64,000 nt of DNA. Origin: Candidatus Poribacteria bacterium (GTDB lineage: Bacteria; Poribacteria; WGA-4E; WGA-3G). Made by a program: the position numbers and the translations under genes. How positions within the stretch are numbered: position 1 is the stretch's first letter; each line of letters starts with the position of its first letter. Where the stretch lies: positions 3,520,001 to 3,584,000 of the forward strand of contig OZ243938.1 in assembly GCA_965214095.1 (NCBI GenBank). The letters run 5' to 3'. Under the pieces are notes generated by a model. It searched no databases, was not told where the DNA came from, and saw nothing but the letters and a program-made list of their open reading frames with translations. This document shows, one piece after another, positions 1 through 64,000 of this stretch.

Positions 1-177
1 CAAGATGCTGACCTTGTTGCATTTCTTTACAGAGAAGATGTCTACGAAGATCAAGAAACTTACACTGAAGATGTAGTTGAAGCCTTATTATCAATAAAGA
101 AACAACGTAACGGTCCAATTGGAGATGTTCCGCTACATTTTTGCAAAAGGCAGATGCGTTTTGAAAATGTAAAGTAA
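1..177 (+). CDS. dnaB: Replicative DNA helicase DnaB, C-terminal fragment (gene starts before the window)
   Basis: Frame 1 translates as QDADLVAFLYREDVY...LSIKKQRNGPIGDVPLHF...RFENVK*, matching the DnaB EQDAD...FLYR and KQRNGP motifs; not in the ORF track. Confidence 0.9.
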   Translation, partial: QDADLVAFLYREDVYEDQETYTEDVVEALLSIKKQRNGPIGDVPLHFCKRQMRFENVK

Positions 178-204
178 ATTGTCTCCCCTGTTTGGAAGCT
201 TAAT

Positions 205-1029
205 ATGTCACCTCCTTCTTCTACGCCAGCACCTTCAAATGGGTTGGCGTTCTTAATAAAAAAACGAATATACCATTCGCTCTCTGAATTAGGTGATGCT
301 TTTCGTCTTCTTGGTGAAACGATTTTCCAAATATTTAGACCGCCGCTGCAGTTTGACTTGTTGATAAAGCAACTGCTCCTCATTGGGGTTAATTCCTTAG
401 CAGTCGTTTTGTTATCCGGTTTCTTCACGGGGATGGTGTTGGGTGTTCAAGGATATGTGCAGTTAAAACCTTATGCAGTTGAAGGGTCAGTTGCTCAATT
501 TGTCAGTGTTTCTGTAGTTAAAGAACTGGGACCAATGATTACCGCGTTTGTCCTTTCAGGACGTATCGGTGCGTCCATAACTGCTGAACTTTCAACAATG
601 AAGGTCACCGAACAAATTGACGCGCTTGAAGTGATGGGAACAAATCCTGTCAAATATCTGGTTGTTCCACGTTTTCTCGCCTGTTCTTTTATGCTCCCAA
701 CCCTTACAATCTTTTCTACTTTTGCTGGCATCTTCGGTGGATATGTCGCGGTCGTTACGCTCTTCGGTTTCAATGGAGACTTTTACATTCTGCAAGTACA
801 AAAACATCTGTTCATCGGGAGTGTGTTAATCAGTTTAATCAAAGCAACTTCATTTGGAATGGCAATCGCAGCCGTTGGGTGCTACAAAGGAATCAGCATT
901 TCAACAGCAGGAGGGGCAGAAGGTGTTGGAACAGCAACAACTGGTTCTGCAGTCATCTCTCTGATAACTATCTTGATTTTAGACTTTGTTCTGAACCATA
1001 TACTGTTTAACATCTTAGGAATGGTATAA
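205..1029 (+). CDS. mlaE: MlaE family lipid-asymmetry ABC transporter permease
   Basis: KELGPMITAFVLSGRIGASITAELSTMKVTEQIDALEVMG and YLVVPR motifs; multi-TM. Confidence 0.93.
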   Translation: MSPPSSTPAPSNGLAFLIKKRIYHSLSELGDAFRLLGETIFQIFRPPLQFDLLIKQLLLIGVNSLAVVLLSGFFTGMVLGVQGYVQLKPYAVEGSVAQFVSVSVVKELGPMITAFVLSGRIGASITAELSTMKVTEQIDALEVMGTNPVKYLVVPRFLACSFMLPTLTIFSTFAGIFGGYVAVVTLFGFNGDFYILQVQKHLFIGSVLISLIKATSFGMAIAAVGCYKGISISTAGGAEGVGTATTGSAVISLITILILDFVLNHILFNILGMV

Positions 1030-1066
1030 CAATTGATTGACAGGAACAAATTACGATATAATAACT

Positions 1067-1855
1067 ATGATCACTGTTAAAAACGTCAGAAAAGCATTTG
1101 GTGAGAAAGAAGTACTAAACGGATTAGACCTTGAAATCCCAAAAGGTGAGACTCTTGTTATTATGGGACGAAGCGGCTGTGGAAAAAGCGTTTTGCTCAA
1201 AATTATCGCAGGTCTCCTTTCTATAGATGAAGGTGAAGTTTGGGTTGATGGAACTGAAATTACAGAACTTAAAAGGAAACCATTGAACCAAATTCGTAGA
1301 AAAATCGGGATGCTTTTTCAATCCGCAGCACTATTTGATTCGATGAGTGTAGCCGAAAATATCGCCTTTATGCTTGACCAACATACCAATTTATCACAGA
1401 AAGAAATGCGAGAGATCGTTGATGAAAAACTGAATTTAGTTGACTTAGATGGTGTGCAAGACCTACGACCTGCACAACTCAGTGGGGGTATGCGGAAGCG
1501 GGTCGGTTTAGCACGAGCACTTGCTTTTAATCCGGAGATCATCTTATACGATGAACCTACAACCGGACTTGACCCAGTTACCTGTACCGAGATAAATCAG
1601 TTGATCCGAGATCTGAACCAGAAACTGCAGGTAACATCTATCGTAGTGACACACGATATGCACAGTGCTTTTAGCGTTGGGACCCTTATGGTCATGCTAC
1701 ATGAAGGTAGGAAACTTGCTTACGGTACGCCTGAAGAAATAATAAATGAAGACAATCCGATTTTACAACAGTTTATTCTATTTGGTGCACCAGATCAGAT
1801 CCTAAATATAGACGATCCAACTTTGAGAAAATATACAGGGAGAGATACTCAATGA
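1067..1855 (+). CDS. mlaF: MlaF ABC transporter ATP-binding protein
   Basis: Walker A GRSGCGKS, LSGGMRKRVGLARA, LYDEPTTGLDP, VTHD; lies between mlaE and an MCE gene; ATG at 1067 preferred. Confidence 0.93.
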   Translation: MITVKNVRKAFGEKEVLNGLDLEIPKGETLVIMGRSGCGKSVLLKIIAGLLSIDEGEVWVDGTEITELKRKPLNQIRRKIGMLFQSAALFDSMSVAENIAFMLDQHTNLSQKEMREIVDEKLNLVDLDGVQDLRPAQLSGGMRKRVGLARALAFNPEIILYDEPTTGLDPVTCTEINQLIRDLNQKLQVTSIVVTHDMHSAFSVGTLMVMLHEGRKLAYGTPEEIINEDNPILQQFILFGAPDQILNIDDPTLRKYTGRDTQ

Positions 1856-3423
1856 AGTTTTGGAGTCCATCTGTTAAAGTCGGACTAATGGTTATTGTGG
1901 CTTTTATCTTACTTGGTATACTCCTCACCAATTCTGCAAATTTACCCTGGGGAACACCTGGAGACGAAGTAACATTCCAATTTCGTGCAGTTAACGGGTT
2001 ATATGTTGGTTCAGGTGTATTGCTGTCTGGTGTCTCTATCGGTAAGGTAACACACATTATACTTCAACCTGAAACAAATACAGTTGAAATCCGAGCACGT
2101 GTCAAGAACGCTTTTCAATGGCTTAGACAAGGATGCGAAGCACACATTTCAATGAGTGGGTTTGTTGGTGAGATATTCATCTCACTAAAAAACGGTGAAG
2201 TCGGTGCCACACCACTGCAACCATCAGATTTACCTATTATCGGTATTGACCCTGTAAATCCGTTGGAATTACTTGAGCAAACCAGTTCAGGATTGAGTAA
2301 AGCCATTGATTTAACCTCCGCAGCTAACGAACTCTTACAAGCAAATCAGGAAGAAATTCAGCAAGGGATTAAAGAGACAAGAGGTTTGGTGGCACAGACA
2401 GGTGAAACACTAAAAAAATTCAATGACAATATGGACGAAACTGTAAGAATTTTATTAGATCTGGCTGCGAAAAATGACAAACGGGTTGAAGATACACTTA
2501 ACAATATGAATCAACTCTTAACCCAACTCGGCAATGATTCCTTAATCCTTAGTAGCCAAGTCAGCGATATCAGTCGTTCATTACTCACACTCGTCGACCA
2601 GAATTTTCCGAGAGTCAATAGGATATTGTCAGACTTACAGCAAGGAACTAATGATTTTCGACGATTAGCAACACAATCCCGAGAAGATTTGAGTTCAATA
2701 ACAAACGATATTTCTAACCTGATTGCCCAAGGAAGCACTGTTATTGAAGAAGGAAGTACCGAAATCAAACCCATTATTAAAAACCTTCAGTCAGCAACAG
2801 CGTCACTTTCTACATTAAATACTAATGTAAATGAAATTTTAGTTACAATCAAAGATGGCAAAGGCACAGTCTCACAACTGTTGAACAATCCAGAACCGCT
2901 TGCTGATGCAAAAGAAACTTTTAATAATCTTAATGAGCTTCTTATAGGACTCACTAATTTCTATGAACAAACAGATGAACAATTAAAAGGTTTTAAATTT
3001 CCCGATTTTTCGTGGGATACTGAACTTCAATATCTTAGTCTTGAAGAAAATCTACATACTGAATTTGGGTTTTCGCTGATACCGATGCCGCCATCAAAGA
3101 ACAGTTACCGTTTCGGTTTAGGTATTCGTGAGGAAAAGATTGGCGTGGAATTCCAATATGCATACAAGTTCACAGACTATTTACGCGGGCGATTTGGATT
3201 TATGCGTTCCAATGTAGGTGCGGGAGTTGATCTAATGGCGTGGAATCAAAGATTAGTTCTCGGAATTGAAAGTGTAGGTTTAACGCAAGACAGACCTGAA
3301 CTAAACGCAGAAATGGGTTTCCGATTTTTCCGAGGTGGTCATATCCTCTTCGGTGTAGAAAATTGGTGGAGTGAAGATAGACGTTGGACCGCGGGGATTA
3401 AACTCATTACAAGTGATTGGTAA
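1852..3423 (+). CDS. mlaD: Long MlaD/MCE protein with helical stalk and beta-strand-rich C-terminal domain
   Basis: N-terminal TM anchor, MCE motif GLYVGSGVLLSGVSIGKV, long heptad region, C-terminal alternating Gly/aromatic strands; ATGA overlap with mlaF. Confidence 0.85.
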   Translation: MKFWSPSVKVGLMVIVAFILLGILLTNSANLPWGTPGDEVTFQFRAVNGLYVGSGVLLSGVSIGKVTHIILQPETNTVEIRARVKNAFQWLRQGCEAHISMSGFVGEIFISLKNGEVGATPLQPSDLPIIGIDPVNPLELLEQTSSGLSKAIDLTSAANELLQANQEEIQQGIKETRGLVAQTGETLKKFNDNMDETVRILLDLAAKNDKRVEDTLNNMNQLLTQLGNDSLILSSQVSDISRSLLTLVDQNFPRVNRILSDLQQGTNDFRRLATQSREDLSSITNDISNLIAQGSTVIEEGSTEIKPIIKNLQSATASLSTLNTNVNEILVTIKDGKGTVSQLLNNPEPLADAKETFNNLNELLIGLTNFYEQTDEQLKGFKFPDFSWDTELQYLSLEENLHTEFGFSLIPMPPSKNSYRFGLGIREEKIGVEFQYAYKFTDYLRGRFGFMRSNVGAGVDLMAWNQRLVLGIESVGLTQDRPELNAEMGFRFFRGGHILFGVENWWSEDRRWTAGIKLITSDW

Positions 3424-3507
3424 GACGGTTCTCAACTACAATATAGTTTTTGTATTGTAGGCAACTAACTGATGTATGATAAACGCCAATAGCATTTAGT
3501 GGTCCTT

Positions 3508-4869
3508 ATGGCACAAGCAAAGCACAAATTTGTCTGTCAAGAATGTGGATATACAACGCCGAGAGGACTTGGCAAATGTCCCGGATGTCAGGCTTGGAAT
3601 AGTTTCGCTGAAGAAACAGAAATCGTTTCCACATCTCCTGTACATCGGAGTATCGGTCAACTTTCCAATAAACCTGAAGCAATATCGGACGTTAAAACGG
3701 AAGATATAGAACGACAACTCACTGGGATGCCTGAGTTTGACAGAGTTTTGGGGGGTGGTATTGTTCCAGGGTCGGTAGTTCTTATTGGTGGTGACCCGGG
3801 TATAGGTAAATCAACGCTCTTATTACAAGCAAGCGATGCCCTTAGTCGCAAATACGGGAATGTGCTTTATGTTTCTGGCGAAGAATCGGTTAATCAAACG
3901 AAGATACGTTCAAACCGACTTGGCGTAACTTCAGAGACACTCTATGTTCTATGTGAAAATAATTTAGAACTTATTGAAAAAGAGATAGAAAAACTTCAGC
4001 CTCAAGCCGTTGTTATCGACTCTATTCAATCTGTCTATCTTACGGAATTTCAATCTGCGCCAGGCAGTATCACACAAATACGTGAATGTGCCGCGCAACT
4101 CCTAATTTGTGCTAAGAATCACAACATACCGATTTTTCTCGTTGGACATGTGACAAAAGAGGGAACATTAGCAGGTCCACGTGTTTTAGAACACATAGTG
4201 GATACTGTATTATATTTTGAAGGTGAACGAGACCACATATACCGCATCCTCCGAGCAATAAAAAACCGATTCGGTTCAACCAATGAACTCGGTATTTTTG
4301 AGATGCAGAACAAAGGACTTGTGGATGTTAAAAATCCATCGCAACTTTTTTTAAGCGATAGAGAAGAAGAGATCTCTGGTTCTGTCGTTGTATCAAGTAT
4401 GGAAGGCACGCGTCCTCTGTTATTGGAGGTACAGGCATTAGTCGCACCAACACACTACGGCACACCACGGAACACGGCAACAGGTGTAGACCGAAACCGA
4501 GTTGCACTATTGATTGCAGTGTTGAGTAAAAGAATTGGATTAGACATCGGAGATTCCGATGTATTTGTAAACATTACTGGAGGGTTGCGAGTTAATGAAC
4601 CTGGAATTGACCTCGGTGTTTTAATGGCAATTATATCTAACCACCGTAACATCCCGATAGATCCTCAAACAGTGGTAATTGGCGAAGTCGGATTAGGTGG
4701 AGAAATTAGACCCGTACCGCATCTGGAAACACGGATCCGAGAAGCAGCAAAACTCGGATTCACGCGTGCAATTTTTCCTAAATATCATCAGAAAGGATTA
4801 GAAATCAATGAGAATATAGAACTCATTGGCGTGAAGAATATATATGATAGTCTAAGTAATTTATTGTAA
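3508..4869 (+). CDS. radA: DNA repair protein RadA/Sms
   Basis: C4 zinc finger CQECG...CPGC, GGDPGIGKST, KNRFG, Lon-like C-terminus. Confidence 0.97.
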   Translation: MAQAKHKFVCQECGYTTPRGLGKCPGCQAWNSFAEETEIVSTSPVHRSIGQLSNKPEAISDVKTEDIERQLTGMPEFDRVLGGGIVPGSVVLIGGDPGIGKSTLLLQASDALSRKYGNVLYVSGEESVNQTKIRSNRLGVTSETLYVLCENNLELIEKEIEKLQPQAVVIDSIQSVYLTEFQSAPGSITQIRECAAQLLICAKNHNIPIFLVGHVTKEGTLAGPRVLEHIVDTVLYFEGERDHIYRILRAIKNRFGSTNELGIFEMQNKGLVDVKNPSQLFLSDREEEISGSVVVSSMEGTRPLLLEVQALVAPTHYGTPRNTATGVDRNRVALLIAVLSKRIGLDIGDSDVFVNITGGLRVNEPGIDLGVLMAIISNHRNIPIDPQTVVIGEVGLGGEIRPVPHLETRIREAAKLGFTRAIFPKYHQKGLEINENIELIGVKNIYDSLSNLL

Positions 4870-5073
4870 CACAAACTCAAACAGCAGCAAATTCGGTGAT
4901 GCATTTGTTATGTATTGAAAATACAATTGCAAACGAAGAAAGTTCCTGTAGATCAACAAATATGTCATTAGCATGTATCTTCTCATCAGAAGGGTAATAC
5001 CTCAAGAAGATACGGAACAACGTTCAATAGCGATGAAACGTGTTTCACCGCTACAAACGGTTGAAAAAGAACT

Positions 5074-6108
5074 ATGCAAATTTGGGTAATTCGTATCTTA
5101 TTTATTGTCGCAAGTGCTGTCGTCTGCTATCTGCCAGATAGTAACATTACCAATGGCGGTGTCGGGCTTGCAATTGCAACTGCCCTTGTTGTAGGGGAGA
5201 AATTCCTTCGTGTAACCCACACGCGTAGACTTGTCGCAAGTGTTGTTGGACTTGCATTCGGTCTGCTGATTTCTTTGCTTGGGTTGTACTTATTCAATCT
5301 ATCAAACGCATCACCCGATCAAGACAATTTCTCATTGCCTGGACTATTAGAGAATGTGATTATTCTCGGATTCGGCTATATTGGTATGGTATGTGGATAC
5401 TATATATCCGAAAGTGTCCCGATTGTCCGATTGTTCAATTCCCATCGTTACACACAAATGGGGACACCTTATGCCACAAACGAATCCAACGGATTTAAAC
5501 TATTAGATACAAGCGTTATTATTGATGGACGTATCCTTGAAATCTGTGAGACACAATTTGTTGACGGGACTCTACTCATCCCGCGTTTTGTTCTAAATGA
5601 ATTGCAACATATTGCCGATTCAACTGATCTATTACGAAGAAACAAAGGGAGACGGGGTTTTGACATCCTCCGATCTCTTCAAAACAGTCCATCTATTGTA
5701 GTAGAAATCATAGAAGAAGATGTGCCACATCTTGATGAAGTGGATGCGAAACTCGTACACCTTGCCCGTAAACATTTCGCAAAAATCATTACGAATGACT
5801 TGAACCTAAACAAAGTTGCAGAATTACAAGGTGTCACAGTATTAAACATCAATGAGTTAGCAAATGCCATCCGTCCAATTGTCGTTGCAGGTGAAATCAT
5901 TCAGGTTCATCTACAAAAAGTGGGTAAAGAGCCAAAGCAAGGTGTAGGTTATCTTGATGACGGAACGATGGTTATCGTTGAAGATGGAAAATCGTATATC
6001 GGACAGACAATTGATGTTGTCGTGACACAGATGTTACGAACTAGCACAGGGCAGATGATCTTCGCGCGAAATGTTGACGAGTCATTAACAGAGAAAGGGT
6101 TTCGATGA
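5074..6108 (+). CDS. Membrane PIN/TRAM domain protein (YacL-like)
   Basis: N-terminal TMs, PIN motif LLDTSVIIDGRI, TRAM motif GVGYLDDGTMVIVE; conserved position between radA and ispD. Confidence 0.9.
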   Translation: MQIWVIRILFIVASAVVCYLPDSNITNGGVGLAIATALVVGEKFLRVTHTRRLVASVVGLAFGLLISLLGLYLFNLSNASPDQDNFSLPGLLENVIILGFGYIGMVCGYYISESVPIVRLFNSHRYTQMGTPYATNESNGFKLLDTSVIIDGRILEICETQFVDGTLLIPRFVLNELQHIADSTDLLRRNKGRRGFDILRSLQNSPSIVVEIIEEDVPHLDEVDAKLVHLARKHFAKIITNDLNLNKVAELQGVTVLNINELANAIRPIVVAGEIIQVHLQKVGKEPKQGVGYLDDGTMVIVEDGKSYIGQTIDVVVTQMLRTSTGQMIFARNVDESLTEKGFR

Positions 6109-6815
6109 AATGGCAACAGATGAACAGTAAGATTTCTGTCCTAATTCCTGCTGCCGGACAAGGCAAGCGGATGGAGACATCTGTTAAAAAACCTTATTTG
6201 ATGTTAGGTGATAGACCGATTCTGTCGCATACGATTGATCAATTTGAACAGAACAGTGTCATTGACGAAATTATAGTAATTGTTAACGAATCAGATCTCA
6301 CAACGTGTAAAGAAAGTGTGATTTCACCCTTTCGGTTTAGAAAGGTTCAAGAATTGGTAGCAGGTGGTGAAACACGACAAGTTTCTGTATTCAATGGACT
6401 CCGCACACTTACCGACGATGTTGATTATGTTGTTATTCATGATGGTGTGCGTCCGTTTATAGATGATGATATTATATTCAGATGTCTTGAAGCTACTGCG
6501 GAATGCGGGGCAAGCGTAGCTGCTGTGCCTGTAAAAGAGACCATAAAAGTAGCAAACAGAGATCTCTATATAGACCACACACCTGAACGTGATCTGTTAT
6601 GGCGAGTGCAGACACCACAGGTTTTCCGAAAATCGCTTCTCGTAGCAGCATACAATAAGGCTATTGAAGAGGGGATAAGTGCTCCAGACGATGCGATATT
6701 AGTTGAAAAACTTGGGCACCCAGTAAAATTGGTGATGGGAAGTTATAGGAACGTGAAACTTACAACACCCGATGATCTGCTACTCGCAGAAACTTTGCTA
6801 AATGAAGAAGAATAA
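6105..6815 (+). CDS. ispD: 2-C-methyl-D-erythritol 4-phosphate cytidylyltransferase
   Basis: IPAAGQGKRM, GGETRQVSV, IHDGVRPF, VQTPQVF. Confidence 0.95.
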   Translation: MKWQQMNSKISVLIPAAGQGKRMETSVKKPYLMLGDRPILSHTIDQFEQNSVIDEIIVIVNESDLTTCKESVISPFRFRKVQELVAGGETRQVSVFNGLRTLTDDVDYVVIHDGVRPFIDDDIIFRCLEATAECGASVAAVPVKETIKVANRDLYIDHTPERDLLWRVQTPQVFRKSLLVAAYNKAIEEGISAPDDAILVEKLGHPVKLVMGSYRNVKLTTPDDLLLAETLLNEEE

Positions 6816-6837
6816 GGTATAATAAATTGGACATTAT

Positions 6838-7311
6838 ATGCGGATAGGGATAGGTTACGACGTACATCAACTTGTTGAAAATCGAAAGTTGATTTTGGGC
6901 GGTGTAGAAATCCCTTATCACTTAGGACTTTTAGGTCATTCAGATGCAGATGTATTAACACACGCTATCTGTGATGCGATTTTAGGGGCAGCTGCATTAG
7001 GAGATATAGGAACGCACTTTCCAGATACAGACGATAGTTACGCAGAAATGGACAGTCAATTTTTCCTGCAATCTATCGCAGCAATGGTTAAAGAACAGAA
7101 CTATATTATTGAAAATATTGATAGCACAGTGGTTGCACAAAAACCTCAATTGGCACCGTATATCTTACAAATGCGGCAAGTAATCGCAAAAACATTAGGT
7201 ATATCGGATGCACAAGTCAGCGTAAAAGCAACTACTGCAGAAAATTTAGGGATTGTCGGGGAAGGCAAAGCAATAGTCGCTCAAGCAACTGTTTGTCTTT
7301 CCAAAGATTAA
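6838..7311 (+). CDS. ispF: 2-C-methyl-D-erythritol 2,4-cyclodiphosphate synthase
   Basis: MRIGIGYDVH, GHSDADV, LGDIGTHFPD, SVKATT. Confidence 0.97.
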   Translation: MRIGIGYDVHQLVENRKLILGGVEIPYHLGLLGHSDADVLTHAICDAILGAAALGDIGTHFPDTDDSYAEMDSQFFLQSIAAMVKEQNYIIENIDSTVVAQKPQLAPYILQMRQVIAKTLGISDAQVSVKATTAENLGIVGEGKAIVAQATVCLSKD

Positions 7312-7312
7312 T

Positions 7313-7428
7313 TGTGAACTCCTCGGTAGATGCGGTTTCCTAACCGCATCTATGAGACTGATCAAACACCGGTTCGGTTAGGAAACTGAACTTACCTTAG
7401 TGTGTAAATAATTATGATTTTTGCTATA
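7313..7428 (+). mobile_element. MITE family A copy (left end truncated) with two inverted GTAG-REP hairpins
   Basis: Near-identical to 54255-54361 and to the reverse complement of 46523-46630; ends in TTTTTGCTATA. Confidence 0.8.
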
Positions 7429-7447
7429 AATTACAAAGGAATAGTGG

Positions 7448-8905
7448 ATGGGAGTAAAGATATATAATTCCCTTAGCAGACAACTGGAGGAATTTTCACC
7501 ACAGACAGAAGAGTTTGTCAGTATGTATAGTTGTGGTCCGACCGTCTATGACTATATACATATCGGCAATGCCCGAACAGCACTCGTTACTGATATAATA
7601 CGCAGATATCTTGGATATAGAGGATATAATGTCAGATTAGTTCAAAATTTGACTGACATTGATGATAAAATAATCGCTCGGGCACAAACCCTCGGTCTCA
7701 GTTCCAGTCAACTTGCAGATACAAACGGACAAGCATATTTTGAAGACACACAACGTCTCGGAATTCAACCTGCAGATGTGCATCCAAAAGCCACTGAACA
7801 TATACCGGAGATGATTGACTTGATTCAAACACTCATTGCAAGAAATGCGGCTTATGTCATAGATGGTAGTGTGTATTATCGTGTAAATTCATTCAAAGAA
7901 TACGGAAAATTGTCGCGCCGTAAACCAGAGGATTTATTAGCAGGTGCACGCGTTGAAGTTGACCAACGTAAAGAAGACCCACGCGATTTTGACATGTGGA
8001 AAGCCGCAAAGCCTGGTGAACCGTATTGGGATAGCCCCTGGGGACCCGGAAGGCCCGGCTGGCATATAGAATGCTCATCTATGGCGATGAAACATCTTGG
8101 TGAGACGATTGATATACACGCAGGTGGAGAAGACCTTCTGTTCCCACACCACGAAAATGAGATCGCGCAGAGTGAATTAGCAACCGGTAAGCCTTTTGCG
8201 CGTTATTGGGTCCATGTTGCTTTTCTGAAGATAGACGGTCGGAGAATGGGAAAATCTGAACAAAACTTCATTTTCTTAAGGGACGCATTGGACAAATATT
8301 CTGCAGAAATAATACGTCACTTCCTTATTTCAGCACACTACCGACATCCACTTGATTATAGTTTGGAAAGTTTGCAAAATTCTGAATCCGCTCTAAAACG
8401 TTTGAATAACTGTGTCGATATGTTAAATAAATATTATGAAGCAACACCTGAAATTGAAGAAAACAACAACGAATCCTCAAAAAACGTTTCTCATGCCGAT
8501 GCTGAACTTTCTTCAGCAATAGAAATCATGCAATCGCTGTTTACCGAGGCAATGGATAACGATTTTAATACTGCTCAAGCAGTCGGATCAATTTTTTCAC
8601 TTGTTAGTCATGTCAATAAATCTATCAGTTCATCAAACGGGGTTTCCCAATATACTTTAGCAAATGCTTACAAAGTATTAGTAGAAACGTGCCAAGTGCT
8701 CGGTATCTATACAATGAACGAACAGGACACTGACAACACGACTGAGTATCTTGATCCACTGATTGAACTGCTTATAGAAATTAGAGAAGATGCCAGAAAT
8801 CAGAAAGATTGGAATACGTCTGATAAAATTCGAGATAAACTAAAAGAACTCAATATTGAAATACAAGATACCCGTGAGGGGACTACTTGGAAATTCATAT
8901 CATAA
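7448..8905 (+). CDS. cysS: Cysteinyl-tRNA synthetase
   Basis: YSCGPTVYDYIHIGNAR, GRPGWHIECS, DIHAGGEDLLFPHHENE; KMSKS appears as RMGKS. Confidence 0.97.
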   Translation: MGVKIYNSLSRQLEEFSPQTEEFVSMYSCGPTVYDYIHIGNARTALVTDIIRRYLGYRGYNVRLVQNLTDIDDKIIARAQTLGLSSSQLADTNGQAYFEDTQRLGIQPADVHPKATEHIPEMIDLIQTLIARNAAYVIDGSVYYRVNSFKEYGKLSRRKPEDLLAGARVEVDQRKEDPRDFDMWKAAKPGEPYWDSPWGPGRPGWHIECSSMAMKHLGETIDIHAGGEDLLFPHHENEIAQSELATGKPFARYWVHVAFLKIDGRRMGKSEQNFIFLRDALDKYSAEIIRHFLISAHYRHPLDYSLESLQNSESALKRLNNCVDMLNKYYEATPEIEENNNESSKNVSHADAELSSAIEIMQSLFTEAMDNDFNTAQAVGSIFSLVSHVNKSISSSNGVSQYTLANAYKVLVETCQVLGIYTMNEQDTDNTTEYLDPLIELLIEIREDARNQKDWNTSDKIRDKLKELNIEIQDTREGTTWKFIS

Positions 8906-8911
8906 CCTAAC

Positions 8912-8944
8912 ATGACACCTCTTATTAACCACAGGTGTCATTTA
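8912..8944 (+). terminator. Hairpin after cysS, possible terminator
   Basis: ATGACACCT...AGGTGTCAT inverted repeat followed by a short T run. Confidence 0.45.
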
Positions 8945-8951
8945 AGAACGT

Positions 8952-9593
8952 ATGCAAAGGAGTAATAAAATGTTATTCAGAACAATTTGTGCTTTTTCAC
9001 TTTTCTGTCTTTCAATCATGTTAATGAGTTGTGGAGCTCTATTTTCAGTTCAGGAATGGAGTGAAAATTACGCCCTGATGGATGGAACACAATCAACTAC
9101 CCCCCAAGCGATAGATGGAAACTTAAATACAATTGGGGATGCTGTCTTTGCAGGAGAGGTAATTGGAATGAGTTCAGCATCTGAAGTCGTTATTACATTA
9201 CCTGAGAAAAAGAAAATACGTCGCATTGTTGTACATTCCGAAAATGTTGTTGAATTTGATGTGTTCGTTGCAAAGGAAAGTCATACGACTGAAAGAAACT
9301 GGACTTTGATAAAAGAAATAAAAAAAGCACCTAATCTAACTACTGTATCTGTTTTAACGCCGTATCCAACTGATAGAGTTCGTCTTAGAGTCAGGAGAAC
9401 AAGTGATGATGCATCTAAGAGTCGGCAATTTGGTGCGCGTAATGTAGGTTATATAGAGCGATCTAATCGCCGCGCTGTTGGAAAGTTTAGAGAAATTGAA
9501 CTCTACGGATATAAAACCTCTGAACAAGTTGCAGTAGACGATACAACAGATAAACGTGAACAAGAACTTGATGATTTACTCAACTTAGAGTAA
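8952..9593 (+). CDS. Putative lipoprotein with discoidin/F5-8-like beta-sandwich
   Basis: Lipobox LMSC; AIDGN, IRRIVV and REIELYG pattern typical of galactose-binding-like folds; fold is inferred. Confidence 0.55.
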   Translation: MQRSNKMLFRTICAFSLFCLSIMLMSCGALFSVQEWSENYALMDGTQSTTPQAIDGNLNTIGDAVFAGEVIGMSSASEVVITLPEKKKIRRIVVHSENVVEFDVFVAKESHTTERNWTLIKEIKKAPNLTTVSVLTPYPTDRVRLRVRRTSDDASKSRQFGARNVGYIERSNRRAVGKFREIELYGYKTSEQVAVDDTTDKREQELDDLLNLE

Positions 9594-9606
9594 CATAGAA
9601 CAGGAC

Positions 9607-9634
9607 TTTGGTGCTGAGCATTTTCAGCACCAAA
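9607..9634. terminator. Stem-loop between the two lipoprotein genes
   Basis: TTTGGTGCTGA...TCAGCACCAAA perfect inverted repeat. Confidence 0.45.
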
Positions 9635-9650
9635 TCATGAGGAGACGTGT

Positions 9651-10232
9651 ATGCGTATTGGAATATTAAGTATTATCCTTTTTGTTATGATTGGATTGTC
9701 AGGATGTGTTCTATCGTCAACACCATCGGGCAATTGGAGCGAAAACGTTGCGATTACAGCTGCTGGGTCTGATGCTAAGTTCCACGACGACAATCTATAT
9801 ACAGAAGGAGAAACTACGACTATTCGCGAGGATGCTAAAGACCGCTCCTCACAAGATGAAGCAGATAACTTCACTGAAGCTGTTTTAAGTTGGAATGTCC
9901 CACAAACTATCCAACGAATTGTCATCAAAGCAAAAGAAGGACAGCTTGAATTTTTCCAAATTCAGTATATGGGTGAAGATGGTAAGTGGGTCACAGTTAC
10001 AGATGTACGCGATAACCTGCGTCCTATCTATAGATATACCCTCGGAAAACCTGTGGTGACAAAGAAGTTTCGACTGAAAGTCCCACGTCGGTGGGATTCG
10101 CGACGGGTTGGCGGAGAAAGTCGTTATAAACGTTCAGAAACAGGTGCGCCTACTGCAGCAGAATATCGGAAAATACAGGAAATTGAACTCTATTATGCAA
10201 TGCCAACAACTGATGTAGAGCCAATTCAATGA
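9651..10232 (+). CDS. Putative lipoprotein, paralogue of 8952..9593
   Basis: Lipobox LSGC; shares WSENxA, IxRIVI and EIELY with the upstream gene; RBS GAGGAG. Confidence 0.55.
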   Translation: MRIGILSIILFVMIGLSGCVLSSTPSGNWSENVAITAAGSDAKFHDDNLYTEGETTTIREDAKDRSSQDEADNFTEAVLSWNVPQTIQRIVIKAKEGQLEFFQIQYMGEDGKWVTVTDVRDNLRPIYRYTLGKPVVTKKFRLKVPRRWDSRRVGGESRYKRSETGAPTAAEYRKIQEIELYYAMPTTDVEPIQ

Positions 10233-10328
10233 AGGGCATTAGTTAACAATTTCGTATCACTGTGAGATCGAAATTTTGTCATACAAACAACCGGTTTAGG
10301 TGATATATTTATATAGAGGAGAATTTAC

Positions 10329-10832
10329 ATGTTAAAAGACCTCTTCAGCAACCGCCTTTTTATCGGTGCATTAGCGTTTTCTGTTTTCTGCTTTGTAGGT
10401 TCTCTGCTGTATATGCAGCATGTTGAACATCAAAGCGCGAAAGAGTTAGCCGAGACGTTGAAACACATTGAGCAAAGGAACGAGTTACAGAATCAACAAC
10501 CGATCATGGCAGCACCTGTTGTTGAACCACCACCCCACAAGCAATACACCAAAGGCTCGGTCAACCCAGGACCGTTTAAGAATGTTGTTCCTGTAGACCT
10601 TTCGGACTTTGAAGCCACGAAAGCCTTGATGATAGAGAGCGTCAATTTCGTCAAGGAGAACTGGGATCCGAAAGTGTTTAATCTTGAAGTGCGCGTAGCG
10701 AGACTTCACATATTCAACATTTCATCGTATGCGGATTCGATGTTTTGTTTCTATACGCCTGAACAGCGTGAAGAAATCAGCGCGTTACGCTTTAGCCTTT
10801 TGGATGTTTTCAAAGGCATTGACCGCAAGTAG
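10329..10832 (+). CDS. Hypothetical protein with N-terminal membrane anchor
   Basis: RBS AGAGGAG, hydrophobic N-terminal helix, 167 aa ORF. Confidence 0.6.
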   Translation: MLKDLFSNRLFIGALAFSVFCFVGSLLYMQHVEHQSAKELAETLKHIEQRNELQNQQPIMAAPVVEPPPHKQYTKGSVNPGPFKNVVPVDLSDFEATKALMIESVNFVKENWDPKVFNLEVRVARLHIFNISSYADSMFCFYTPEQREEISALRFSLLDVFKGIDRK

Positions 10833-10865
10833 GGTGAGACGCGCACCGTGGGTATTTATTAGAAA

Positions 10866-12065
10866 ATGCTATCACAGAAAACAAAAAACATACTCCATCT
10901 CAGTCTAATTCAAGGTGTAGGACCAAAATCCGCGCAATTCTTAATCGATATATTGGGCAGTGCGGAAAAAGTGTTAAATGCTACTCCATCAGAATTAAAG
11001 AAGTTTGATGGAGTTTCAACCAAACTACAAAATTGTTTGGTGCAGAAAAAACTTGGATGTCCATTAGAACGCGAATTGGAGTTGATAGATGAATTCGGTT
11101 GTCAGATCATCACTTACTATGATGCTGCATATCCAGCACTTTTGAAAGAAATTGACACACCACCTTTAATACTCTATGTCAGAGGTGAGTTGAAACCAGA
11201 GGATAATCTCAGCATAGCAATTGTCGGTTCCCGCAATGCGAAGGATTATGGACGACGAGTCAGTTATCAATTGGCACACCAACTCGTAAACCGTGGTATG
11301 ACAGTGGTAAGTGGTTTTGCTAAGGGGATTGATACGTGTGCACACCGCGGTGCATCTGAAGCAGGTGGTAGAACTATTGCAGTTTTAGGAAATGGACTCA
11401 GTCTCATCTATCCTGCGGGGAATAAGGAATTGGTTGATAAAGTTGTTGAATCGGGTGCATTAATTTCTGAATTTCCAATGGGCATGAAACCTATGGCAGA
11501 GAATTTCCCCAGACGCAACCGAATTATCAGCGGACTATCCATCGGAATCGTTGTCGTTGAAGCATCAAATCGGAGTGGTGCACTTATTACAGCAAGGCTT
11601 GCAAGCGAGCAAGGTAGAGAAGTGTTTGCTGTTCCAGGAGAAATCTTTTCTGAATTATCAACGGGTACACATAGTTTGATAGACAACGGAGCAAAACTGA
11701 TCAGCACTGTGGATGATTTGATAGACGCACTACCGCCGCATACTATTCGTCAAATGACTGCATCCAGACCAGCGACATCACAACAGAAAAACAGAGAAGT
11801 CTTCCAAGTTCCTGAAGTTGGCAAGAATGAAACGAAACCTATAGAAAAAACACCTGAACAGACTTTGCCTGTAACACCACCACCTGATTTAACGGTTGAT
11901 GAAAAAACGATTTACGATGCAATTGAAATACCATCATCACACATTGATACTATTGTGCGAACTACACAGTTGTCTATCAGTCAAGTGTCAAGCGTTCTCT
12001 TGATGTTAGAACTCAAAGGTGTTATTCAGCAATTACCCGGTAAACTCTTCGCCAAAACGACTTAA
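10866..12065 (+). CDS. dprA: DNA-processing protein DprA
   Basis: IAIVGSR, VVSGFAKGID, FPRRNRIISGLS, VVEA..SGALITA, C-terminal winged helix LLMLELKG. Confidence 0.95.
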   Translation: MLSQKTKNILHLSLIQGVGPKSAQFLIDILGSAEKVLNATPSELKKFDGVSTKLQNCLVQKKLGCPLERELELIDEFGCQIITYYDAAYPALLKEIDTPPLILYVRGELKPEDNLSIAIVGSRNAKDYGRRVSYQLAHQLVNRGMTVVSGFAKGIDTCAHRGASEAGGRTIAVLGNGLSLIYPAGNKELVDKVVESGALISEFPMGMKPMAENFPRRNRIISGLSIGIVVVEASNRSGALITARLASEQGREVFAVPGEIFSELSTGTHSLIDNGAKLISTVDDLIDALPPHTIRQMTASRPATSQQKNREVFQVPEVGKNETKPIEKTPEQTLPVTPPPDLTVDEKTIYDAIEIPSSHIDTIVRTTQLSISQVSSVLLMLELKGVIQQLPGKLFAKTT

Positions 12066-12078
12066 GAAGGATTAATTT

Positions 12079-13050
12079 GTGAATTCAACAGAATTAGATT
12101 TTGAAAAACCTTTAATTGAATTAGAACGTCACCTCTCACAATTGGATGTTTTTACGGAAGAACATCCAGAGTTAGACCTGACAGAGGGAATTGCTGCGCT
12201 CAAACAGAATGCAGACACGTTGACAAAACAGACGTTCCAAAAACTGAGTCGATGGGACAAAGTGCGATTAGCACGGCACGCACAACGACCTCAAGCTTCC
12301 CTATATATAGACTCACTTCTTGATGACCCTGTTGAACTCCGCAGCGATAAGTTATACGGGGATGACAGAGCACTCATCGGTGGTTTCGCTTGGTTTGATG
12401 AACAACCCATCGTCTACCTTGCACAGCAGAAAGGTACAAACCTTCAAGAACGTCAAGCAATGAACTTCGGATATACACATCCTGAGGGATATAGAAAAGC
12501 AAGACGTTTGATGCAGTTGGCAAATAAGTTTAACCGTCCACTTCTCTGTTTTGTTGATACACCAGGCGCACATTTCGATCTCCGTTCTGAGGAATATGGT
12601 CAAGCGGCTGCTATCGCTGATAATCTTGCAGAGATGATGCAAATGCGTGTCCCAATTCTCGTAGTTATAATAGGTGAAGGTGGTAGTGGTGGTGCATTAG
12701 CAATAGCAGTCGGTAATCGCGTTTTGATGATGGAATATGCAGTCTACTGCGTCGCCCCACCCGAAGCGTGTAGCGGTATCGTATGGAAAGACAAAGGGGA
12801 ACACGCACCTGAAGCAACAGAAGGCTATAAACCCACAGCCCCTGATCTACTGAAGTTAGACATCATTGACCAAATAATAAAAGAACCTCTTGGTGGTGCA
12901 CATAGAGACCCAGAAGCCGCTGTCCGTAACGTCAAACGGGCAATCAAGAAGCACCTTACAGAATTACTACAGATGTCTGACAAACAACTGATACAACAAC
13001 GTTATGAACGCTATCGGAATCTCGGACTTTATGGTGAAGATGACTCCTAA
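12079..13050 (+). CDS. accA: Acetyl-CoA carboxylase carboxyltransferase alpha subunit
   Basis: LDFEKPL, PEGYRKARRLM, FVDTPGA, IGEGGSGGALA, EPLGGAHRD. Confidence 0.95.
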   Translation: MNSTELDFEKPLIELERHLSQLDVFTEEHPELDLTEGIAALKQNADTLTKQTFQKLSRWDKVRLARHAQRPQASLYIDSLLDDPVELRSDKLYGDDRALIGGFAWFDEQPIVYLAQQKGTNLQERQAMNFGYTHPEGYRKARRLMQLANKFNRPLLCFVDTPGAHFDLRSEEYGQAAAIADNLAEMMQMRVPILVVIIGEGGSGGALAIAVGNRVLMMEYAVYCVAPPEACSGIVWKDKGEHAPEATEGYKPTAPDLLKLDIIDQIIKEPLGGAHRDPEAAVRNVKRAIKKHLTELLQMSDKQLIQQRYERYRNLGLYGEDDS

Positions 13051-13147
13051 TATGATTATTGAGAATTAAACAAATAATCTGCTATATAAAACTAAACACA
13101 TACTTTACATAATGAAATCTCAAAATACAGAAAAATGAAAACAATAA

Positions 13148-14278
13148 ATGAAAATACGCACAATTACCACAGGCATTCCGTTTCCCTTCTCTACATACCA
13201 ACTTCAACGGGCATCCGAATTTAACACTACATGCCGAACACACTTTGAAACGGACAGATACGAAGTCCAAACCACACGTGTAAGCAGTCAAATCTGGGAT
13301 GAAGCACGAAATGTAAACTCAATCCTTGCGTTAGAATCCGATGCACAAGCATTAGGAATCGAGTTCCTTAGTTTAGGCACAATCTCACCAAATAAACGCC
13401 ACACCGAAACCCATCTTGCACAGGTCGCAGATGTGATTGTTCAAAGTGAGATTCTCTTTGCCACCGTCACCTTGACAACGCAATCGGGACGTTTAGTCTC
13501 TGGTGTGGCTGAAAAGACCGCAGACATTATTCGTCAAATTGCACACCGAACCGATGATGGTTACGGAAATCTCCGCTTCGCAGCACTGATGAACTGTCCA
13601 CCGAATACCCCTTTCTTCCCTGCTGCATACTGGCACGACACCCGAACGAATTTCAGTATCGGATGGCAAGCGATTGACTTTGTGCAGGATGCTTTCGCTG
13701 ATGCCACGAATTTAGAATCTGGTTTGCAAAACCTGAAAGACATTATGGAAACAGAAGGACAAAAACTTGTTGCTCTTGCAGAAACGATAGGAAAAGAATG
13801 GGGGATCAAGTTTATCGGTTTAGATGTTTCTCTCGCGCCGATGGGTGATGACAGCATCGCTTATGCTATGGAACAACAACTCCCCGGTTGCTTTGGTGAC
13901 AGTGGCACATTGACAGTCGCTGCAGGTTTGACGCGAACACTGAAATCACTTTCACTCCCTCTCTGCGGATATTCTGGATTGATGCTCCCGGTGCTTGAAG
14001 ATGTCGGACTCGGAAAGCGCAGCGAAGAGTGTTATTTCAATTTAGACAGTCTCCTGCTCTATTCTTCTGTATGTGGAACCGGCCTGGACACGATCCCCAT
14101 TCCCGGTGATGCCACCACAGAACAGATCGCTGCTATTTTGACTGACGTTGCCACCCTTTCTGTGCAGCTCAACAAACCATTGTCTGTCCGCCTTTTTCCA
14201 GTTCCCGGACTGAAGGCGGGTGACATAACGCAGTTCGATTCCCCTTATCTTACAAATACTGCTGTTATGCAGATATAG
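13148..14278 (+). CDS. DUF711 (UPF0210/PFL-like) family protein
   Basis: MKIRTIT, PFFPA, GYSGLMLPVLED, SSVCGTGLDTIPIPGD, KPLSVRLFPVPG. Confidence 0.8.
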   Translation: MKIRTITTGIPFPFSTYQLQRASEFNTTCRTHFETDRYEVQTTRVSSQIWDEARNVNSILALESDAQALGIEFLSLGTISPNKRHTETHLAQVADVIVQSEILFATVTLTTQSGRLVSGVAEKTADIIRQIAHRTDDGYGNLRFAALMNCPPNTPFFPAAYWHDTRTNFSIGWQAIDFVQDAFADATNLESGLQNLKDIMETEGQKLVALAETIGKEWGIKFIGLDVSLAPMGDDSIAYAMEQQLPGCFGDSGTLTVAAGLTRTLKSLSLPLCGYSGLMLPVLEDVGLGKRSEECYFNLDSLLLYSSVCGTGLDTIPIPGDATTEQIAAILTDVATLSVQLNKPLSVRLFPVPGLKAGDITQFDSPYLTNTAVMQI

Positions 14279-14291
14279 AGTGCAAGTCGTA

Positions 14292-14394
14292 TATGGTAAA
14301 TTATTGAATTAATTCTACACATTGCTTTGGTGAGGTTAGGAAGCCTCGCCTACCGTTGATAGAAAGTGTAGAGATAATTTTATACTTCACCGTA
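14292..14394 (-). mobile_element. MITE family A short variant with one REP hairpin
   Basis: Ends TATGGTAAA / CTTCACCGTA; last ~65 bp nearly identical to 28860-28922. Confidence 0.65.
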
Positions 14395-14974
14395 TTTAGC
14401 ACAATTCGCAAAAATAAATGTAAATCATCATTTTACCTTCTATCAATACACTAAAAATCTGACACGCAAAAATTGTATGTCCATGCATATTTTGCTTCTT
14501 CATGCTACATTTTTTGCGTAATTGTGGTTGATAAGGAATTGTGACCGAATCAAGTTTAATTTTATACAAAAATTTTTCATAATATATTTTGATTAATATT
14601 CTTATCTTGATAAACCTAATCAGTATCTGTATTTGTAGCAAAATTCTCGTAAGAGAAGACATCTGGTATTAACGACAATATCACAAGAATTCAGCCATTT
14701 TAATTGTTTTGGCATGAGAATTGATTAAAGCGTTTATATGATTCAGTCAATTAGAAGACTTATAAAATGCACAAAGAGGAAAACTATATAAGAAACATCT
14801 GATTTGATGCATGTAAGTCTTTTACACTATATTTTTTGCATATAAGATAAGTGCACATAACTGTAACATCTGAACGCCACGGCTGAGTGGTACAAGGAGA
14901 AAACTGAGGATCCGTTACCATTTCAGGGACAAGGCAAAATAACACTTGATAGTCCTTCGATTCACTATCATAAC

Positions 14975-15057
14975 CTAAGTTGCCACCTTTGTAGCATAAT
15001 CTGCCAGATTGTGCCTCTAAGTGCCACCTTTGTAGCGTAATCTGCCAGATTGTGCCT
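14975..15057. repeat. Two-copy tandem direct repeat of 42/41 bp upstream of the LamG gene
   Basis: CTAAGT(T)GCCACCTTTGTAGC(A/G)TAATCTGCCAGATTGTGCCT x2. Confidence 0.85.
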
Positions 15058-15133
15058 GATTGAAAACGGTGTTTGCATGCCTAAAAGCTTGTAGGTAGCA
15101 ACTTGAGTTAAAATAACAAACAGGAGGACAGAC

Positions 15134-16024
15134 ATGAAATATCTAATGTCAATGCTAACATACACAATTGTTGGTCTCATGCTAACTTTCAATGCCACTG
15201 CAAGGACTCCCGTAACTGATGGACTGGTGAGTTTTTGGACTCTTGATGAGGACACAATTGTAGGAGATACAATAGAAGATGTTTGGGGTGGAAACAATGC
15301 GACTTCTGTTGGATTACCCAGAACAGTTGATGGTGGACTTGAATTAGATGGAAATGGAGATTTTATCCAATTACCAAATGTTGGTAATTTTGGAAGACAA
15401 ATTGGGGAATATACATTTGAAGTGTGGTTTAAAACGACCAATAAGGAAAAATCAAGTGCGATCTTTAGAATTCTTGAGCACAAGTGTGGAGAACAAGAAA
15501 GAGGCACCGGTATACTTATCAATACTAGATTGGACCCGGATAAGAGACCTAATCACGAAATTAAGACTGAACAAGATTGGTTGTTAATTGAACGCACCTC
15601 AGTAAGAGAAAATGGATGTGGTGGCACCACATCTGGCAGAAAGAAATCTGTATCGGACGGTAAATGGCATCAGATTGTGTTTACAGCACAAACTCTTCCT
15701 GTAAAAGAGTTAGATCAAGAATTAAGGGAGAATTTCAAGGATGGTGACTGCATTCAAAATAAAGTATATCTTGACAGAGAGTTAATAACGGAGCCACTTT
15801 CTTGTTCATTTCCTCCCAATTTCATTGCTCATGTTGAACCTATATTTCTGGGTGCTGAGAATAATATGGGACAACCGTCTCGGTTTTTTGAAGGTATTTT
15901 TCGCGACGTGCGGATATATGATCGTGCTCTAACTGAGAGAGAAATATATCACAATAATGCTCTCAGTGTAGAAGCCGTTCAGAAATTGCCGACAGTATGG
16001 GGTGCATTGAAACGTGGACGTTAG
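15134..16024 (+). CDS. Secreted LamG-like jellyroll protein with C-terminal V-x(3)-K-x(2)-T-x-W-G-x-L-K motif
   Basis: Signal peptide, DGLVSFWTLDE, DGKWHQIV, DVRIYDRAL, tail SVEAVQKLPTVWGALKRGR; RBS AGGAGG. Confidence 0.85.
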   Translation: MKYLMSMLTYTIVGLMLTFNATARTPVTDGLVSFWTLDEDTIVGDTIEDVWGGNNATSVGLPRTVDGGLELDGNGDFIQLPNVGNFGRQIGEYTFEVWFKTTNKEKSSAIFRILEHKCGEQERGTGILINTRLDPDKRPNHEIKTEQDWLLIERTSVRENGCGGTTSGRKKSVSDGKWHQIVFTAQTLPVKELDQELRENFKDGDCIQNKVYLDRELITEPLSCSFPPNFIAHVEPIFLGAENNMGQPSRFFEGIFRDVRIYDRALTEREIYHNNALSVEAVQKLPTVWGALKRGR

Positions 16025-16025
16025 G

Positions 16026-16249
16026 TGCATCATTATGTATCCGCGTTTTCCTATCCGATCCTACATAATGATGCAAATCCAGCAAATCCTGGTTCTGATT
16101 TTATTCTCTGAACCAGGATCGACAGGAGAAGAGACTGAAATATCAAAGTACTAATCAAAAAATAAACATCAACCTTTGAATAGGAAAGTTGGAGTCCCAA
16201 ACTCACAATCCTGGAAATCTACTAATCCTGTGAATCCTGGTTCAGACAA
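16026..16249. repeat. Cluster of palindromes and AATCCTG(GTTCAGA) short repeats
   Basis: 14-bp IR TGCATCATTATGTA/TACATAATGATGCA around a degenerate REP core; AATCCTGGTTCTGA...TCTGAACCAGGAT; AATCCTG x3 at 16208-16249. Confidence 0.6.
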
Positions 16250-16273
16250 AGACGCGCAATCGGCAAATATCGT

Positions 16274-16456
16274 TTACGTTTGCTCTTTGATGTCTTCTGG
16301 TTTCGGTGGCGGCGGATCGTCAAATGGTATGTCTTTTTCAAGTGCTTCCTGTTTCCTACGCTCCCAGTCTGCATACCAAGCATGATAAATCTCGACTTTG
16401 CCTTCGGCTTTCCCTTTATCAAGTGCTTGTTGGATTTTCGCTGTATAACGCAGCAT
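16274..16456 (-). CDS. Small hypothetical protein, possibly the 3' remnant of a degraded gene
   Basis: RBS-like AGGAGGAG, 60 aa; a hydrophobic stretch GYLAMIFVVDVL in another frame just upstream suggests a frameshifted 5' part. Confidence 0.45.
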   Translation of the reverse strand: MLRYTAKIQQALDKGKAEGKVEIYHAWYADWERRKQEALEKDIPFDDPPPPKPEDIKEQT

Positions 16457-16714
16457 AATTTCTCCTCCTAATTCAAAACATCGACAACAAAGATCATCGC
16501 CAGATAACCGATTTGAGCATGTTAATCAACGATTTTTGACTGATGTTGCTAATTCTGGTCATCCTTCAATTTTACAAATACTTGTTCATAATTAGAGATC
16601 AGAACACATATCTGCGTCTAAAGAACCAAATCTCCTTTTTCCCTTGCCAATTGCCACAGCATCTGATAGGATAATAGAAAATATATCACTGTGTTAGGAA
16701 GGTAAATCATTGCA

Positions 16715-18172
16715 ATGGCAGACCAACCCCATGTCTTACTAATTAGCACAGATCATTGGCCCAACTCACTACTCGGTGTCAATGACCATCCAGACATCCA
16801 AACACCAACACTTGACTCACTTGCACGCGCTGGCACGCGTTTTACCAATGGATACAGCGAATGTCCTGTTTGTGTCCCCGCACGTAAAACTTTGATGACA
16901 GGCACAACGACACGCACACACAAAGACCGAGTCTTCAACGATAAAATGGGAATCAACGGACTTCCCACAATTGCACAAACATTTCGGGATGCAGGCTATC
17001 AAGCGTACGCAGTCGGCAAACTACACGTCTATCCGCAACGCGATCGCATCGGTTTTGACGATGTGATATTGGGTGAGGAGGGTAGATTACAATACGGTGT
17101 GATTGACGATTATGAACTCTTTCTCGGAGATAGAGGGTATGCCGGGCAGCAGTTTGCACACGGTATGTGTAACAACGACTATCTCAACCGTCCTTGGCAT
17201 CTCCCTGAAGATTGTCATGTCACCAACTGGAGCACCCAACAGATGGTGCGTCAGATTAAACGGCGCGACCCAACCCGCCCCGGTTTCTGGTTCCTGTCCT
17301 ATTGCCATCCACATCCACCATTAGCACCGCTACAATGTTATATGGATATGTATCAGAATATTGATATTGAAATGCCATATCACGGAGAATGGTCTAAAGA
17401 TACAGACAAACTTCCATTACCGTTAAAGTCACGTCAAATGCAGGATGCGCGCTACAATGAGAATCTAATCCGTTCTGCACGTCAAGCGTTTTACGCACTC
17501 TGCACACAAATTGACCATCAATTGCGACTTGTCATCGGTACATTGCGCGAAGAAGGTTTGTTGAACAACACCATCATTCTGTTCACCTCCGACCACGGTG
17601 ATATGCTTGGAAACCATCGGATGTGGGCAAAACGGCTCTACTACGAAGATTCCGCTAACGTACCAATGCTTCTTGTCGGTGCTGCAGGCGACGACAGAGT
17701 CGGACACAACAGAGTTGACAACCGACTCGTTGGATGGCAAGATGTTATGCCGACACTCCTCCATCTCGCCGGTGTTGACATTCCTGATACTGTGGATGGT
17801 ATGCCGATGGTAGGTGACAATCAACGTGAATGGTTATACGGCGAAGTCGGTTCTGGTAGTAGTGCCACCCGAATGATTCATGAAGGACGTTACAAACTCA
17901 TCTACTATGCTATGGGTAACTACCGACAACTTTTTGATTTGGAAGAAGATCCGAGAGAATTCAACGATCTGTCAGCATCCCCTGAACATGCTGATATACT
18001 TGACAGATTGACGAATTTATTGATTGGTGAACTTTATGGTGGTGATGAAAAATGGGTACAGGATGGTGTACTTGTTGGGTTGCCTGACAAAGAATATCGT
18101 CCATCTGCGAATCGTAGTTTATCTGGGCAGCGCGGGCTGCATTGGCCGCAGGCTCCGTCTACTGGACGTTGA
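16715..18172 (+). CDS. Cytoplasmic formylglycine-dependent sulfatase (choline-sulfatase-like)
   Basis: CPVCVPARKTLMTG (CxPxR), VGKLH, FTSDHGDMLG; no signal peptide. Confidence 0.92.
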   Translation: MADQPHVLLISTDHWPNSLLGVNDHPDIQTPTLDSLARAGTRFTNGYSECPVCVPARKTLMTGTTTRTHKDRVFNDKMGINGLPTIAQTFRDAGYQAYAVGKLHVYPQRDRIGFDDVILGEEGRLQYGVIDDYELFLGDRGYAGQQFAHGMCNNDYLNRPWHLPEDCHVTNWSTQQMVRQIKRRDPTRPGFWFLSYCHPHPPLAPLQCYMDMYQNIDIEMPYHGEWSKDTDKLPLPLKSRQMQDARYNENLIRSARQAFYALCTQIDHQLRLVIGTLREEGLLNNTIILFTSDHGDMLGNHRMWAKRLYYEDSANVPMLLVGAAGDDRVGHNRVDNRLVGWQDVMPTLLHLAGVDIPDTVDGMPMVGDNQREWLYGEVGSGSSATRMIHEGRYKLIYYAMGNYRQLFDLEEDPREFNDLSASPEHADILDRLTNLLIGELYGGDEKWVQDGVLVGLPDKEYRPSANRSLSGQRGLHWPQAPSTGR

Positions 18173-18197
18173 ATGTCTAAACCAAATGTGGTATAAT
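18169..18197 (+). promoter_or_regulatory. Sigma70-type promoter of the hsd operon
   Basis: TTGAAT-N17-TATAAT with extended -10 TG. Confidence 0.6.
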
Positions 18198-18219
18198 TTT
18201 AATAAGACTTACGCACCTG

Positions 18220-18243
18220 GTAGGCGCGGTTTCTAACCGCGCC
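18220..18243 (+). repeat. GTAG-REP hairpin in the hsdM leader
   Basis: GTAGGCGCGGTTTCTAACCGCGCC. Confidence 0.75.
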
Positions 18244-18287
18244 GGACATCTTATGAAATTACCGAAATAAGGCTTTCTAAAAGATTT

Positions 18288-19895
18288 ATGGCAAAAAAGA
18301 AATCAAACACAAATAATAACGGTGCAACACTCGGTTTTGAAGCGACTCTATACCAAGCAGCTGATAAACTTCGTAATAACATGGATGCTGCAGAGTACAA
18401 GCACGTGGTGTTGGGATTGATTTTCCTCAAATATATCTCAGATTCTTTTGAGGAAAAATATAACTTTCTACTGGAAGAATATTCTAGTCCTCAGAGTGAA
18501 TTTTTTGTTGCAGAGGAAACCGACCGTTACACGTATGCGGAGGATAGAGACGAGTACTTGGCAGAGAATATTTTCTATGTACCGAAAGAAGCCCGATGGT
18601 CATATTTACAATCAAATGCTAAACAGCCCAATATTGGCACGTTGATTGATAATGCGATGATTGCAATTGAACAGGAAAATCCACGACTCAAAGGTGTGCT
18701 GCCCAAAAACTACGCACGTCCAGGACTTGACAAACAACGACTCGGTGAACTTGTCGATCTCATCGGTACAATCGGTTTAGGGGAAGAAGAGAATCGCTCA
18801 AAGGATATTCTGGGGAGAGTTTATGAATACTTCCTTGCACGGTTTGCCAGTGCCGAAGGCAAAAGAGGTGGCCAGTTCTATACGCCTCGTTGTGTTGTGC
18901 AGCTGCTCGTTGAGATGCTCGCGCCGTATCAAGGAAGGATTTACGACCCGTGCTGCGGCTCAGGTGGCATGTTTGTTCAGAGTGAAGCATTCGTTGAAGC
19001 ACACGGTGGACAGCGGGATGACATCTCTATCTATGGACAGGAGTCCAACCCAACTACGCGGCAATTGGCACTGATGAACCTTTCTATTCGTGGGATTGAA
19101 GCAAATCTCGGACAGGAACACGCCGACAGTTTTCACGACGATCAGCACCCCGACCTGAAAGTCGACTATATCCTCGCTAATCCACCTTTCAACGATAGCG
19201 ACTGGGGTGGTGACCGATTGCGTGAAGATAAACGTTGGAATTACGGCATTCCTCCTACTGGCAACGCTAACTATGCTTGGGTGCAGCACTTTATCTATCA
19301 CCTCGCGCCAAACGGTATCGCTGGATTTGTGTTAGCAAACGGTTCAATGAGTACAAATACCGCAAACGAAGGTGAAATACGCAAAAACATCGTTGAAGCA
19401 GATTTAGTGGATTGCATGGTCGCGTTACCCGGGCAACTCTTCTATTCCACATCTATTCCTGTCTGTCTCTGGTTTATTGCAAGGAATAAAGAAACACACC
19501 GTTTTCGAAAACGTCCAGGGGAGACACTTTTTATAGACGGTCGTAAGTTAGGGAAGATGATTGACCGCGTACACCGTGAGTTAACTAATTCAGAAATGAC
19601 ACGTATTGCTGAAACCTATCACGCATGGCGCGGCGATGAAGGCGCAGATGAATATGCTGATGTGCCAGGCTTTTGTAAAAGCACTACACTTGCTGAGATT
19701 CAGGAGCACAGTAACGTTCTGACTCCCGGCCGGTACGTCGGGGCAGAGATACAGGAAGAGGATGACGAACTGTTTGAGGACGTTATAGTAGATTTGACTG
19801 AGAAATTAACTAAACAGATGGCAGAAGCGAGACGATTAGATGATGCTATTTGTGAGAATTTGCAAATGCTCGGATTTGAAATGAATAAGAGGTAA
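18288..19895 (+). CDS. hsdM: Type I restriction-modification methyltransferase subunit M
   Basis: [23 protein letters not shown], motif [11 protein letters not shown], motif [15 protein letters not shown]. Confidence 0.97.
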
Positions 19896-19900
19896 AGATA

Positions 19901-20149
19901 ATGACAGTAAAAGAATTAATGGAATATCTCCAAAAATATCCAGACGATTTACGAGTTGTTGTTAACGGCTATGAAGATGGCTATGACGACATTGCGTCAG
20001 AACGGATTTTCACGAGAAAAATAAAGTTAGATGCCGGAACTCACGACTGGGAAGGAAAACACGGCGATCCACCCTATGAGACCGAAACAACAACTGATGA
20101 TGCCGAAGTTGTAGATGCTTTGGTTTTTCACCGCGTTCCGTATTATTGA
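19901..20149 (+). CDS. Small acidic hypothetical protein between hsdM and hsdS
   Basis: 82 aa, RBS GAGGT, co-oriented and tightly packed in the operon. Confidence 0.7.
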   Translation: MTVKELMEYLQKYPDDLRVVVNGYEDGYDDIASERIFTRKIKLDAGTHDWEGKHGDPPYETETTTDDAEVVDALVFHRVPYY

Positions 20150-20183
20150 AATAGTTTGAGAATATTAACAGTGGTAGATTATA

Positions 20184-21482
20184 ATGTTTGATTTTCCCGA
20201 TAGATGGCGACTTAGGTCTGTGGAGGAAAGCATGGAAGCAATTATTGACTATCGCGGTAAAACACCGCGCAAAACTCCCTCTGGCACTCCACTGATTACA
20301 GCAAAAATTGTAAAAAATGGTCAGATAATGCCTCCTACCGAATTCATTGCTTCCGAAGGTTATGATTCATGGATGAATCGGGGATTGCCAGAGTCCGGTG
20401 ATGTGGTCATGACGACTGAAGCACCCTTAGGGGAGATTGCACAGATTGATAATTGTAAAGTCGCTCTTGGTCAACGACTGATTACTTTGAGAGGCAAGCC
20501 AGATTTATTAAATAATACCTATCTTAAGTTTGCAATGCAGGCATCGTTTGTGCAAAACCAATTGGAGGCAAGATCTACAGGGACAACGGTGATGGGCATT
20601 TCTCAGCGCGAACTTAGAAAGGTTCAAATACCACTTCCATCTCTATCTGAACAACGCTGCATTGCAAACATCCTTGGCACACTTGACGACAAAATTGAAC
20701 TCAACCGCCAGATGAATGAAACACTGGAAGCAACAGCACGTGCAATTTTCAAATCATGGTTCGTGAACTTTGACCCCGTAAAGGCGAAGATGGAAGGACG
20801 CGAACCTGTATGCATTGATGCGGAAACTGCTGACTTATTTTCATCAGTGTTCCAAGATTCTCCGCTGGGAAAGATTCCGATAGGATGGACAGTTAGCACA
20901 ATTGATGATGATTTTTACCTTACAATGGGACAATCACCACCTGGATCCACGTACAACGAAGATGGAGATGGGATGCCATTCTATCAAGGACGAAAGGATT
21001 TCGGTTTTAGGTATCCAACGCGACGCGTTTATTGCACTGCACCAAAACGATTTGCTAAAAAAGGTGATACCTTGGTAAGTGTTCGTGCACCTGTGGGCGA
21101 TATAAATATGGTTGAGGAAAAGTGCAGTATAGGTCGCGGTGTGGCAGCAATAAGACATAAAAGCGGGAGTCGGTCTTATACCTACTACACCATGCAGTCT
21201 TTGCAGGAAATTTTTTCTCGTTACGAAGCGGAAGGAACGGTTTTTGGGGCAATTAATAAAACTGACTTCCAAACACTATCTCAGATTAGACCATCTGATA
21301 AAATTATCAAAGAATTTGAACGTCTCATTCATCCTTTGGATCAATCTATTGAGAATAACGAAAACGAATCCCGCACACTTTCCCAAATCCGAGATACACT
21401 GCTGCCAAGACTATTATCAGGAGAAATTCGCGTTGAGGATGCAGATGAAATGTTAGAGGTAAAAGATGGCAAACAATCCTAA
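20184..21482 (+). CDS. hsdS: Type I restriction-modification specificity subunit S
   Basis: Two TRDs, PLPSLSEQRCIA..LDDKIELN, LEATARAIFKSWFV, IRDTLLPRLLSGEI. Confidence 0.95.
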   Translation: MFDFPDRWRLRSVEESMEAIIDYRGKTPRKTPSGTPLITAKIVKNGQIMPPTEFIASEGYDSWMNRGLPESGDVVMTTEAPLGEIAQIDNCKVALGQRLITLRGKPDLLNNTYLKFAMQASFVQNQLEARSTGTTVMGISQRELRKVQIPLPSLSEQRCIANILGTLDDKIELNRQMNETLEATARAIFKSWFVNFDPVKAKMEGREPVCIDAETADLFSSVFQDSPLGKIPIGWTVSTIDDDFYLTMGQSPPGSTYNEDGDGMPFYQGRKDFGFRYPTRRVYCTAPKRFAKKGDTLVSVRAPVGDINMVEEKCSIGRGVAAIRHKSGSRSYTYYTMQSLQEIFSRYEAEGTVFGAINKTDFQTLSQIRPSDKIIKEFERLIHPLDQSIENNENESRTLSQIRDTLLPRLLSGEIRVEDADEMLEVKDGKQS

Positions 21483-22974
21483 AGTATTTATTTCATATTC
21501 CCATGACTCTCCCGAACATAAGCAGTGGGTGTCCGAACTTGCTGCACGACTGCGTCGCAATGGAATTGATGCAATGCTTGACCAGTGGGACCTTGGACTC
21601 GGAGATGATATAACACGATTCATGGAACGTAGCATTGTAGACGCTGATAGGGTGTTGGTTATATGCACAGACAAGTACGTGAGCAAGGCAAATGCTGCCG
21701 AGGGTGGTGTTGGCTATGAGCGGATGATTGTAAACGCGGAACTTGTTCAGAATTTAGGGACAGACAAATTTATTCCAATCATCCGTCAGGTATCAGGAAA
21801 AGAAAAAACACCCGTATTTTTAGGTACAAGAGTTTATGCTGACTTTAGAAATGACAGTCAATTTGACGCGGAATGTGAAAAATTAATTCGCGAACTTCAC
21901 GAAATGCCAATCATAGAGAAGCCTCCTTTGGGAAAAAACCCGTTCCCTTCTGTTGAATTAGATCCGCAACTGGTTGATATTCCGGAGCATGTTGAATCCG
22001 CATCTGAGGTTTATAAATTAGCTTCTAAACTTGTCCGGACAGGAGATGTGTTTGGATGGCGACAACTCATTAAACGGGTTCGACCAGGCATATTCGAATC
22101 TTTGGTGCAATGGAGGCAAAATGAATTAGATAGACAAAAACCAGAGAGCATAGAACAATTGGTTCAGGTTGTAGATAAGGCAGTTGAGATTATTTCACCC
22201 TTAATGGTTGTAGCGTTAGTAGGAGTTGAATCTGGTAGAGAGGAATTTCGAGATCAGAAGTCCTTACTTGATGACTTGTTAAACATTTCAGGATGGAATT
22301 CTTCCGGTTACACAACATGGGCAAATATTCCTGAAGCACTGGGATATATCTATCACAGTCTACACGGTGGCCTCAGCATGAGCACAAATCAACTGAATCT
22401 CTCCCTTAGCCTAGCACTAGCAAAAGTCCGCAAAACAGGATATAAAAGAGAATGCCTTCATATTTGGCGGGGAAAAAATCTTATAGGATGGATGGACTCA
22501 CTCGGTTCAAATTGTACAGAAGGTTGGAACTATATAACCAAAGCTTATGAAAGATGGGATTGGCTGTCTCTCATGTTTGGGAACGATTCAAAAGAATATC
22601 AGGCTTCATTGGTTGCCTATTACATGGCACTGAACGTCCATGAGTTAGCAGTAATAATCGCATCAGGTCAACAAGAAAAGTTAAGCAAAAGTTACGGCGT
22701 ATCTTACCCATTTGAGTTTGATGTTCCGTTGACTTTTATGACTGAAAACCAAGATGTTTTTCAGCGAGCACAGACTTTTTTACTTCGAAATTCAGAAGCA
22801 TTCACAGAACTATGGACAATATTAAATGTGACACATGAACAAATGCAGAATTCATGGAAAAAGTGGATTTATTTATTTGAAAGTTGGTTAGGGAATGTCT
22901 ATAAAAATACATCGATGTGGGATGTTTATCATTATAACATTGTCCATTATCAAAACTTTTTTCACAACCTATAA
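21466..22974 (+). CDS. TIR/SEFIR domain protein with unknown helical C-terminal domain
   Basis: KVFISYSHDSPEH, LDQWDL, FME, GGVGYE, KFIPIIR; overlaps the hsdS stop. Confidence 0.88.
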   Translation: MANNPKVFISYSHDSPEHKQWVSELAARLRRNGIDAMLDQWDLGLGDDITRFMERSIVDADRVLVICTDKYVSKANAAEGGVGYERMIVNAELVQNLGTDKFIPIIRQVSGKEKTPVFLGTRVYADFRNDSQFDAECEKLIRELHEMPIIEKPPLGKNPFPSVELDPQLVDIPEHVESASEVYKLASKLVRTGDVFGWRQLIKRVRPGIFESLVQWRQNELDRQKPESIEQLVQVVDKAVEIISPLMVVALVGVESGREEFRDQKSLLDDLLNISGWNSSGYTTWANIPEALGYIYHSLHGGLSMSTNQLNLSLSLALAKVRKTGYKRECLHIWRGKNLIGWMDSLGSNCTEGWNYITKAYERWDWLSLMFGNDSKEYQASLVAYYMALNVHELAVIIASGQQEKLSKSYGVSYPFEFDVPLTFMTENQDVFQRAQTFLLRNSEAFTELWTILNVTHEQMQNSWKKWIYLFESWLGNVYKNTSMWDVYHYNIVHYQNFFHNL

Positions 22975-23031
22975 CCTTATTTTTCGTTAGTCATATTTCT
23001 TGAACAATCTAAGAGAGTCTAAACAATCTCT

Positions 23032-23122
23032 TATACCAAATTAACGGAATTTATCTTTTCCAACGGTAGGTGCGGTTTCCTAACCGCACACTTAGCAAGA
23101 CGAATCACGTTAATTGGGTGTT
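23032..23122 (+). mobile_element. MITE-like element (family B) containing a GTAG-REP
   Basis: Imperfect IR TATACCAAATTAACG / CGTTAATTGGGTGT around GTAGGTGCGGTTTCCTAACCGCAC (23066-23089). Confidence 0.55.
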
Positions 23123-23162
23123 ATATCTGCTAAGAACATCTGACGAAGTTGTTCAGTTAAAT

Positions 23163-23352
23163 GAGGGGTGTGCATAAATATATTATGTGCCAACATTGGC
23201 AGCGTCTCTCATCAAGTATTTCTTTATATGTAATTGTCCCCTTTGTGGCAGCATAATCTATTGAGACGCTTTGATCTTGTGGACGGCACGCGGAGCGTGC
23301 CTACTACTTTTAAGACCATATTTGAGATTGATTTTCTTTATGCACACTCCTC
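23163..23352. mobile_element. 190-bp MITE (family C) with 16-bp TIRs and an 8-bp target-site duplication
   Basis: TIR GAGGGGTGTGCATAAA / TTTATGCACACTCCTC (1 mismatch); AGTTAAAT at 23155-23162 and 23353-23360; internal REP GGCACGCGGAGCGTGCCTAC. Confidence 0.88.
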
Positions 23353-23399
23353 AGTTAAATTTGTCTAAGTGGTGCATCTGATATACCAGAGATAAAAAG

Positions 23400-25070
23400 A
23401 TGACTAAAAATCATAAGGTTTTCATTTCATATTCTCACGATTCTCCAGAGCACAAACGGTGGGTATCCGAACTCGCTGCACAACTTCGGCGCAATGGTGT
23501 CAATACAATACTTGACCAGTGGAATCTTGATCTAAAAGATAATGCTACTCAATTCATGGAACAGAGCGTCAGGGGCTCCGATATGGTCTTAGTTGTTTGC
23601 ACGGATAGTTATGTGAGCAAAGCTAATGATGGCGAAAGTGGAGCTGGATACGAGTCTGTGATAGTGTCTGAAAAAATAGTTGCCGAATTCGGAATTAACA
23701 AATTCATTCCCATAATTCGCCAGACAGAATGGGAAGAAGAAACACCAGATTTCTTAAGAGACCGAGTTTCTATAGACTTTACGAATGACGAACTATTTGA
23801 TGCGAAATTTGAGGAGCTGCTGCATGAACGTCTCTTAGTCCCACCCGGACAAAGACCTGATGTCCCACACATTGAGTCATTACGTGTAAAAAACTACCGT
23901 GCACTACGAGATGTAGAATTAAAACAGCTTAAACCGCTAACTGTCTTTTTAGGTGCAAACGGTAGTGGGAAATCAACGTTTTTTGATGTGTTTGCGTTCC
24001 TATCTGAATGTTTCACAGTCGGTTTGCACCACGCTTGGAACAAAAGAGGTGGACTTAAAGAACTGAGGAGTCGTGGTTGTGATGGTCCAATTGAATTTGA
24101 GTTGAAATATCGTGAGAATCCAAAATCACCAATTATGACATACCATCTGTCTATCAATGAAGATGTAGAAGGTCCTTTTGTTGAAACTGAATGGCTGCAA
24201 TGGAGGATTGGTAGAGGTGGAAAACATGTGCGTTTTCTCAATTTTGAGCGTGGAACAGGGAGTGTTATCCCCGGTGAAAAACCGGATAAAACAGGAACTC
24301 CAATTCATGAACAACTTGATGATCCATCTACACTTGCTGTCAACATGTTTGGTCAATCTTCACAACACCCCCGCGTGGGGGCACTCCGCCGTTTTATTAC
24401 AGATTGGCACCTCTCGGACCTTTCAACCGATGCCACACGCCAGACCACTGACGATGGACCGCAAAAGCGGTTGTCCAAAACAGGGGACAATCTGCCCAAT
24501 GTTATCCAATATCTACAGGAAAGATACCCAGAACGTTTGGAGAAAATCATATCGCTACTATCGGATAGAGTACCACGTTTAGAGAGGGTCGACACAGAAT
24601 TAATGATGGATGGAAGACGTTTGCTGAAAATTAAAGATGCTCCTTTTGAACAACCTATCTTGGCAAAGTTCGCCTCCGATGGCACATTGAAGCTGCTATC
24701 TTACCTAATCCTATTTCATGATAGACAACCGCCGCAACTAATCGGTATCGAGGAACCTGAGAATTACTTACATCCGCGTTTACTTATAGGACTGGTAGAC
24801 ACGTGTCGTATAGCATGCATCACGTCTCAACTTATGATTACGACGCATTCACCACGTTTTGTTAACGAACTCTATACCGATGAAGTATGGGTACTCTATC
24901 GGGATGAACAAGGTTTCACAGTGTGTAAACGCGCGTCGGAGATGCAGGGAATAGAGCAGCTTTTGGATGCTGGCGCGAAATTAGGAAAACTCTGGATGGA
25001 AGGTTACTTTGAATTTGGTGATCCGTTGACCAATGCAGGAGGTCCAAAGCGAAATCTGCATGCACATTAA
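23400..25070 (+). CDS. TIR/SEFIR domain fused to an ABC-type (AAA_21/AAA_15-like) ATPase
   Basis: N-terminal KVFISYSHDSPEH...GAGYE; Walker A GANGSGKST, signature ASDGT, Walker B IGIEEPENYLHP, H-loop TTHSP. Confidence 0.88.
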   Translation: MTKNHKVFISYSHDSPEHKRWVSELAAQLRRNGVNTILDQWNLDLKDNATQFMEQSVRGSDMVLVVCTDSYVSKANDGESGAGYESVIVSEKIVAEFGINKFIPIIRQTEWEEETPDFLRDRVSIDFTNDELFDAKFEELLHERLLVPPGQRPDVPHIESLRVKNYRALRDVELKQLKPLTVFLGANGSGKSTFFDVFAFLSECFTVGLHHAWNKRGGLKELRSRGCDGPIEFELKYRENPKSPIMTYHLSINEDVEGPFVETEWLQWRIGRGGKHVRFLNFERGTGSVIPGEKPDKTGTPIHEQLDDPSTLAVNMFGQSSQHPRVGALRRFITDWHLSDLSTDATRQTTDDGPQKRLSKTGDNLPNVIQYLQERYPERLEKIISLLSDRVPRLERVDTELMMDGRRLLKIKDAPFEQPILAKFASDGTLKLLSYLILFHDRQPPQLIGIEEPENYLHPRLLIGLVDTCRIACITSQLMITTHSPRFVNELYTDEVWVLYRDEQGFTVCKRASEMQGIEQLLDAGAKLGKLWMEGYFEFGDPLTNAGGPKRNLHAH

Positions 25071-25683
25071 ATTCTTCTTAGAGGAGCCTTCTGCTGAGGT
25101 AGCATTAAAGCACATCTTGCCCAAGATTCTTTCACCAGATGTCATTTGTATCTTCCATGCATTTGAAGGAAAGGATGATATGCTCAAAGAATTGCCAAAG
25201 TTTATGAAAGGACACCAATGGATACCTAACGACTGGCGACTTATCGTGTTACTTGATGAAGACCGAAGAGACTGCCACGAACTCAAGGAATATTTAGAAA
25301 AAGCAGCACACGATGCGGGTTTTGTAACAAAATCCAGTGCTGCTCCAGACGAAGATGTTCAAGTTGTCAATCGACTGGCAGTTGAAGAATTAGAAGCATG
25401 GTTTTTTGGAGATGTTGAAGCTTTACATGCAGCTTATCCCAGAATCTCGAAAAATCTCCAAGCTCAAGCGAAATATCGGGACCCCGATGCAATTGGGGGA
25501 GGCACCTATGAGGCTTTAGAACATCTACTGAAACAAGCGCGCTATTATAAGGGTTATCTACCTAAACGTGAGGTGGCTCAGAATATTGCACAACACATGG
25601 AACCGAGTCGGAACACATCCAAAAGTTTTCAGGTGTTTGTTGAAGGGCTTAAAGCATGCGTCCGAGAGAAATCGTTGGTGTAA
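25060..25683 (+). CDS. DUF4276-like (TOPRIM/RloB-like) putative nuclease
   Basis: FFLEEPSAE, LLDEDRRDC, VEELEAWFFGD, NTSKSFQVF; ATG at 25060 overlaps the ATPase 3' end. Confidence 0.8.
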   Translation: MHIKFFLEEPSAEVALKHILPKILSPDVICIFHAFEGKDDMLKELPKFMKGHQWIPNDWRLIVLLDEDRRDCHELKEYLEKAAHDAGFVTKSSAAPDEDVQVVNRLAVEELEAWFFGDVEALHAAYPRISKNLQAQAKYRDPDAIGGGTYEALEHLLKQARYYKGYLPKREVAQNIAQHMEPSRNTSKSFQVFVEGLKACVREKSLV

Positions 25684-25701
25684 CTCGGTTAGGACAATAA
25701 C

Positions 25702-28700
25702 ATGAATCTCAATACAATTTACGAATCTGACATTGAAGAAGCGACACTTGATTGGCTTGCTGACTTGGATTATACTGTTTTACACGGTCCTAACATCGCA
25801 CCAGACGTACCGAATGCTGAACGTTCTACTTACAAAGAAGTCATTTTGACGAACCGCCTACGAGAGGTCATTGCTCGCCTAAATCCAACAATTCCTGTCA
25901 ATGCACAGCAAGAAGCGTTCCGCAAAGTGTTTAATCCAGATTCTCCCGCTTTAGTACAGAACAACCGATCATTTCATCAGATGCTTGTCGGCGGTATAGA
26001 GGTTGAATATCGGACATCAGACGGGACGATACGCGGTGATCGCGTGCGGTTAATTGATTTTGATTCCCCAGAAAACAATGATTGGCTTGCAGTTAACCAG
26101 TTTACAGTAGTAGGAACAAGCAAATGTCGTCCAGACGTTGTGTTATTTATCAATGGCCTTCCATTAGCTGTCATAGAACTCAAAAACCCAACTGATGAAA
26201 AAGCCACTATCTTAACCGCGTATCATCAAATTCAGACTTATAAACAGGAAATATCAGCATTGTTCACTTACAACGAAGCGGTTGTTATCTCTGATGGATT
26301 AGAGGCGCGCATCGGGTCTTTAACAGCTGACATGGAGTGGTTTCTGCCGTGGCGCACAATTAAGGGAGAAGACGAAGCACCATCTACTGAATTAGAGTTA
26401 GAAATATTGATTAAAGGTGTTTTTGAAAAAAGTCGTTTTTTGAGTTATCTTAAGCATTTTATCGTTTTTGAAGAAACAGAGAGCGGAGCAATTGCCAAAA
26501 AGATTGCTGGGTATCACCAATTCCATGCTGTTCAAACAGCAGTAGAAGCAACACTAAAGGCATCAGGTGATGAGGGAGATCAACAGTGCGGTGTCGTTTG
26601 GCATACGCAAGGTTCCGGTAAGAGTTTGACGATGGCTTTTTACGCGGGCAGCATTATTCAACATCCGCAGATGGAAAACCCAACCCTTGTCGTCATCACT
26701 GATACAAACGACTTAGATGATCAACTCTTTGGAACATTTGCACGTTGCCACCAACTGCTGCGACAGACACCAGAACAAGCAGAAAATAGACGACACTTGC
26801 GTGAACTCCTTAAAGTTGCCTCTGGCGGCGTAGTCTTTACGACGGTTCAGAAGTTTTTCCCAGAAGGTGAGGAGACTCGTTTCCCGCAACTGTCTGACCG
26901 ACGAAATATCGTGGTAATTGCAGACGAAGCACACCGTAGCCAGTACGGCTTTATTGATGGGTTTGCCGCTCACATGCGCGATGCACTTCCGAGTGCCTCT
27001 TTTATCGGTTTTACCGGAACACCCATTGAACTCACTGATCGCAATACAGTTGCTGTCTTTGGAGAATACATAAGCACGTATGATATCCAACAAGCAGTTG
27101 ATGATGGAGCAACCGTGCCAATTTACTACGAGAGCCGTCTTGCAAAAATTGAACTTGACGAAGACGAAAAACCGCACATTGATCCCGAATTTGAGGAACT
27201 GACCGAGACAGAAGAGGTAACGGAAAAAGAAAAACTGAAAACTAAATGGGCGCAGCTTGAGGCATTGGTTGGGACAGAAAAACGCTTAAGACTCATCGCA
27301 GATGATATAATTGAACACTTTGGAGAACGGTTAGAAACGATAGATGGTAAAGGTATGATTGTCTGTATGAGTCGTCGTATCTGCGTTGACCTATACAATG
27401 CAATTATTCATCGATGTCCAGAATGGGACAACGATGATGATAAGGATGGCGAGATAAAAGTTGTGATGACAGGATCAGCTTCTGATGACACATCATGGCA
27501 ACCACATATCCGCAATAAAACACGACGAGAGGCATTGGCAACTCGATTTAAAAATCCCAAGGATCCGTTTAAACTTGTCATTGTCCGTGATATGTGGTTG
27601 ACCGGATTTGATGCACCAAGTCTTCACACGATGTATGTAGACAAACCGATGCGTGGACATGGACTGATGCAAGCAATTGCCCGTGTTAATCGTGTGTATG
27701 GTGATAAACCGGGCGGTTTGATAGTAGACTACATCGGTCTTGCTTACCATCTGAAACAAGCTCTAAACAATTACACAAAAAGTGGTGGAAAAGGAAAGGC
27801 TACTCTTGACAAAAATGAGGCAGTTGTGGTTATGATGGAAAAATACGAAATCTGCTGTAATTTGTTTCATGGGTTCGACTGGTCGTTGTGGACTACAGGG
27901 AACGCTGCAGATCAACTAAAATTGTTACCCGCAGCACAAGAACATATCCTGCAACAGAAGAATGGGAAAGAGCGTTTGCTTGAAAATGTGTCAGCACTAA
28001 CCAAGGCATTTGCCCTGGCTGTTCCAGATGAAAAAACAACCGAAATACGGGACGATGTCTCCTTTTTTCAAGCAGTGAGAAAGGTTTTAGCTAAACCATC
28101 AGCTACAGAAGAAGCACAGTGGGATGCCGCCGACCAAGCAATTAAACAGTTGGTTTCCAAAGCTGTTATTCCAGAAGGTGTAGTTGATATTTTCGCCACC
28201 GCTGGACTGGAAAAGCCTGATATCTCCATCCTCTCCGATGAATTCCTTGCAGAAGTGCAAGACCTTCCCCACAAAAACGTGGCAGTTGAACTCTTGGAAA
28301 AACTCCTTAGTGGTGAAATCAAAACGCGTTCACAGAAAAACGTTGTCCAAAGTCGTTCTTTTGCAGAAATGCTGGAACGATCAATCCGTTCCTACCAGAA
28401 CCGAACAGTTGAAGCGGCACAAGTAATTGAAGAACTTATTGAAATCGCAGGAGTGATGCGTCAAGCACAAGACCGAGGCGAGGAATTAGGATTGTCAGAA
28501 GAGGAATTAGCCTTTTATGATGCACTTGAAACTAACGACAGTGCAGTTCAAGTACTCGGTGATGAAAAACTACGTTCCATCGCTATTGAACTTGTAGATA
28601 CCGTTCGGAAAAGTGTGACTATTGACTGGACAATAAAAGAGAGTGTACGAGCAAATATACGTAGGTTGGTGAAGCGGACTCTTCGCAGACACGGTTATCC

Positions 28701-28776
28701 ACCTGATAAACAGGAAAAAGCTGCACAAACTGTTTTGGAACAAGCAGAAGTATTGTGTAAAGACTGGGAGATATAG
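25702..28776 (+). CDS. hsdR: Type I restriction endonuclease subunit R
   Basis: [66 protein letters not shown]. Confidence 0.97.
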
Positions 28777-28922
28777 TAGTTGGAATACGAATTCAATTTG
28801 TTAAATTTGTGTCCGTAAAATCTATCTTTGCACACATTTGTTTGTCAACAGGATGAGGCGAGGTTAGGAAACCTCGCCTACCGTTGATAGAAAGTGTAGA
28901 TATAATTCTATGCTTCACCATA
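28772..28922 (-). mobile_element. MITE family A variant overlapping the hsdR stop codon
   Basis: Begins TATAGTAGTT (contains the hsdR TAG), ends CTTCACCATA; REP GGCGAGGTTAGGAAACCTCGCCTAC; 3' part shared with 14332-14394. Confidence 0.6.
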
Positions 28923-28929
28923 ATTGGTA

Positions 28930-29000
28930 AAATTGGTAATTTTTTGATCGGAAAAACCCAGTCACAGACAAGATTCGTGTCCGGAAAAGATTACCAATTT
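28930..29000. repeat. Short element bounded by an imperfect inverted repeat
   Basis: AAATTGGTAATTTTTTGATCGGA ... TCCGGAAAAGATTACCAATTT. Confidence 0.5.
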
Positions 29001-29134
29001 CCTGAAAGTATCAACTAGAATATGAACAGTTGTGAAAATAACCAAACTGTCACGTAACTAGCATAAGTCGTCATTTTAGTATTATTTTCTATTGATTGAT
29101 AAACAACACTGCAACACCTTCCGTGGAGATAAAC

Positions 29135-30412
29135 ATGAATTTCAGTGATGAAGAAATTAAACGCCAAATGCGTTTAGGTGAAGACAGCCACTGGGAATTC
29201 AAGGAAATTGTGTTTTCTGAAAACAAACCCAAGAGTCCCGGCCGTGCCGATCTTGCAGACGAACTCGCTGCATTTGCAAATGCAGATGGTGGTGTAGTTC
29301 TATGTGGTGTGACCGATAATGGTGATGTTCAAGGCATGTCCCGCGAACAGATGGACAGATTGGAGATGCTCCTAGTTGAGATTTGCACTGATACTATTAA
29401 ACCCTCAATTCGTCCTACTATATTCCGAAAAGAAATTGAAGAAGGCAAACCTTTCCTCCTCATAGAAGTACCACAGGGATTTGCATTACACAATAGTCCG
29501 GGTGGCAGCTTTCACCGAGTTGGTAGTTCAAAACGCAAAATGACAACCGATGAACAATTGCGGCTTGCTCAACTGTGTTCTCAGGCACGTTTCGTCTGGT
29601 TCGACAAGCAACCCGTACCAGGAACAGGTTTCGGTTCATTGGATGAATCACTGTGGAAACCATTGCTCAGTGCCGAAGGTGCTACCGATCCTGAATTAGC
29701 ATTGGAGAAAATGGGGCTCCTTACGCACGATGAAAATGGCGTATTACGTGCAACCGTTTCAGGTGTATTATTGTGTACCCTTTCACCAGAAGAATGGTTA
29801 CCCAATGCCTATATTACTGCAACTTGTTATAGGGGAGAAGACCGTGCTTCTGGACAAATTGATAGCCAAACTATTACGGGACCACTTAACAAACAAATTG
29901 GTGAAGCAGTTGCCTTTGTAGTCCGTAACATGCGCGTCGGAGCATATAAGAATCCTGCCCGAACCGACCTGCCTCAATATAGCGAAAAAGCACTCTTTGA
30001 AGCAATTGTCAACGCCGTTGTACATAGAGACTACGCAATACATGGCAGCAAAATTCGGATTTCAATGTTTGCAGACCGTATCGAAATAAATTCACCTGGA
30101 GGGTTACCTAACAATCTAACGATTAATAGTATGGAAGTCCGACAATCAACTCGCAACGAAGCTCTTACTTCAATACTCGGAAGAATGCCCGTTGCGAAGA
30201 TACATGGTTCAGGTGACCGACAATTCTTCATGGAAAGACGTGGAGAGGGCGTACCAATTATTATACGAGATACGGAAGAGTTATGTGGTAAACAGCCAAA
30301 GTATAAACTCATTGATAATTCAGAACTTGTTCTTACAATTCCAGCAGCCAAGACAGATTCCTCACCCGCAGCCCGTTCATTTCCTTCCAGGGGAGGATTT
30401 ACACCTTACTGA
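29135..30412 (+). CDS. Schlafen/AlbA_2 domain plus HATPase_c_4 (RecG C-terminal-like) protein, apparently lacking a C-terminal HTH
   Basis: GEDSHWEFKE, AAFANADGG, GVTDNG; ALFEAIVNAVVHRDY, DRIEINSPGGL, MERRGEG. Confidence 0.85.
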   Translation: MNFSDEEIKRQMRLGEDSHWEFKEIVFSENKPKSPGRADLADELAAFANADGGVVLCGVTDNGDVQGMSREQMDRLEMLLVEICTDTIKPSIRPTIFRKEIEEGKPFLLIEVPQGFALHNSPGGSFHRVGSSKRKMTTDEQLRLAQLCSQARFVWFDKQPVPGTGFGSLDESLWKPLLSAEGATDPELALEKMGLLTHDENGVLRATVSGVLLCTLSPEEWLPNAYITATCYRGEDRASGQIDSQTITGPLNKQIGEAVAFVVRNMRVGAYKNPARTDLPQYSEKALFEAIVNAVVHRDYAIHGSKIRISMFADRIEINSPGGLPNNLTINSMEVRQSTRNEALTSILGRMPVAKIHGSGDRQFFMERRGEGVPIIIRDTEELCGKQPKYKLIDNSELVLTIPAAKTDSSPAARSFPSRGGFTPY

Positions 30413-30571
30413 TGCTAACGGAATCGAATTAATAGTACGTATTATTGCTATTGTCGGTAATTCGGCATTATTGGAATATTGTCCTGATACAAATGAGCGC
30501 AGCGATTGACTTAAATCACCTTGTTGACATTAATTTGATATATACATTTTGAAACATGAATTCATTCATCC

Positions 30572-30600
30572 TTGACAAAATCAATTGAATGCGTTACACT
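30572..30600 (+). promoter_or_regulatory. Sigma70-type promoter upstream of the STAS gene
   Basis: TTGACA-N17-TACACT. Confidence 0.6.
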
Positions 30601-30656
30601 AAACACAGTTTAAACTATTTCCGCATATATAAGCGGAAAAACTATGAGGGAGAAAT

Positions 30657-31010
30657 ATGTTAGCTGAAATTCGTAACAGAGAAGGTGTTATTGTTATCCG
30701 TCCGACTGGACGAATGATCGGGGCAGCAAACGTTGAACTTAGACAACAAATTCAGGAAGAACTTGAGGAATACTTTGATTCACCAAAGGTAATCTTCAAT
30801 CTTGAAGAAGTTACCCGAATGGATAGTAGTGGTTTGGGAACACTCGTTTCCGTTCACGTCACTATCACGCGAAAAGGTGGACGCACGGCTCTTGTCAAAG
30901 CAGGCGCGCATATCAGAAATCTACTCGTTCTTGGAAGGTTAGCGTCCGTTTTTGAAAGTTACGACACTGAAGAGGAAGCAATCCTTGAACTGAATGCAGA
31001 GAAAAGTTAA
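30657..31010 (+). CDS. STAS domain anti-sigma factor antagonist
   Basis: FNLEEVTRMDSSGLGTLV phospho-Ser motif; 117 aa. Confidence 0.9.
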   Translation: MLAEIRNREGVIVIRPTGRMIGAANVELRQQIQEELEEYFDSPKVIFNLEEVTRMDSSGLGTLVSVHVTITRKGGRTALVKAGAHIRNLLVLGRLASVFESYDTEEEAILELNAEKS

Positions 31011-31111
31011 ACTGTAGGATTAGTTACTCAACCTACACTTCTCTTTAGTTGACTGACTAAAGACATATTATATTCATATACTATTACGATTGAAGGATAT
31101 TAAGGAGATTT

Positions 31112-32269
31112 ATGGCAAATCAGAATTGCCTATCACTCACTGTCAACGCTGACAATCATGATAGGACTGGATGTCCTGTTGTTGTTGACCTTGACCATCC
31201 CAGTATTCACGAATATGCGAAACGTGATGTTATCCTAACGGATTCAGAAAATGGCGAGGTCGTTGCCGCACAATGCTACAAAAGTGATGACAAAAAGTCT
31301 ACGACTTTAGCATGGATACTTAACGATCTTCCCGCTGGTGCCTCACGGACCTATATGCTTTCAGAGGGTGGTATTAACACAGACACAGGTGTTGAATTAG
31401 AATATGGCACGGAAACAATTGATGTTACTCTAAACGGTAGACCTTTTACCACGTTTCGGTATGGATCAGAGCAGTTCCGTCCCTATTTCTTTCCTGTACT
31501 GGGACCGAATGGCCGTGAAGTAACACGCGGTGAAACAAGCGACATCTCAAAAGATCACGTTCATCACCGTTCACTCTACGTTGCTTATGGGGAAGTCAAT
31601 GATGTTGACTTATGGGGTGAAGGTAGCAATTGCGGCAGAGTTGTACATCAAGGTTTTACACAAAAACATGGTGGGGCAGTTGTCAGTAGAATTTATGCTG
31701 AAAACAACTGGGAAACGAAAGATGGCAAAGTCTTGATGAAAGATAAGCAACATTTTCGTATTTACAATTTGTCTGAAAAAGATACTATATTCGACCTTGA
31801 TTTGAGTTTTACTGCCTCTGAGGGTGATGTCCATTTTGGTGATACCAAAGAGGGTGGCATCATGTGCATTCGGGTACATCCATCCATGAACGCATCTGAT
31901 GGTGGAAAGATTGAAAACGCTTTCGGTGGGATCGATGAATCTGAAACTTGGGGGAAACGCGCGAACTGGTGTGATTATTCTGGTATTGTTGAAGGAACAC
32001 ATGCTGGAATTGCTGTGTATGACCACATCGTAAATCCGCGCTATCCAACATACTGGCATGTGCGCAACTACGGATTGATGGGAAGTAACATCTTTGGCAG
32101 CGGCACTTTTGAGCGTGACAAGTCTAAAGATGGTTCTTATATCCTCAAAGAGGGTGAAGAGATGCACTTCCGTTTCCGTGTACTCGTTCATGCAGGCGAT
32201 GCTACTGAAGGGAAGGTCGCACAGAAGTACCACGATTTCATCAACCCACCTACTGTTGAGATTTCCTAA
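31112..32269 (+). CDS. DUF6807 (PmoA-annotated) family beta-sandwich protein
   Basis: RPYFFPV, DHVHHRSL, FGDTKEGG, WGKRANWCDYSG, WHVRNYGL. Confidence 0.7.
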   Translation: MANQNCLSLTVNADNHDRTGCPVVVDLDHPSIHEYAKRDVILTDSENGEVVAAQCYKSDDKKSTTLAWILNDLPAGASRTYMLSEGGINTDTGVELEYGTETIDVTLNGRPFTTFRYGSEQFRPYFFPVLGPNGREVTRGETSDISKDHVHHRSLYVAYGEVNDVDLWGEGSNCGRVVHQGFTQKHGGAVVSRIYAENNWETKDGKVLMKDKQHFRIYNLSEKDTIFDLDLSFTASEGDVHFGDTKEGGIMCIRVHPSMNASDGGKIENAFGGIDESETWGKRANWCDYSGIVEGTHAGIAVYDHIVNPRYPTYWHVRNYGLMGSNIFGSGTFERDKSKDGSYILKEGEEMHFRFRVLVHAGDATEGKVAQKYHDFINPPTVEIS

Positions 32270-32371
32270 TACTGTAGTGAAACATTGATAGTTAAAGATA
32301 CATTGTAGGCGCGCTTTGTAAGCGCGTTATATCGTATTATAAAATTAAAGGACTTATAAGGAGACTGATAT

Positions 32372-33442
32372 ATGCCTATACCAACTATTCATGTGGGCTG
32401 CACGCATTTCGCACACGGACGGCTGCAAGCACAAGTCAATTCACACGGGTTTGAACCTGTAGCATGCGTAGACATCAATCTGGAAGCTGCAAAGAACGGT
32501 GTTGAATCAATAAACGGCGCGCCAGAAGGTTTATCTGACCGTATCTACACAACAATCACCGAAGCAAAAGAGAAACATGCGGAAGCTCAGGCGTGTCTTA
32601 TCTATGCTTCAACAACTGTGCATGAAAAATTAATCGTTGAAAGTCTGAATCTTGGTATGCATACGCTTTGTGTGAAGCCGATTGCTACTACACAAGCAGA
32701 ATTCCACAACATCATCAAAGCACATAAGGCTAACCCTGGCACGATTTTAGTTCAGGGACAAAACAAGCGATGGAATCCTGCTGCCGCAAAAATGCGGGAA
32801 TGGCTCCGTGAAGATGGAGGAATCGGTGAAATGCTTGGCGGAGAATGCCGATTCTGGATACGTCAGAATCTCTTTACTGGCCCCGATTCTCGCCAACCTG
32901 ATGCTTACGTTGACGGACTATATTTCCATGCAGGCTGCAGCCACCAAATTGACCAACTCGTTGGGGCAAAAGGACTTCCGAAGTATGTTACTGCACAAGT
33001 TCATAATCGTCGTGACCCCGCATTAGGACAGATAGATGCATGGGGAACTGCAGGTGGAAATGCTTTGATGGAATATGACAACGGGGCACCCGTCACGTAT
33101 GCTGGCACACGTGCAGGACACATGGGAGCTTACGGATGGAGCGGCTGTTGGACATTCCACGGTGAAGAAGGTGACCTCCGTCGCGATGGTGGACACCTAC
33201 AACTATTCCGAACAGGTCAAGAGGTCGAAAACCTTACGCTTCAAGACCTACATGGTGGTTTAATTGAAGACGACAGACTCCAATTCGATGCCTTCGCTGA
33301 CGCCATCACAACAGGCAAAGACCGTGACTGGATACAAGATAGCACACTCGGCACATGGATATTGATGGAAGCCTGCAATGAATCTTCGCGAACACACGAA
33401 CGTGTTGATGTTGAGGCATTTGCAGCGAAAATGCTTGCTTAA
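32372..33442 (+). CDS. Gfo/Idh/MocA family oxidoreductase (divergent)
   Basis: ACVDIN, HTLCVKPIA (EKP-like), QNKRW, CSHQID. Confidence 0.75.
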   Translation: MPIPTIHVGCTHFAHGRLQAQVNSHGFEPVACVDINLEAAKNGVESINGAPEGLSDRIYTTITEAKEKHAEAQACLIYASTTVHEKLIVESLNLGMHTLCVKPIATTQAEFHNIIKAHKANPGTILVQGQNKRWNPAAAKMREWLREDGGIGEMLGGECRFWIRQNLFTGPDSRQPDAYVDGLYFHAGCSHQIDQLVGAKGLPKYVTAQVHNRRDPALGQIDAWGTAGGNALMEYDNGAPVTYAGTRAGHMGAYGWSGCWTFHGEEGDLRRDGGHLQLFRTGQEVENLTLQDLHGGLIEDDRLQFDAFADAITTGKDRDWIQDSTLGTWILMEACNESSRTHERVDVEAFAAKMLA

Positions 33443-33456
33443 CATAGGGGTATCAA

Positions 33457-35085
33457 ATGCAATCACCGCACGGCTCGGCCTTTCGTCCATCTATTATGGG
33501 CAGCAACGGCATGGTTACATCTGGACACGTGCTTGCTTCACAAGCAGGCATACAAACAATGATGGCAGGTGGCAACGCTGTTGACGCTGCTATCGCAACT
33601 GCGGCTGCCCTCGGTGTCGTAGAACCTGCGGGTTCTGGTATCGGTGGAGATGGATTTATACTCATCTATTGGGCAGAAACAGGACAGGTCGCAGCGGTAA
33701 ATGGCACAGGACCGGCACCGAATGCTGCTACTCGCGAGGCTTATCTCAAAAACGGTGGTATTCCGATGAAAGGCATGCGAAGTGTATCAGTCCCTGGACT
33801 TCTTGACGCTTGGCTGCTTGCACATGAACGATACGGCACGCTCAAGTTAGACGATGTATTTACCCCAGCAATCTCTCTCTGTGAAGAAGGTTTTCCCGTT
33901 AGTCAGAGACTCGCAGGAGGATTAAGAGGCGAAAACCCTCGCTTCGCAGCTGAACCAGACAGTCGCGCCATTTTCACAAACGATGGCGAACCGATCCCAA
34001 CTGGTGAAATTCTTGCAAATGCCAATCTCGGTACAACGTTCCGAAAAATAGCCAAAGATGGCAGAGATACATTCTACAAAGGTGAAATTGCCAAAACCAT
34101 CGCTGAATTCAGTGATGCTTATGACGGACTATTAACAGCGGAAGACCTTGCAGACTATCAGGCACACTGGGATGATCCGATACACGTCAACTATCGCGGG
34201 TACGAAGTTTATGAAATGCCTCCTAACTCCAGTGGACATATCTTGCTACAAGAATTGAATGTAGTTGAGTTGTTTGATTTACAAGCATTAGGATGTAACA
34301 CAGCAGAAAGTGTGCATCTAATGGTTGAAGCAAAAAAACTCGCCTTCGCTGACAGAGAGAAATACATGGCAGACCCAAATTGGGTGGATGTTCCCATTGA
34401 TGGATTACTTTCTAAATCATACGCCGCTGAACAAGCGAATCGGATTGATCTGGAAAAAGCTGCCATTGATGTTCCCGCAGGTGGACTAGAAGCACACGAA
34501 GATACTACATGTTTCTGCACTGCCGACCGTGCAGGAAATCTCGTTTGTGTGTTGCAGAGTATCCAATCAGGATTCGGTTCCGGTTTGGTAGCAGGGGACA
34601 CTGGCATTCTACTAAACAACCGAATGACCTATTGGCATCTGGAGGAAGACCATCCAAACTGCTTAATGCCGGGAAAACGGGTCCGTCACACAATGAATCC
34701 AGTCATCGTAACAAAAGATGGCAAACCCGTATTAGCATGTGGAACACCGGGTGCAGATACACAAGTCCAAACAAATCTACAGTTGGTCACGCATGCACTT
34801 GACTTTGGCATGAGACCACAGGAAGCAGTCTCTGCACCGCGTTGGCGTAGCCTTCAGAATCCGATGGAGTCAACGATTCCACATACTTGTTCTAATCATC
34901 TACAATTGGAAACACGATTTTCATCAGATACTCAAGATGGTTTGGCTGACAGAGGACATGAACTCCAACTCGTCGGGGATTGGGGTGGTCCTGGCAGCGC
35001 TCAGATGATACAGGTTCATCCTGAATCGGGGGCACTCATTGGCGGATCCGATCCAAGAACGGACGGATATGCAGTAACCTATTAG
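33457..35085 (+). CDS. ggt: Cytoplasmic gamma-glutamyltransferase family protein
   Basis: GGNAVDAAIA, GIGGDGF, PPNSSG, nucleophile DTTCF, GILLNNR, PGKRVRHT, DPRTDG. Confidence 0.9.
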   Translation: MQSPHGSAFRPSIMGSNGMVTSGHVLASQAGIQTMMAGGNAVDAAIATAAALGVVEPAGSGIGGDGFILIYWAETGQVAAVNGTGPAPNAATREAYLKNGGIPMKGMRSVSVPGLLDAWLLAHERYGTLKLDDVFTPAISLCEEGFPVSQRLAGGLRGENPRFAAEPDSRAIFTNDGEPIPTGEILANANLGTTFRKIAKDGRDTFYKGEIAKTIAEFSDAYDGLLTAEDLADYQAHWDDPIHVNYRGYEVYEMPPNSSGHILLQELNVVELFDLQALGCNTAESVHLMVEAKKLAFADREKYMADPNWVDVPIDGLLSKSYAAEQANRIDLEKAAIDVPAGGLEAHEDTTCFCTADRAGNLVCVLQSIQSGFGSGLVAGDTGILLNNRMTYWHLEEDHPNCLMPGKRVRHTMNPVIVTKDGKPVLACGTPGADTQVQTNLQLVTHALDFGMRPQEAVSAPRWRSLQNPMESTIPHTCSNHLQLETRFSSDTQDGLADRGHELQLVGDWGGPGSAQMIQVHPESGALIGGSDPRTDGYAVTY

Positions 35086-35118
35086 ATAGCACTGTAGTGT
35101 TTTGTCTACACTAATCTT

Positions 35119-35196
35119 GTAGGTCGGGTAGAGACACGAAACCCGACATGCAGCCATTTATCATCAATAAAGTCGGGTTTCGTGCCTCTACCCGAC
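35119..35196. repeat. Inverted pair of GTAG-type REPs (second REP family, BIME/REPIN-like)
   Basis: GTAG-GTCGGGTAGAGACACGAAACCCGAC and its reverse complement (24/25 match) at 35172-35196. Confidence 0.8.
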
Positions 35197-35250
35197 GGAC
35201 AATGTCCGAATGGACAATCCAGTAGTCATAGACTGTAAACGGAGATATAG

Positions 35251-36309
35251 ATGAAAATATTAGTAACAGGTGGAACAGGACGTATCGGATCAAATCTAAC
35301 CAAGAAACTGTTAGAAAAGGGACACGAAATCCGTTGTTTTACCTATCCCGGTGATGTCAATCGTGTGGATAGATGGAAAGGTAATGACAAGGTAGAAACA
35401 TTCCTCGGTGATCTGCGAGAATATGAAGATGTCAAAAAAGCAGTTGAAGGTGTTGACGTTATCTATCATATCGCTGCTGCTTTTGGCGGTCCATTTAATA
35501 ACCGTGAGTATCTTGCTATCAATGGGATGGGAACACTCAATATTTTAGAATGTGTCCGTGAATTCAATAAAGACATACACCGTTTCGTATACGCAAGTAC
35601 AGAGGCTATTTATTGGCAATTAACCGAAAAGGGTAGACTATTCAACGAACTCATCACAGAGGATATGGTTGCCAAATATCACCACATGCCTTACTTTCTT
35701 ACGAAATGGATCGGCGAAGAACTCTGCATGACATATCATCACCAATATAATGTGCCATCCACAGTTTTTCGATTTGCCACTGTGGTAGAACCGAGTGAAT
35801 TCCTCAATGATGATGGACTACCCAAATTATTCGTCTTTAGCACCATCTATAACCGATATAAAAACTATAAAGGTGATGATCCTGCAGAATTAGAAACTGC
35901 AGAAGCAGTTATGAAAGCGTGGAACGGTGAAGAAAAGTTCATACTCAAACGTAACCCAGATGGTAGAGCTTACAAAGAACATTTCACCGACATCCGAGAC
36001 ATTGTTCAGGGATTAGTTTTAGGTATTGAAAAAGATTCATCTGTCGGTCAAGAATTCACACTCGGTGGGAACGGGGTTTTCAATTTTGAGGAGGTCATCC
36101 CCTATCTGTGTGAACGTTATAAAATGGATTATGCAGATATTAAACTTACGAACCCCAACTATTTTGAGTTTGACCTAACTAAAATCAAAACATTATTAGA
36201 CTTTGAACCGCAGCACGACATTGCCAGTATTCTTGATGCAGCCGAAGCGATGAAACGCGGAGAAGATGTCGGCATCATTCCAACGGGGGTTCGATGGGGT
36301 AAAGGTTGA
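35251..36309 (+). CDS. NAD-dependent epimerase/dehydratase (extended SDR)
   Basis: VTGGTGRIG, IYHIAA, YxxxK as YFLTK. Confidence 0.9.
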   Translation: MKILVTGGTGRIGSNLTKKLLEKGHEIRCFTYPGDVNRVDRWKGNDKVETFLGDLREYEDVKKAVEGVDVIYHIAAAFGGPFNNREYLAINGMGTLNILECVREFNKDIHRFVYASTEAIYWQLTEKGRLFNELITEDMVAKYHHMPYFLTKWIGEELCMTYHHQYNVPSTVFRFATVVEPSEFLNDDGLPKLFVFSTIYNRYKNYKGDDPAELETAEAVMKAWNGEEKFILKRNPDGRAYKEHFTDIRDIVQGLVLGIEKDSSVGQEFTLGGNGVFNFEEVIPYLCERYKMDYADIKLTNPNYFEFDLTKIKTLLDFEPQHDIASILDAAEAMKRGEDVGIIPTGVRWGKG

Positions 36310-36398
36310 TTTTCCTTGAAATCTGTGGAGAGATAGGTTAAACTTAATATCGGAGAACACAATTAGACCTTAAGCACCCCAAATTGAGGAGATTCGCG

Positions 36399-38063
36399 AT
36401 GAAAAAGACATATTGGACGAAAAACCGAAATTGGATTATCCTATTTGCATTTGCGTTTTTAGCAGCGGGTTGTGCAACTGTGACGACAGTCACAACGAAC
36501 AATAGACACGTCCATTCAAGCACAATACACTTAGATAGACACATCGATTCTGTCCTGAACAGGGAAGGAATTAAGCCGTCAAAACAGACATCGGATTCGG
36601 AATTCCTTCGACGTATCTATTTAGATATGACAGGAACAATTCCCACCCCCGAAGAAGTCTTAGATTTTATCAATGACGGTTCACAATACAAACGTTCAGA
36701 GAAAATAGATGAACTTATTGAAAACAAAGAGTCTGTTGAGTATTGGACAAATATATGGGTCAACTGGCTCATCGGTAGGCGTGACGATGCGGATGACAGA
36801 CGTATCGGTTTAACCGCATGGGTGCGTGAAGCACTTGATACCAACATGCCTTATGATCAATTTGTTAGTGAACTCGTCGCTGCAGATGGTGAGTTAAAGG
36901 ATAACGCAGCAGGAAACTATGTCCTCCGTTATGAAAGATCCCCTGTCTTTTTAACTTCACACACCTCCCGATTATTTCTCGGACTTCCCATGCAGTGTGC
37001 AGAATGCCATGATCATAAAACCGAAACGTGGCTGCAAAAAGATTTCTATGGTGTCGCCGCATTTTTCACCGGTATCCAGAGTGAAGAAAAAGGTATGATA
37101 AAAGGCAAAGATATGATCGGTAATGAGAAAGAGATGGAAAATTATCTCATTACAAATAGCGCAAAACAAGACCGCGCAATGTACGTTGAAAGTATGAAGG
37201 AATCGGTTACACCGCGTTTCCTTGATGGAACAGATTATACAGGTGAACTCACCAAGAAACGTCAAGCACTCGCTGAATGGATGACCACAAGAGAGAACCC
37301 TTTCTTTAGCAAAGCGATTGTGAACCGAATCTGGAAACACTTTATGGGACGTGGATTTGTTGAACCGGTTGATGGATTCGGAGCCGAGAATAGACCTACC
37401 AACCCTGCACTCTTGGCTTGGTTCGCTGAAGATTTTGTCATTCACGGATATGACTTACAGCACCTGATGCGGACAATCCTCAATTCAAATGCGTATCAGA
37501 GAACTTCAGAGACAAATGAGAGCAACAAGGATGATGACATCTATTACTCACACGTATATATGAAACCTTTGAGTGCAGAACAATTCTTCTATTCTATGCT
37601 GCAAGCTACTGCCTTTGAAAGATTGCAGAAGTTGAAAATGGATAGTATGGACAAGAGTGGGGGTGAAGAAAGAGAAAAAATGATCCGGGAACTTGAGTCT
37701 AAGAAACGCGAACATCTCAAAAAATTCCTCTTCCTACTTGACAACGGTGAGATGGAAGAAATTGAAGCATTCAGCGGAACCGTCCCACAGGCACTTATGA
37801 TGATTAATGGAAACATGGTAAATGATAGTGCGGATCACAACAAACATGGAACTTTCGTTAACTATGTCCTTGATCATTGGCATGATACCAGTGAACGTGT
37901 AGAATATATGTATCTCACAGTACTTTCACGCAAACCGACTATAAAAGAAAAGACCTTTTTCCAACGATATATAGATCGTAGCAATTACACCCAAAAGTCT
38001 TTAGCTTATGAAGATCTATATTGGGTTTTACTGAATTCAGCAGAATTTTCGCTGAACCATTAG
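36399..38063 (+). CDS. DUF1549/DUF1553 (Planctomycete PSCyt2/PSD1) lipoprotein
   Basis: Lipobox AAGC, FLRRIYLDMTGTIP, CAECHDH, VNRIWKHFMGRG, QALMMING, LLNSAEF. Confidence 0.88.
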   Translation: MKKTYWTKNRNWIILFAFAFLAAGCATVTTVTTNNRHVHSSTIHLDRHIDSVLNREGIKPSKQTSDSEFLRRIYLDMTGTIPTPEEVLDFINDGSQYKRSEKIDELIENKESVEYWTNIWVNWLIGRRDDADDRRIGLTAWVREALDTNMPYDQFVSELVAADGELKDNAAGNYVLRYERSPVFLTSHTSRLFLGLPMQCAECHDHKTETWLQKDFYGVAAFFTGIQSEEKGMIKGKDMIGNEKEMENYLITNSAKQDRAMYVESMKESVTPRFLDGTDYTGELTKKRQALAEWMTTRENPFFSKAIVNRIWKHFMGRGFVEPVDGFGAENRPTNPALLAWFAEDFVIHGYDLQHLMRTILNSNAYQRTSETNESNKDDDIYYSHVYMKPLSAEQFFYSMLQATAFERLQKLKMDSMDKSGGEEREKMIRELESKKREHLKKFLFLLDNGEMEEIEAFSGTVPQALMMINGNMVNDSADHNKHGTFVNYVLDHWHDTSERVEYMYLTVLSRKPTIKEKTFFQRYIDRSNYTQKSLAYEDLYWVLLNSAEFSLNH

Positions 38064-38121
38064 AATAGAAACGGCGATTTGTCAGTCAATGAATCGCCTT
38101 AACAAAAAGGAGTGCCATCAC

Positions 38122-38841
38122 ATGAAAAAACTTGGTATATTTATCCTCTTGTGTATTCTCACCTTTGGTATCGTAACGGTTGGGATTGCACAAATCCTAT
38201 TTGAGGATAACTTTGACAAAGCAAACGAATCAGAGAAAAAATGGGTTTCCTTATGGGGAGACTGGGAATTCAAAGATAAAGAATATCATCAGAATTCCGG
38301 CGATTCCAACTGCATGAGTGTTATTGCTGATGACTATTGGGATGAGGAATGGAATGAATACACCTACGAAGTGCGTGGTAATAAGACCGGCGGTGCTGAA
38401 GGATTCCTCATTATGTTCCGTTGCCAAGGCACAATGGAACCTCGAGGACATGCACTTAGAGAACATCCCCCTCGCATGCAAGGTCAGGACCGTTTAGAAT
38501 ATTGGTGGAATCTCGGGGGATGGGGTAACACCACTTCAAAAGTAGAGTCGTGGGGTGGTGTAGCAAGTCCAAACTCTAACGATACTATTACTACAGGAGA
38601 CTGGTATGACATCAAAATTGTTAATACACCTACAGGTTATACGCTCTATCTTAACGATGAAAAGGTAGGCGATACAATTAACGATGCCACCAGAGATGGT
38701 GTTGGACGAGTCGGTGTCGCTACATGGGCAACTATGGCAATATATGAAGATGTACTCGTCTACGGTCCTGGCGGTCCACTACCGGTTGATCCAAAAGGCA
38801 AAGTCGCAACGGCTTGGGGTTTTCTTAAAGCTGGAAGATAG
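38122..38841 (+). CDS. Secreted ConA/DUF1080-like beta-sandwich protein with C-terminal VDPKGKVATAWGFLK motif
   Basis: Signal peptide, LFEDNF, GDWYDIKI, YLND, GRVGV; conserved tail. Confidence 0.7.
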   Translation: MKKLGIFILLCILTFGIVTVGIAQILFEDNFDKANESEKKWVSLWGDWEFKDKEYHQNSGDSNCMSVIADDYWDEEWNEYTYEVRGNKTGGAEGFLIMFRCQGTMEPRGHALREHPPRMQGQDRLEYWWNLGGWGNTTSKVESWGGVASPNSNDTITTGDWYDIKIVNTPTGYTLYLNDEKVGDTINDATRDGVGRVGVATWATMAIYEDVLVYGPGGPLPVDPKGKVATAWGFLKAGR

Positions 38842-38932
38842 AATTAGTCTTTGCGGAAAATTCAATATTACTTAATTAAATAAGAATACCTTTTGGGTAC
38901 TTTGCAAACGCTACTGCAAGGTAAAAAAATGT

Positions 38933-38976
38933 AAGAGAGGTAGAACCATTACAAGTGGTCCTATCTCTCTTTTTTC
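38933..38976. terminator. Rho-independent terminator between convergent genes
   Basis: AGAGAGGTAGAACCA...TGGTCCTATCTCTCT followed by a T run. Confidence 0.75.
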
Positions 38977-38992
38977 AATTTCATTTCTTTTC

Positions 38993-40036
38993 TTACCGAT
39001 CCTCAGAATGCTCATGTGGATGCGGATGTTCTGGTGCTTCAGGCACCGGACGTTGAGACAACCACCATGCAAACACCACTACCAAACATGCAAACACTAT
39101 CGCACAGATTGACATCGGCATACCCACGGTCTTCTCTTCTTCCGTAAGACTCTCCGCTTGTGCACGAATCTTGAATAGCGCGATAACACCACACACAACA
39201 ACCACCACAGCCATCACAAGATTTGCTTGCCACGGCACACTGAAAAGCACTGTGATAAGCGAAATCACAGCAACAGTCATACTCAATAGAGCAAACGAGT
39301 TGTAAGGGGTCGTATCAATTTCATCTGTTTCAGCGACATCGGTATACTGACGCGGTAGCACTGGAACAGGCGCACCATCCTGATAGGTCATCTCAATCAG
39401 TTTGATGAATTCCGCTAACAGTTTTTCCTCTTGAATCCATTCATATAACTTTGGATATTCATGCCGCATCAGTATGACAAATTCTTGACGTTGCGCGCTG
39501 TAATCTGTAAACTCATCCCAATCCTTTTCGTCAACGGTAATATATGGTTCCGTACCGACACGGAGTTCATACCCCTTTCCAGCAACATAAACGACACTAC
39601 CGATATCCTCGCGTTGTGCCATGAGTATCTCACCAGATTCCATCATCAGTTGTTGATTATCCTCCATAGTAGCTGCCATGTCGCGTTGTTTGAGTGCTTC
39701 TGCTTTCTCTTCAGATTGCGATGACAACTCGCTATCTGTAATTGCCACATCAATACGACTCATCAATTCAAGTGCAGTAACCTCATGTTCTGGGTCAACA
39801 AACAGCGCGGTTTTCCGTTCTGCTTTTACTGGTATCGGACGGCAGCGAATTTGTTGCGCGCCTAAAGTCGCTTGAATTAACTTGATTTCCCAATCATCAC
39901 TTGTGCGGTAAATCTCAACCCAGTTGGCAGTATCACCTACCTGCTCACCCATGAACTCAGAAACCTGATTCAATCTACCTTCACTAACTTGTGCATCCTG
40001 CATCGGATTAGGCAGTTTCCCTCTTTCTCCATCCAT
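38993..40036 (-). CDS. Membrane protein with DUF2007-like N-terminal domain, three C-terminal TMs and a His-rich tail
   Basis: WVEIYRTSDDWEIKLIQATL pattern; hydrophobic helices; EHPHPHEH tail. Confidence 0.6.
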   Translation of the reverse strand: MDGERGKLPNPMQDAQVSEGRLNQVSEFMGEQVGDTANWVEIYRTSDDWEIKLIQATLGAQQIRCRPIPVKAERKTALFVDPEHEVTALELMSRIDVAITDSELSSQSEEKAEALKQRDMAATMEDNQQLMMESGEILMAQREDIGSVVYVAGKGYELRVGTEPYITVDEKDWDEFTDYSAQRQEFVILMRHEYPKLYEWIQEEKLLAEFIKLIEMTYQDGAPVPVLPRQYTDVAETDEIDTTPYNSFALLSMTVAVISLITVLFSVPWQANLVMAVVVVVCGVIALFKIRAQAESLTEEEKTVGMPMSICAIVFACLVVVFAWWLSQRPVPEAPEHPHPHEHSEDR

Positions 40037-40058
40037 CAGACATCAACCCCACAGTACC

Positions 40059-40084
40059 GGTAAGTGCGGTTTCCTAACCACACT
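40059..40084 (+). repeat. Degenerate GTAG-REP
   Basis: GGTAAGTGCGGTTTCCTAACCACAC. Confidence 0.65.
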
Positions 40085-40105
40085 GGACATCATTTCGTTG
40101 AGCTT

Positions 40106-41320
40106 TCAACTCTCTGCCAATAACTCATCATAGACCGCTTCTGTCAAAGCACTGTTTTTCTCACTGCTAAATAACTGTTCAGCGCGTTGCCGTGCCGCTA
40201 TTCCCATCGCAGCTAACTGTTCCGAATCATTTGCGAGTTTGGCAATTGCAGATGCAATCGCTTCAGCGTTTTCAGGTGGCACTAATACACCTGTTTCAGG
40301 TGTAACCAACTCCTTACTTCCACCCAGCGGCGTTGCAATCACCGGCTTGCCAACGGCCATCGCTTCAATAATAGTCCGCGGACATGCCTCAGGTATAATA
40401 GAAGGCACTAACACAATATCAAGCAGGGACGTTACAATCCGAGTGTCAGATAGAAAACCAGTGAAGATAACTGAATCGGCAACGTCTAAATCCACAACCT
40501 CTTGTTCCAGCGATGCCATATAATCCTGGTCTTTCTGAAAATAAGGTCCACCTACAATCAGCAGTTTGATGTTATCCGAGTTGGGTTCTGTTCTTTTCAA
40601 CTCAGCCATTGCTCTCACCAGAAAATGGATCCCCTTTTCCGGTGTTATCCGAGTCACTACGCCAACGAATAACGGATGCGTTGATTCCGTGTTGTTCTGT
40701 GTGTCATCACTATTTTCCGATAGGAGTTCTGTCCGTAGTGATTCCACTTCTGCTTGTGATGCTTGAAATGCTTCCAAATCCACTCCATTATAGATTAGAG
40801 TCTGCTTTTCCGCGGGGGCAAAATTCCAACGTGTCGCTTCCGAAACCAATATCACACGATTCAGCAGTTTCTCACAGATCTTGTCCAATATACCGTAGGA
40901 TGTAGCATAACGTTTGTGCATGAGAATAGGAATGCGGTGCCACTTCGCAACAATACCACCGAGTAGTGCTACAGACAGCGAATTGGCGTGGATAAGTGAA
41001 ATTGAATTTTGTTTTACTGCTTGATGAATTTGTCCGATAACTCGAAGTTGACGAAAGTCATTCAGCAGGTCATGAAACGTAAATCGCTTCACCTTATCTA
41101 TTTTGTTATGTGCTTCGGGGAGAGAAAGTGGTATAACTTGTGTGTCTGTCTTAGCCACTTCATCTGCAAACGGACTGTTGCCAAGACAACCTACGAACGG
41201 TGAGAAACGTTGTTTGTTCAACAACTTCAGCAGGAGTAGCAGACTCCGTTGCCCGCCACCAATACCTGAACCGCTATCAAGATAGAGAATGTTGTATTTT
41301 GATGGATCGGATGTTTTCAT
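40106..41320 (-). CDS. Glycosyltransferase family 4
   Basis: GGGQRS, RITPEKG, EACPRTIIEAMAVGKPVIAT. Confidence 0.9.
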   Translation of the reverse strand: MKTSDPSKYNILYLDSGSGIGGGQRSLLLLLKLLNKQRFSPFVGCLGNSPFADEVAKTDTQVIPLSLPEAHNKIDKVKRFTFHDLLNDFRQLRVIGQIHQAVKQNSISLIHANSLSVALLGGIVAKWHRIPILMHKRYATSYGILDKICEKLLNRVILVSEATRWNFAPAEKQTLIYNGVDLEAFQASQAEVESLRTELLSENSDDTQNNTESTHPLFVGVVTRITPEKGIHFLVRAMAELKRTEPNSDNIKLLIVGGPYFQKDQDYMASLEQEVVDLDVADSVIFTGFLSDTRIVTSLLDIVLVPSIIPEACPRTIIEAMAVGKPVIATPLGGSKELVTPETGVLVPPENAEAIASAIAKLANDSEQLAAMGIAARQRAEQLFSSEKNSALTEAVYDELLAES

Positions 41321-41708
41321 CTTCCCACGCAATGTGAATTCTTATACAGGTGTCGGGTAATCCTTCTGCCATTCGTTCTGCCCACTCAATAATGCAGATA
41401 CCATCACTATTCATATATTCACCTAAGCCAAGTTCAGCAATCTCAGCAAAGGTTTCCAGACGATACAGATCAATATGATAGATAGGAATCTTCCCATCGT
41501 ATTCATTGATGAGAATGTAGGATGGACTACTGACCACCTCATTTGATGCGATGCCGACACCCCGTGCAATACCTTGTGTCAAGCACGTCTTCCCTGTTCC
41601 AAGATCACCAATCAGTGCGACAACGTCACCCGCTTTTAACCTTCTACCAAGTTCCTCACCCAGAGTTTGTGTTTCCTCTGGACTCTCAGTTCTAACTGTC
41701 TTTTCCAT
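41277..41708 (-). CDS. tsaE: tRNA threonylcarbamoyladenosine biosynthesis ATPase TsaE
   Basis: LIGDLGTGKT, SSPSY, YHIDLYRL, IIEWAE; ATG overlaps the upstream TAA. Confidence 0.95.
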   Translation of the reverse strand: MEKTVRTESPEETQTLGEELGRRLKAGDVVALIGDLGTGKTCLTQGIARGVGIASNEVVSSPSYILINEYDGKIPIYHIDLYRLETFAEIAELGLGEYMNSDGICIIEWAERMAEGLPDTCIRIHIAWEDENIRSIKIQHSLS

Positions 41709-43237
41709 TACGTCCCTGCTGCACATCGCAAGATATCCTCTTGCGTCAAATTATCGTTTGCAAATTCACCGGTAATTCTGCCTTCATGCAATACCAAAAC
41801 TCGATCACTCATCCCTAAAATCTCTGGCAGTTCCGATGATACTAACACGATAGCGACACCATCGTCCGCAAGTTGTGCTGTCAACGCATGAATCTCTGCT
41901 TTCGCTCCAACATCAATCCCCCGTGTCGGTTCGTCAAGAAACAGCACTTTCGGACGAGTCATCAACCATTTGCCTAAAACAACCTTCTGTTGATTTCCGC
42001 CGCTCAACTGACGAACAGGAACATCTAATGATGCTGTCTTTATGCGGAGCGTGTCAACAGATTCACTACTCTTTTGATACTCCATCTTACGATTGATAAC
42101 TCCCAATGCAGTGAGTTCTTTCGATTCTCCGATACTTGCGAGTGTCATGTTACGGACTATATCGTTGTCCAAAATCAATCCATACTGTTTCCGATCTTCA
42201 CTGACCAACGCCATTCCGTTTCGTATAGCATCCTTCGGTGAACGGAACTGAACAGGAATACTATCTCTATAGACCTTACCACGCCACTTTCCTGAATACG
42301 CCCCAAAAATAGTGTTTATTAACTCTGTCCTACCTGCTCCCATCAGTCCTGCGATACCGAGTATCTCACCACGCCGCACCTCAAAGCTGATGTTTTCAAG
42401 GTGTAGTGGTTCAGTTGGATATGTGCATAAATTCTCAACCTGTAACGCTACATCATTCCCATTTGTTGATGATGTGATATGTTCACGATTTGGATAAAGT
42501 GCCGTCAATTCCCTTCCGACCATCTGTGAAATCAACAAGTCTTCCGTACATTCCCCAATTGATTGCGTTGCAACTGTCTTACCATCGCGAAGCACAGTCA
42601 CTCTATCTGAAATCCGAAATATTTCCTTAAGTTTGTGGGTAATGTAGATACATGCAACGTCTTCATCTCGTAGTTGTGTTAGAATTTGGTGGAGGATGTC
42701 CACTTCACTTTCGGTCAACGCTGCTGTAGGTTCATCAAGCACGAGCATCCGCGCATCTCGTGACAATGCCTTCGCTATCTCAACCAGCTGCTGCTGCCCT
42801 ATTCCTAGTTTATAGACCTGTCCGTGTAGCGGAATGTCCAACCCAAACTGTGCCAACAACCTACCCGCATCATTATATAGTCGTTCCTTGTCAATTATAC
42901 CAAAACGTTGAGGTTCCTGACCCAGATAGATGTTCTCAGCGACCGTCATCTCAGGAATCAGTGCTAATTCCTGATGAATTACAGCAATACCTGCACTTTC
43001 CGCATCGCGCACATGACGGAATTGTTGTTCAGAACCATTGATAAGGAGTTGTCCATCGTAAGTGCTGTACGGATGCACTGCACCGAGAATCTTGATCAGA
43101 GTTGATTTACCAGCACCATTTTCGCCACAGAGCGCGTGAATCTCCGCAGAATGCACCTCAAAATTCACGTCATCTAACGCACGCACACCCGGGAAATCCT
43201 TTGTAATCCCCTGCATCCTGAGAAGTGTCACTGCCAT
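41708..43237 (-). CDS. Monosaccharide ABC transporter ATP-binding protein (XylG/RbsA-like)
   Basis: GENGAGKST, LDEPT twice, LSGGNQQKV, PTRGIDVGAK; two fused NBDs. Confidence 0.92.
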   Translation of the reverse strand: MAVTLLRMQGITKDFPGVRALDDVNFEVHSAEIHALCGENGAGKSTLIKILGAVHPYSTYDGQLLINGSEQQFRHVRDAESAGIAVIHQELALIPEMTVAENIYLGQEPQRFGIIDKERLYNDAGRLLAQFGLDIPLHGQVYKLGIGQQQLVEIAKALSRDARMLVLDEPTAALTESEVDILHQILTQLRDEDVACIYITHKLKEIFRISDRVTVLRDGKTVATQSIGECTEDLLISQMVGRELTALYPNREHITSSTNGNDVALQVENLCTYPTEPLHLENISFEVRRGEILGIAGLMGAGRTELINTIFGAYSGKWRGKVYRDSIPVQFRSPKDAIRNGMALVSEDRKQYGLILDNDIVRNMTLASIGESKELTALGVINRKMEYQKSSESVDTLRIKTASLDVPVRQLSGGNQQKVVLGKWLMTRPKVLFLDEPTRGIDVGAKAEIHALTAQLADDGVAIVLVSSELPEILGMSDRVLVLHEGRITGEFANDNLTQEDILRCAAGT

Positions 43238-43269
43238 AATATTGAAACTCCAACGTTGAGATTCAAGTT

Positions 43270-43298
43270 ATTATAGCAGGATAAAGTGGTGGTTTCAA
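43270..43298 (-). promoter_or_regulatory. Sigma70-type promoter for the ABC ATPase-tsaE-GT4 operon
   Basis: Minus strand TTGAAA-N17-TATAAT with extended -10 (TGCTATAAT). Confidence 0.6.
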
Positions 43299-43353
43299 GT
43301 TTTTTGTCATTTGAAAAAACGCTATGAATATGTATATCTCAATTAGTATAACA

Positions 43354-46300
43354 CTACACCTGCTCAACACTCAACATAGCAGGTTCACCATTCAGTTTCT
43401 GCTCAAGACTAAACGCACCTCCACTCGGTGATTCAACAACTTCAGTCGTTAAAGTCTCACTCAGAATATACTCTCGATGCACTTCAAACGCTTCCGATAC
43501 AAGCTCGGATGATGTCCCCACGCAGAGCCTAATCCGATCAGACACATTAAAATCCGCATCCTTCCGCATATTCTGGATTTTATTGACAAGTTCGCGCGCC
43601 ATCCCTTCGAGCACCAATTCATGCGTTAGTTCTGTTGACAATGCAACAAATTTCCTTGCATCCACTTCTACAAAGAAACCCTCTCTATTCTGTGTCTGCA
43701 CATCAATCTCAGATTGCTCAACCGTATAGGTCTCACCGGACGTTTCTATCTCTAAACTCCCATTCGCTTCCAATTCTGCTTTCAACTGCATTGCATCGGC
43801 AGCAGCGAGTGCTTTTGCGATTGCCTGCACACCTTTGCCATACTTCGGTCCCAATACCTTGAAGTTCGGTTTGAGCGTAACCTGTGCAAACGTGTCCAAT
43901 TCTTCAGTGAAAACTATTCCCTTAACATTCAACTCATCATGAACAAAAGATGATAGTCGATTGATTGTCTCTTTTTCTGAGTCAGATAATCCACCGAGTG
44001 TGATGTCAGCAAGCGGTTGGCGCGTCTTAATGCCGGAACGATTCCGTGCAGCATGTCCCATGCTGATAACATCGCGTGTGAAAGTCATATCGGTTTCTAA
44101 TGTTGTATCTATTAACGCGTCATCTGCAGTTGGGAATTCTGCCAGGTGAACGCTTAGCGGTGCATCGTCGTCCAATGAAACGACCAAGTTACGATAGAGT
44201 TCATCTGCCAAAAATGGAATAAAGGGTGCAGCAAGTTTGGCAACGGTAACAAGTACTTCATACAATGTCGCGTAGGCTGCCTGCTTGTCCTGTCCTGCCT
44301 CTGCACCCCAAAAGCGATCACGGGAACGCCGAACATACCAGTTGCTAAGATCCTCTACAAAAGCTTCAATAGCACGCGGGGCATTCGTCAAGTGATAGTT
44401 TTCCATGTCATCGCGCACCTTATTTATCAAGGTATGCAATCTGGACAAAATCCACCTGTCTATCGTCGCACGTTCAGAAATTGGTGGTGCATCTTCCAGT
44501 ACATCAACCTGTTCTAAATTGGCATACATCACAAAGAAACTATAGACATTTTGTAACGTTCCCATGAACTTTTTCAACGCTTCATCAATACCTTCCAGTT
44601 GGAAAGTCCGTTGTGCCCATGGCGGTGATCCTGTGAACATATACCAACGCATTGCATCAGCACCCTGATTATCCAAAATTGTCCACGGGTCCACGGTGTT
44701 TCCTCGACTCTTACTCATCTTCTGTCCATCCGAAGCGAGAATTAACTCCAGACAGAGGCAGTTTTTATATGCCGGTTTGTCATAAAGGAGAGTACCAGTT
44801 GCCAAAAGACTGTAGAACCATCCACGAGTCTGGTCAATCGCTTCCGAAATAAAATCTGCGGGATACGCCCGTTCAAACAACTCCTTGTTTTCAAAAGGAT
44901 AGTGCCATTGTGCAGTGTGTGCACACCCTGAGTCGAACCAACAATCAATCACATCTTGAATGCGATGCATTGTGCCACTACATTTATCACAATTAAGCAC
45001 AACATCGTCAACATAAGGACGGTGGAGTTCAATATCATCTGGTACATCACGACCAAGTTCCTTCAGTTCCGCGATACTTCCGATACAGTGTTGATGTCCA
45101 CATGCATCACATATCCAAACAGGCAGCGGTGTCCCCCAATATCGTTCTCGACTCAACCCCCAATCAATGTTGTTTTCCAACCAATTACCAAATCGTCCAT
45201 CCTTGATATGTTCCGGATACCAGTTGATCTCCTGATTGTGCTGTTGCATTTGGTCTCGGATGGCTGTCGTGCGGATAAACCACGATTCGCGCGCATAATA
45301 CAGCAACGGATTATCGCATCTCCAACAGAACGGATATTGGTGCGTGTACTCAGTTTCCTTGAATAACAATCCGCGGTCATCCAAGTTCTCTATAATCATC
45401 GGATCGGCATCTTTAACATATTCACCAGACCACACATCCTGAACCTCTGGTACAAACTTACCATCCGAACCTACCAACTGCACGAGCGGTAGGTTGTGTT
45501 TTTGTCCAATATCGTAGTCATCCTGTCCGAAGGCGGGAGCAATATGGACTAATCCACTACCCTCTGTGGTAGTTACGAAGTCGCCACTAACGATGTAATG
45601 CGATCTTTCAGTATGCTGTCCACTGTCAAAAAGTGGTTCGTAATCCCAGTTAAGTAAGTCCCTGCCTTTATAGTTTTCAACAATCTGCGGAAGATCATCA
45701 CCGAACAAACTTTCCAAACATTCCTTCGCAAGAATTAGAGTTTTGCCATTATCTTCAACAGCGACATAATCGTAATCTTCACCCACAGCAACTGCAACGT
45801 TAGAAGGCAACGTCCACGGTGTCGTTGTCCACACAAGCAGATAGGTATTTTCTCTATTTTTCAGTGGAAATCGTACAAAGATAGATGGGTCTGCAACCTC
45901 TTGGTAACCGAGTGCAACTTCATGGCTTGCCAACGTTGTGCCACACCGATAGCAATACGGCTGCACCTTATGTCCTTGATACAACAACTTCTTATCCCAC
46001 GCTTGCCGCAACACCCACCACACGCTCTCAATATAATCATTTGACAACGTGATATATGCCTCATCTAAGTTCACCCAAAATCCGATACGTTCCGTCATCT
46101 CACGCCAATCTTGCTCATATTGAAAGACATTTTCCTTGCACTTCTCAATAAAATTTTGAACGCCGTAAGCCTCCAGTTCCGCTTTATTTGTGATGTTGAG
46201 TTGCTTTTCAACCTGATATTCAACGGGAAGTCCGTGCGTGTCCCATCCTGCTTTTCTGTGGACATAGTGACCAGTCATCGTCTTGTATCGACAAACAGCA

Positions 46301-46497
46301 TCCTTCATGATGCGTGCAAGGACGTGATGCACACCTGGTGGTGCATTTGCAAATGGCGGTCCTTCAAGGAAAACAAACGGTGGCGCGTCTTTGTACATCT
46401 CCATGCTCTTCTCAAAAATGTCATTTTCACGCCAGAACGCAAGCGTCTGTTTCTCCTTTTCTGCAAAGGTAAATTGTGGTGATACCTCTTCAAACAT
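43354..46497 (-). CDS. ileS: Isoleucyl-tRNA synthetase, type 2 (long, no C-terminal zinc finger)
   Basis: EGPPFANAPPGVHH, GWDTHGLPVE, WTTTPWTLPSN, DWGLSRERYWG, DQTRGWFY, KMSKS, EGMARELV. Confidence 0.97.
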   Translation of the reverse strand: MFEEVSPQFTFAEKEKQTLAFWRENDIFEKSMEMYKDAPPFVFLEGPPFANAPPGVHHVLARIMKDAVCRYKTMTGHYVHRKAGWDTHGLPVEYQVEKQLNITNKAELEAYGVQNFIEKCKENVFQYEQDWREMTERIGFWVNLDEAYITLSNDYIESVWWVLRQAWDKKLLYQGHKVQPYCYRCGTTLASHEVALGYQEVADPSIFVRFPLKNRENTYLLVWTTTPWTLPSNVAVAVGEDYDYVAVEDNGKTLILAKECLESLFGDDLPQIVENYKGRDLLNWDYEPLFDSGQHTERSHYIVSGDFVTTTEGSGLVHIAPAFGQDDYDIGQKHNLPLVQLVGSDGKFVPEVQDVWSGEYVKDADPMIIENLDDRGLLFKETEYTHQYPFCWRCDNPLLYYARESWFIRTTAIRDQMQQHNQEINWYPEHIKDGRFGNWLENNIDWGLSRERYWGTPLPVWICDACGHQHCIGSIAELKELGRDVPDDIELHRPYVDDVVLNCDKCSGTMHRIQDVIDCWFDSGCAHTAQWHYPFENKELFERAYPADFISEAIDQTRGWFYSLLATGTLLYDKPAYKNCLCLELILASDGQKMSKSRGNTVDPWTILDNQGADAMRWYMFTGSPPWAQRTFQLEGIDEALKKFMGTLQNVYSFFVMYANLEQVDVLEDAPPISERATIDRWILSRLHTLINKVRDDMENYHLTNAPRAIEAFVEDLSNWYVRRSRDRFWGAEAGQDKQAAYATLYEVLVTVAKLAAPFIPFLADELYRNLVVSLDDDAPLSVHLAEFPTADDALIDTTLETDMTFTRDVISMGHAARNRSGIKTRQPLADITLGGLSDSEKETINRLSSFVHDELNVKGIVFTEELDTFAQVTLKPNFKVLGPKYGKGVQAIAKALAAADAMQLKAELEANGSLEIETSGETYTVEQSEIDVQTQNREGFFVEVDARKFVALSTELTHELVLEGMARELVNKIQNMRKDADFNVSDRIRLCVGTSSELVSEAFEVHREYILSETLTTEVVESPSGGAFSLEQKLNGEPAMLSVEQV

Positions 46498-46522
46498 ACG
46501 AAATTCCTCTCACGATTTTAGT

Positions 46523-46659
46523 TTAAGTAAAAACCATAATTATTTACACACTACGGTAGGTTCGGTTACCTAACCGGACCGGTGTTTGTTCAGTCTCATA
46601 TATGCGATTAGGAAACTGCATCTACCGGGAGTGTGCACGTATTATTACATTTCACTATA
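46523..46659 (-). mobile_element. MITE family A full-length copy in the ileS 5' leader
   Basis: Reverse complement aligns end to end with 54224-54361. Confidence 0.88.
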
Positions 46660-46752
46660 ATGTGTGTATTCAATATGAAGGTCAAGAATAATTTCGGTAT
46701 TGACATAGTATTTCTTTTACCGATAGCTGAAAACTGAAAACTGAAGGCTATT

Positions 46753-46800
46753 AAAATACAAAACGCCCCACCGAAATCCGTTGTTTCAGTGATGGACGTT
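46753..46800 (-). terminator. Attenuator terminator of the ileS leader
   Basis: Minus strand AACGUCC-AU-CACUGAAA / UUUCGGUG-GGGCGUU stem followed by UUGUAUUUU. Confidence 0.75.
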
Positions 46801-46827
46801 CAAATAATACTTCTTATCTGCTTGTAA

Positions 46828-46941
46828 TTAACCCATCACAGCACGACGAATAGCACTAATAATTCGTATTACGTGAAGGGAGTCATGATGTCGGGCAGTG
46901 TCACACTGCAATGTTCGTGTGTTCAGTGGTTGGTAAAACAT
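46828..46941 (-). CDS. Ile-rich leader peptide of ileS (37 aa)
   Basis: MFYQPLNTRTLQCDTARHHDSLHVIRIISAIRRAVMG*; all four Ile codons lie within 7 codons near the end; directly upstream of a terminator and ileS. Confidence 0.75.
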   Translation of the reverse strand: MFYQPLNTRTLQCDTARHHDSLHVIRIISAIRRAVMG

Positions 46942-46990
46942 CAGATAATCTCGTTTGATAACTTGGTTTTGATTGTGTCTATGTGCTTAT

Positions 46991-47020
46991 ATAATACTAC
47001 ATGCCATAAGATAATGTCAA
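46991..47020 (-). promoter_or_regulatory. Sigma70-type promoter of the ileS leader
   Basis: Minus strand TTGACA-N18-TATTAT. Confidence 0.6.
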
Positions 47021-47085
47021 ATATTTTTAGTATAAATCCTGACAAATTTGGTGTATAATAGTTGTAGTTTAAAAGGATCATCGCT

Positions 47086-48567
47086 ATGCAACAAAATAAA
47101 GACATCGCTTTACGACAGATCGGTGAAAATGCCCTAAAGAATTCAGTTGTCCGATTGAATGTGGAAAGTGAAATCCCACTTCTTTCATTACGACCTCAAT
47201 ATTTGTTATCTAAAACTATTTCAGCGAGCGGAAGTGGATTTTTTATAGATAAGAACGTGATTGTAACGAACTGCCATGTCATTTTAGGGGCTACATCCGT
47301 GTCGGGCTATCTCTCAAAGATGGAAAATACATTCCAAGTTGAAAGTGTTAAGGCTTATGACGTTGAGAATGATTTAATTGTACTCAAAGTGACAAATGTC
47401 GGAACACCGCTCAAACTTGGTGATAGTAACATGATCGTAAACAAGGAATCTGTTTGTGCAACAAGTTACGCTAAAGGTGTTCCTAATATTGCTCAGGGTA
47501 CCATTGATGGAATTGACAGAAGTGATAATCGGATTCGAATGAAAATCGGGACTACCGGCGGCAGCAGTGGATGTCCAATTATGAACAGAATAGGTGAGGT
47601 AATTGGGATTGATTCGTTTGGAAACGACAAATATTCTTACGCTATTCCTTCAAATACTTTACAATCGCTAATCGAAAAAACTGGAATAGAAATCTCTATC
47701 ACAGAGTGGCACAAACTTCCACTCATACGCGCCTTAACTGCTTCTGAGATAGGTGATGATATGCTGGAAGACGACGAATATAAAGAAGCAATTGCATATT
47801 TTGATACTGCAATTGAACTCAAACCTGATATTGCTGAAGCATATAAAGGTCGGGCATGCGCAAGATTGGGACTTAGTAACTTTGGCAGGGCAATTGAAGA
47901 TTATCTCATCTACCGTAAACTCAACCCCAAGTCAATCCGTAGGACTGGTTTTTGGTCATATTTTTCTTGGAAGTGGATAGGTATTTGGATTGTTGTTGGA
48001 CATCTCTTCATTAAGATATTACGAGCACTGTTTAGTGATAGTAGATGGTACAGATTGCGAGGGATATGGAAATCTGTTTTTGGGAAATCCGAAGCGAAAG
48101 ATGGAAATCATCAGAAAGCAAAATTACTATTGCAGGAATCAATTAGTGACTTTACAGAGGCAATATCTCTAAATTCGGATGAGGCGCAAATATATAATAG
48201 CCGAGGGTGGGCAAAGTATTTACTTGGACAAGTTGAAAATAAAAAAGATAATGTTGAAGAAGCAAAAAGGCTTTTTCATGAAGCAATATCGGATAGTGAT
48301 AATGCTCTGCAGTTAGGCTTGAAGAATCCAAAATATCGGTCTGCATACTATCATACACGGGCTGTTGCAAAGGCGGAGTTAGGTGAACATAACGATGCCA
48401 TCAAAGACTTAGATATATCCATTAAGCTAAATTCCGAGAACGCCCGTTACTTTTTTGATCGTGGACTTTCAAAAGCATTACTTGAACAGCACAAGGACGC
48501 AGAAATAGATTTTACGAAAGCAAGACAATTGCAGCCGGATATTGAGAAAAAGTATAAAGACGAATAA
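47086..48567 (+). CDS. Trypsin-like serine protease plus TPR repeats (copy 1)
   Basis: GSGFFI, VTNCHV (His), NDLIVL (Asp), GSSGCP (Ser); TPR helices YHTRAVAKAELG. Confidence 0.88.
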   Translation: MQQNKDIALRQIGENALKNSVVRLNVESEIPLLSLRPQYLLSKTISASGSGFFIDKNVIVTNCHVILGATSVSGYLSKMENTFQVESVKAYDVENDLIVLKVTNVGTPLKLGDSNMIVNKESVCATSYAKGVPNIAQGTIDGIDRSDNRIRMKIGTTGGSSGCPIMNRIGEVIGIDSFGNDKYSYAIPSNTLQSLIEKTGIEISITEWHKLPLIRALTASEIGDDMLEDDEYKEAIAYFDTAIELKPDIAEAYKGRACARLGLSNFGRAIEDYLIYRKLNPKSIRRTGFWSYFSWKWIGIWIVVGHLFIKILRALFSDSRWYRLRGIWKSVFGKSEAKDGNHQKAKLLLQESISDFTEAISLNSDEAQIYNSRGWAKYLLGQVENKKDNVEEAKRLFHEAISDSDNALQLGLKNPKYRSAYYHTRAVAKAELGEHNDAIKDLDISIKLNSENARYFFDRGLSKALLEQHKDAEIDFTKARQLQPDIEKKYKDE

Positions 48568-48575
48568 ATTCTAAA

Positions 48576-50279
48576 GTGAGAAAAATACCTATGAAACATC
48601 AAAAAGAAATTCTATCCCAGCAAAACGTTGAAGATATCGTAGGTACAGTTGTCGATTTAAAATTCAAGCATAAAGGTAATAATCAAACTGCTAGAGGCAG
48701 TGGATTTTTCATTGATCCTGACAAAATTGTTACCAATATTCATGTTATCTCTGATGGTGCAATTGACAGTGTGAAATGTCAAAAAACAGGAACAACATAC
48801 ACCGTTGAAGGTATCACCGGCTTTGACGATAGAAACGACCTTGTTGTCCTTAAGATCACTGAAACAGCAACTCCATTTCCACTTGGTGACAGTCGTAAAG
48901 TTCGCAAAGGTCACACAGTCTCACTCGTAAATTATCGGGAGGAAGATGCAAATCAAGTAGATGGCACTGTGAATATCATCCGAAATAGTGGCAAACATCA
49001 CCGAATAGAATTCAATATCCCGACTAAAAGAGGATATAGTGGAAGTCCTGTAGTGAATGCTAAAGGAGAGGTCGTATCCGTTCTCTATGCTGCAGAAGAA
49101 CAATCTAATGAAGAAACACTTACTAATTACAGAGCTATTTCCTCAAATCTTCTCATTCCTCTGTTGGAAAATGCTATTGAAGTGGAGCCGCTTGATGTCT
49201 GGCAAAAGCGGGATCGGATACGCGCCTATGAAGTATCATATCAGGGACAACTCAGCCATCAGCACAAGGATATTAAAGAAGCAATTGGATATTATGATGA
49301 CGCTATTAAACGCAATCCTGAATTGGCAGACACCTACCATAGAAGAGCAGTTGCGATGAAGGGTTTAGCAAGATCCGATGAAATGGTCAGTGATAGCCTC
49401 ATAGCAATGAGACTTAATAGAGAGCAATTTAATATTTCACGTATTGGTGTATTCTTTTCATGGAAGTGGTATGTTAGCAAACTTGCTTTCAGAAATCTTT
49501 TCTTCAGGTATGGAAAGAAATTATTAGGTGAAGATGGTTGGGCAGAAATACAAGTTAAAGGAATATTCCATAGTGCCAATATTTGGATTTCAAAGGGATA
49601 TACATCTAATGCTTTGCAATTATACCAATTTACTGTTGCTGATTTTACAGAGGTCCTCAATCATAAATCAAGTAAATCAAAACAGGAACTTTTGAATTCT
49701 GTTCGCAGATTATATCAAAAGGGAATGAACAATCTGACTGAAATCATTAACAGAAATCCAGATAACGCAGAATCCTATTGTTACAGGGGAATAGCAGGAA
49801 ATATCTTCGGTGAATTAGAAGATCAGCAACGAAGTCCAGATGCAGCACAAAGACTATATCACGGAGCAATACATGATTTTACGCAAGCAATCAGTTTAAA
49901 ATTGCAAGGGTTGCGCGTGCATAATCTCCGTGGACAGACAAAGCATCTATTAGCAAAACTTGAAACGAAACAAGACAAGACCGAAACTGCACAGATACTA
50001 TATCAAGAGATAATTTCCGATAGTGATAACGCACTCGGATTAGATGAGAAATGTGTTCCTTGTCGGTTGGCTATCCATTTCACACGCGGTAACGCAGAAG
50101 CTGCCCTTGAAAACTATGACGCAGCTATTGAAGATTACAACAATGCTTTAGAACTGAACCCGAAATATGTCCAAGCATACATCAATCGCGGTAAAGCAAA
50201 ACAAGCACTCGGACAGCACGAAGCGGCAGAAGCAGATTTTGCGAAAGCAAAGGATTTAGACCCGGATATTGTAGAATAA
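48576..50279 (+). CDS. Trypsin-like serine protease plus TPR repeats (copy 2)
   Basis: GSGFFI, VTNIHV, NDLVVL, GYSGSPV; TPRs AYINRGKAKQALG. Confidence 0.88.
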   Translation: MRKIPMKHQKEILSQQNVEDIVGTVVDLKFKHKGNNQTARGSGFFIDPDKIVTNIHVISDGAIDSVKCQKTGTTYTVEGITGFDDRNDLVVLKITETATPFPLGDSRKVRKGHTVSLVNYREEDANQVDGTVNIIRNSGKHHRIEFNIPTKRGYSGSPVVNAKGEVVSVLYAAEEQSNEETLTNYRAISSNLLIPLLENAIEVEPLDVWQKRDRIRAYEVSYQGQLSHQHKDIKEAIGYYDDAIKRNPELADTYHRRAVAMKGLARSDEMVSDSLIAMRLNREQFNISRIGVFFSWKWYVSKLAFRNLFFRYGKKLLGEDGWAEIQVKGIFHSANIWISKGYTSNALQLYQFTVADFTEVLNHKSSKSKQELLNSVRRLYQKGMNNLTEIINRNPDNAESYCYRGIAGNIFGELEDQQRSPDAAQRLYHGAIHDFTQAISLKLQGLRVHNLRGQTKHLLAKLETKQDKTETAQILYQEIISDSDNALGLDEKCVPCRLAIHFTRGNAEAALENYDAAIEDYNNALELNPKYVQAYINRGKAKQALGQHEAAEADFAKAKDLDPDIVE

Positions 50280-50379
50280 AGTGAATTATCAATATAAGTT
50301 GACACTATCGTGCCACGGTAGGCGAGGTTTCCTAACCTCGCCGATGCAGAGTGTTCAAGTAATTTCGCAATCTACTATA
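50277..50379 (+). mobile_element. MITE family A variant with one REP
   Basis: TAAAGTGAATT...ATCTACTATA ends, inner IR TTGACACT/AGTGTTCAA, REP GTAGGCGAGGTTTCCTAACCTCGCC. Confidence 0.6.
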
Positions 50380-50413
50380 ATATAGTTGGTCAGAAGACTA
50401 AAGGAATACCTTA

Positions 50414-51952
50414 ATGGCACAAGATAAAGACAATACACCATCGCAAATTGATGAAATTAACAGAAACGCTTTAGTCTATATTGAAGCAATTCCCAATACT
50501 ATATTGCTACTCCCTTGGCATATAAAGAAGTTTTTTACGAGAAGCAAAAGTGTTACAAACAAAAGCATGCATAATGTCATTTCGCGCATGCATAAGGATG
50601 CGGACGAAGATGCACAGAAATTTGGTGTCGCAGGGACAGGTTTCTTTGTTGCTCCAGACTTGTTGGTGACTAATATTCATGTTATTGCAAATGCCAAAAC
50701 GATTGCCGCAAAGCATCTGACATTAAAAAAAACACCGGTATACCATCCAGACTTTAAGGATATCCCTTATGCATACAAAATGGAATTCAGCAAGGAACCC
50801 GTCTTATATTCTATCAATGGTGTTGCTGCGTTTGATGCACAGAATGACTTGGTTGTGCTAAAAGTTAATGAGAAATGTGCTACCCACCTCCCTCTTAGCA
50901 GTAGTGAAAATGTCAATGAAGGAGACAATGCGTTTACTCTTTCTTATGCAAATGCTGAGTACAAATGCCTCAATGGCACTATATCTGGTAGAAACAAAAG
51001 GAAATGGTTTGATATTATTACGGATTATACGCCAGGAGATAGTGGAAGTCCCGTGCTAAACACTGATGCTGAAGTCATCGGCATAGCATGTTTGATATCC
51101 CGGTCACAGCATGAGAATGGCCTTAATCCTCTTATGTTGGGCAGTGCTATTCCATCTAATAATCTTGAAAATCTCCTTGAAGAAATGGGAAATGTAGAGT
51201 CGTTATCCACTTGGCAAAAACGTCCAACTATCCGCGCGTATGCTTTATTAACTCAAGCTCAGAGGAAGCTGGCACAAGGCAAATACAGATCTGCAATTGC
51301 TAAATACAACCGATTACTTAAACTCAACCCACATATTATTGTCGCTTACAGCAACCGAGGTGTTGCAAAATCCGCTCTTGGCAACTACATCAAAGCAATT
51401 GAAGATTATGATGATGTTATTCAACGTTATCCTGATTATTCGGCTGCATACTACAATCGTGCTCGAGCAAAATTTCTTCTGGGTGAGAAATCTGCTAAGC
51501 AAGGAAAACTTGTCGAAGCACGACAATACTATCATAATGCGATTGATGACTACTCAGAAGTAATTAAACAAAATCAAATACGCAGTGGAGCTTACAATAA
51601 TCGTGGATGGACGTCGTATCTTCTTGGACAAGTTGAAACAAAAGATGGAAAACAGACAGAAGCGCAAAGGTTATATCAAGAAGCAATATCCGATGCTGAT
51701 GAGGCGTTAAGGTTACAACCTGAGGGAGACTTATATCGTTCATCCTTCTATCACACCCGCGGTGCTGCAAAAGCTGCCCTCGGCAATCACAACGAAGCGA
51801 TTGAAGACTTTGGTGAATCCATTAGCTTAAATCCCGACAAAGCATTGTTATATTATGATAGAGGACTATCAAGACAAACTATCGGAAAGACCCAAGAAGC
51901 AGATGCCGACTTTACTAAAGCAAAACAATTAGACCCAAAGGTTGACAAATGA
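50414..51952 (+). CDS. Trypsin-like serine protease plus TPR repeats (copy 3)
   Basis: GTGFFV, VTNIHV, NDLVVL, PGDSGSPV; TPRs AYSNRGVAKSALG. Confidence 0.88.
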   Translation: MAQDKDNTPSQIDEINRNALVYIEAIPNTILLLPWHIKKFFTRSKSVTNKSMHNVISRMHKDADEDAQKFGVAGTGFFVAPDLLVTNIHVIANAKTIAAKHLTLKKTPVYHPDFKDIPYAYKMEFSKEPVLYSINGVAAFDAQNDLVVLKVNEKCATHLPLSSSENVNEGDNAFTLSYANAEYKCLNGTISGRNKRKWFDIITDYTPGDSGSPVLNTDAEVIGIACLISRSQHENGLNPLMLGSAIPSNNLENLLEEMGNVESLSTWQKRPTIRAYALLTQAQRKLAQGKYRSAIAKYNRLLKLNPHIIVAYSNRGVAKSALGNYIKAIEDYDDVIQRYPDYSAAYYNRARAKFLLGEKSAKQGKLVEARQYYHNAIDDYSEVIKQNQIRSGAYNNRGWTSYLLGQVETKDGKQTEAQRLYQEAISDADEALRLQPEGDLYRSSFYHTRGAAKAALGNHNEAIEDFGESISLNPDKALLYYDRGLSRQTIGKTQEADADFTKAKQLDPKVDK

Positions 51953-51968
51953 AGCAATTTAGTTAGTT

Positions 51969-54212
51969 TCAGAATCGTTTCGCCAATTCCACACCCCAAT
52001 AGCGCGGTTCATTCACATAACCCGTTAGATTATTAAAGTCAATACCACCAGTTAGGGAAGTATCGTTGAGGATGTTTCGTCCTATAAGTGCAAATTCTGT
52101 CTCAAAATTCGGTATCTTACAGGCAAGACGAATCCCGCCTTCCAAGAGCCAGTCATCGCTGAATTCTACAGAGTCGTAGAGAAAGAAATGGACACGGCTA
52201 CGATATGCCCAATCCGTAGATGCGACGAAACGGACACCAGAAGGTAGATCAATAACATAACGTAAGTCTATGTCAGCAATCCAAGCAGGGGCTTGCGGCA
52301 AACTGTTACCATCAATATAATATGTGCCTACAACAGGAGCGGGGGTATCCAACACTGTGCATGGTGCACCGCAACCATATACTACCAAATTTGGATCGTC
52401 AATCCGTGTGTAGTTGTAACTGAGTCCCGCTGATACCTCCAACGTTTTGATAGGTGCAAATATCAGTTCTGCCTCAACACCACGACCAATTGTGCTCTCA
52501 GCATTTACTAAACGATTGAAATTCGTCTCTCCACCCACAGCAGTCAGCTGCTGATCCTGCAACAAGTAGTTGAACGCGGCAATATTAAGATGCAATCGTT
52601 GATCTACCAATCGCATCTTCGTGCCGACTTCAAAGGAAAGAATGGTCTCTGTGTCTGCTACCGTGACTTCATTACCAAACAATAAGCGTCCCTGAATACT
52701 GGGTGCACGGAATCCTCGCGCACCACGCCAATATGTTTGCACACTTGGTGACACCTGATAGCGTAGACTAACATCACCACTCCAGACAGTGTCTTGCGGA
52801 TTTCTGTGGATAGGACCGATCGGTTTTGCACCTCTTTCTGCTTCTACTGCTGGTACTTCCTCTCGCCATGCTGTATAATCTTTGGCATCATCAGACAAAC
52901 GCACACCGAGACCTAATTCCAGATCGTTGATTATTTCCAATGTGGTGGATGCATAAGCTGCCAATGCTGTAGCGGTCTGCTCTTGACGCACATATCCATC
53001 TTGAGTTCCACCAGCCAAAGTATTGTAGTTGAAATCCTCCATTTCTACATACTCATTAAAATAATACAAACCAAACTGATAGGAGAGACGACTATTCCCC
53101 GCAGTCATCAAACGAACTTCTTGGCTGAACTGATTCAGCAAAGGGATGCCAGCCGCTGTTTCGGAAGGAAAAGGAATCACGCCAGGACCACTTGTTGGTA
53201 GGAATGCAGCACCGTAGCCGCCATCAATATCTCCATGCGAAAAGGTGGTGAGTCGTTCCAAACCTGTCAGCGAAACTAATTTGTGGTTTCCAATATCATA
53301 ACTAACCTGAAAGGCTAATCCACCTGAGAATAGTTCTTGCTCATTTTCACCATCTTGTGCAACGCTATTGCGGGTGAAATCTGAAACCAAGTCACCTTTC
53401 TCATGTGCAATTATATTCGCACGAAATAGCCGGGAAGTGCTATCAAGATAGCGTGCTTGAAGCTTTAACCACGTTTCTAACTTCGGTATTGGTGTCCACA
53501 ATAACTGCAGACGGGCAGCAAAGTCAAAATGTCCACCTAAAGCATTATCATCACCCGTATGTATATTGTCTATCCAATCGTCACGCCATAGACCTAGTAT
53601 TGAAAGTCTTGTTGAAAGCACAGATGGAATAATCGGTTTGGAAATCGCCCCTTCAACATTCATGGTTCTGAACCTACCAACACTCAACTGCCTATAGTGC
53701 TCTCGTGTATCGGAAGGTCGAACGGATTCAAATTTCACTGCACCAGCAGGTGTGTTGCGACCGAACAGTGTGCCTTGTGGTCCTCGCAACACTTCGATTC
53801 GTTCCAAATCAAAGGCGGGATATCCTTTCAACATTGCATTTTCAAGCACGACACCATCGTATAGAACAGAAACCGGTTGAGATGCGTTGAGGTCAAAGTC
53901 TGTATTGCCAAGTCCGCGAATATAAAAGCGAGGGAACACCCGTCCAAAAGATGATTCCATCTGTAGACTCGGGGTGCGATTTGACAGAAACCGTAAATCC
54001 ATTCCTGATGACCTTAATATCTGCGATTTGCCACCGCGTATTGTCGAAACGGAGAGTGGCACTTCAAAAGACAACTGTTCACGTTTACGTGCAGTAACCA
54101 CCACTTCTTCTAATGTGTGTACCGCTTCGGTATCCTCATCTGCAATGGATGGAATAGTTGTTGATATTAAAACCACAGAAATCAATACAAATATCTTCTT
54201 ACAAATGTCCAT
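51969..54212 (-). CDS. TonB-dependent outer-membrane receptor
   Basis: Signal peptide, TonB box EEVVVTARKRE, plug ERIEVLRGPQGTLFGRNTPAG, C-terminal Phe (PRYWGVELAKRF). Confidence 0.93.
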   Translation of the reverse strand: MDICKKIFVLISVVLISTTIPSIADEDTEAVHTLEEVVVTARKREQLSFEVPLSVSTIRGGKSQILRSSGMDLRFLSNRTPSLQMESSFGRVFPRFYIRGLGNTDFDLNASQPVSVLYDGVVLENAMLKGYPAFDLERIEVLRGPQGTLFGRNTPAGAVKFESVRPSDTREHYRQLSVGRFRTMNVEGAISKPIIPSVLSTRLSILGLWRDDWIDNIHTGDDNALGGHFDFAARLQLLWTPIPKLETWLKLQARYLDSTSRLFRANIIAHEKGDLVSDFTRNSVAQDGENEQELFSGGLAFQVSYDIGNHKLVSLTGLERLTTFSHGDIDGGYGAAFLPTSGPGVIPFPSETAAGIPLLNQFSQEVRLMTAGNSRLSYQFGLYYFNEYVEMEDFNYNTLAGGTQDGYVRQEQTATALAAYASTTLEIINDLELGLGVRLSDDAKDYTAWREEVPAVEAERGAKPIGPIHRNPQDTVWSGDVSLRYQVSPSVQTYWRGARGFRAPSIQGRLLFGNEVTVADTETILSFEVGTKMRLVDQRLHLNIAAFNYLLQDQQLTAVGGETNFNRLVNAESTIGRGVEAELIFAPIKTLEVSAGLSYNYTRIDDPNLVVYGCGAPCTVLDTPAPVVGTYYIDGNSLPQAPAWIADIDLRYVIDLPSGVRFVASTDWAYRSRVHFFLYDSVEFSDDWLLEGGIRLACKIPNFETEFALIGRNILNDTSLTGGIDFNNLTGYVNEPRYWGVELAKRF

Positions 54213-54223
54213 ATTCTCCCCTT

Positions 54224-54361
54224 TATAGTGAAATGTAAAAACACGTGCACACTCCGCAGTAGATGCGGTTTCCTAACCGCATCTATGAGACTGAACAAAC
54301 ACCGGTTCGGTTAGGAAACCGAACCTACCGTCGTGTGTAAATAATTATGGTTTTTACTATA
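54224..54361 (+). mobile_element. MITE family A full-length copy (138 bp)
   Basis: TIR TATAGTGAAA / TTTTACTATA; two inverted GTAG-REP hairpins inside. Confidence 0.88.
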
Positions 54362-54411
54362 AAATAATATGAAGTTTGGTGCTATTAGTGGTATGTTCTT
54401 ATGTTGATATA

Positions 54412-55245
54412 TCAAATTTTCTGATTGTTTGTGTTATCCATCTGTGCGCGCAACCGTTCTAATTCTGCTTCTAATTCACCTACCTTTGCCTCTGCTTCTT
54501 GGCGATGATGTTGCTCTTCTTCTCGCAGGAGTTGCTCTTGTTCACGCAGATTTTTCTCATGCTCCAGTTGATGTTTGATTTCCATAGATGTATCAATAGG
54601 TGTGCCATCAGGTAAATACGGACGTAAGAGTCTCACATGCGTTGTCTGATCGTCTTTCCATCGCAACCATAGATTCAACGCTTCACTAAACAAGCCTCCT
54701 TCTGCATCAGGTTCAATCTCAATGATTTCTCCTGAAGTACTCCGTTGCCACCCGTGAAACTCCGCAGGTTTCTTCATCTCAGGCTGATGGATAAAGTATT
54801 CTTGTACGCCTATATCCTTGAGATACAACTCCACTTTTTTTGTGCGATCCTGATGTGCTGTTGCGTCAGAGAGGAATTCAATAACTGCGACAGGCACTGC
54901 CCCCTCTTTCCAAGTATAGAAACTACGTCTCAACGGATATTTTTCAACACCAAAGACGATGTAGATATCAGGGGCAACACATTTTGAAATGTTCCCTTCT
55001 TCATAATAGACAAAACTGTCAACACCGATGTGTATGAGATCGTTGATTGCGAAATATCGCTTGAGTTGGTCAGATATAGTAGTGATCTGTTCAGCGTGAA
55101 AATCGGTCTCAGCCATAGGTTCGTTGTCCTCACAAGGATACCCTTCAATGTATATTGTCGGTTTCCCATTTGCTTTTGGAAATACAGGTATATATTTTCT
55201 TTGTTTTATTTCAAAGTCGTTTAAGGTATTCATGGGATTCTCCAT
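54412..55245 (-). CDS. Uma2 family PD-(D/E)XK endonuclease-like protein with C-terminal coiled coil
   Basis: PMAETDFH, VAPDIYIV, VIEFLS, K..LY..IGVQEYFI; E/Q/R-rich tail. Confidence 0.88.
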   Translation of the reverse strand: MENPMNTLNDFEIKQRKYIPVFPKANGKPTIYIEGYPCEDNEPMAETDFHAEQITTISDQLKRYFAINDLIHIGVDSFVYYEEGNISKCVAPDIYIVFGVEKYPLRRSFYTWKEGAVPVAVIEFLSDATAHQDRTKKVELYLKDIGVQEYFIHQPEMKKPAEFHGWQRSTSGEIIEIEPDAEGGLFSEALNLWLRWKDDQTTHVRLLRPYLPDGTPIDTSMEIKHQLEHEKNLREQEQLLREEEQHHRQEAEAKVGELEAELERLRAQMDNTNNQKI

Positions 55246-55417
55246 AAATGTTAGTTTGCAGTTCAATTGTTGAAACTATTTTTTAAAAGCTTCTTATTTT
55301 TACTTATGCCGCTTGTATAGTGTGTCTTAAGTATATCACAGATTTAAGGGATAATCAAAGGTTATGGTCACCATTGTCTTTGACTCTAATAACACATTAA
55401 TCTTGTAAATAAATGTA

Positions 55418-56332
55418 ATGCTTGTTATGATTAAATACTCTGACAAAAGGATAAACAGGAGGCAACTTGTGTTGCATATTATATTCACAAATAGAACCAA
55501 CAGGTATGCCATAATATCGCTTTATTACATCGTATTGATCTTGATGTTTTTTTGTGTGATGACATTGGATGTTTCAGCTGTGCCGTTACAACCGGATGCA
55601 TATTGGAATTTTGACGATGGCACCGCAAGGGATAGTTCAAATAGAAGGCTGCATGGCAGACTTATTGGAAAACCAACCTCAGTTGAAGGTGTTTCCGGTA
55701 AGGCACTGAAGTTTGTTGGCGGACAGGGTATCAAGATTCCAGATTCACGTGGGATCAATACGAGAGGTCCATTTCCCAACCGCACTGTCGGTGCACTCTT
55801 TTACTGCAATAATGCCAGCCAAGCACAGAAACAAGTGATTTTTGAAGCAGGTGGAATTACAAAAGGATTAGCCATTTATGTCTATAAGAGTAGGATCTAT
55901 GTAGGTGCATGGAATGTGCCAGTTCTCAACTGGAATGGCGCGTATCTTTTTACTGGGATTAAGTCAAAAAGATGGTATTACGTCGCGTTAGTTATTCGCA
56001 ACGGCACGAATAAAGTAGAATCAAACAAGTTTGAGATGTGGTTGGATGGAGAACTTATCGGTAAGGCGAAAGGGGCATATCTCCAAGCACATGGACAAGA
56101 TATAGGTATCGCACACGTCAGCCAGCATACAAGATACCACGATGGTAGCGGTAGAGGTAGGGATGTTGACTGGTTTGAAGGTCTGATTGACGAAGTTGTT
56201 ATCTACAATAGGGCTTTGAACATAGCAAATCTAACGAGACTGATGGATCCACTTAATGTTGAACCTAAAGGTAAATTCACGACTACTTGGGCAAATCTCA
56301 AAGACTCTATATTGACAAATACTTCTCGTTAA
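55418..56332 (+). CDS. Secreted LamG-like protein with C-terminal VEPKGKFTTTWANLK motif
   Basis: AYWNFDDG, WYYVALV, MWLDG, FEGLIDEVVIYNRAL; start codon uncertain. Confidence 0.85.
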   Translation: MLVMIKYSDKRINRRQLVLHIIFTNRTNRYAIISLYYIVLILMFFCVMTLDVSAVPLQPDAYWNFDDGTARDSSNRRLHGRLIGKPTSVEGVSGKALKFVGGQGIKIPDSRGINTRGPFPNRTVGALFYCNNASQAQKQVIFEAGGITKGLAIYVYKSRIYVGAWNVPVLNWNGAYLFTGIKSKRWYYVALVIRNGTNKVESNKFEMWLDGELIGKAKGAYLQAHGQDIGIAHVSQHTRYHDGSGRGRDVDWFEGLIDEVVIYNRALNIANLTRLMDPLNVEPKGKFTTTWANLKDSILTNTSR

Positions 56333-56366
56333 CAAATAACAGTTGCTAGCCAACATCGGGACTAAA

Positions 56367-58268
56367 ATGGCACATGCAAAAGATATCAAGAAAGGGAAAA
56401 CTACAGAGAACATTGGAATACTTGAATCCGACCACATCAATCGTAGAAAGTTTATCAAAGAACTTGGTATAGCGGGTGCAGGTGCATTGTCCCTTTTGCG
56501 TTCAAATGCAGTTGCACAGAACGTCCCAGTTGAAAATAAGAACAAACCTAATATTCTACTGATTATGACCGACCAACAACGTTGGGATGCGATGAGTTGC
56601 AGTGGCAACTGGGTCCGAACACCAAACATGGATAGAATTGCCAGTGAAGGTGTTCAATTTACGAACTGTGTCACCAATTCACCTGTCTGCATAGCGGCGC
56701 GAGTTAGTTTAGCAACGGGTTTATATCCACACAACACTGGAATTTGGAAGAATGAGACTTACCTGATGCCTCCAGATACGCCAACATGGATGCAGGCAGT
56801 GCGCGATGCTGGTTATCGGACAAGTGTTTTCGGGAAAACACACCTGCATCCGCATTCTAACGGTTCTGATTTACGCAAACGTGAGTATTTGTTACACGCT
56901 TATGGCTTAGACGATGTGGACGAAATTCCGGGTCCACGAGCGAGTCGCCGTGTCCTATCACACATGACTGCATTATGGCAACAGAAAGGGTTATGGGCAG
57001 CATATAGAGCAGATGTTGAGGAACGTCTGAATAATAAACCTTACGTTGTCCGTCCCACAATACTTGGGTTGGAAAATGACGCGGATGTTTATGTTGGACA
57101 GCAAGCCAAGAAATATCTTACAAACTATAACCGTGTCGAACCGTGGTTCTGTTGGGTCAGTTTCGGTGGACCACATGAACCTTGGGATGCCCCAGAACCT
57201 TATGCAAGTATGTATGACCCCAGAAGTATGCCGAACCCCGTGCCTCGTCCTCCTGCTGCCGGAAATCGACCGCGAGGAGACTTAGACACGCGTATGAACA
57301 CAAATAGGTTTAACCCTAAATTTGTGGAAGGAGAAGTCGGTAAATTACGGGCGGACTATGCTGGAAACGTTACCATGATTGATGACCAGATAGGTGAAAT
57401 ACTTGAGACGATTCAGGCACGCAGTGAACTTGATAATACTGTCATTGTCCTTTGCTCAGATCACGGAGAGATGAACGGTGATTATGGTATGATATATAAG
57501 AAGAATTTCCTCAATGGATCAGTGCGAATTCCGTTCCTTGTACGTACCCCTGAGACATTAAACAACGGCAACTTCAACCGTATATCTGATAGTCCAGTAG
57601 AATGGATTGATATTGGTCCAACTCTTGTTGAACTGGCTGGTGGTACAATGACACATCACCAATTTGGTAAATCGTTGTGTCCTGTATTAGATGGCAGCGA
57701 AGAAAATCATCGGGAATTTGCAATTTCTCAATTCGCCAGTGAAACAATGCTCCTAAATCGAGAGTGGAAAATAGCCTTAAATACACGTAATGAACCTTAT
57801 CTCTTCTTTGATGTTCATAACGATCCCACGGAAACAAACAATCTCGCGGCTGTACCGAAAATGAAGGCGTTGGAAACAGAATTACGTTCACAGATCTTAG
57901 AACACCGTTCTCATACACAGACACCGATGGACGTTGAACCTAAAGGTAAAGAATTAGTTTCACTTGGACAGATAAAGCGTAATGAACTGCTTCAGAACTT
58001 TCCCAACCCTTTCAATCCAGAGACATGGATTCCATTTCGACTTGTAGATGATGCTGATGTTACGCTTCGTATTTACTCCTTAACTGGAAAGTTGGTTAAG
58101 TCCATATTTATGGGAAAAATAGCTGCAGGAGATTACACATCGCAATCAGAAGCAGTGCACTGGGATGGAAGCAATGAAAATGGTGAACCTGTTAGTAGTG
58201 GTGTCTATTTCTACACTATTACTGCTGGAGAGTTCTCTGCTACGCGCAAAATGCTAATCCGCAAATAA
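56367..58268 (+). CDS. Tat-exported sulfatase with C-terminal FlgD-Ig/T9SS-CTD-like domain
   Basis: NRRKFIK Tat motif, KPNILLIMTDQQR, SPVCIAARVSLATG (CxAxR), SDHGEM; NFPNPFNPETWIPF...WDG..VSSGVYFY. Confidence 0.9.
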   Translation: MAHAKDIKKGKTTENIGILESDHINRRKFIKELGIAGAGALSLLRSNAVAQNVPVENKNKPNILLIMTDQQRWDAMSCSGNWVRTPNMDRIASEGVQFTNCVTNSPVCIAARVSLATGLYPHNTGIWKNETYLMPPDTPTWMQAVRDAGYRTSVFGKTHLHPHSNGSDLRKREYLLHAYGLDDVDEIPGPRASRRVLSHMTALWQQKGLWAAYRADVEERLNNKPYVVRPTILGLENDADVYVGQQAKKYLTNYNRVEPWFCWVSFGGPHEPWDAPEPYASMYDPRSMPNPVPRPPAAGNRPRGDLDTRMNTNRFNPKFVEGEVGKLRADYAGNVTMIDDQIGEILETIQARSELDNTVIVLCSDHGEMNGDYGMIYKKNFLNGSVRIPFLVRTPETLNNGNFNRISDSPVEWIDIGPTLVELAGGTMTHHQFGKSLCPVLDGSEENHREFAISQFASETMLLNREWKIALNTRNEPYLFFDVHNDPTETNNLAAVPKMKALETELRSQILEHRSHTQTPMDVEPKGKELVSLGQIKRNELLQNFPNPFNPETWIPFRLVDDADVTLRIYSLTGKLVKSIFMGKIAAGDYTSQSEAVHWDGSNENGEPVSSGVYFYTITAGEFSATRKMLIRK

Positions 58269-58335
58269 CCCGATGCCTTTCATAGTGACCTCTATAGATA
58301 TTTGCAGCTACATACCTACTAGACAGTCCAGCACG

Positions 58336-59250
58336 TTATTCTTCAAGCATCAATTTGAAGGCATCAAGGTTTTGGACTTGTGGCGCAGCGAAAAGCAACT
58401 GTTCAAGTCGTTCTAAATCAGTAATCTGATGTAATTTCGGTATTAGGTCATTGACTTCCTCAACAGTAAATCTGTTATTTAGGAATTTCAAGATGTTTTT
58501 AATGGTAGATTCTCTTGCGCCTTGTTCAAGACCTTGTTCAAGACCTTGTTCTCTGCCGAGAGCGATGAATTCATCGCGTAGGAGTTGATAGTATTTTGAT
58601 TCTTGCATACGTTCCTCCCGTATCATTCGTTTGAAAAGTAATGGATCATAGATAATACCGCCGAACAACGATAGCGCACAAAACAGGTCTCCTTGTGTCT
58701 GTTCATCAAAGGATGTGGCAGCAACTGCATTGATACACTCTCGCACCCACTGCTCAATTGAGATTCCTGCAGGACGTTTCATCAGCGGTGCAAAGGGTAG
58801 CAACCCTGGTGCTTGCATCTCCAATATCGCTTGTCCATCAATGTCAATCAGTCGTATTACCTTATATCGTAAAGTATATTCATATCCGTGTGAACTATAG
58901 TGATAAAAACCCGTGTCATTTCTCCCCGCATTCGGATGGAAATAGATGACATTGGAATAAACAGGTATCTGATGTTCTTTGATAAGGTATCCGTGATATG
59001 CGGCGTTTCGTGCCCACATTGGTTAATATGTACTATCGCGAAGCTGTAATTCAATGTGTAAAATCGCTTCGCTTTCGTTGATACGAATCCGTTTAGTGCT
59101 ATCTGTTAGTTGTTCTACAACAAGCTGCTGTTCCGTGTCAATGTTTTCTATTACTTCAATGTCATCATTTGTGCCGATTACAAACCGTGAGATGTCGGTG
59201 GCAAAATCTGTTAATATTGATTTTGCCATGTTGTCGTAGTCTTTTGCCAT
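58336..59250 (-). pseudogene. Rpn/YhgA-like (PD-(D/E)XK) nuclease gene interrupted by an in-frame TAA
   Basis: Both ORFs are in one frame: LHIELQLRDSTY-TAA(59023-59025)-P-MWARNAAY; C-terminal MQESKYYQ...GLEQGLEQG repeats. Confidence 0.75.
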
Positions 59251-59257
59251 ATTAGGA

Positions 59258-59287
59258 ATTATATATTATTGGTCTGGTTAATGTCAA
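59258..59287 (-). promoter_or_regulatory. Consensus sigma70 promoter, probably giving a leaderless mRNA
   Basis: Minus strand TTGACA-N18-TATAAT, 7 nt before the ATG at 59250; no SD sequence. Confidence 0.65.
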
Positions 59288-59325
59288 GGTTAAAGCAGGT
59301 TGATTGGAGACTCCTATTTCAGACA

Positions 59326-59358
59326 ACAAAAAGTGCGCGGGTTTTACGTCTCCGCGCA
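59326..59358 (-). terminator. Rho-independent terminator of the LDL-repeat gene
   Basis: Minus strand TGCGCGG-loop-CCGCGCA followed by CTTTTTGTT. Confidence 0.7.
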
Positions 59359-59433
59359 GGACGGTTAGGAGTTTATGAACACGGATATTTATAGAACGCC
59401 TCCGTTGGGGCAAGGTTATATGTGCTAATCACA

Positions 59434-60444
59434 TTAATTGACAGGACCAATATCCAGAGCGACAGATGTCGGAACTGCTAATCCAGTATGAATTTCTTCA
59501 ATTTCTGAACCATCAAAATTAGCACGTCGAATGATCCCATCACCATGATCCAACCAATCACCAGTATCTGCCCAATAAATCTTATCTGCACTAAAATCAA
59601 AAACAATATCATGTACTCCTGAGGATCCAGGAATTAAATCTTCAACGTTTGTGCCATCAAGATTTGCACGTTGTATATTATCTACCGGCGGCCAATTCGT
59701 CCAATACATCTTGCCTCCGTCAATATCCAAAGTAATCGTTTGCGGGATATATAACCCGCGGACGAGTACTTCAACGTTTGAACCATCAAGGTTAGCACGC
59801 TGTATTGTATCAGTTAGTTCCTCGGCACCGGGGGAGATTTCTTCCCACTCTGTCCAGTATATTTTACCGTTTACCAAATCGAGGGCTATGCCATCAGGTG
59901 TAAACGATCTTGTAATAACATCTTCAACAACGGACCCGTCCAAATTAGCTCGTTGAATTTTACTACCACTTGTCCAATAAACCATATCAGCTTGCAAGTC
60001 TAAGGCAAGTTCTTGACCGGTCGTTCCTGGAACAATAACTTCAACGTTGGTACCGTCCAAGTTTGCACGCTTCAAGCCCTGATTGGTCAAACTGATCCAA
60101 TAGATTTTACCGCCTTCAATATCTAATGCTATACCCCATGGTTTGACTCCTGTAATCAGGGTTTCAACGTTTGAGCCATCAGGGTTAGACCGCTGGATAG
60201 TTTGCGTACCAAAATCACTCCAGTAGAGTTTCTTAAGCTCTAGCATCTCTGGCATTTCCTCAGGCGGAGGTTCAGGCATTTCAGGTTCTGTATCAGGATC
60301 CTTCATATCTGCTATCATTCCAGGTTCTGTAACCATTTCTTCAGGGGGATCTGTATGAATAATGTCCTGTGCATACTCACAAGCAATAATGGTAAATGCT
60401 ATACCAATTAATGCAACAAATAATATCCATTGATATTTTCTCAT
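59434..60444 (-). CDS. Lipoprotein with LDL-receptor class B (YWTD) beta-propeller repeats
   Basis: Lipobox IIAC, Pro/Glu/Met linker, six LYWSD/IYWTE/MYWTN...IQRANLDGSNVE repeats. Confidence 0.88.
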   Translation of the reverse strand: MRKYQWILFVALIGIAFTIIACEYAQDIIHTDPPEEMVTEPGMIADMKDPDTEPEMPEPPPEEMPEMLELKKLYWSDFGTQTIQRSNPDGSNVETLITGVKPWGIALDIEGGKIYWISLTNQGLKRANLDGTNVEVIVPGTTGQELALDLQADMVYWTSGSKIQRANLDGSVVEDVITRSFTPDGIALDLVNGKIYWTEWEEISPGAEELTDTIQRANLDGSNVEVLVRGLYIPQTITLDIDGGKMYWTNWPPVDNIQRANLDGTNVEDLIPGSSGVHDIVFDFSADKIYWADTGDWLDHGDGIIRRANFDGSEIEEIHTGLAVPTSVALDIGPVN

Positions 60445-60477
60445 CGTAACATACTCCTTCAATAAGTAGAAAAATTG

Positions 60478-60504
60478 GAGCAGGATACATTATGTATCCT
60501 GCTC
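60478..60504. repeat. Perfect 13-bp palindrome upstream of the LDL-repeat gene
   Basis: GAGCAGGATACAT-T-ATGTATCCTGCTC. Confidence 0.7.
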
Positions 60505-61049
60505 AATGTATTAGTAGGTTGTGTAGTGAACATAAAAAATCGCAGGACTATTTTGGAATAAAATAATCATCACTGTGATTTTGTCATTTTGAATATATCT
60601 CAGATAACTGTGTTGTATCATATCAATTGCATTATAGTTCAGGGATAATGAGTTATCAAATACAAAAATATGATAACACAAAACCATATTCAGATATTGT
60701 AGAAATTATAGTAATAATTTCTGTTGTAACACTACGTGTGACATAATACATTAAAAATAACTAACATGTCAACTAAAAAATATGGTTTTTTGGTAATCTT
60801 ATCTGAAATTACCGTATTCGTTTATTTTGTAATGATTAAATCTGAAAATTTGCTCTTTCCATTATTTTTCTGAAGCAACTTTTGCACTGCTATTACTGTT
60901 ATTGGCAGGTTTCCAACCCCGATTTGAGAGAAATGCACCTTGAATTCATGGTTGTAAACCCTGATGCTGCCCCATGTGGTTGCGAGTTTCGATTTTAGGT
61001 CTACGTCGGTTGTACCAGCCTCACCGAAGTACTCAATTTCACATTTTAC

Positions 61050-61077
61050 TTGACTTTTTTACAGAATTGGCTATAAT
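61050..61077 (+). promoter_or_regulatory. Sigma70-type promoter
   Basis: TTGACT-N16-TATAAT upstream of the AKR gene. Confidence 0.5.
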
Positions 61078-61114
61078 GCTGATAAAAAGGAGTGCTTGGA
61101 AACGGAAGTGAATT

Positions 61115-61879
61115 ATGGAAAACATTAAACTGGCATCTGGACATGAAATACCGATCTTAGGTTTAGGCACATGGCAACTCAAAGGTACCCAATGTGAACG
61201 GATCATTAAAGTTGCTATTGAGTTGGGATATACCCATATCGACACGGCATGGATGTACAAAAACCAAACGCAGATTGGGAACGCCTTGCGTGATATAAAT
61301 GCTGAAAGGGAAGATCTATTTATTACTTCCAAAATTTGGCATACACATCTGAAGCATGATGAAGTGTTGAGTCAATTTGATGTGTGTATAAACGATTTGC
61401 AGATGGACTACGTGGATCTTCTGTTAATCCACTGGCCAAGTGACACCGTGCCATTTGAGGAAACCTTTGCTGCTTTCAAGGAAATATATGATGCGGGTAA
61501 GGTGAGAAGTATCGGTATCAGCAATTTCAGTATTGAACAAGTAAATAAAGCGTGTGATGTATCTGAACTCCCGATATGTACGAATCAGGTGGAATACCAT
61601 GTGCGTAATAACAAAGAAGAATTGCGTGCACATTGTGAAACACTGAATATTCCTATGACCGCGCACAGACCACTTGCTGTAGGTAATTTGGCGGAAGATT
61701 CAGAACTAACTGAAATCGGTAAAAGACACGGAAAGACTGCAGCACAGGTGGCATTAAGATGGCTTGTTCAAAAAGGTATTATTACAATTCCAAAATCCGG
61801 ATCCGAACCACATCTGCGTGAAAATTTAGCCATCTTTGATTGGCAGTTAACTGATGAAGAGATGCAATTATTTGAGTAG
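61115..61879 (+). CDS. Aldo/keto reductase (DkgB-like)
   Basis: GLGTWQL, GYTHIDTAWMY, FITSKIW, DLLLIHWP, IGISNF, IPKS. Confidence 0.92.
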   Translation: MENIKLASGHEIPILGLGTWQLKGTQCERIIKVAIELGYTHIDTAWMYKNQTQIGNALRDINAEREDLFITSKIWHTHLKHDEVLSQFDVCINDLQMDYVDLLLIHWPSDTVPFEETFAAFKEIYDAGKVRSIGISNFSIEQVNKACDVSELPICTNQVEYHVRNNKEELRAHCETLNIPMTAHRPLAVGNLAEDSELTEIGKRHGKTAAQVALRWLVQKGIITIPKSGSEPHLRENLAIFDWQLTDEEMQLFE

Positions 61880-61907
61880 TCTTTGAGAAAGGAATCGACA
61901 CAAAAGC

Positions 61908-63191
61908 ATGAAATTCGGGTTATTTTATGAACACCAAATCCCACGTCCATGGCACGATGGAGCAGAACATAAACTTTTTCAAGATGCGTTAGAACAGGTA
62001 GAATTAGCCGACAAACTTGGATTTGACTATATTTGGGAGGTAGAACATCATTTTCTTGAAGAATATTCACATTCTTCAGCACCAGAGGTATTTCTCGCTG
62101 CGTGTAGCCAACGCACCAAACAGATACGACTTGGACACGGTATTGTCTTGATGCCGCCTGCGTATAACCATCCTGCGCGCGTCGCTGAACGGATTTCAAC
62201 GTTAGACTTGGTATCAAATGGACGCGTGGAGTGGGGAACAGGCGAATCCGCATCACACATGGAACTCGGTGGATTCAGAGTTGACCCGAAGTACAAACGA
62301 GAAATGTGGGAAGAATGTACTCGTGAAACAGCGAAAATGATGACACAATCCCCTTATGCCGGATATGATGGTAAATACTTCTCAATGCCAGTTCGCAATG
62401 TCGTTCCAAAGCCGCTACAAACACCTCATCCACCGCCTTGGGTTGCCTGTTCCAGTCGGGATAGTCTCCGTTTTGCTGCAAAATATGGGTTAGGCGCGCT
62501 GACCTTTGCATTCGTTGATGCAAATGAAGCACAATTCTGGGTTGAGGAGTACTACGAAATCTTTGAAAAGGAATGCACGCCACTAACGCAAAGAGCAAAT
62601 CCGAATATTGCGATGGTATCCGGTTTTTCCTGTCACGAAAACGAGGAGACTGCACTTGCACGCGGTTTGGATGGATTGCGATTCTTCCGATTTGCGCTTG
62701 CACACTACTATTACAACGGTTCACAAATACCGGGTGAAACAGATATCTGGCGTAAATTCAAGCAATCACAACAGGATTCTGCTGAAGCACGTGCAGGAAT
62801 CGGCACACCTGACCAAGTCCGTGAACATTTAGAAATCATGGAGGACGCAGGTGTTGATCAGGTCGTCTTTATTCAGCAGGCAGGCATGAACGAACACGAA
62901 GATATATGCGAATCCTTACAACTCTTTGCTGACAAGGTGTTGCCTGACTTCAAGGAACGTGATGCCGAACATACAGAAGAGAAAAATGAAAGACTCGCTG
63001 ACGCAATTACGGCAGCAGAAACGCGAAAACCAGAATTATCTGCTCTTAATCAGATACCGATAGTGGATTCCTATCCTGTTCTAAAAAAGAAACTTGAGGA
63101 AAAAGCAGCGGAAGTAGGCGATCCTGAGATGAGTGATGATGGCAAAAAGTTCCTACTTTCAATAGAAGGTGGTCCTCGGAAAGAGGAGTGA
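61908..63191 (+). CDS. LLM class flavin-dependent oxidoreductase
   Basis: [48 protein letters not shown]. Confidence 0.9.
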
Positions 63192-63204
63192 TGGACAGAA
63201 TATC

Positions 63205-64000
63205 ATGAAAAATGTCTTGGTGATTGACGATGATGAGAAAATCTGTTGGGCGTTTCAGCAGTTCCTTGACGGTGAGGGATACAATCCCAGCATAGCGAAC
63301 AACGCTGAGGAAGGACTGCAACGGATTGATGCTGACAAACCGGATGTCGTTTTGTTGGATGTCAATCTTCCCGGCATGAGCGGTTTAGAGGCGTTGTCAG
63401 AAATTAAAATACACCATCCATCAGTGATTGTCGTCATCATCACTGCTTATGATGATGTTGAAACGACAATTGAGGCGATGCGGCTACACGCTTTCGATTT
63501 TGTGCCAAAACCGATTGACTTAGAAGTCGTCAAGAGCGTTCTTGAACGTGCTTTCCGAACACAGTCTGTCCGTAGCACTTTACCGATTGATACAGAATCT
63601 GATTCTCTAACTGAACAGCAGGGACATCGACTCGTTGGAAAAAGCGATCAGATGCGCGAGATATACAAACTCATCGGTGTGTTGGCGAGTAATACTACCA
63701 CAGTTCTCATTGAAGGCGAAACAGGAACAGGAAAAGACCTCGTCGCACGTGCAATTCACGCAGGTAGTGAACGCAAAGATATGCCGTTCATCCCTGTTGA
63801 TTGTGGTGCACTTCCAGATGAGTTACTTGAAAGTGAATTGTTCGGTTACGAAGCAGGCGCATTCACGGGTGCAAAAGCTGAAGGGAAACCCGGACGTTTT
63901 GAATTAGCGAATGGTGGTACACTATTCATTGATGAAGTCGCAAATATGAGTCCTGCCTTACAAGTGAAGTTACTTCGCACATTGCAGACACATGAGTTTG
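63205..64000 (+). CDS. Sigma54-dependent response regulator (NtrC family), truncated by the window end
   Basis: [10 protein letters not shown]...[12 protein letters not shown] receiver; [20 protein letters not shown]; not in the ORF track. Confidence 0.92.

Follow-up and report, generated by a model that had tools for sequence, protein, structure and literature searches.

A SEFIR-fused HEC-01-type pair beside a bSEFIR gene in the hsdS-hsdR gap of a poribacterial type I restriction-modification locus

[quoted passage not shown] We give this joint reading a probability of roughly 60%. The fusion itself is real, lineage-specific, and, as far as literature searches show, not described. The window analyzed is a stretch of 64,000 nucleotides, with the following features.

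18288..19895, + strand: hsdM, type I R-M methyltransferase (Pfam N6_Mtase 8.7e-109, HsdM_N 3e-26)
19901..20149, + strand: 82-aa ORF in the hsdM-hsdS interval, at the same position in many related loci
20184..21482, + strand: hsdS, specificity subunit (Methylase_S 1.9e-23, two stretches)
21466..22974, + strand: gene 1, bSEFIR-family protein, 502 aa
21466-21930: SEFIR domain of gene 1, residues 1 to about 150
21943-22971: all-helical C-terminal domain of gene 1, residues about 165 to 502
22975..23399, no strand: gene 1-gene 2 spacer, 425 bp, with inverted repeats I1 and I2
23400..25070, + strand: gene 2, SEFIR and HEC-01A-type ABC ATPase, 556 aa
23400-23864: SEFIR domain of gene 2, residues 1 to about 150
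Residues 156-556 of gene 2: HEC-01A-type ABC ATPase
25033..25683, + strand: gene 3, DUF4276/HEC-01B TOPRIM-like protein, 216 aa, likely start at 25060
25702..28776, + strand: hsdR, restriction subunit (HSDR_N, SWI2_SNF2, and T1RH-like_C, all strong in Pfam)
29096..30412, + strand: SLFN_AlbA_2 and HATPase_c_4 protein (Pfam), which travels with this R-M locus

The type I R-M system is intact, hsdM, hsdS, and hsdR being full-length ORFs with strong Pfam matches, and the locus is chromosomal, vertically inherited, and syntenic across species. The three genes of the gap (21466-25683) share the + strand and the orientation of the hsd genes, in agreement with the sequence-only reading, which had also rightly noted that gene 1 overlaps hsdS (by 17 nt) and that genes 2 and 3 overlap each other (by 38 nt). 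Gene 3 likely starts at Met10 (25060), at which the HEC-01B profile match begins, and the overlap then shrinks to 11 nt. The hsdS-hsdR interval is a recognized home of embedded defense genes, according to the accessible part of a published survey (bioRxiv 10.1101/2024.01.29.577857). HsdS identity across loci ranges from 35 to 85%, a variability expected of target-recognition domains. The 82-aa ORF has no match in Pfam, PADLOC, or NCBIfam, and only weak matches in PHROG. The SLFN_AlbA_2/HATPase_c_4 gene is found 3' of hsdR here and in two other loci (L001 and L015), but separates hsdM from the 82-aa ORF in most of the related loci.

Gene 1 is assigned to the bSEFIR family by PADLOC (PDLC03957, 1.1e-79), its residues 1-301 matching positions 35-310 of the 412 in the profile. 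In Pfam, residues 5-141 match TIR_2 (3.7e-24) and SEFIR (1.4e-15), with hmmscan scores of 86 and 58 bits, respectively; among solved structures, the match to the SEFIR 5y8e is at 2.3e-27, compared to 1.2e-3 for the best TIR. As had been claimed, both gene 1 and gene 2 begin with a TIR/SEFIR domain bearing a putative catalytic Glu, located in a G-x-G-Y-E motif (GVGYE in gene 1, GAGYE in gene 2) whose aligned counterpart is GVGTE in the B. cereus SEFIR structure 5y8e. We take this Glu to be the counterpart of the catalytic Glu of TIR NADases. It is kept in 17/17 gene-1 SEFIRs and in 17 of the 19 gene-2 copies (absent in L003 and L012), and at least 90% of the 73 fused homologues retain the Glu and its motif. 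The two SEFIR domains of the window are 58% identical over 153 residues. Among 44 hand-picked representatives, the C-terminal domain of gene 1 is associated with TIR_2/SEFIR (22 and 21), protein kinase (4), ParA-like ATPases (3), or, in one case, a LexA DNA-binding domain, and it also occurs by itself. This fast-evolving, helical domain is the likely sensor. The selection rule of the bSEFIR authors, based on HHsearch, was that an N-terminal SEFIR outscores TIR, and the available parts of their preprints report that bSEFIR protects B. subtilis from phage and ascribe NAD+ depletion to the N-terminal SEFIR domain (bioRxiv 10.1101/2022.05.11.491447, 10.1101/2024.02.11.579819). By analogy, we infer that the SEFIR domain of gene 1 is of the NAD+-degrading kind and that gene 1 most likely can act alone, as bSEFIR does.

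Gene 2 is composed of two parts. Its residues 6-141 match TIR_2 (4e-21) and SEFIR (3.5e-14) in Pfam, and residues 180-489 match AAA_21 (9.4e-25), while PADLOC assigns residues 1-154 to bSEFIR (1.8e-60) and only residues 156-541 to HEC-01A (PDLC04182, 7.6e-154). In Foldseek, likewise, the SEFIR part retrieves 5y8e and the ATPase part retrieves PtuA, GajA, OLD, and Rad50. The ATPase motifs, which the sequence-only reading had described as intact, are all present (Walker A GANGSGKST, D-loop/Walker B region IGIEEPEN, signature SDGT, H-loop TTHSP) and invariant or nearly so in the 73 fused homologues. The SEFIR Glu is Glu85 and the Walker A Lys is Lys191. By analogy with TIR NADases, the SEFIR domain of gene 2 is presumably of the NADase type as well. 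Gene 3 matches DUF4276 in Pfam (4.5e-30) and HEC-01B in PADLOC (PDLC04202, 1.5e-83), so that the proposed pairing of an ABC ATPase with a TOPRIM-like protein is borne out. The TOPRIM residues Glu17 (E17) and Asp75/Asp77 (D75-x-D77) are invariant in 42 relatives. DUF4276 is assigned to the Toprim superfamily in the consulted part of PMC12065111, and gene 3 is a candidate TOPRIM nuclease.

Genes 2 and 3 thus have the components of HEC-01, namely a HEC-01A-type ATPase and an adjoining HEC-01B/DUF4276 gene whose metal site is conserved. Nevertheless, gene 2 departs from the HEC-01 architecture (about 400 aa, no added effector domain) by the 155-residue SEFIR ahead of the ATPase, the unfused ATPase relatives being 404-418 aa long. 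The locus had been proposed as an undescribed module; this does not hold gene by gene, since PADLOC recognizes bSEFIR and HEC-01A/B, but it does hold for the fusion architecture, in which the HEC-01A match starts at residue 156.

The fusion could have been a singleton or an assembly chimera, and is neither. It occurs in at least 120 protein clusters (74-89% identity), in 18 of 53 species-level loci (18/18 from Poribacteria, closed chromosomes included), and at full length in 30 of the 176 genomes of the phylum, in families f1 and f3. None of the plasmid (72,556) or phage (50,697) records searched covers at least 80% of the query, and the nearest large clusters in the ESM Atlas are all unfused, at about 400 aa. 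In quick tree searches, for which SH-aLRT was the only support measure, all 19 gene-2 SEFIRs group in a single clade (97), inside a 36-row Poribacteria clade (91) that also contains the gene-1 SEFIRs, with 18 outside bSEFIRs apart. All outgroups of the ABC tree are unfused, and the 19 fused rows all fall in one 33-row clade, in which unfused rows are also nested at four places or more. SEFIR-tail remnants and broken gene-1 copies are present in L019, L021, and L052. The fused SEFIR therefore has a single origin, from the neighboring Poribacterial bSEFIR lineage, which was followed by several events of loss or decay. The tandem bSEFIR arrays seen in L090 and L078 could be a source able to seed such a fusion. 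A second HEC-01 pair in the same genome (L055, 71% identical) is of the ordinary unfused type. Every part of both modules is under purifying selection, the median dN/dS over 15 species being 0.19, 0.12, and 0.17 for the SEFIR, ABC, and DUF4276 parts of module B, and 0.09 and 0.25 for the SEFIR and C-terminal domains of gene 1, compared to 0.08-0.09 for hsdM and hsdR.

We hypothesize that, in a poribacterial ancestor, a HEC-01 ATPase gained an N-terminal copy of the SEFIR domain of the adjacent bSEFIR. On the model of PARIS, Septu, and Gabija, the ABC ATPase oligomer would be an infection sensor that holds the TOPRIM nuclease. Upon triggering, the ATPase would free or activate the nuclease and, as in TIR/SEFIR NADases, cluster its SEFIR domains, which would then degrade NAD+ too, so that R-M as the first line would be backed by an abortive response with two effectors. 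In the scheme proposed by the sequence-only reading, the ATPase would sense infection or R-M inhibition, release the nuclease, and recruit the gene-1 protein homotypically. In our reading, gene 1 might possibly cooperate with the fused ATPase through SEFIR-SEFIR contacts. The defense role of the core HEC-01 pair is that of a candidate, as HEC-01 reportedly gave no protection in E. coli from any phage tested (accessible part of bioRxiv 10.1101/2024.01.29.577857).

A tighter arrangement, which we regard as possible but doubtful, is one integrated system of three interdependent genes, in which the product of gene 1, or just its C-terminal domain, would sense for or regulate the SEFIR-ABC/TOPRIM complex and the SEFIR domains would form a heterotypic NADase filament. 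Indeed, gene 1 is present in 29/30 genomes with the fused ATPase compared to 33/146 others, and the SEFIR-ABC gene lies at most 1.5 kb after gene 1 in 24 of the 30 best gene-1 loci. However, adjacency and shared descent suffice to explain these counts, because one deletion removes gene 1 and the fused SEFIR together and because co-occurrences of adjacent genes in related genomes are not independent events. An intact, SEFIR-less gene 1 of 350 aa lies directly 5' of the fused ATPase in L005 and L037 (= L065, L062), and this short form makes up about 15 of the 120 metagenomic clusters listed, suggesting that a SEFIR provided in trans can serve the C-terminal domain; yet a SEFIR-less gene 1 also precedes a GHKL ATPase with an unfused ABC (L088) and an IS (L091). 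Across residues 1-95, gene-2 SEFIRs share 56-80% identity with the SEFIR of their own neighbor; identity drops to 42-58% in residues 96-155, a pattern compatible with gene conversion or co-adaptation, and bSEFIR requires a residue predicted for SEFIR-SEFIR contacts (D40A mutant), as described in the accessible parts of bioRxiv 10.1101/2022.05.11.491447 and 10.1101/2024.02.11.579819. Against interdependence, gene 1 lies directly between hsdS and hsdR with no HEC-01 in L059 and L082, and in three tandem copies, also with no HEC-01, in L090; the fused ATPase occurs with no gene 1 in L012/G119. The fused pair persists without hsd genes in L002, L005, L011, and L037, and with gene 1 occurring apart from HEC-01, neither dependence is obligatory.

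The 425-bp spacer between genes 1 and 2 (22975-23399), which the sequence-only reading left unmentioned, contains a MITE-like element at 23157-23358, preceded by a REP-like palindromic unit at 23035-23119, and compares to about 60-250 bp in relatives. A 27-nt palindrome of the spacer has many copies in the same genome. The MITE-like element has 22-nt terminal inverted repeats, a terminator-like hairpin (23285-23301), and at least 13 other copies in the genome, 93-98% identical. The element splits gene 1 from gene 2 in this window, which speaks against one integrated system and, together with its hairpin, against obligatory co-transcription. We consider unlikely the boldest version, a single supramolecular machine guarding type I R-M, in which the ABC ATPase and the sensor at the C terminus of bSEFIR would report different infection cues (e.g., R-M inhibition) and converge on a mixed filament of gene-1 and gene-2 SEFIRs; the filament would deplete NAD+ while the released TOPRIM nuclease would cut tRNA or another nucleic acid. 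If true, no earlier ABC-ATPase/TOPRIM system would have combined a second effector of its own with heterotypic SEFIR signaling in bacteria.

The SEFIR of gene 2 might instead be a non-catalytic adaptor or regulator, which would serve as a handle for oligomerization, or would inhibit the adjacent bSEFIR or act as its decoy, with the TOPRIM nuclease as sole effector of genes 2 and 3. Its dN/dS is about twice that of the gene-1 SEFIR, the Asp of its LDQW stretch varies in some alleles (L006, L008, L012, L037), and eukaryotic SEFIR domains are interaction modules, according to the two bSEFIR preprints as far as available. Loss of the Glu in 2/19 copies and repeated deletion of the SEFIR while the ATPase-TOPRIM pair stays also suggest a dispensable domain that might be an adaptor, not an enzyme. 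We find this quite improbable, given the Glu motif retained in the other 17 loci and in most homologues, and the descent of the domain from a family reported to deplete NAD+. Least probable by far is that these genes are non-immune in this organism, as selfish or addiction modules stabilizing the R-M locus or as relics with no current role. The failure of HEC-01 to defend in the one published test, the chromosomal, syntenic rather than mobile locus, and the frequent loss or breakage of the modules would fit such a role, but the purifying selection on all parts across 15 species, the immune function of all relatives with a known role, and the position in a gap known for embedded defense genes speak against it.

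Under the two-module reading, the locus is a clean, datable case of immune-system building, in which a duplicate of the effector domain of a neighbor was joined to another sensor within an R-M operon, then retained across a clade, exchanged as a cassette, and lost again. HEC-01 is widespread, and a NADase-type version would make NAD+ loss a simple biochemical read-out of the firing of an ABC ATPase sensor; a SEFIR-fused HEC-01 would also test whether ABC-ATPase/TOPRIM systems drive more than one effector. The locus adds to the scant knowledge of immunity in uncultured sponge symbionts.

Compared to known systems, gene 1 resembles bSEFIR, a single-gene defense system, in its N-terminal SEFIR, the family C-terminal region, a fold matching 5y8e/5y8f, and the conserved Glu. 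It differs in lying within an R-M operon beside a paralogous SEFIR fused to an ATPase, in its last ~200 residues, which are outside the PADLOC profile, and in that some of its alleles have no SEFIR domain at all. [quoted passage not shown] As in HEC-01, gene 2 encodes an ABC ATPase and overlaps the DUF4276/TOPRIM gene that comes next, with both inside another defense operon, whereas gene 2 has the extra N-terminal SEFIR outside the 406-position HEC-01A profile, and the host operon is type I R-M instead of Hma.

PARIS (AriA ABC ATPase and AriB DUF4435 TOPRIM) also combines an AAA_15/21-type ABC ATPase with a small TOPRIM nuclease and has a link to anti-restriction sensing; it is the mechanistic template for our proposal, as far as the accessible text of PMC11464382 goes; that text does not mention a TIR/SEFIR domain for PARIS. 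AriA profiles match gene 2 (3.4e-25, PADLOC), but gene 2 is far closer to HEC-01A, and gene 3 is a DUF4276 rather than a DUF4435 protein, with DUF4276 as its only Pfam match and no AriB model among its 14 PADLOC matches. MAD3/MAD4 of MADS and the DUF4276 effectors of Menshen likewise pair an ATPase of the AAA/ABC type with a Toprim protein of the DUF4276 family in methylation-linked defense (PMC12065111, in part). Gene 2 matches MAD3 (NCBIfam 1.5e-32, PADLOC mad3 2.5e-22), and its identification as MAD3, the only MADS component compared, was rejected at 113 bits, far under the NCBIfam equivalog cut-off of 420. PrrC and RloC differ in architecture: there, one polypeptide of the hsd operon carries the ABC ATPase as its N-domain and the anticodon nuclease at its C terminus, whereas the nuclease is a separate DUF4276 gene here. 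Their profiles are not among the best 25 of 141 PADLOC matches, although a weak one may lie among the others. Finally, the TIR/SIR2 systems with an NTPase sensor (e.g., TIR-NLR/AVAST, SPARTA, Thoeris) similarly place an N-terminal TIR-superfamily effector on an oligomerizing sensor, and the fold here is like that of TIR NADase assemblies. In place of a STAND NTPase or an Argonaute, however, this locus has an OLD/PtuA/GajA-like ABC ATPase as the driver, and its nuclease is a second, separate effector.

Three co-oriented ORFs, here genes 1 to 3, fill the hsdS-hsdR gap of an intact type I restriction-modification (R-M) operon, and the ORF map agrees with the sequence-only reading, which had placed them there with the first overlapping hsdS and the last two overlapping each other.

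Features of the locus (window coordinates)
18288-19895, + strand: hsdM, intact, of the type I R-M operon
19901-20149, + strand: conserved, acidic 82-aa ORF between hsdM and hsdS
20184-21482, + strand: hsdS, intact
21466-22974, + strand: gene 1, 502 aa, 17-nt overlap with hsdS; Pfam TIR_2/SEFIR at the N-terminus; PADLOC bSEFIR
23035-23119: REP-like unit, 23-nt inverted arms flanking a 27-nt palindrome
23157-23358: MITE-like element, about 200 bp, bounded by 22-nt terminal inverted repeats
23400-25070, + strand: gene 2, 556 aa; Pfam N-terminal TIR_2/SEFIR, remainder AAA_21/AAA_15
25033-25683, + strand: gene 3, 216 aa, overlapping gene 2; Pfam DUF4276; PADLOC HEC-01B
25702-28776, + strand: hsdR, intact
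29096-30412, + strand: Schlafen AlbA_2 + HATPase_c_4 gene, following hsdR

Every one of the three genes is named by a PADLOC profile: gene 1 is bSEFIR (1.1e-79), the first 154 residues of gene 2 are again bSEFIR (1.8e-60), its ATPase part (residues 156-541) is HEC-01A (7.6e-154), and gene 3 is HEC-01B (1.5e-83). Pfam and inspection of the sequence also bear out the TIR/SEFIR start of genes 1 and 2, their GxGYE motif and the ATPase motifs, all of which had been proposed earlier. Identity between the two SEFIR domains is 58%, and both carry G-x-G-Y-E, whose Glu we take, from TIR enzymology, to be the catalytic one. The motifs of the gene-2 ATPase are all there and invariant among relatives, and the expected Glu and DxD of DUF4276 are invariant in 42 relatives (out of 54 loci, those whose match exceeds 190 residues and has no stops). 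In an AF2 model of moderate confidence (pLDDT 68), used for fold class only, the SEFIR part of gene 2 matches SEFIR structure 5y8e and the ATPase part matches PtuA, GajA, OLD and Rad50. An Rfam scan of 18000-31000 gave no family above its threshold.

The MITE-like element between genes 1 and 2 has at least 13 further copies scattered in the same genome, 93-98% identical, and the palindrome of the REP-like unit recurs more than 20 times, often as facing pairs. Terminator-like sites (16 versus 9.6 expected) were used solely for noting a GC-rich hairpin with a T-run inside the MITE-like element (23285-23301), and promoter-like sites are not in excess (21 versus 23.5 expected from shuffles).

Relatives place the genome in Candidatus Poribacteria. 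Gene order at the locus is conserved between species: sulfatase, hsdM, (Schlafen-like gene), 82-aa ORF, hsdS, (gene 1), (SEFIR-)ABC, DUF4276, hsdR. The 82-aa ORF is conserved across related loci, with no family match and weak PHROG matches of unknown function. The Schlafen-like gene lies between hsdM and this ORF in most related loci, so that, given its differing places, it moves within the operon. The fused ATPase occurs in 18 of 53 species-level loci, all 18 from Poribacteria; the unfused forms come from other Poribacteria, cyanobacteria, Elusimicrobia, Chloroflexi and Sumerlaeota. Among 176 genomes of the phylum, 30, from two families, encode the full-length fusion and 62 the C-terminal domain of gene 1. 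None of the large ESM Atlas clusters nearest to it carries the fusion, and no fused form was found among 72,556 plasmid or 50,697 phage records at 80% query cover or more. One phage match (H18; query residues 7-216), apparently spanning SEFIR to Walker A, was rejected as a second fusion, the match overrunning the stop of a 400-aa ORF. Independent TIR/SEFIR-ABC fusions outside Poribacteria are possible, since the search there used peptide patterns of the gene-2 protein itself and the best 120 of 7999 protein matches.

The genome of the window has a second, unfused HEC-01 pair (G000:C1:2816193-2820392), whose ATPase is 71% identical and adjoined by DUF4276, outside any R-M operon and beside a PhyH-family gene. 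In related locus L018 (9887-10060), and also in two further genomes of the phylum set (G154 and G129), hsdS reads into the unfused ATPase with no stop, as an 855-aa frame, and in L020 a stop codon parts the two; some Poribacteria may thus have a translational HsdS-ABC fusion.

The 19 fused SEFIR domains group together in a single clade (SH-aLRT 97), which joins the SEFIRs of Poribacterial gene 1, apart from 18 bSEFIRs of other origin. By this single clade and its kinship, the gene-2 domain stems from one local duplication of the SEFIR of the neighbouring gene 1. A plausible route may be seen in the tandem bSEFIR arrays of two loci, namely L090 (2093-6830), whose hsdS-hsdR gap is occupied by three bSEFIR-family genes (502, 509 and 515 aa) without HEC-01, and L078, where two copies precede the fusion: an extra copy would shed its C-terminal domain and join the downstream ATPase. 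In the ATPase tree, every outgroup is unfused, and the fused rows all fall within one R-M-embedded clade that also has unfused rows nested in it at no fewer than four places, both trees being quick searches and a careful ML search of the ABC tree being unfinished. SEFIR tails and broken gene-1 copies are left in some unfused loci, and a distinct allele, combining a SEFIR-less gene 1 with a divergent gene-2 SEFIR, occurs on three different ATPase backgrounds. The best reading of these phylogenies is one gain, several losses and, because of the three backgrounds, some cassette exchange.

Are these genes one system or two? Gene 1 is also present in 29 of the 30 genomes with the fusion, the fusion follows gene 1 in 24 of the 30 best gene-1 loci, and in L005 and L037 an intact SEFIR-less gene 1 directly precedes the fused ATPase, all of which speaks for coupling. 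However, such co-occurrence concerns adjacent genes in related genomes, and both partners are found apart: gene 1 without HEC-01 in L059, L082 and L090, the fusion without gene 1 in L012, and the SEFIR-less gene 1 in other company in L088 and L091. Moreover, the module survives loss of the hsd genes (L002, L005, L011, L037), and in the window a MITE-like element parts genes 1 and 2. A complex prediction of whole gene 1 with the gene-2 SEFIR (residues 1-155) scored 0.00 without controls and neither supports nor opposes contact. Weighing counts, adjacency and exceptions, we therefore favour two modules, the second having borrowed a domain from the first, with a probability of roughly 0.6, and regard an obligatory three-gene machine as rather unlikely.

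The C-terminal domain of gene 1 is helical and has 340 residues, and its family counts 393 representatives. It has no Pfam or PHROGs match, and both Foldseek and VIA matched the whole 502-residue model to PDB structures in its SEFIR/TIR part only. In a Pfam survey of 44 representatives, hand-picked from 150 listed, its partners are SEFIR/TIR, kinases, ParA-like ATPases, a LexA DNA-binding domain or none; by these varied partners, it behaves like a putative sensor or regulatory module. Intact stand-alone forms of about 350 aa, without SEFIR, are seen in L005 (8828-9880), L037 (8860-9909) and proteins P0141 and P0154, and make up about 15 of 120 metagenomic clusters listed. In L088 (reverse strand, 4450-6657, 3380-4492), the hsdS-hsdR gap starts with a SEFIR-less gene 1, followed by a 736-aa GHKL-type ATPase (HATPase_c_3 + HATPase_c), a 371-aa protein without Pfam match and an unfused HEC-01 ATPase.

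All parts of genes 1 to 3 are under purifying selection. Across 15 loci with the complete arrangement (pairs with 0.05 < dS < 1.5 only), median dN/dS is 0.09 for the gene-1 SEFIR, 0.25 for its C-terminal domain, 0.19 for the gene-2 SEFIR, 0.12 for ABC and 0.17 for DUF4276, with hsdM and hsdR at 0.08-0.09 as reference. All 17 gene-1 SEFIR domains retain the Glu, as do 17 of 19 in gene 2. By these values, the fused SEFIR is maintained, yet less constrained than its parent domain. Four metatranscriptome runs of one study contain contigs 90-95% like hsdM, the gene-2 ATPase part and hsdR, which come from relatives and from libraries that may contain DNA; gene 1 and both SEFIR regions are uncovered, an absence from which nothing is inferred.

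What is settled for genes 1 to 3 is the list of parts and its conservation, and we infer the mechanism by analogy. With PARIS and related systems as template (PMC11464382), the ABC ATPase would sense infection and control the TOPRIM nuclease. As in TIR/SEFIR NADases, the oligomeric state of the ATPase could bring SEFIR domains together, leading to NAD+ hydrolysis. ABC-3C/Lamassu was dropped as an earlier example of an ABC system that bears an effector, its effector being carried by a separate protein.

The proposal of an undescribed module does not hold for the genes taken singly, given their named profiles, and stands for the SEFIR-ABC fusion, of which we found no description in the published literature, although examples may be catalogued in the supplementary tables of the PADLOC/HEC and bSEFIR papers. 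[quoted passage not shown] HEC-01 has been published as a candidate system that pairs an ABC ATPase with a TOPRIM-like protein and is embedded in Hma systems; it gave no protection in E. coli (bioRxiv 10.1101/2024.01.29.577857). The components here are thus of known kinds, and what is new is that a HEC-01 pair in a type I R-M operon contains a SEFIR-ABC fusion: the ATPase has a SEFIR domain fused on, and the host operon is type I R-M, whereas HEC-01 was described in Hma.
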